A DNA stretch of 38,091 nucleotides from Macrostomum lignano. Its lineage: Eukaryota. A model generated the notes under the pieces. It ran no database searches. It saw nothing but the letters and a program-made list of their open reading frames with translations, and was not told the origin of the DNA. Made by a program: the position numbers and the translations under genes. The stretch spans positions 1 to 38,091 of the forward strand of contig NIVC01003674.1 of NCBI GenBank assembly GCA_002269645.1. The letters are read 5' to 3'. Shown piece by piece: positions 1 through 38,091 of the stretch. Position 1 is the first letter of the stretch. Each line of letters opens with the position of its first letter.

Positions 1-70
1 CTTGGGAACTCCAATCAAACTCACAATGGAATTTCCGCAGTGAACGACCCTGGGGAACTCCATATCTCAC

Positions 71-430
71 CTTATCAACGCCGTGTTTTTAAACAGCGCC
101 TGCAGCACTTTGAAATTGCTGATAAACTCGTGCTCCAATTTGGTATTAAATTTCACCTTTTTAAAGGGCAGAGTACCTGAATAATGATGAATTTGATGAT
201 GTTAGAATAAGTAAAAACAAAAACACTGCATTATTTAATAAATGAATAATGTAAAACGTACCCGGAAACAGCATGTCCATAAATTGGCAATAGACAGCCC
301 CAGAGGCTAGTTCTTCAATTTTGCCTAAATTGGCCTGCAAACAGGTATTAATCCAATCCAGGATGTCATGCCTACTCAAATTATCAGTTGTTTGCGATGT
401 CGAGTGAACGTTGACAGCTTGCTGGGCCAT
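71..430 (-). CDS. MAPRE1: EB1/RP family microtubule plus-end binding protein, first two coding exons (430-262, 176-71); gene continues off the window
   Basis: Exon 1 reads [57 protein letters not shown], closely matching the EB1 CH-domain N-terminus. Donor gtacgt at 261, acceptor ttcag at 177-181, exon 2 reads [29 protein letters not shown], donor gtgaga at 70. The conserved GVDK is one base out of frame (A5 run at 86-90). The symbol denotes the family, not a specific paralogue. Confidence 0.95.
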
Positions 431-1382
431 ACTTATTAATGAAGTTATGCTCTGCTGCTTCTGCTAGCTGAAAATAACAATTTATGCAGTTTGTGCATAC
501 TGTGGCAGTGAAACCTACAGCAGATACCACAGATACTGGAATAACTAGATGGGCTACTCAAGCACATTTGCGTGTAAGCTACTTTCAGTTCAGTAGTAGG
601 TTAGACAGATGCATTTTATGCCATGGCTCATTTATTGGCTCTTACCCACCTCCCAGCTTAAACCCTCAAACTGTGCCTTTCCCACTAACCCCCCTGCTGC
701 CCTGCCCAATTTTTATTGCCAGAGGTCTGGCCAATGTACATTACTGCTGAACCAATTAGCCAGTTGTTTATGCCTGCAAGCTTGGGGGCTTCTAAACTTA
801 TTAAAGTCATTTCAGCTGCCTTTATTTTATTATAAAATAGCTTATAAAAATTGAGCTTGCCTTTATGATTGTTAAAATTAGAGGTGCTAACAACAAACAG
901 TTTTTAATATTTTCATCATATTAATATTTAGATTAAAAAAACATAGTTGCAACTTTTAGGCAGTCTTTAAAATGAAATTTTTAATAGCATAAAATTAAGC
1001 ATAGTGATGAAATGCTATTAAATACTTAATCAGTAGTATATACTATGATCCTAAGTACACAAGAAAAATACAAGAATATAATCAATAAGAACAAGCTAAA
1101 TATAAATGCTAAATCAGGCCTAGCAACAAAAAAATAAACAAAAAACTATATAATAGGCCTATGCTATACTAGGCCTAGTTAATCATCATATTTATTATTT
1201 ATATTGTTATTAATTTCACTTTTTTATAAAAATATCAGGCAGCTTGCACTTGCAGTGCAAGAATTAGAGATCCAAATATCAATGACCTTATCCTTGGTTG
1301 GTATTGGTATTGTATACTGTTATACTAGCTTATATATATCCAGGCTAAAAAGCATAGCCTAGACCCAATGGTATTCTTGTTA

Positions 1383-2297
1383 GGCACTTTTGTTATATGA
1401 CCCCCGTGTAAAAGATACAGTCAAAGAATAGAAACCAGATGAAACATTATCCATGAGTCAAAGGCATTGCATTAAGGCAGTTTCAATTGATTTCTATTTG
1501 AAGTGAGTTCAACCAAAAAGAGTCTCTATATTCACTTTCATTATACAATCATTTAAATGGAGGAAATGTATGCAAAGGCCAAAGGGATCAGATAACAAAA
1601 CTTGGGCTTTTTTCATCAATTTCGTAATATGATCCCCCAAGTCAAAATTTTCTTTGCAAGGGATTGTATATCAAAAATGAAATCAAGGTATCGCACTTGT
1701 AGATGAAGTAAAGATAGTTCATTCATACTAGGCCTATCTAATAATTCCATGCCTGACCCCTTTCCTCACTTTCGTTTTACAATCCCCTTACAGTATGGAC
1801 AATATTGTTTCACACTATAGTGTATTGGGGATCATATAACAAAAGTGAGGGGGGTTTCAAAAAAGAAAAGGGAGGGATACCAAAAAAATCACAACTTATT
1901 TTTGTGGAATCTCATATTAGGTAGCCTAGACAAGGGGTTAAACAAGGTATATGATCCCTTTCAAACAAATTTTTGACTGGGGGATCATATTACAAAATTG
2001 ATGAAAATCCCAAGTTTCATTATCTGATCCTTTTCCATATATTTCTTCCATTTGAATGATTGTATAACGAAAGTGAATATAGATACATCCTTACTCTTGC
2101 TAAGAATCGTGGCTTGCGCTTGACTTAGCTCAGCTGCAGGGGGCATCAGGCAAATGCAACGAGGAGGCAGAGGAGACTGCCCATTCTGCTAGCCTTACGA
2201 TTAAATAGGGTAATTGCACTTCAAATATACTCCACTGATAGGCCTATGCAAATAAGACTCCTATCTTTTACATAGGGGATTGTATAACAAAAGTGCC
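1383..2297. mobile_element. Foldback / MITE-like element with nested inverted repeats
   Basis: 1383-1422 (ggcacttttgttatatgacccccgtgtaaaagatacagtc) is the reverse complement of about 2256-2297; about 1525-1650 is the reverse complement of about 1967-2085. The motif GGGGAT(C/T)(A/G)TATAACAAAAGTG recurs in both orientations. No TSD or ORF found. Confidence 0.6.
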
Positions 2298-3439
2298 ATG
2301 TTCTATAGAACAATTTCTATAGTTTACAATTCTATAAAATACAATTACCCCTTACAATTGCCCCTTACAATTTCTATAGAACTATAGAACCATAGAACCA
2401 TATGTTCTATATTGTAAGGGGATCATAAAATGACGAAAGAATGCCAACCCAACTATGTTGGCCTAGGCCTAGTCATGGTTAATTATAACTAGGCCTGGTA
2501 TATTTTTTGGGAAATTAGGCCCTATTCTCCTACTAGGCCTTACCTAACCTACTCTAGAATAAAAACCAAAGTTTGCTTTATAGGCCTATGCTAGAGTGTA
2601 TTGCTAGGCTAATATAAAACAAAACCATGTAATTTGCATTATTTGTTGTTAAAAATCAATTGACAATTAGGCTCCATGCAAGCCATAGGCCTAGTCTATG
2701 ACTCAGGTCTACAAAATTTATCTAGGTTTTCCTATGCTAGAAATTTATGCAGCACAAATGTGATATATTAACATCTCTGATTAAAAAAAACTAAATATTG
2801 AAACAACTAAGCTTATCGAATTAAAAATTTATAACTTAACCTAGCCTTACTTACTATAAAAATTTAATGTCTTCAGTTTTTATGTCATAACTGTCATAGG
2901 CCTAACATAACATGTCATAACCATAACCGAGTTAAGTTGGAAATTGGAATGGATCGTCCGCAATAGATCGTCGTTAAGTCGTCGATGACGCAGCTCGAAG
3001 AAGCGGACAAACTTTCAAATATCGATAAAAGGGTGGCCAACAGTGTATTAAAACTTTTATAGGCTTTTTTCCAACAAAAAATGAAGTGTTAAGTTTCAAG
3101 ATCAGTCTGATCGCATAGTAAAAAGTTCAAAGTTTTGTTTTAGTGTGTTTAAACCCGGAACCTGCTGCTTAATTTGTACATTTGTTTAAAGACTAAAAAA
3201 TGTTTGATAGGGGGCAAGCTATACCAAGCACTACAACCCAAAAGTGGAAAGAAAATAGACCTGGCATAGTTGCAGGCCAAAAAAGTATGGCCCAATTTTT
3301 TTGGCCGCGGCTGAGGGGGAAGGGCATATGGCTCTCCAATTGCCCCCCCCCCTGGATCCGCGCCCCTGAATTTTTGCTGGGTGTGCACAGATTAGAAATG
3401 GTTAGAGAAAATTAAACAGTCATAATTAGGGTTATTCAA

Positions 3440-3760
3440 TGCAATTAAGTTGCATCTGCTCAAACCATGCACTTGCAGGTCTGGGCTGTAGAAGTAGATC
3501 GAGAATGGTCGTCGCGAGCGGGATCGAGCTCTTGAAGCGCTCGATCCTCCTCTCCGGCCAGGAGTTCCCCACCAAACCTAGCGAGCATTGTACATGTACT
3601 TTCCGGGGCGTTGTGATGATGGAGAATGATGCCCCGAGCTCGAGTCCTTTTTTGCGACGCCTGCTGCAGGAGAGAGCGCACAGCAATTTCTGGCAGGATT
3701 AATATGTATCGCCATGCGCGCTGCTGCTCTCTCGCCGAAGATTCGATGGTGGGATCCACC
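3440..3760 (-). mobile_element. Degenerate mariner (Tc1/mariner) transposase fragment
   Basis: Minus strand gives RTRARGIILHHHNAP (mariner consensus ILHHDNA) and, in another frame at 3490-3476, YSPDL, the mariner signature motif. Frameshifted, with catalytic Asp positions altered. Confidence 0.7.
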
Positions 3761-5625
3761 AGCTGGAGAGACTAGGCTGCAACTACTTTAATTTTGTTGT
3801 TCTCTGAGTTAACTGAAGATCTAGTAAATATAAAGCTCATTACCGCTGACAATTCCCAGGCTGAGTTTGACTTGGCCACCATTGAATTTGCTGCGGGTAC
3901 CACATGTCCACGAGCCTCCTGATCCAGCTCCGGAGTCAACTGATGGGACACTCATTGCGAGCAGAAATCAATTGCTCAGGTTTAGCCTTGAGTACAGGGG
4001 TCACAGTCGCATCGCAACCTCTGTTTCTATTGGGCCACAGTGACTTCAGGCATTTTTCTTACAAAACCGCGCTATTTCATTCAACAGCGCATTTTGATGC
4101 AGACGTAAAAGCAACCCTCAGGCAGCAGTGGTGCAGTACACCATACCTAACATTTTGGGGTCTACTCTCTTTAGTAAAAGTTCATGGTTGCCAGCACACA
4201 CTAGTACGTCGCATGATACTTGCACCAGTAATAATCATGCGTTACACCGCATTCCGACACCCAGACGCGTCAGAATTAGGAGCGGCAGCACCAAGGGGCC
4301 GACCATATTATGCAGCTGCACCTGATCTACACTTGACGTAATTGCTGTAGGTACAATAAATGCAGGGTGCACAAGGTCACATGCACATGCAAACTGATAT
4401 GCGCATACATTTTGCGAGCAAAATTAATGCAACAGACTGCTATACATTCATTATATCATGTCATGTAAATATCATGTGCATGTAAAACTAAAAGTACATG
4501 TCCTGTTTTGACGCCTAAATATATCCGTCGTCTACCGGAAGAAGAAAAATTACTTGTAATTTTTACATCTAAACTGTACTATATGTCTATACAGTATATC
4601 TAATCACAACTAAGGACCACTAGAAGTTACCCTTGTATCAAGACGTAGCGTGCTTAGATGCACGCATTGCGGAATTATTTATAGCCGCTTGTTTCAATTG
4701 CAGCTGAAGTTCAATGGTACAACGGGTACCTCAAAAGGTATCATCTAGGTACTAACGAGTAGCAAAAGCTCGAAACATGCCCCTCAAATGGAATGGCGCC
4801 TAAAGCCCGCACCCCAAGAAATCAATTTCAAGCTGTGCAAGAATAGTCGAAGAAAACTGCACCGGAAAGTCAAGGCACCTGCAGGCAAACCTGTCCTGAC
4901 CTCTACGGTTGAGTAGTTTGTTTTAAAATATTCAAGCAATTTAATGTATGAGATGGTTTACGGCAAACATCAGAAAATCTCTGAGAAACTATAGACCATA
5001 TTTGCTTGAGATTTGACAATATTTGCATTTGGCGAACAATCAAGAAGCCTAAAATGATGACGGCTTGAGCTGGATTTAAGAGTTGCAGTAGGGCGCCAAC
5101 GGCAGTACTTTAAACTGCTGACTCTCCCATTCGACCTGCAGTTACCGCAGGTTTCCTGAGTTTTTCCATAGTCAGAGAAAATAAGACCGAACTCTGCTAT
5201 AACAGTATACGTCACCGCTACTCTCTATCTTCTCTGCGTCTTCTCTTCTTTCCACTTAAAAAACAGGCCTCAGTGCTCACTCCGTTTAGCTTGTCCTTTT
5301 CTTTAGCATTGGCAGATTAGAACTGATGAAGAGAGAAATTTTCTCACGTGACCATCATAGCTCTACTTTTTCAGCCTACAGCCTAGAGCTGAGCTGATGG
5401 TGCAGCGGAAAAGATTGGATAGAGAATAAAACGCAGGAGAAGCTTTCATGACGACAGACGCGGTCAGCTGCACAGCTTTAATTGCCAATCGAAAAGAGCT
5501 CACACTCCGACAACTAGTACAATTGAGGGCCAAAAAAAACTTTACAGTAACCATAGTCTACTCGTAAAACATTGACAGACAAAGCTAGACAAGTTTCCTA
5601 ATCAGGTCTAATAAGATCAAACGCA

Positions 5626-8600
5626 ATGTCGTCGCCAGTGGAGTCAGCGAAGCGCGATCTGGCTCGTGCACTTCGCTCAGAGGAGCCTCATCGAGTCAAA
5701 GCGATACTTCGGTCGCCAGTTGCCGACCTGGCTTGGCTAGACAAGCCGCTAGACAGGTAACTGCGGTTAAATGTACATACTACGCACAATCTGTAGAAAA
5801 CGTTGGGAGCACTGAATATACTGTACCAATACGTCCAGTATTTATAAGCTGCAGTACGCACCTCTAACTTTCAGTTCGTTGCAGCTTGATAGGGGCTGCA
5901 GCATTTTCTGGCAGCAGCTTGAAAACCTGCAGGGTTAAGACCATAGACTATAGCTTCTACTGCTCTAAAGCATAATCTGACTGATGTGGTTGCTATGCTA
6001 TAATGTCTGTGGCACCAAGGGGCACCAAGGGGCTTTAGCACCAAGGGGCTTTAGCACCAAGGGGCTTTAGCACCAAGGGGCTTTAGCACCAAGGGGCTTT
6101 AGCACCAAGGGGCTTTAGCACCAAGGGGCTTTAGCACCAAGGGGCTTTAGCACCAAGGGGCTTTAGCACCAAGGGGCTTTAGCACCAAGGGGCTTTAGCA
6201 CCAAGGGGCTTTAGCACCAAGGGGCTTTAGCACCAAGGGGCTTTAGCACCAAGGGGCTTTAGCACCAAGGGGCTTTAGCACCAAGGGCTTTAGCACCAAG
6301 GGGCTTTAGCACCAAGGGGCTTTAGCACCAAGGGGCTTTAGCACCAAGGGGCTTTAGCACCAAGGGGCTTTAGCACCAAGGGGCTTTAGCACCAAGGGGC
6401 TTTAGCACCAAGGGGCTTTAGCACCAAGGGGCTTTAGCACCAAGGGGCTTTAGCACCAAGGGGCTTTAGCACCAAGGGGCTTTAGCACCAAGGGGCTTTA
6501 GCACCAAGGGGCTTTAGCACCAAGGGGCTTTAGCACCAAGGGGCTTTAGCACCAAGGGGCTTTAGCACCAAGGGGCTTTAGCACCTAGGGGCTTTAGCAC
6601 CTAGGGGCTTTATCACCAATGGGCTTTAGCACCAAGGGGCTTTAGCACCTAGGGGCGCCAGCCGCTTTATTTAGTTTAATCCCTTCTTACTAAAATAGCT
6701 TGGTTCTCTTAGTTCGGAATGTACGACTAAACGGATGCATATTGCAATTTAACGTGTTCGTTCACAACAGAGACGGCAGCTGCGCTCTGCACATCGGCTC
6801 CTATTGCGGCCAGGAGGTTGGCGTTCACGCCTTGCTAGAATTCGGCTGCGACCCGAACGTCACCAATCAGAACGGAGAGACTCCGCTGCACGTGGCAGCC
6901 GAGCAGCGGTTCGAGCACATGATCGACCTGCTGGTCGATGCCGAGGCAATCCGGCTTGATGCGGCTCGAAAGCTGGACAGGCGGACTGCGCTGCACATTG
7001 CCGCCAGTCACGGCTGTTGCGACGGCGTGCGAAGACTTCTGGAAGCCGGAGCTGGCATCGATGTTCGGGATCGGGACGGCAACACACCGGTGTTCCTGGC
7101 TGTCCAGAACAACAAGTGAGGATTTAGTTTACCTGATGGGTAGCCACGCTTTGTACTTCAGTAGAAGGACGCACCAAAACAAGAGACATCTTGACAATAA
7201 TTTCCCGCAGACACCGCGTAGTTCACGAGCTGGTTTCTCGGGCGCTAATTTGAAGCTGAAGAACAACGGCTTGCAGACTTGTTTGGCATTTGCCATGAAG
7301 CAGAGCCAAGATAAAGCCATGATCAAACTGCTTGTTGAGCGCAAGTCCAACATGGCTCCTCAGCCTGGCACTAGCAGGCAGGCAGCCGCTCGAGCTACCC
7401 GAATTGACAATGCTGCACAGAAGCAACAGTCGATGGCAGGTAGAGATCTGCCTAATCAGGGTAGATTTTTTATGACCGAGTCGCATAGTAACAAACCTGA
7501 CCGGCCGAATCTCACACCCAGCAGACAGCTATGGCAGCAACACCCTCAGGTATGGCAGTTTCTAACCGATTGTATAAATCTGTTCTGTAGTAGGTTTCGA
7601 TGAGCTTAATTTATTCACTAGCTAAAGGGGGTTGTGGTAGCCCTGTGGTTTGAGCGTCGCCTGCGTCGGAGTCCCGACTTGAAAGGTTGGGGGTTCGATT
7701 CTCGACCCACTCGGAACAGTTTGTGTCCTTGAGCAAGACACTTAACTCTGCATTGCTTCAGTTTACCCAGCTGTAAAATGGGTGCCAGCATTAGCTGGGG
7801 TAATTGAGGGTGTGTGTGGCGACCCCCCCACCCCCAGTCCTTGGACTGAACGCTCAATATCTGGGGCTGAGCTGTCGGTTGCACATCTGCCCATTATTAA
7901 TATTATTATGACTATCAAATCTCATAGCCGCAGACTCGACATCAACAATCGGTCATTCCGGAAGAGCCAACAAAGCATCCTCAAGCAGCCCAGCACCCTC
8001 AGTACCACCAGCAGAAGCAGCAACAGCAGCAACAACAGCAGCACAGGCTTAGCAACGCAAATTACTCGCGCCAACGCGACACGAAAAGCGCCGGTGTTCA
8101 AGCAACCCCGGCCGAATCAGACAAAGAAGATGATGACGAAGAGGATGCATACAGCATGGACAGCAAAATCCGCGGCTTGTGCATCATCGTGAACAATCAG
8201 GATTACTTCAACTCCGACGATTTCAAAGAACGCGCCGGAACAGATCTGGACGAGAGGTGCTTGGAGCGACTATTTAAATCGTTGCGCTTTCACGTCAAGA
8301 TATTCAAGAATCTGGACGCCAAGGATATCTACTGGAACCTCAGCAACTATGCCAAGAGCGATCACAGCGGGTATGACTGTTACGTCTGCTGCATCCTGTC
8401 TCACGGCACTCTCGGCGGGATCTACGGAGTTGATGGACGAGTGCAGAAACTGTCCGACCTCACCGTGATGCTCAGCAGCACCAATTGTCCGTCGTTGGCC
8501 GGCAAGCCAAAACTGTTCTTTATCCAAGTGAGTTTCACAGCTGTACTGGTCTCGGCAATCCTCTACTTTCGCACGTTTAATTATTTTTCGAAAATAATGA

Positions 8601-9439
8601 CTTGCCCTTAATTACCGCGAGTAAATATTTGAACTCGCGCGAGTGTACGACGTGGTAGTGTATCGATTTTATGTCTATGTATACTAGTTTGAGGCGGCTA
8701 TTGGCTATGTCTATGGCCAAAACCTGAAATTGCTCTCTGTTCAAGTTTTGGCCTTAGACAATCGCTCCCTGTTTCTTGAGCAACAATGGGCCCATGCTAA
8801 GGCCCGGTTCAGGGCTATGCATGGCACATCTAAGGCCCTGTTCGACACCCACCTAGATGAGTTTCTGTGGCGCCGTTGCCACCCGCGCAACACCTTCGGC
8901 AAAATACTTTTCTGGGTGGTGCACTACTACGATGTTTAGTGCAACCGAACGTGGTAGCAAACTCGCTCATACCTGAGATGAGTCTCAAAGTCTTGAAGTT
9001 GACCGCCTGAACTTCGAAACCCATGCATCTTTAGGCTTGTCGAGGCCGCTGTCTCCAGCGAGGCGCGCACCATTTCACCGGCGGTCGGCAAGCCAGCGAT
9101 CGCGACCCGGCCATGATCCCGATGGCCAACCACGAGACGGACGCGCTGTCAGCCGACCCAGACCAAGAGTACATCCTGCCTGATCACGGCGACTTCTTGA
9201 TTGGCTACGCCACGGTGGCTCAGCACATCGCCCAGCGGCACCGGGAGCAGGGCTCCGTGTACGTGCAGACCCTCTGCGACGTTATCGAACGCGGCAGGCA
9301 CAAGGAGGACCTGCTCAGTCTGCTCACCAAAGTCAAATACCGCGTGTCGAAGCACGTGTTCCACAATGAAGACGGCAGTGTGTTCGTTCAGATGCCCGAA
9401 GTAAAGGAAACTCTGCGCAAGAAGATCTACTTTAAGTAG
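5626..9439 (+). CDS. Ankyrin-repeat prodomain caspase, about 606 aa; exons 5626-5756, 6771-7115, 7211-7549, 7928-8527, 9035-9439
   Basis: All introns are GT-AG and phase-compatible once one G is restored at 7240-7242. There are 5-6 ankyrin repeats (GETPLHVAA, RRTALHIAA, GNTPVFLAV), a Q-rich linker, a p20 region (YSMDSKIRGLCIIVNN, ERAGTDLD, CILSHG, KPKLFFIQ|ACRG) and a p10 region (GDFLIGYAT, GSVYVQTLC, QMPEVKETLRKKIYF). Confidence 0.9.
6012..6656. repeat. 16-bp minisatellite (GCACCAAGGGGCTTTA)n, about 40 copies, in caspase intron 1
   Basis: Near-perfect tandem array read directly; variants only near the 3' end and one 15-bp unit. Confidence 0.97.
7627..7908 (+). mobile_element. tRNA-derived SINE with CORE-like central domain, copy 1 (caspase intron 3)
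   Basis: Pol III A-box-like TGGTTTGAGCG (7646) and B-box GGTTCGATTC (7692). Central gtgtccttgagcaagacacttaac...cagttt...ctgtaaaatggg resembles the MIR/CORE domain. ATT-rich tail. Second copy at 16243-16551. Confidence 0.8.
8730..8939 (+). mobile_element. Merlin/ISXO2-like (IS1595 family) transposase C-terminal fragment in caspase intron 4
   Basis: Translation LEQQWAHAKARFRAMHGTSKALFDTHLDEFLWRR...FGKILFWVVHYY fits the Merlin C-terminal pattern (E..W...K......G.......L.EF.WR). No TIR or TSD found. Confidence 0.6.
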
Positions 9440-9989
9440 CAACTAAAGCACTTCATTTAAAATCTGCTCAACAATTAATAGTCTAGTATACCTTTCAAAA
9501 TTTCCCAATAATAGCATAGCAAAAGCCTAAACAATTCTTGACAATGAAAGCTATCCTAGAAACAAAAATTGCCCCGTTAAACTTCTGCAACATTTACGGA
9601 CCCTTTTGAGGGTGATATCCATGTACAATACAAGCTACTTACAATCAGCTATGTGGAGCAATAATGAGTAGAAATCGCTATTACATAACGGCTATATGTA
9701 CATGTATTATATGCATGTATAGACAAAGCTAGCTAAACTGTCTCAGTTCATGTACTTTTAAAGGACTTATCTAATTCGGTAATGTCAGACTATAAGGGTG
9801 TAAAATAAAAACGCACTTCTATCCCAATTTTTATATATTATTCTTCGACTTTTTAGAGGTTCTCAATAAAAATCCTATGTCTCGGTTGCAGAGAGCATCC
9901 ATAAGTATTTATTAAAGTAGAATATTGTTTCATCTGGCTGCTATGCCGTTGCGTCATTACCAATTTGCTCAGTTTCAGTCACATGTATA

Positions 9990-10541
9990 CAACAACAACA
10001 ACAACAACAAGGTACTGCTCCCGCCGGCCACGCAGTAGCCAGAAAGGGGGGAGCAGTCAGAAAGCGCGTCTCTGGGCCATTGCCCTCAGGAAGTCGCATC
10101 CCCCTGCTTGGTCCGGGCGCCAGCGTCACTCAGAAGTCGGTCAGGGTATCGCACCGTTCGCCCTTGGCCTCGCCTCCGCGGTCCCTGCAGCTTGAGCAGC
10201 AGCACGTCGTGTAGCGGCTCAGGACAGCGGGCCTCCGACCGGATGACGTGGCCAGCCAGTCGAAGTCGCCGCCGCGCAGCAGGTCAGAAGGCCGCGTCAG
10301 GCGCGCCCTAGTGTAGAGCGCGGCGTTGGTCTCGCTGCCTGGGCCGCTGCGCACTCCGAAAGCCGCACGCAGCATTGCCGCATGCGCAGCGTCCAGCTGC
10401 CTCTCCAAGGCGTCCGTCAGGGTCCAAGTCTCGGCGTTGTACAACAGGACAGTCTCGACGACTGCCTGAAACAGCCGAGCCTTGAGACCGTCGTCCAGGG
10501 CCTCAGATTGGAGCACGGAGCGCACAGGTCGAAATGCGGCC
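9990..10541 (-). mobile_element. 5'-truncated RTE-type non-LTR retrotransposon with (GTT)n tail and 14-bp TSD
   Basis: Minus translation KARLFQAVVETVLLYNAETWTL...LDAAHAAMLRAAFG, then frameshifted RLRLAGHV, is typical of the post-RT C-terminus of RTE-clade LINEs. Tail (AAC)n on + at 9990-10010. Identical CAGTCACATGTATA at 9976-9989 and 10542-10555. Confidence 0.88.
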
Positions 10542-10608
10542 CAGTCACATGTATATAAATTTCTTATCATAGCTATTAATATTTATAGAATAGTACATAC
10601 ATTTCTGG

Positions 10609-10805
10609 CCCCATCAGTGACATCTGCGTCAATGAGCCTGACAGTCTTCCTGACCCCATCAGTGACATCTGCATCAATGAGCCTGACAGTCTTCCTGACC
10701 CCATCAGTGACATCTGCGTCAATGAGCCTACAGTCTTCCTGACCCCATCAGTGACATCTGCGTCAATGAGCCTGACAGTCTTCCTGACCCCATCAGTGAC
10801 ATCTG
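10609..10805. repeat. 45-bp tandem repeat, about 4.4 copies
   Basis: Unit ccccatcagtgacatctgcgtcaatgagcctgacagtcttcctga read directly. Confidence 0.95.
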
Positions 10806-10980
10806 AGCAAAAGTCAATTTCGGTTTAATTGTCAAATACTATCGCAGAGCTGCATTTCTGCACAAATTTCAATGTACATCTTAGCCACATAACACAGACA
10901 CTCCCTCTACGAAACAAAGGCTTATCACATAGGCATAAGCTTTAACACAGAAGCCCCCTTTTCATTAGCTAGATGATCTC

Positions 10981-10982
10981 TC

Positions 10983-11054
<72 letters not shown>

Positions 11055-11520
11055 TCTCTCCAACACAGACTCTTTCTGTCTTCAACACAGACTCTCTCTC
11101 TCTCCCTCTCTCTCTCTACCACTCTCTCTCTTCAACACAGACTCTCTCTCTCTCTCCCTCTCTCTCTACCACTCTCTCTCTTCAACACAGACTCTCTCTG
11201 TCTTCAACACAGACTCTCTCTCTCTCTCTCTCCCTCTCTCTCTCTACCTCTCTCTCTCTCTCTCTCTTCAACACAGACTCTCTCGGTCTTCAACACAGAC
11301 TCTCTCTCTCTCTCCCTCTCTCTCTCTACCTCTCTCTCTCTCTTCAACAAAGACTCTCTCTGTCTCCAACACAGACTCTCTCGGTCTTCAACACAGACTC
11401 TCTCTCTCTCTTCAACACAGACTCTCTCTCTCTCTTCAACACAGACTCTCTCTGTCTTCAACACAGACTCTCTCCGTCTTCAACACAGGCTCTCTCCGTC
11501 TTCAACACAGACTCTCTCGT
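10981..11520. repeat. (CT)n microsatellite grading into a compound TCTTCAACACAGAC(TC)n repeat
   Basis: Read directly; it explains ORFs 10973-11584, 10925-11122 and 11204-11464. Confidence 0.97.
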
Positions 11521-11842
11521 CAACACAGGAAACGTATTTCAACATGTGTCAACGACCGTAAAAATCAAAATGAGATTGGAATGAAAAACTCAAGCTAATT
11601 AACAGATATTTTCTGTATGCTTGGAACAATAAGTTGCTGGTAGAAACTAACGTACGGGAATGAGATTTAAATTGTTTAGCTGTATTTGCCTTTTAGTATC
11701 TTTTTAATAAAAACCAAAGATAACCCAATCGATATTGAATAACTGATCGACAACTGAGGATAATTTAGACAACAAACAGGGGATTGAATTTAGTTAGTTA
11801 TATAAGTTGTTGATCGGCTTCAAGCCACACTGATGCATTCGC

Positions 11843-12190
11843 TCAATCGTGCATCGGAAACGTGAACTGGAAGTTCTTGCAGATGCAATGGCAAACACTT
11901 CGCTTAGGCGGCCCGGCCATGGCGCAGGTCGGCACCCTGTAGCAGGAGAGCCGGCATACATTCTGCCAGTAGAGCTGCGTGTTAACTGCAAGGTGAGGCG
12001 AAATCAGATTTATTGAAAGCTACTGTATAACAAAATATCGAATCGGCAATGTCTTACTCCAGTTGATCGGCCAACGCTTTTTCATCGACAGCTGCGGCAC
12101 GTCGTTCTTGCCTTTGGCGCTGTCCGCACCAGTCAGCAGACAAGCCAGCATGGCCATGGCAGCCAGGCAATAGACAGTAGCAGCCTGCAT
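11843..12190 (-). CDS. Secreted cysteine-rich prepropeptide, 91 aa; exons 12190-12058 and 11985-11843
   Basis: Spliced product MQAATVYCLAAMAMLACLLTGADSAKGKNDVPQLSMKKR-WPINWINTQLYWQNVCRLSCYRVPTCAMAGPPKRSVCHCICKNFQFTFPMHD*. The 72-nt intron has donor gtaaga (12057) and acceptor ccttgcag (11986), phase 1. It has a hydrophobic signal peptide, a KKR site and 6 Cys, with TATA and CCAAT boxes upstream. Confidence 0.8.
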
Positions 12191-12279
12191 GATTGCGTTG
12201 CTAGAAATTTGGTCAGCGAGTTTTCTACAAAACTGACAAGTCTGGGGCTGAATAAAACTGTCCCCTGGCTTAAGATGTC

Positions 12280-12315
12280 TTTTATAGACGATGGTCGGGA
12301 TTTTCACCAGCCAAT
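12280..12315 (-). promoter_or_regulatory. TATA box (TATAAAA, 12286-12280) and CCAAT box (12311-12315) of the peptide gene
   Basis: Motifs seen directly, about 90 and 120 nt upstream of the ATG at 12190, with canonical spacing. Confidence 0.55.
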
Positions 12316-12636
12316 CAGAAATTGTCAATGAATTCATCAACGCTTGAAACGTTCAAAGGTTATAAGAGATTAAGGCAAGATGGGAGAAACTCTAAATAAA
12401 AAACCAAGAAATTTCGGGAAATCCTGAAGAACCTGAGTGATCGGGTGGGGTGTTTCATAGATGTTACAATTAGTGACCAGTGATAGTGACAAGCGATAAT
12501 TTATGAGGTTACAAGTGCTGCAGAGTTTCGTTTCACAGAATGATTTGCAAATCTAGCGACAAGGTACAAGCTCTCTGAGTAGTGACTCAAAATATGTCTA
12601 TGGCCAAATCAACGGGTGCCTCGCTCGAACCCCCCA

Positions 12637-13075
12637 TCTCGAAAGCTTGCTTAAGATCTATGGTAAGATCTGTCTTACGCAGTCGTCCCGTGTATAGCAT
12701 AAGATTAATCGAAGGGCGTTTCTGAAAGTCATCTTTGTCGCAGCTTTTGTGATTGACAGGTGCTTCTGAATTCCTTGCAGAAGTTGCTCCTTCTTAAGGG
12801 TGAAGAAATTCCGCACACGCTTGACCATTCTTAGTAAATCCGTGTGTAAAAATGTAACAAGTCCGTACCAAGGCGCAAGTTTACGATCTCACATAAAAAG
12901 AGCCAGAAACATACGAAGCTATAGTTTCGAGAAACAGCTTCCTCGCATAAGTTTACGCGGTCGTAGATTTGCGCCAAATCTTACGTACGGCCCAGTTGCG
13001 AGAACTTTGATCGCAACGCCTACGCATGACCGACCCAGCTTACGTCTATTGCCAGCGCGTAAGTTGCTTTCGAGA
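12637..13075. mobile_element. Possible degenerate MITE
   Basis: Only a 10-bp inverted match (TCTCGAAAGC at 12637 and its reverse complement at 13066) plus recurring cttacg/cgtaag motifs; no TSD. Confidence 0.3.
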
Positions 13076-14155
13076 AAGACCCCCAGGACCCTGAATATGC
13101 TCTGAAAAGTGCTCTATGAAACACTCTGTGAAGCACAACAAATCTCTGCACTCTGATCGGGGGTGCCATGCAGACTCCTCGCCTTTCACCAAAGCTCCGA
13201 CACTCTTGAATCAGTGTGATACCGATACCGGAATTTTCGGGAAATGAAAAACCTAATGATTATCACAGAGAAAGCGCGGCTTGCAAATTCCGGTTGACCC
13301 CCACTGAGCTCCTGGCTCTGGAAAACTTCAGAGAATGAGCTGAGACACGGCTTCAGTGTTCAGCGGTCACTGTACCAGTGGACTTCATAGTTTCAAGCTT
13401 CAACGTAGCTATACATAGATAGTCAATCCAATCTATTTATAACCATTTTTACCGAATCTTTTCTTCAATCTTCACGTCGATATCCTAGTCTTTTAGTCAG
13501 AAATAGTCGCAAGTCTGCACAAAAACACCTGTAACCAACTGCTTGATTCGTATTCCGTAGACAACGGTGCATATAACTATAGGCCCACGCATACATTTTT
13601 ATCTCAACAAAACACCTGCGAAATCCCTCCTTTACCAGCGAGCCCGCATCAATTTTTATCCAGAGAGAGAGTAATTACCGTGGGCGTCAATTTTCAGCAA
13701 TTTTCTGTTGCTTTATTTGCTTCCTCAGTGTCGGGATGTGGGTGACAGCCATTTTTTCACCTAAGCCGCCTCACAATAATGGCCACCCACGGCTTACAGT
13801 TTTTCGACGCTGAAATCAGTAGGAACAGCCTTTCTAGATTCTTAATTTCGTATGACAAGCTGCTGCTGCTGTAACTTGCTGTAAAAACTAGCACACAAAC
13901 CTTCCAGAAGCGCGCTGCAACTTAATTTTATAACCGAACTTTAATTATTCTGTCTTATACTGAATCTCAGCAACTTGCTGTCATATTGGACTTGCGGTAT
14001 CTTATCTACTGTATCATGACTGCAGCTCATATCCATACCGAACCAGTTGTGGGAGCGAATGTTCGTACATACGAGCATATAAGTACCCGAGATTTTGTAC
14101 AGCCAAAGGTATGTCTACATTCTGCAACCTGTCTCGCCGTTTGAAAAAGAAAAAA

Positions 14156-16071
14156 ATGGTGAATTTCTGCAACGCATTTCCGTTGCTTATAGCGCTGAGC
14201 TGGCATTGTCGTTCCTGTGCTCTGGGTCAGAAGCTTATCGTGGAAACGGATGACGCAATCTACCGTGGTCGGGTGCTGTCTCTAAACACCCAACAGCCTC
14301 AACAGCAAACTGTTGCCTTCCTGGGCATTCCATACGCTCAGCCGCCGATCAATGAGCTTCGATTCGCAGCCCCGTTGCCATGGAGACCATCAATTCCCGA
14401 AAGAAACTCGTCGGTCAAAGCCGAGCTAAACGCCACCAGAGCGGGACCGGCCTGCCTGCAGCGATCAGACCAGAGTGGCACCCCTAGCCGCATGTCTGAG
14501 GACTGCCTGTACCTGAATGTACACTCGCCTCCTGGAGTTCAAGGACGTCCTAAACCGGTGCTGGTCTGGCTGCACGGCGGGTTCTTTGAAACCGGTTCAG
14601 TCAGCGACCCGGACCAGACTGGCACCTGCTTCAGTTGGGATCTGGTAGCAACGTGCCAGAGCATGCTGCTAGTTGAGGCCGCCTACCGGCTGGGAGTGTT
14701 TGGCTTCCTAGCCGAGCCGGAGCCCGCCAACGGCAATGCCGGCCTGAAGGACCAGCAGATGGCGCTGGCCTGGGTTGCTAAAAACATCGTCCACTTTGGC
14801 GGTAACAATCGCTCAGTGACTCTGGCAGGCCTTGACGCTGGAGCTGCAGCCGTCGGATTTCACATGCTGAGTCCCGGCAGCAGGGACCACTTCCAGAGAG
14901 CCGTCTTCCTTGGCGGCAGCCCCCTTGCAGGCTGGGCTTTCGTTCGAGATCTTCAAGCGCTGCGCACGGCACACGAAGCCTTCTACAGTCTGACAGGCTG
15001 CACAGACCATGACGAGCTGCTGAATTGCTTGCGCGCTCTTCCAGCGGACGAATTGAACTCTCACCAATCAAAGTTTAATCAGGTATTTGATCGAGTCGAG
15101 TTTCCAGTGATTGTTGATAGCCAGTTTCTACAGTCGGATCCTGTCGAGGCTTTTGAGCGGGGCAATTTCGAGTCAAAAGCAGTCATCATTGGCGTAACCA
15201 GTTTGGAAGGAATTCAGCTAGCCTACAGAGCCCTCGGGGCGTTCAACGTCACGAACCAGTGGAATTTGACCGGCCAAGTTCACTTGGATTTGCTTGCTGA
15301 AGCCTTTCGCTACGTACCCCGTTTTCCAGAGGAGCCGGCGCCTCTGGCCAGCGAGTTTCTGCAGCTGACATTAACTTCCTATCCGGGCGAAAACTTGGGC
15401 GCTCGAAATTTCCGGCTGCTGACGAGCGCTCTATCGGAGCAGGCGGTGGTGTGCGACTCAAACCGGATGGCCGACCTTCTGCTCCAAGCTGCCAACGGGA
15501 GTTCGGACACATTTTTTTACCAACTCGACGAGCCTGATAGCAACACAGATGAGTACCTGGGCGCCGGGCATGGCAAAGACGCCGCCTACTTCACCGGCGA
15601 ACCACTGCGACGAGCTGACTATGATACAGAGCAGAAATAATTGTCTAATTCAATGATGGCCATACTGAAAACATTTCTAGACAGTGGGAACGTCACCGTG
15701 ACTGGTTGGAAGCCGACCAGTCAACAGGGACTGGAGTTTTACAGATTCAGAGCGGCAAGAAGCGCCGATTACCGCTCGGAGATGGTCAGTGGCGGATTTA
15801 AGCGACAGGACTGCCGCCTGTGGTCTGAAGTCATGCCTCGGCTGAGTGTTGCAACGCCGACTACTTCAGCTGAACCGGACGTTGACACCGAGGCAAAGTT
15901 CTGGGAGCGCTGCAACACAACGATAAACTTGGTGAGCGTCATTGTCAGGGCGTCGGCGGAGGTCTGATCCTGCTTCTGATCGTCTGCGTTGTCATTGTGG
16001 CCAGAGATCGTTACAGTAGTTCGCACGATTTCATTGAGCTTCATCAGCGTGTCAAACCATTGGGAAAATAG
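14156..16071 (+). CDS. Intronless cholinesterase-like (type-B carboxylesterase fold) single-pass membrane protein, predicted non-catalytic; as written it is interrupted by TAA at 15638-15640 and a frameshift near 15948
   Basis: Signal peptide MVNFCNAFPLLIALSWHCRSCALG. Family motifs FLGIPYAQPPINELRFAAP, SEDCLYLNV, VWLHGG, YRLGVFGFL, GNAGLKDQQMALAWVAKNIVHFGG. The nucleophile elbow is GLDAG instead of GESAG. Homology continues past the TAA (LSNSMMAILKTF). In the shifted frame from 15949 there is a TM helix GVGGGLILLLIVCVVIVA and a short tail ending at TAG 16069-16071. Confidence 0.85.
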
Positions 16072-16242
16072 CGACTAACAGTAGAATCGGACTATTGTTA
16101 CTGTTTTACTGCACCCGAAGGAGTAGCCATTGGCACGCTTAATTCAAGGTCGCTTTACCTGATAATTTCGTGCAACTTTATACAAAACTCCACCTTGTTG
16201 TTTTTTAGGTCCTGTACGACTTTCAGGTGTGTTTAGAATGCT

Positions 16243-16551
16243 GCAGCCTAGTGGTTAGAGCGTTGTACTCACGACCTAAAAAGGTCGAGGGTTTGATTCC
16301 CGATCCCACTAGGAACAATTTGTGTCCTTGAGCAAGACACAACTCTGCATTGCTTCAGTTCACCCAGCTGTAAACTGCTATAGCATTGGGTGCTAGCATT
16401 AGCTGAGGTAATTGAGGGTGTGTCTGGCGACCCCCCCCCAGCCCTTGGACTGAACAGCCGTACGCAGCCTTCAGATGCGCCGCGCAATAGCTGCGGCTGA
16501 GCTGATGAATGCACATCTGTCCAATGAGCCAGGTGTAATCAAATATTATTA
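16243..16551 (+). mobile_element. tRNA-derived SINE with CORE-like domain, copy 2
   Basis: A-box TGGTTAGAGCG (16252) and B-box GGTTTGATTC (16290). Shares gtgtccttgagcaagacac...gcattagctg.ggtaattgagggtgtgt.tggcgacccccc...ccttggactgaac with 7627-7908. Confidence 0.8.
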
Positions 16552-17337
16552 TTGGAATGTCGATACTACATGTGGTATATATTATACCTAGAAAAGCTCA
16601 ACTCGCTAATTTATTTTTACGTACTTTTTTGCCTAATTGCAGCGAGAATTTCACTCGTACGTGCCTAAATCAAGGACTTCTAGACTGAGGTAAACTAGTA
16701 GTGGTCCTTGGCCTGAACAGTTTGAAGTGGCCTTTTTAAGTTACTTCTGTCAAAATGCTGGATTGTAGCACTATTTTCACATATTTCGAATGTAAATAAC
16801 AGTCTTGAGAAATGGCGATGAATTCTGGAATCTTCGGGGCAATACTGTCCCCAAATTGTGAGCAACCGATAAGCAAGTAAGCCTTGCAGACTGTCCATTA
16901 TTTTCTGTGCAATTAAATGCAAATTTCGTTGGCCATTTACTCGACGGAACTGCAGCTGTTCGCTGCAAGTTATCAGCGTTTCGAGGCAATTTTGTAATTT
17001 GGTTCTTAGGCTGTTCAGGCTAGGCGCAGGTGTTTGCACTGCGATAATTGATCCAACAGACATTTTTATGAATTGTGAATACCTCGCTGTTCTGCCTAAC
17101 GCGCTTTGTCTTTTGTATTCTGTCTCTGTTTGTAAAAATAATTAATTGCGACTAAATCGCTGCTGATTGAGTCTTCTGTGCAGCAATTATTCTCTTTTTT
17201 TAGAAAAACATACTCGTAAATTGGAATATCCGAATGGTCTGAATTCTAACTTTGAAATCCTATGCGAGTCCCGAACTTTCGATTATACCTATGTATTTAA
17301 CCTATTTCTACAGATATCTTGCCATCGAAAATTTATG

Positions 17338-18752
17338 AGAGTCCCTTGTCTGAGAGTTCCGCATCTGAGTGTCCTGTGTCTCAGAGTCCCGTGTCTGATA
17401 GTCCCGTGTCTGAAATGACTTATGTCTGATAGTCCCGTGTCAGAAATGACTTATGTCTGATAGTCCCGTGAATGAAATGACTTATGTCTGATAGTCCCGT
17501 GAATGAAATGACTTATGTCTGAGAGTCCCGTGTCTGAAATGTCTTACATGTATGTCTGAGAGTCCCTTGTCTGAAATGTCTTACATGTATGTCTGATAGT
17601 ACCGTGTCTGAAATGTCTTACATGTATGTCTGATAGTACCGTGTCTGAAATGTCTTACATGTATGTCTGAGAGTCCCGTGTCTGAAATGTCTTACATGTA
17701 TGTCTGATAGTACCGTGTCTGAAATGTCTTACATGTATGTCTGAGAGTCCCGTGTCTGAAATGTCTTACATGTATGTCTGATAGTACCGTGTCTGAAATG
17801 TCTTACATGTATGTCTGATAGTACCGTGTCTGAAATGTCTTACATGTATGTCTGAGAGTCCCGTGTCTGAAATGTCTTACATGTATGTCTGATAGTACCG
17901 TGTCTGAAATGTCTTACATGTATGTCTGATAGTACCGTGTCTGAAATGTCTTACATGTATGTCTGATAGTACCGTGTCTGAAATGTCTTACATGTATGTC
18001 TGAGAGTCCCGTGTCTGAAATGTCTTACATGTATGTCTGATAGTACCGTGTCTGAAATGTCTTACATGTATGTCTGATAGTACCGTGTCTGAAATGTCTT
18101 ACATGTATGTCTGATAGTACCGTGTCTGAAATGTCTTACATGTATGTCTGATAGTACCGTGTCTGAAATGTCTTACATGTATGTCTGAGAGTCCGTGTCT
18201 GAAATGTCTTACATGTATGTCTGATAGTACCGTGTCTGAAATGTCTTACATGTATGTCTGAGAGTCCCGTGTCTGAAATGTCTTACATGTATGTCTGATA
18301 GTACCGTGTCTGAAATGTCTTACATGTATGTCTGAGAGTCCCGTGTCTGAAATGTCTTACATGTATGTCTGATAGTCCGTGTCTGAAATGTCTTACATGT
18401 ATGTCTGATAGTACCGTGTCTGAAATGTCTTACATGTATGTCTGATAGTACCGTGTCTGAAATGTCTTACATGTATGTCTGATAGTACCGTGTCTGAAAT
18501 GTCTTACATGTATGTCTGAGAGTCCCGTGTCTGAAATGTCTTACATGTATGTCTGATAGTACCGTGTCTGAAATGTCTTACATGTATGTCTGATAGTACC
18601 GTGTCTGAAATGTCTTACATGTATGTCTGAGAGTCCCGTGTCTGAAATGTCTTACATGTATGTCTGAGAGTCCCGTGTCTGAAATGTCTTACATGTATGT
18701 CTGATAGTCCGTGTCTGTGTCTGTATGTCTGAGAGTCAGGGTCCCGTGTCTG
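17338..18752. repeat. Minisatellite array, main unit 37 bp (TCTGAAATGTCTTACATGTATGTCTGATAGTACCGTG), about 32 copies, preceded by 31-bp and about 16-bp precursor units
   Basis: Read directly; two unit variants (gatagtacc and gagagtccc) are interspersed. Confidence 0.97.
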
Positions 18753-19921
18753 AGGGCAAAGACCCCAGAGTTGAACTTGTGGAACCCAAATTTAATAGCA
18801 ATCTCTTTTCTATTGTCAATTGAAATGGATTAGCCATACACTTTAAGCCTCAGGATCAATTTTACTGTCTAATGCACCTGGCTCAGCAGTTGAGCTGGGG
18901 CTCCCAACATGCGAAATTGACCCCCTCCTCTGACAGAAAGTTTAGATTGAATTTCAATAAACATATTACTGGATTTGACATATTGACAGTGAAATGCGCA
19001 ACAGATGGTCACGCAGGGGGGAAATTACGGTTAGTCTTTATTGTATTTCACGTTAGTAGTATTTATTGGTGCTCAAAAAATGTTTTATTTATTACTGTCT
19101 TCATCTGTCGTGACAAAATTATTTAGCCAGAAGAGGATACGAGCTATTTACTAGCAACCATGGTCCTCGTAAAACCGCTCTCTCGTTGGTAAACAGTTCA
19201 ACATAAAGCTGCGTAAAGTTCTATTATAGTGGTCCTTGGGTGTCCACCGGTCAGTGGTTCTGGACAGCCGAGGACAGGACAGACACCTCTTGCACCTGCA
19301 TGAGTGCCCGTGCTGTCAGATGACATCAGATTGTTGAGCACTAAGGCATCTCAGACCGAATTTTAGGTTGTATGGAAAGTCCCGTGGAAAGTGATAGCGA
19401 CCGTGTTTAAGTAATCAATAAAAACTATTCATTCGACTCTTTTATAAGCTACACTGTCACAACGAAGTAGTGTGAAATTTATGACTTGTCTATGAAAAAA
19501 ATCGTTATAATTTCTTAGGAGTTGCTTCTAACTATTGAACTTGAGGTAGTAAAAGGTAGTCTGATTTATGCAAATTTATGCAAGACAAATATTTTATGCA
19601 TTATCACATCTCTCTAATATTGCCAGTCAGCGTCTATGAAGCGTTACAGGGGAAGAACCGTTCACCCGTTAAATGCAGCCTGTCTTTTATAGAAAGGCTT
19701 AGAAATTTCTTGTTGTTAAAACAAGCTCACTGCTGCCGGCTTGATTTCGTTGATCCTAAATCCAGGAGGCGATTTGGTTTCTTCCATGTCAAATTTTTAG
19801 ACTCTGGACCTGGGTGAATCTCTATTCTGTAAGTCGTCAAGTTACCCGATTGTTCTAGCGCAGATGTTGCCCCCGTTGCGCGGTGTCGCATTTCCGATTC
19901 CACCCCCAGTTCTGAATCGTG

Positions 19922-19928
19922 TATAAAT
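19922..19928 (+). promoter_or_regulatory. TATA box upstream of the secreted protein gene at 20029
   Basis: TATAAAT about 100 nt upstream of the ATG. Confidence 0.5.
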
Positions 19929-20028
19929 GACAGCGCTTGTTGAACGTCTCCTGCAAGCTACTCACTAAACTACCACAGTTCAAGTTGGTATTGAAGAAAC
20001 CCCCAGCACTCCATATCGCTCCAAAGCC

Positions 20029-20448
20029 ATGTCCAAGCGTTGCTATCTGCTAGCTCTGGCCCTCTGCGCCCTCCTCGGCCTCGTCTCGGCCAGCGGCGAC
20101 GCCGAGTGCGCCAGCGAGCGCCGGACCAAGACGGCCAATCTGGGCGGCAAGGTGATCAGTCAGAGTCTTGTCCGCATGCGGGTCGGCACCGGCCAGTGCC
20201 TGTGGGTCCGGGAGGGCAGCACGCCGAACAGGTACCGATCCGAGAGCTGCATGAACTGCCGCGTGTACGGCAGCAACCAGGTGTACTGCACCGGCGCTCC
20301 CTCCGTGGCCGTTCCACCGCCATGCGTTGTGGCACTGGGACCCGACTGCTCCTGGCACACCGTGGACCCGACTGACAAGACCAAAGCCTGCGACCCGGCC
20401 GCTCTGATGAAGAAAAGGCTGGCTGCAGGACCTCCGCCTCTGCCATGA
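20029..20448 (+). CDS. Secreted beta-microseminoprotein (PSP94/MSMB)-like protein, 139 aa, single exon
   Basis: Clear signal peptide (MSKRCYLLALALCALLGLVSA), GC3-rich codon usage and 8 Cys in the mature part. SESCMNC...VYC...PPPCVVALGPDCSWHTVDPTDKTKAC parallels the PSP94 spacing (CxxC...C...C...C.Y.VV...DP...C). The CDS is confident; the family assignment is by eye. Confidence 0.8.
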   Translation: MSKRCYLLALALCALLGLVSASGDAECASERRTKTANLGGKVISQSLVRMRVGTGQCLWVREGSTPNRYRSESCMNCRVYGSNQVYCTGAPSVAVPPPCVVALGPDCSWHTVDPTDKTKACDPAALMKKRLAAGPPPLP

Positions 20449-20644
20449 ATATTTTACTCTGTTGAACCTATTTAACGGATTAACTGGTTGATTGGCTGAA
20501 AAGAAATGTGCTAAATACAACAAATATATACTGTGAACCATGAACATCGGATCAGCTTGTTGGTGTAGAAAAATGATTAAAATTAATTTAGGTCTCGAGC
20601 AATAGTGTTAACAAATTCTTCAGAACTGTGAGCAACTCTGGCAC

Positions 20645-21140
20645 ACCGGCAGGACAGGGGGGACATGCCAATGCCTTGCTCCCCCTCACCCAACCGCATG
20701 ACCGGTTATGAAAAATCAATAATTTTGCTTGAGGGCGACAAAATAAGTGCCTAAATGAGTGCCTGCGGCGCTAAAATGAGTGCCTGCGGCGCTAAAATGA
20801 GTGCCTGCGGCGCTAAAATGAGTGCCTGCGGCGCTAAAATGAGTGCCTGCGGCGCTAAAATGAGTGACTGTGGCGCTAAAATGAGTGCCTGCAGCGCTAA
20901 AATGAGTGCCTGCAGCGCTAAAATGAGTGCCTGCGGCGCCAAAAGGAGTGCCTGCAGCGCTAAAAGGAGTGCCTGTAGCGCTAAAATTTGTGCCTGTAGC
21001 TCTAAAAAGAGTGCGGCGCCAAAATGAGTGCCTGCGGCGCCAAGTGAGCGCTGGCAACACCGATTTTGAAAATAGTGTACATGTACATGTAGAATTCTTG
21101 GCTTTGTCCCCCCACCATAAAATCCATGCCGACGCCCCTG
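20645..21140 (-). mobile_element. Non-autonomous hAT-like element with internal 21-bp minisatellite, copy A
   Basis: The reverse complement of 21085-21140 (caggggcgtcggcatggattttatggtggggggacaaagcc) matches the start of 26887-27901. Internal (GTGCCTGCGGCGCTAAAATGA)n at about 20754-21045. The left terminus is degenerate. Confidence 0.75.
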
Positions 21141-22055
21141 TTTGAGTGGTCTATTGATTGGTGCAAAATGACAGTTTCTAATCTTTGAACTTCATAGCAG
21201 CAAAAATCTGAATTCTGATGCTCTAGCAGACTACTAGTAGTAGACTAGTGTAATTTGTTACGGAATGAAAAATTAACCAGAAATAATCTCCAAGAAGCTC
21301 ATTACCCTCTGTAAGACACAATTATTAACTTAAAATTGTGATAAATTTAAGGTTTAGGATCGGTTGAGAATTACAATTACATCACGATTACGGGGCTAGC
21401 TTTGGTTCGTATCTATGCATGTATTACTTGAGTACACCTGTCTCATTTCATGCTCATATTTCGATATTTCTAGTCAAAAAAGTTTACCCATGGTCTGCTG
21501 CAATGAAAAATGCCCATCTACATCTACTTGGACAAATGAGCATATCACGGGGCTGCTCCTGCCCTGGGAAACTACCTAGCTAGGGAAAAACTCGTAGCAG
21601 AAGAATAATCATGTGACTTCTAGGAGCAGAAATCTTTGTTATTAACAAGAAGATACGCGCTGAAGAAAACTGCTGCTCAAAAAAGACGAACGGGCAGCTC
21701 TAACCCCGCCCCTTTCGAGTCCCGTCCATCTCCCTCGCCATTGAAGACGTGATCGAGAACTCATGCTCACAAGTTCGAGAGATTGTCCTCCCTGATTGGG
21801 AAGAGAAATTTAGCAGTTCACAGGGAGTCTGCGTGATCGGGGGCTGGTCAACAGAGCTGGGTGATAGGATGAGAAGCTTTCATCCGCCGAAGACAGTAGT
21901 TTGATAACCTTTCGATACACCCGACATCTGTAAAGGAAAGAAAACTGTGCCATTGGCTCACCATATCAAGCTAAAAAGGTTCTCATAGCTAACGGGAATC
22001 TGCAACTACGAACTTCCATCTCGTACCTTCAATTTACAAAATTCATCACGCAACT

Positions 22056-22697
22056 ATGGGTCAAAATTTGAGCTCCTGGTGTTCCTGCTGCTGCTGGCAG
22101 CTGGACGCATTCGTAGACGATAAAAGCTACGACGCGAGTCCGTCGGTCACCACCAACAATTTTGCAGCGGCTAGCAGTGCGGCAAACACGAGCAACAATG
22201 TCAATAGCAGCTGCAGCGGCGGCAGCGGCGGGGTGAGCGCGAAGAACTGCCAGAAGCCTATTGAAACAGCGCCTGCCATCAGCATTGAACAGCCGCCCAA
22301 GACAATCCGAAGCCGTTCAGTCAAGCCGTCGGTCAACTTCTCGTCGCCATCAGCCGGACGGAGGATCTCTCTCCGGCGCTGCTCCAGCCTCGCAGACAAG
22401 CAGCTGTTCGGCGACCTGCCCGAAGGCGTGTCGCAGCAGGCGGTCTCCGAGATCTTGCTGCTACGCGGCATGGTCCGCTCCGGCCTGCTGCCGCTCCGCT
22501 CTTACATGTCTATAGCGGCCGAGATACTCGAATGCGACCAGCTCAAGATGCTGCAGGAGCAGCAGAACCGGAGGCAACGAGAGAAGGAGTTGAAACTGCA
22601 GCAACTGCGGCAGCAGTACATTCAGCTGCAGCAGAGGAAGGTTCGACCGAAGAGAGAGAAAGCCAAGCCCAGGGCCCGCGATGCTGACAGTTCCTAA
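22056..22697 (+). CDS. Orphan 213-aa protein with predicted N-myristoylation and palmitoylation and a C-terminal coiled coil
   Basis: ATG-initiated single-exon ORF in non-repetitive, GC-rich sequence. MGQNLS fits MGxxxS and is followed by WCSCCCW. S/N/G low-complexity middle, RRCSSL motif, Q/E/R/K-rich C-terminus. No family recognised. Confidence 0.7.
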   Translation: MGQNLSSWCSCCCWQLDAFVDDKSYDASPSVTTNNFAAASSAANTSNNVNSSCSGGSGGVSAKNCQKPIETAPAISIEQPPKTIRSRSVKPSVNFSSPSAGRRISLRRCSSLADKQLFGDLPEGVSQQAVSEILLLRGMVRSGLLPLRSYMSIAAEILECDQLKMLQEQQNRRQREKELKLQQLRQQYIQLQQRKVRPKREKAKPRARDADSS

Positions 22698-22989
22698 TTA
22701 ATGAGTCGGCAACAACTTCTTATTGAATGTTTAGTTTCATAAGTGCGGCCCCCCTTCGGGGCGCCCAATAAGCACGGAGCAAAAATAGTTAATGGAAAAC
22801 AATTAAAAAAGCACATTTTCTTAAACACCAATTCCTTCTTAACTTTTAAAAATCACCTTATTCATGTAAAATTGTCACGGACAATGATATTTGCTATGAA
22901 TCTATTTTTTTCTAAAATTAACAAATATACAACAAAATATAACTTTCACAAAGATAACAGACATTACCCCTAAATAGAAAATATTCCCA

Positions 22990-23320
22990 AGACAGCAAGC
23001 ATCCCTCCAGATAGCAAGCACCCCCTCCAAAAGTAAGCAACCGCAGATAGCAAGCATCCCCTAATACTCGTAGCAAGCATCCACCCAGATAGCGAGCATC
23101 CTGCAGACAGCAAGCATTTCCCAAATATTGTAGAAGCATCCAGCTAGATAGCAAGCATCCCCCAAATATTGTAGAAGCATCCACCCAGACAGCAAGCATC
23201 TCCCAGATAGCAAGCATCCACCCAGACAGCAAGCATCCTGCAGATACCAAGCACCACCCAAATATTGCAGAAGCATCAACCCAGTTAGTAAGAATCCATA
23301 AAAAGCAAACATCCCTAGAT
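22990..23320. repeat. Degenerate repeat with core AGATAGCAAGCATCC
   Basis: The core recurs about every 20-30 nt; it explains ORF 22918-23379. Confidence 0.8.
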
Positions 23321-23344
23321 AGAAAGAATCCCATACATATAGCC

Positions 23345-25030
23345 AAGCTTATCAAGCGCAGTAATCCTTTGTTTGCCAAGCGCAGTAATCATTGGTTTAT
23401 CAAGTGCAGTAATCCTTGGCTTATCAAGTGAAGTAAGTTCTGGTCTATCAAGTGCAGTAATCCTTGGTTTATCAAGTGCAGTAAGTCTTGGTTTATCAAG
23501 TGCAGTAAGTCTTGGTTTATCAAGTGCAGAAATCCTTGGTTTATCAAGTGCAGAAATCCTTGGTTTATAAAGTGCCGTAAGTCTTGGTTTATCCAATGCA
23601 GTAGTCCTTGGTTTATCAAGTGCAATAATCCTTGGTTAATCAAGTGCAGTAATCCTTGGTTTATGAAGTGCAGTAATCCTTGGTTTATCAAGTGCAGTAA
23701 TCCTTGGTTTATCAAGTGCAGAAATCCTTGGCTTATCAAGTGCAGTAATCCTTGGTTTATCAAGTGCAGTAACCCTTTGTTTATCAAGCGCAGTAGTCCT
23801 TGGTTTATCAAGTGCAGTAATCCTTGGCTTATCGAGTGCAATAATCCTTGGCTTATCAAGTGCAATAATCCTTGGTTTATCAAGTGCAATAATCCTTGGT
23901 TTATCAAGCGCAGTAATCTTTGGCTTATCAAGTGCAATAATCCTTGGTTTATCAAGTGCAGTAATCCTTCGCCTATCAAGTGCAATAATCCTTGGTTTAT
24001 CAAGCGCAGTAATCCTTGGCTTATCGAGTGCAATAATCCTTGGCTTAGCAAGTGCAATAATCCTTGGTTTATCGAGTGCAGTAATCCTTGGCTTATCAAG
24101 TGCAGTAATCCTTGGTTTATCAAGTGCAGTAATCCTTGGTTTATCAAGTGCAGTAAGTCTTGGTTAATCTAGTGCAGTAATCCTTGGTTTATCAAGTGCA
24201 GTAACCCTTTGTTTATCAAGCGCAGTAGTCCTTGGTTTATCAAGTGCAGTAATCCTTGGCTTATCGAGTGCAATAATCCTTGGCTTATCAAGTGCAATAA
24301 TCCTTGGTTTATCAAGTGCAATAATCCTTGGTTTATCAAGCGCAGTAATCTTTCGCTTATCGAGTGCAATAATCCTTGGCTTATCAAGTGCAATAATCCT
24401 TGGTTTATCAAGTGCAATAATCCTTGGTTTATCAAGCGCAGTAATCTTTGGCTTATCAAGTGCAATAATCCTTGGTTTATCAAGTGCAGTAATCCTTGGC
24501 CTATCAAGTGCAATAATCCTTGGTTTATCAAGCGCAGTAATCCTTGGCTTATCGAGTGCAATAATCCTTGGCTTAGCAAGTGCAATAATCCTTGGTTTAT
24601 CAAGTGCAGTAATCCTTGGCCTATCAAGTGCAATAATCCTTGGCTTAGCAAGTGCAATAATCCTTGGTTTATCAAGTGCAGTAATCCTTGGCCTATCAAG
24701 TGCAATAATCCTTGGTTTATCAAGCGCAGTAATCCTTGGCTTATCGAGTGCAGTAATCCTTGGCCTATCAAGTGCAATAATCCTTGGTTTATCAAGCGCA
24801 GTAATCCTTGGTTTATCAAGTACAATAATCCTTGGCTTATCAAGTGCAATAATCCTTGGTTTATCAAGTACAATAATCCTTGGTTTATCAAGCGCAGTAA
24901 TCCTTGGCTTATCGAGTGCAATAATCCTTGGCTTATCGAGTGCAATAATCCTTGGCTTATCCAGTGCAATAATCCTTGGCTTATCCAGTGCAATAATCCT
25001 TGGTTTATCAAGTACAATAATCCTTGGCTT
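23345..25030. repeat. 24-bp minisatellite (TTTATCAAGTGCAGTAATCCTTGG)n, about 70 copies
   Basis: Read directly; it produces the LINQGLLH and IKCSNPWF pseudo-ORFs. Confidence 0.97.
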
Positions 25031-25265
25031 CTAATCCATAATCCAGGTCTTTTTAATTAGTTTTTTTAATAAAAGCTTTCAATAAAAAATTTATGCTACT
25101 TTTATTCTTTTATACACTACTAAGATTCGAACCCAGTGTAGAGTGTTCTACCTTTCGTAAAAAAAGACATAAAAGTGTTAACGTACTACTCACACATTTT
25201 ATTCAGTAGTAAGTTGAAGAGCATGAATAAAGGTAGGCTTTGAATTATAAGTATATTCTGACTAA

Positions 25266-25560
25266 CCAATAGAAAAAGAGAGACCTTGAGCATGCTAAAT
25301 TTAGAAATCACCCAATCACGTGTAACCTGTACGGGTCGAACGCAAACCCCAGGAGAGATGCATCATTCAACCGTACGCACGTGACCCAATCAAATGTAAC
25401 TAAAAATAACTCGAATGCGATGACCAATCACGCGCTTTTACACTGAACCAATGGATTAACTTTCTACCCTGCCAAGTTTGACAGCAACCAAACCGTGACC
25501 TTTTTGACAGCTGAAGAGTTGGACCCACGTGACTCATGGGGGTCCATTTGCCTATAAATA
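25266..25560 (+). promoter_or_regulatory. Dense Pol II promoter-like block, possibly the U3 region of an LTR
   Basis: CCAAT at 25266, 25312, 25386, 25424 and 25448; CACGTG at 25317, 25378 and 25526; TGACTCA at 25530; TATAAATA at 25553-25560. Possible PBS TGGCGCAG at 25909 after CA. No downstream ORF. Confidence 0.5.
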
Positions 25561-26886
25561 CAAGTGGTCCGGAACGGACCCGGAGCCACAAAATCTCTGA
25601 GAGAGAAAGCTCCGAAGAGGAAGCTCTGCAGCAGACTTCCTGAAGCAACTCGAAGACGTGGTCGAGTTCTTGCGGTGAGCCTTACTCATTTGCGCCTGTT
25701 GGCTGAGACGTCTCGCTCAAGTCCAAGAGTGACTTGAGTTTATTGTGAGTCGGTTGAAGACTCCTGAGTCTGGTTAGACTCTACTGGTTGCAGTCTCCAG
25801 AAGGACTGCCCCTGATAGATCTTAGAAGACTATCAGTGGTTTCCGGAGCTATACCTAGAGTGCATAGAGGCACTACTAGAAGGAGTAGGCTTATACTAAA
25901 CCGCAGTTTGGCGCAGGGTACCCATTGTTGATTTGGAAGCATCCCATTGGTCCGCACTACAGATACCGGCCGGAAACGACTTCAGTGGAAGTAAAGGAAC
26001 GCGGACCTGGTGACGAACATCGACGTCTAGCGAAGTTCGAGAGTCAAAGGAAATCCGAGAACTACAGAACAAGGAAGAGCTCTCCGAGACAGGACTCAAG
26101 GTAATATATACCTTCATTTGATTACTGGGTTGCCTAGCTATAGAGCTAGAAGTGATTGTTCTTCGATTACCGAAAGTCGGGTAATAAGGAACACATCACC
26201 AGGTTGCTGCATTAGCAGTCCAGTGTGTTCACATCTAGGCTAGCTCTCATTGAAATTGTAAATGAATTTGTAGCACTTATAATTCAACACTCACACCAAG
26301 TCAATAGAGTAAAAGTTACACGAGGCAGTTATGACATAATCAATTTCTTAGGCAAGTCAGTACCAGTGTCTATTAAAGTTAGCAATATGGTTACGCAAGA
26401 TAAATCAAGTATTGTGCTATGCTTCCACACTGCGTTTTCGATACTGTGACGTAATTCAATTCAGTGTCAAAATTCAGCCAGTACAGAGACGATAAATAAA
26501 AGCCTATTGTTATGATGCAATCTATTTCAGAATCAGAATTCAACCAGTCAGTTTTTTCTCTAGCATTCTTACAATGCATTTCAAGTCGAAAGAGCTGCTT
26601 GACCTTTGCAAAAAAGCATGTTTTTCGAATATTTAATCCCTTTAGCATCGAGCAATTTCTTAGCCAAGATGCATGTACCGTCACGGGCAAATTTCTGATC
26701 GAACAGTGCAAGTTCGAAGAAAATCGGTCCAGCCATTCAGGAGAAAATCGATTTAGGATTTAGTATATTTAAGATTAGCTAGTGGCCGTATGCTGTTGAC
26801 TTTTTATAGCTAGAATTGCGTCTAACATGTATGTCTGTTGGTTTGGGGACAAAATAGGAAAACACGTCTCCAAACTATAACACGAG

Positions 26887-27901
26887 CAGGGGCGTCGCCA
26901 TGGATTTTATGGTGGGGGGGAACAAAGCCGAGAATTCTACTGTAGATGTACATGACTAAATTCCTACATGTACATTATTTCTGAATTGGTGTTGTCATCG
27001 GTCATTTTAGCGCTGCAGGCACTCATTTTAGCGCCGCAGGTACTTATTTTGGCGCCGCAGGCACTCATTTAGACGCCGCAGGTACTCATTTAGGCGCCGC
27101 AGGCACTCATTTACGCGCCGCATGCACTCGTTTAGGCGCCGCAGGCACTATTTTAGCGCCGCAGGCACTCATTTTTGCGCCGCAGGTACTTATTTTGGCG
27201 CCGCAGGCACTCATTTTGGCGCCGCAGACACTCATTTAGGCGCCGCAGGCACTCATTTAGGCGCCGCAGGCACTCATTTACGCGCCGCATGCACTCGTTT
27301 AGGCGCCGCAGGCACTATTTTAGCGCCGCAGGCACTCATTTTTGCACCGCAGGTACTTATTTTGGCGCCGCAGGCACTCATTTTGGCGCCGCAGACACTC
27401 ATTTAGGCGCCGCAGGCACTCATTTAGGCACCGCTGGCACTCATTTAGGCGCCGCAGGCACTCATTTAGGCGCCGCAGGCACTCATTTTGACGCCGCGAG
27501 CACTATTAGTTTGGTGCTGCATGCACTCGGAATCTCGGCTTGGCTCTGCTCGTGCAATTAACGGTCTTGAGAGCCAAACCCCCCAAGGCGCAGTGAAGTG
27601 TACATGCCTAACGATAAAATAAATTTAGGGCCGCTGTACACTCCTGTGTGAGTGTGTGCCTGCGTACGTATCCGCGCGCTTGTGTGCCTGCTCAGGGGAG
27701 TCGGCGGAATGGGCAGTAATGCCTCTCGCCGGTTGTGTGCCTATGTCGCTTAAAGTGCGCCAGGGTGCACACAACCCCCCTGCCTCTAATAAAAAAACGG
27801 GTCAACAAGGTGGGGTGGGGGGGACAAAGCATTGTCATGTCCCCCTATAGCTTTTACTGTGGGGACATGCCCCTCTGTCCCCCCCGGTAGCGACGCCCCT
27901 A
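26887..27901 (+). mobile_element. Non-autonomous hAT-like element with TIRs, 8-bp TSD and internal 21-bp minisatellite, copy B
   Basis: Termini CAGGGGCGTCGC ... GCGACGCCCCTA. AACACGAG on both flanks (26879-26886 and 27902-27909); 8-bp TSDs are typical of hAT. Internal (TCATTTTAGCGCCGCAGGCAC)n at about 26998-27500. Confidence 0.88.
27530..27765. repeat. Dispersed about 230-bp repeat, copy 1 (inside the hAT element)
   Basis: ggaatctcggcttggctctgctcgtgcaattaac...atgtcgcttaaagtg is shared in direct orientation with 32425-32636. Confidence 0.85.
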
Positions 27902-28386
27902 AACACGAGGCTGAGTCTGAGTCTAGGAGGCGCCAGGAGTCCTGCGTGTGCACGAGAAGTGCCGTCAGTGCTGGCTTTGAGACAATGTCGAAGAATGCGT
28001 CGCACCAGCTAAGGAACCCTGGCCTCTGTTGTCAGCAGTAACTATTGTACCTTCGTTCCTGTTCACTAATAATATCAACACAATCATACTTTTCAATTTT
28101 TTATTTGCTAAGCGTTTGTACCAATTTATGTAGCTCAAAGTTTATTACAAAGCATCTTGGATATATTTGAGCGAAGCAAACATGCAATAAGGTCATTCTA
28201 CGAGCGTACGTTAGAAGCAAAGTGGCTCTTCATCCGAAACCATGATTGTGTCAGCGTTTTTTGCTAGTTTGTGATTGTGCGCGGATACTTTGAAAAAATA
28301 AAAAGGGAACATCGATTGGGTTCTTTTACAAGGTTTGCGATTTTGTTTGCAGTTCTGAAACATTAAAAAACAATACTACCGTGTAT

Positions 28387-28676
28387 TGTCTGTCTGTCTG
28401 TCTTAGTGTCTGTCGGTCTTAGTGTCTGTCTGTCTTAGTGTCTGTTGGTCTTAGTGTCTGTTGGTCTTAGTGTCTGTCTGTCTTAGTGTCTGTTGGTCTT
28501 AGTGTCTGTCTGTCTTAGTGTCTGTCTGTCTGTCTGTCTGTCTGTCTTAGTGTCTTAGTGTCTGTCTGTCTTAGTGTCTGTCTGTCTTAGTGTCTGTCTG
28601 TCTTAGTGTCTATCTTTCTTAGTGTCTGTTGGTCTTAGTGTCTGTCTTAGTGTCTGTCTGTCTGTCTGTCTGTCTC
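28387..28676. repeat. (TGTC)n / TCTTAG compound repeat just downstream of the NCKX stop
   Basis: Read directly. Confidence 0.93.
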
Positions 28677-28697
28677 AAGCAAAAGCAAGCAGATCAT

Positions 28698-38091
<9,394 letters not shown>

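What the first reader, a model, noticed from the sequence alone, without database searches (positions are those of the whole stretch)
5626..9439. Caspase with an ankyrin-repeat prodomain instead of CARD/DED
Seen: five phase-compatible exons join 5-6 ankyrin repeats, a Q-rich linker and a complete caspase p20/p10. The catalytic His (LSHG) and Cys (QACRG) are present, as are the Asp-pocket residues (R in ERAGT, Q of QACRG, R in IAQRH). The ORF track shows it only as disconnected pieces. Established: animal initiator caspases normally use death-fold prodomains (CARD, DED), and ankyrin arrays are protein-recognition scaffolds. Inference: a sensor-protease activated by direct target binding rather than by an apoptosome or DISC, i.e. 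a candidate non-canonical death or immune pathway. I cannot verify how rare this architecture is.
Basis: partly seen in the sequence, partly recalled or inferred. Interest (0 to 1): 0.88.

Follow-up and report, generated by a model that had tools for sequence, protein, structure and literature searches.

The report
Flatworm caspase with ankyrin-repeat prodomain
This is one copy of a gene from the free-living flatworm Macrostomum lignano that joins five ankyrin repeats to a caspase-8-like protease; this "ANK caspase" type is already described in flatworms, but was reported only from parasitic species.

Summary
The feature is real. Window 5626-9439 (+) holds a five-exon GT-AG gene. It encodes an N-terminal cap plus five ankyrin repeats, a disordered Q/P-rich linker of about 135 aa, and a complete caspase-8-like catalytic domain.

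The window is a whole 38,091-bp contig of the Macrostomum lignano Mlig_3_7 assembly. The gene is copy g4 of Mlig019067. Copies g1-g3 are annotated from RNA-seq as 599-aa ANK+caspase proteins.

Read literally, the window's frame breaks in exon 3. A G-run is GGG at 7240-7242 but GGGG in a copy that is otherwise identical in the CDS, and this gives a stop at 7251-7253. That copy differs from the window over 13.9 kb almost only by homopolymer indels. I therefore read the frameshift as most likely an assembly error.

The architecture is not new. "ANK caspases" are a published platyhelminth clade (Lee 2014; Horkan 2024), though their function is uncharacterised. What is new is that they were reported as restricted to parasitic flatworms. 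This free-living, early-branching species has a likely orthologue. The evidence is a collinear prodomain, one shared intron position and phase, and a sister position in a tree (65% bootstrap). The sensor-protease mechanism remains untested.

Interest is moderate: a new member of a known kind.

The parts
5626..5756 (+). Exon 1: start codon and the N-terminal helical cap of the ankyrin solenoid (aa 1-43, plus 2 nt of codon 44).
   Evidence: GT donor at 5757. Identical in copies g2/g3/g1 apart from one synonymous site. AF2 helices 4-17 and 21-29. Aligns with the RRELLLALES cap of cestode ANK caspases.
5757..6770 (+). Intron 1 (phase 2). It contains a 16-bp minisatellite at 6022-6656.
   Evidence: Array length differs between paralogous loci.
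6771..7115 (+). Exon 2: ANK1 (6772-6870), ANK2 (6871-6978), ANK3 (6979-7074) and the first half of ANK4 (7075-7115).
   Evidence: Pfam Ank_2/Ank, AF2 helix pairs, coordinates.
7116..7210 (+). Intron 2 (95 nt, phase 2), inside ANK4. Same position and phase as intron 2 of the Echinococcus granulosus ANK caspase gene.
   Evidence: Mlig QNN[K]HRV versus Egra KTN[N]YAM, both phase 2 in the aligned column.
7211..7549 (+). Exon 3: second half of ANK4, ANK5 (7268-7354) and the start of the disordered linker.
7240..7242 (+). G-run that is GGG here, GGGG in copy g2 and AGGG in g1/g3. This is a 1-nt deletion that shifts the frame and gives TGA at 7251-7253.
7295..7297 (+). ATG used by the GenBank model for this contig (PAA50311.1, 412 aa). 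That model is a truncated, prodomain-less product forced by the frameshift.
7550..7933 (+). Intron 3 (phase 0) with a tandem acceptor (AG at 7926-7927 and at 7932-7933). It carries a SINE-like insert at about 7620-7900.
   Evidence: Annotated proteins lack the 'PQ' dipeptide, so they use 7934.
7934..8527 (+). Exon 4: Q/P-rich linker (poly-Q 8009-8041), acidic patch (8120-8146), and the p20 part of the caspase domain up to FFIQ. It includes the P1-pocket Arg (in ERAGT, 8228-8242) and the catalytic His codon (8402-8404).
   Evidence: The linker has pLDDT below 50.
8528..9034 (+). Intron 4 (phase 0). It splits the active-site pentapeptide Q|ACRG.
9035..9439 (+). Exon 5: ACRG (catalytic Cys codon 9038-9040), an Asp-rich intersubunit linker (ASDRD 9092-9106, HETD 9131-9142, LSAD 9146-9157), the p10 part with the P1-pocket Arg (in IAQRH, 9227-9241), and stop TAG at 9437-9439.
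   Evidence: A 15-nt segment of the linker (within about 9084-9103; its exact ends are ambiguous because of flanking repeated bases) is deleted in the genome of copy g1.

Best explanation
Window 5626-9439 is copy g4 of the Macrostomum lignano gene Mlig019067. The gene is a member, and most likely an orthologue, of the platyhelminth 'ANK caspase' clade.

Shown:
- The intact gene encodes about 599-606 aa. The parts are an N-cap plus five ankyrin repeats (aa 1-207), an intrinsically disordered Q/P-rich linker (aa 208 to about 340), and a caspase-8-like p20/p10 domain.
- The protease domain has the His/Cys dyad, the Arg-Gln-Arg Asp pocket, and an Asp-rich intersubunit loop that includes HETD|A.
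- The window's 1-nt frameshift is a homopolymer-length difference. It occurs in a contig that duplicates the end of another contig.

Inferred:
- The frameshift is most likely an assembly error and not a dead gene.
- The protein is an initiator-type zymogen. In it the ankyrin solenoid replaces the tandem DEDs as the module that brings protease domains together on a partner or platform that is still unknown. Dimerisation and cleavage at linker Asp sites then activate it upstream of executioner caspases.
- Because a free-living macrostomorph has it, the ANK-caspase fusion probably predates parasitism.
For: Identity and copies:
- The window is the 38,091-bp contig that carries PAA50311.1. Three sister loci encode 599-aa proteins that hit both Ank families and Peptidase_C14.
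- Those models come from RNA-seq and transcript evidence (PMC5730564).

Frameshift:
- Window 1-13876 matches the end of NIVC01001264.1 at 99.8% identity. There are 28 differing alignment columns, about 22 of them 1-nt indels, mostly in homopolymers or simple repeats.
- With one G restored, the CDS has 0 differences in 1815 nt from g2.

Domains and selection:
- Copies differ at dN/dS of about 0.2-0.26, while flanks and introns are only 94-95% identical.

Orthology with parasite ANK caspases:
- The best non-self hits of the catalytic domain are Schistosoma proteins.
- In an NJ tree it is sister to the Neodermata ANK clade, with 65% bootstrap.
- The prodomain aligns collinearly from cap to cap at 22-30% identity.
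- One intron position and phase inside ANK4 is shared with Echinococcus.
- Motifs AQR and PEVxxTL are shared.

Literature:
- The ANK caspase clade is defined in PMC11463336.
- An ANK domain binds an active caspase in trans in Caiap (PMC5662874).
Against: - No read-level data were available, so a genuine null allele cannot be excluded for this copy.
- Transcript continuity is taken from the public annotation and was not seen directly. That annotation carries a non-canonical 15-nt gap on g2-g4, which suggests the underlying transcript came from g1. Expression of this particular copy is therefore unproven.
- Clade support is only moderate: 65% NJ bootstrap on 242 columns, with no planarian DED caspases in the tree.
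- Only one of four M. lignano introns is shared with Echinococcus.
- ANK repeats align with one another easily.
- Horkan et al. sampled M. lignano and did not report this protein.
- The activation mechanism and the ANK ligand are entirely inferred.
Confidence: 0.8

Rival explanations
1. The window copy is a true pseudogene or null allele. The 1-nt deletion is genomic, so this locus yields only a roughly 172-aa truncated ankyrin fragment. Alternatively, internal initiation at 7295 yields the 412-aa prodomain-less caspase annotated in GenBank.
For: The deletion is present in the deposited sequence, which was polished with Illumina data. GenBank annotates only 412 aa on this contig. M. lignano carries redundant gene copies, so loss of one would be tolerated.
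Against: Apart from the missing G, the CDS is identical to g2. The 13.9-kb overlap differs almost only by homopolymer indels, which is the error signature of PacBio consensus. There are no other disabling mutations, and all splice sites are intact.
Confidence: 0.12
2. The frame is rescued in vivo by the alternative 3' splice site at 7220-7221, so that exon 3 starts at 7222. This gives an open 602-aa product with a damaged fourth ankyrin repeat.
For: Joining 7115 to 7222 restores an uninterrupted ORF (alt A).
Against: The AG at 7220-7221 has no pyrimidine tract before it. The resulting peptide (NSRAGFSGANL) destroys the second helix of ANK4, which is conserved in all other copies and in the parasite orthologues. 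No annotated product uses this site.
Confidence: 0.03
3. The ankyrin exons and the caspase exons are separate genes, for example cut apart by spliced-leader trans-splicing. On this reading the fusion is an annotation artefact.
For: M. lignano has frequent trans-splicing and polycistronic transcriptional units. A 253-aa caspase-only entry that starts at the Met at 8156 exists in older data (P0124).
Against: The annotation pipeline cut transcriptional units at experimentally detected trans-splice sites and still kept a single 599-aa ORF at three loci. The 135-aa linker has no stop codon in any copy. The same two-domain order is found in trematode and cestode proteins.
Confidence: 0.04
4. The M. 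lignano ANK-caspase arose by independent domain shuffling and is convergent with the parasite ANK caspases. On this reading it says nothing about the origin of that clade.
For: Caspases with unusual N-terminal domains arise repeatedly in invertebrates. Examples are the annelid ANK caspase and the kinase-caspase, and the Patiria ANK+DD+C14 and Branchiostoma LRR+C14 proteins. Bootstrap support is only 65%. Triclads are reported to lack ANK caspases.
Against: The prodomains are collinear, with matching N- and C-caps and the same number of repeats. They share an identical intron position and phase in ANK4; my estimate of the chance is about 0.6% under uniform placement. Catalytic-domain motifs are shared. 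The nearest non-self hits are Schistosoma proteins.
Confidence: 0.2

Closest known systems
Platyhelminth ANK caspases (Schistosoma, Echinococcus, Taenia, Hymenolepis; Lee et al. 2014; Horkan et al. 2024, PMC11463336)
   Same: Same domain order: ANK prodomain, long linker, caspase-8-like p20/p10. The prodomain aligns collinearly with five repeats plus caps. They share CPSLAGKPKLFFIQACRG, AQR and PEVxxTL. One intron is shared. They group as sisters in the tree.
   Different: The host is a free-living macrostomorph, whereas the clade was published as parasite-only. The protein is shorter (about 600 versus 700-810 aa). It lacks the insert of about 45 aa between ANK3 and ANK4. Its linker is Q-rich. 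Other intron positions differ, including one that splits Q|ACRG. Catalytic-domain identity is only 36-38% and whole-protein identity 30-32%.
Caspase-8 / DED caspases (human CASP8, e.g. PDB 4ps1, 6px9)
   Same: These are the closest solved structures (E 1e-49, 37% identity, TM 0.88). They share the dyad, the P1 pocket and an (I/L/V/H)ETD-type site in the intersubunit linker.
   Different: No DEDs are detected (PF01335 absent), so FADD/DISC recruitment through DED filaments is not possible. UniProt's name 'Caspase-8' reflects the catalytic domain only.
[quoted passage not shown]
   Same: It is a precedent for an ANK array working with a caspase: its ANK domain binds active caspase-1-like Caspa. 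Caiap-family proteins appear among the ANK-region hits (P0097, P0103).
   Different: In Caiap the ANK array and the protease are separate proteins, and oligomerisation is supplied by a CARD. It has 16 repeats and is vertebrate-only. No specific homology was shown beyond the generic ANK repeat.
Other non-death-fold caspases of invertebrates (Alitta virens ANK caspase; M. lignano kinase-prodomain caspase; Patiria DAPK-like ANK+Roc+DD+C14, P0238)
   Same: They also have ANK or other interaction modules in front of a caspase domain.
   Different: They are lineage-specific singletons with different extra domains. I did not test any relationship to the present gene.

Membership tests
Caspase (peptidase family C14A) | Peptidase_C14 domain with the caspase/hemoglobinase fold | tested here: met
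   Pfam PF00656, E 1.1e-54, full-length match 1-233/233. The AF2 model matched to PDB caspase-8 at TM 0.88.
Caspase (peptidase family C14A) | Catalytic His (SHG) and Cys (QACxG) dyad | tested here: met
   LSHG at 8396-8407 and Q|ACRG at 8525-8527 plus 9035-9046. Both are invariant in the alignments with caspase-8 and flatworm homologues.
Caspase (peptidase family C14A) | P1-Asp pocket (Arg, Gln, Arg) | tested here: met
   The R of ERAGT, the Q of QACRG and the R of AQRH align with the caspase-8 R/Q/R columns.
Caspase (peptidase family C14A) | Asp-specific endopeptidase activity | not testable with these tools
   Needs recombinant enzyme tested on IETD/DEVD-type substrates, with a Cys-to-Ala control.
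Platyhelminth ANK caspase clade (Horkan et al. 2024) | Ankyrin-repeat prodomain N-terminal to p20/p10, with no CARD or DED | tested here: met
Platyhelminth ANK caspase clade (Horkan et al. 2024) | Catalytic domain falls inside or next to the monophyletic ANK clade | tested here: inconclusive
   NJ tree (Kimura distance, 242 columns, 500 bootstraps): sister to Neodermata ANK caspases at 65%. Nearest non-self hits are Schistosoma proteins. No ML or Bayesian tree was made, and no triclad DED caspases were included.
Platyhelminth ANK caspase clade (Horkan et al. 2024) | Prodomain homologous by descent, not just 'some ANK repeats' | tested here: met
   Collinear cap-to-cap alignment at 22-30% identity. 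Identical intron position and phase in ANK4 compared with Echinococcus.
Platyhelminth ANK caspase clade (Horkan et al. 2024) | Reported distribution: parasitic flatworms only | tested here: not met
   The host is Macrostomum lignano, a free-living member of Macrostomorpha. This is a reported property of the clade and not a structural criterion. The result argues that the reported distribution is too narrow.
Caspase-8 / DED caspase | Tandem death effector domains for FADD binding | tested here: not met
   No PF01335 hit at E <= 0.01. The N-terminus folds as an ANK solenoid.
Processed or unitary pseudogene | Disabling mutation that is real in the genome, with relaxed constraint | tested here: inconclusive
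   One frameshift is present. It is a homopolymer-length difference within a pattern of assembly-type errors. No other lesions are present, and the CDS is otherwise identical to an intact copy. Reads were not available.

The most novel reading that the evidence does not exclude
The ANK caspase is not an adaptation to parasitism. It would be an ancestral rhabditophoran initiator caspase, present before Macrostomorpha split from the lineage leading to planarians and parasites, and later lost in triclads. On this reading its ankyrin domain recruits it to a death or immune platform that is not yet known and does not use death-fold domains. M. lignano has transgenesis tools and several gene copies, and would become the first tractable model for finding that platform.
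Probability: 0.5. Interest if true: 0.55.

Novelty: new member of a known kind. Interest (0 to 1): 0.4.

Why it matters
ANK caspases are the only long-prodomain caspases, other than a CARD caspase, reported in parasitic flatworms. Those species have lost FADD and DED caspases. The published explanation ties the origin of ANK caspases to parasitism (PMC11463336).

An orthologue in a free-living, early-branching flatworm would change that picture in three ways:
- It would move the origin of the fusion to the base of Rhabditophora.
- It would weaken the parasitism hypothesis.
- It would imply that planarians lost the gene.

It would also offer a laboratory model for finding what the ankyrin domain binds, which is relevant to cell-death pathways in schistosomes and tapeworms. 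M. lignano has published transgenesis methods (PMC5730564).

The finding also flags an annotation problem. On this contig the gene is deposited as a truncated 412-aa product because of a probable 1-nt assembly error. UniProt names the family 'Caspase-8' although it has no DEDs.

Tried and rejected
- The alternative acceptor at 7222 as a natural rescue was rejected because it breaks a conserved ANK helix and no annotated product uses it.
- The annotated 15-nt gap in exon 5 (HHFTG|DRDP) looked like a micro-intron. I rejected this. The 15 nt are present in the genome in the window, g2 and g3, are deleted only in g1, and have no GT-AG ends. It is therefore most likely a g1 transcript mapped onto the other copies.
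- A Biopython NJ bootstrap timed out. I replaced it with a numpy implementation.
- A look-up of the Schistosoma rodhaini gene, to compare trematode introns, found no record.
- A profile search for more ANK caspases in free-living flatworms found no further named examples. The search is limited to candidates sharing words with the query, so this is not evidence of absence.
- The supplements of Horkan et al. are not held, so I could not check which M. lignano accessions they used.
- ARAGORN and Rfam found nothing in the SINE-like intron insert.
- Pfam found nothing in the transposon-like ORF fragments.
Full report
**What is in the sequence**

Window 5626-9439 (+) contains five exons with canonical GT-AG borders: 5626-5756, 6771-7115, 7211-7549, 7928 (or 7934)-8527 and 9035-9439. 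All four junctions are phase-compatible.

It runs into TGA at 7251-7253. The cause is a G-run at 7240-7242. With one G added, the product is a 606-aa protein with a textbook ankyrin helix (…HRVVHELVSRGANLKLKNNG…).

An alternative acceptor at 7222 also reopens the frame, but it destroys that helix.

**Domains**

Pfam finds Ank, Ank_2, Ank_3, Ank_4 and Ank_5 in the N-terminal third. It also finds a full-length Peptidase_C14 match at residues 354-604 (E 1e-54). It finds no CARD, DED or death domain.

The closest solved structures are human caspase-8 catalytic domains (E 1e-49). The P1-pocket Arg, the SHG His, the QACxG Gln/Cys and the second Arg are all aligned.

An AlphaFold2 model of the intact paralogue gives the following:
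- residues 1-207: a confident ANK solenoid, made of an N-terminal helical hairpin plus five canonical helix pairs
- residues 208-340: a disordered segment (the Q/P-rich linker)
- residues 341-599: a confident caspase domain
- residues 481-510: a disordered intersubunit loop

Foldseek against the PDB ranks caspase-8 first (TM 0.88, 37% identity). The intersubunit loop is rich in Asp and contains HETD|A, which resembles the VETD|S autoprocessing site of caspase-8. The caspase-8 site is from my own knowledge; the window coordinates are.

**Where it comes from, and the frameshift**

The protein search shows that the window is Macrostomum lignano. The cluster look-up shows a 412-aa GenBank protein (PAA50311.1, BOX15_Mlig019067g4) on a contig of exactly 38,091 bp, which is this window. 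Three sister genes, g1, g2 and g3, each encode 599 aa with both ANK and caspase domains.

The 412-aa model starts at the ATG at 7295, just downstream of the frameshift.

Window 1-13876 aligns to the terminal 13.9 kb of contig NIVC01001264.1 (copy g2) at 99.8% identity. There are 28 differing alignment columns, and about 22 of them are single-base indels. Most of these lie in homopolymers or simple repeats. There are only about four substitutions. At the critical site the window has GGG and g2 has GGGG. Copies g1 and g3 have AGGG, which is the same length as g2.

With the G restored, the window CDS is identical to the g2 CDS over 1815 nt.

The assembly is PacBio/Canu polished with Pilon, and it is known to be highly redundant (PMC5730564). 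The most economical reading is that this contig is a redundant or allelic copy and that the frameshift is a homopolymer consensus error. A real null allele cannot be excluded without reads.

The deposited proteins lack 'PQ' at the exon 3/4 junction. They therefore use the second AG of a tandem acceptor, so exon 4 starts at 7934. Copy g1 has lost the first AG altogether.

The deposited proteins also lack five residues (GRQAS) in the intersubunit loop. Those 15 nt are present in the genome in the window, g2 and g3 and are deleted only in g1. The gap has no GT-AG ends. The annotation on g2-g4 therefore probably reflects a g1-type transcript.

This means that expression of g1 is supported, while expression of the window copy is not shown directly.

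The annotation pipeline was RNA-seq based, and it cut transcriptional units at experimentally detected trans-splice sites. It still kept ANK and caspase in one ORF at three loci. This argues against the idea of two separate genes.

**Constraint**

Between paralogues the CDS differs by 6-9 synonymous and 5-8 non-synonymous changes (dN/dS of about 0.2-0.26, on small counts). The surrounding introns and flanks are only 94-95% identical. All splice sites are conserved.

**Comparison with what is known**

The same ANK + Peptidase_C14 architecture is found in Schistosoma rodhaini, Hymenolepis diminuta, Anoplocephala perfoliata, Echinococcus granulosus and Taenia solium. Several of these are labelled 'Caspase-8'.

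Horkan et al. 2024 (PMC11463336) name these proteins 'ANK caspases' and credit their first identification to Lee et al. 2014 in Schistosoma. They find the group monophyletic and sister to DED caspases. They propose an unknown ANK-dependent activation pathway. They state that ANK caspases are restricted to parasitic flatworms and absent from free-living ones.

They sampled M. lignano but reported only a kinase-prodomain caspase, placed as sister to the ANK clade, and 'no other' unusual prodomain in platyhelminths. A full-text search for 'ANK caspase' returns only that paper.

The architecture is therefore known but functionally uncharacterised. The M. lignano member appears to have been overlooked, although it has been in GenBank since the 2017 assembly.

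**Is it an orthologue of the parasite ANK caspases?**

Evidence for orthology:
- With the catalytic domain alone as query, the best non-Macrostomum hits are Schistosoma proteins, ahead of vertebrate caspase-8.
- A neighbour-joining tree (242 columns, 500 bootstraps) puts the two M. lignano sequences sister to a 100%-supported neodermatan ANK clade, with 65% support for the union.
- The prodomains align collinearly from an N-terminal cap (KRDLARALRSEEP versus RRELLLALESMD), through five repeats, to a C-terminal cap (KAMIKLL versus KMTKLL). The parasites have an insertion between ANK3 and ANK4.
- I mapped the Echinococcus gene. Its intron 2 lies in the same aligned codon and the same phase (2) as M. 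lignano intron 2, inside ANK4. With two introns in each prodomain and about 630 possible position and phase slots, I estimate a chance coincidence at roughly 0.6% under uniform placement.
- The motifs AQR (around the P1 Arg) and PEV(K/R)xTL are shared by Macrostomum and the parasites but not by caspase-8.

Evidence against orthology:
- Tree support is moderate, and no planarian sequences were included.
- The other introns are not shared. Echinococcus has none at Q|ACRG, and M. lignano has none at FQ|NRGG.
- Unusual caspase prodomains arise often in invertebrates.

I put orthology at roughly 0.75-0.8.

**How it probably works**

Shown by sequence and model: the protein has a competent caspase active site of the caspase-8 type. 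It has a long flexible tether and a protein-binding solenoid in the position where initiator caspases carry their recruitment domains.

Inferred:
- It is an initiator-type zymogen that is activated when ANK-mediated binding concentrates it on a partner, followed by cleavage at linker Asp residues.
- Alternatively or additionally, the ANK domain could bind the protease domain itself. Caiap does this in trans with a caspase-1 homologue (PMC5662874), and Horkan et al. cite designed ankyrin-repeat proteins that bind human caspases. In that case the ANK domain would act as an intramolecular inhibitor or stabiliser.

Nothing here discriminates between these possibilities.

**Verdict**

The architecture is already described in this phylum, so novelty is 'new member of a known kind'.

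The added value is phylogenetic. A probable orthologue in a free-living macrostomorph (taxonomy) contradicts the published 'parasite-only' distribution, and it supplies a tractable model. Interest is about 0.4.

Noticed in passing
window 6022-6656: A 16-bp minisatellite (GCACCAAGGGGCTTTA, about 40 copies, 98% matches) lies inside intron 1 of the caspase gene. The array length differs between the paralogous loci; it appears considerably longer in L002 (copy g3).
   Followed up: partly
window 1-13876 versus L003 4372-18258: The first 13.9 kb of this contig duplicates the end of contig NIVC01001264.1 at 99.8% identity, differing almost only by homopolymer indels. This looks like unmerged assembly redundancy or haplotigs. 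Gene copies 'g2' and 'g4' may therefore be one physical gene counted twice.
   Followed up: yes
window about 9084-9103 versus L001 (copy g1): Copy g1 has a genomic in-frame 15-nt deletion in the intersubunit linker (GRQAS). The GenBank proteins of g2, g3 and g4 also lack these residues although their DNA has them. The annotation seems to have transferred a g1-type transcript with a non-canonical 15-nt gap.
   Followed up: yes
window about 7620-7900 (intron 3): This insert begins like a tRNA-derived SINE (GGGGTTGTGGTAGCCC…GGTTCGATTCTCGACCC). ARAGORN and Rfam report nothing there.
   Followed up: partly
window 8730-8939 (intron 4) and 10130-10570 (-): Two short ORF fragments look transposon-derived. 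One (…FDTHLDEFLWRRCHPRNTF…) resembles a transposase C-terminus, and the other (…LLYNAETWTLT…) resembles the tail of a LINE reverse transcriptase. Both resemblances are from memory only; Pfam gave no hit.
   Followed up: partly
window 14111-15640 (+): A single 509-aa ORF matches the carboxylesterase family (PF00135, E 3e-90). It is syntenic with the COesterase gene that lies downstream of copy g1 in L001.
   Followed up: partly
window 10600-38000: There is a very high density of long tandem arrays: a 37-mer at 17514-18717, a 24-mer at 23349-25027, a 34-mer at 29908-30908, a 17-mer at 34547-36541 and (AGAT)n at 33301-33802. These generate long spurious ORFs. The density is consistent with the reported 15% simple and tandem repeat content of this genome.
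   Followed up: no
P0238 (Patiria miniata) and P0262 (Branchiostoma belcheri): A sea-star 'DAPK-1-like' protein combines ANK, Roc, a death domain and Peptidase_C14. A lancelet protein combines LRR, Roc and Peptidase_C14. Caspases with non-death-fold N-terminal modules are therefore not confined to Lophotrochozoa.
   Followed up: no
PMC11463336 versus GenBank PAA94436.1, PAA88208.1, PAA70133.1: The 2024 survey of lophotrochozoan caspases sampled M. lignano and states that free-living flatworms lack ANK caspases. Three full-length ANK+caspase proteins from that species have been public since the 2017 annotation. I could not check which accessions the authors used, because the supplements are not held.
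   Followed up: partly
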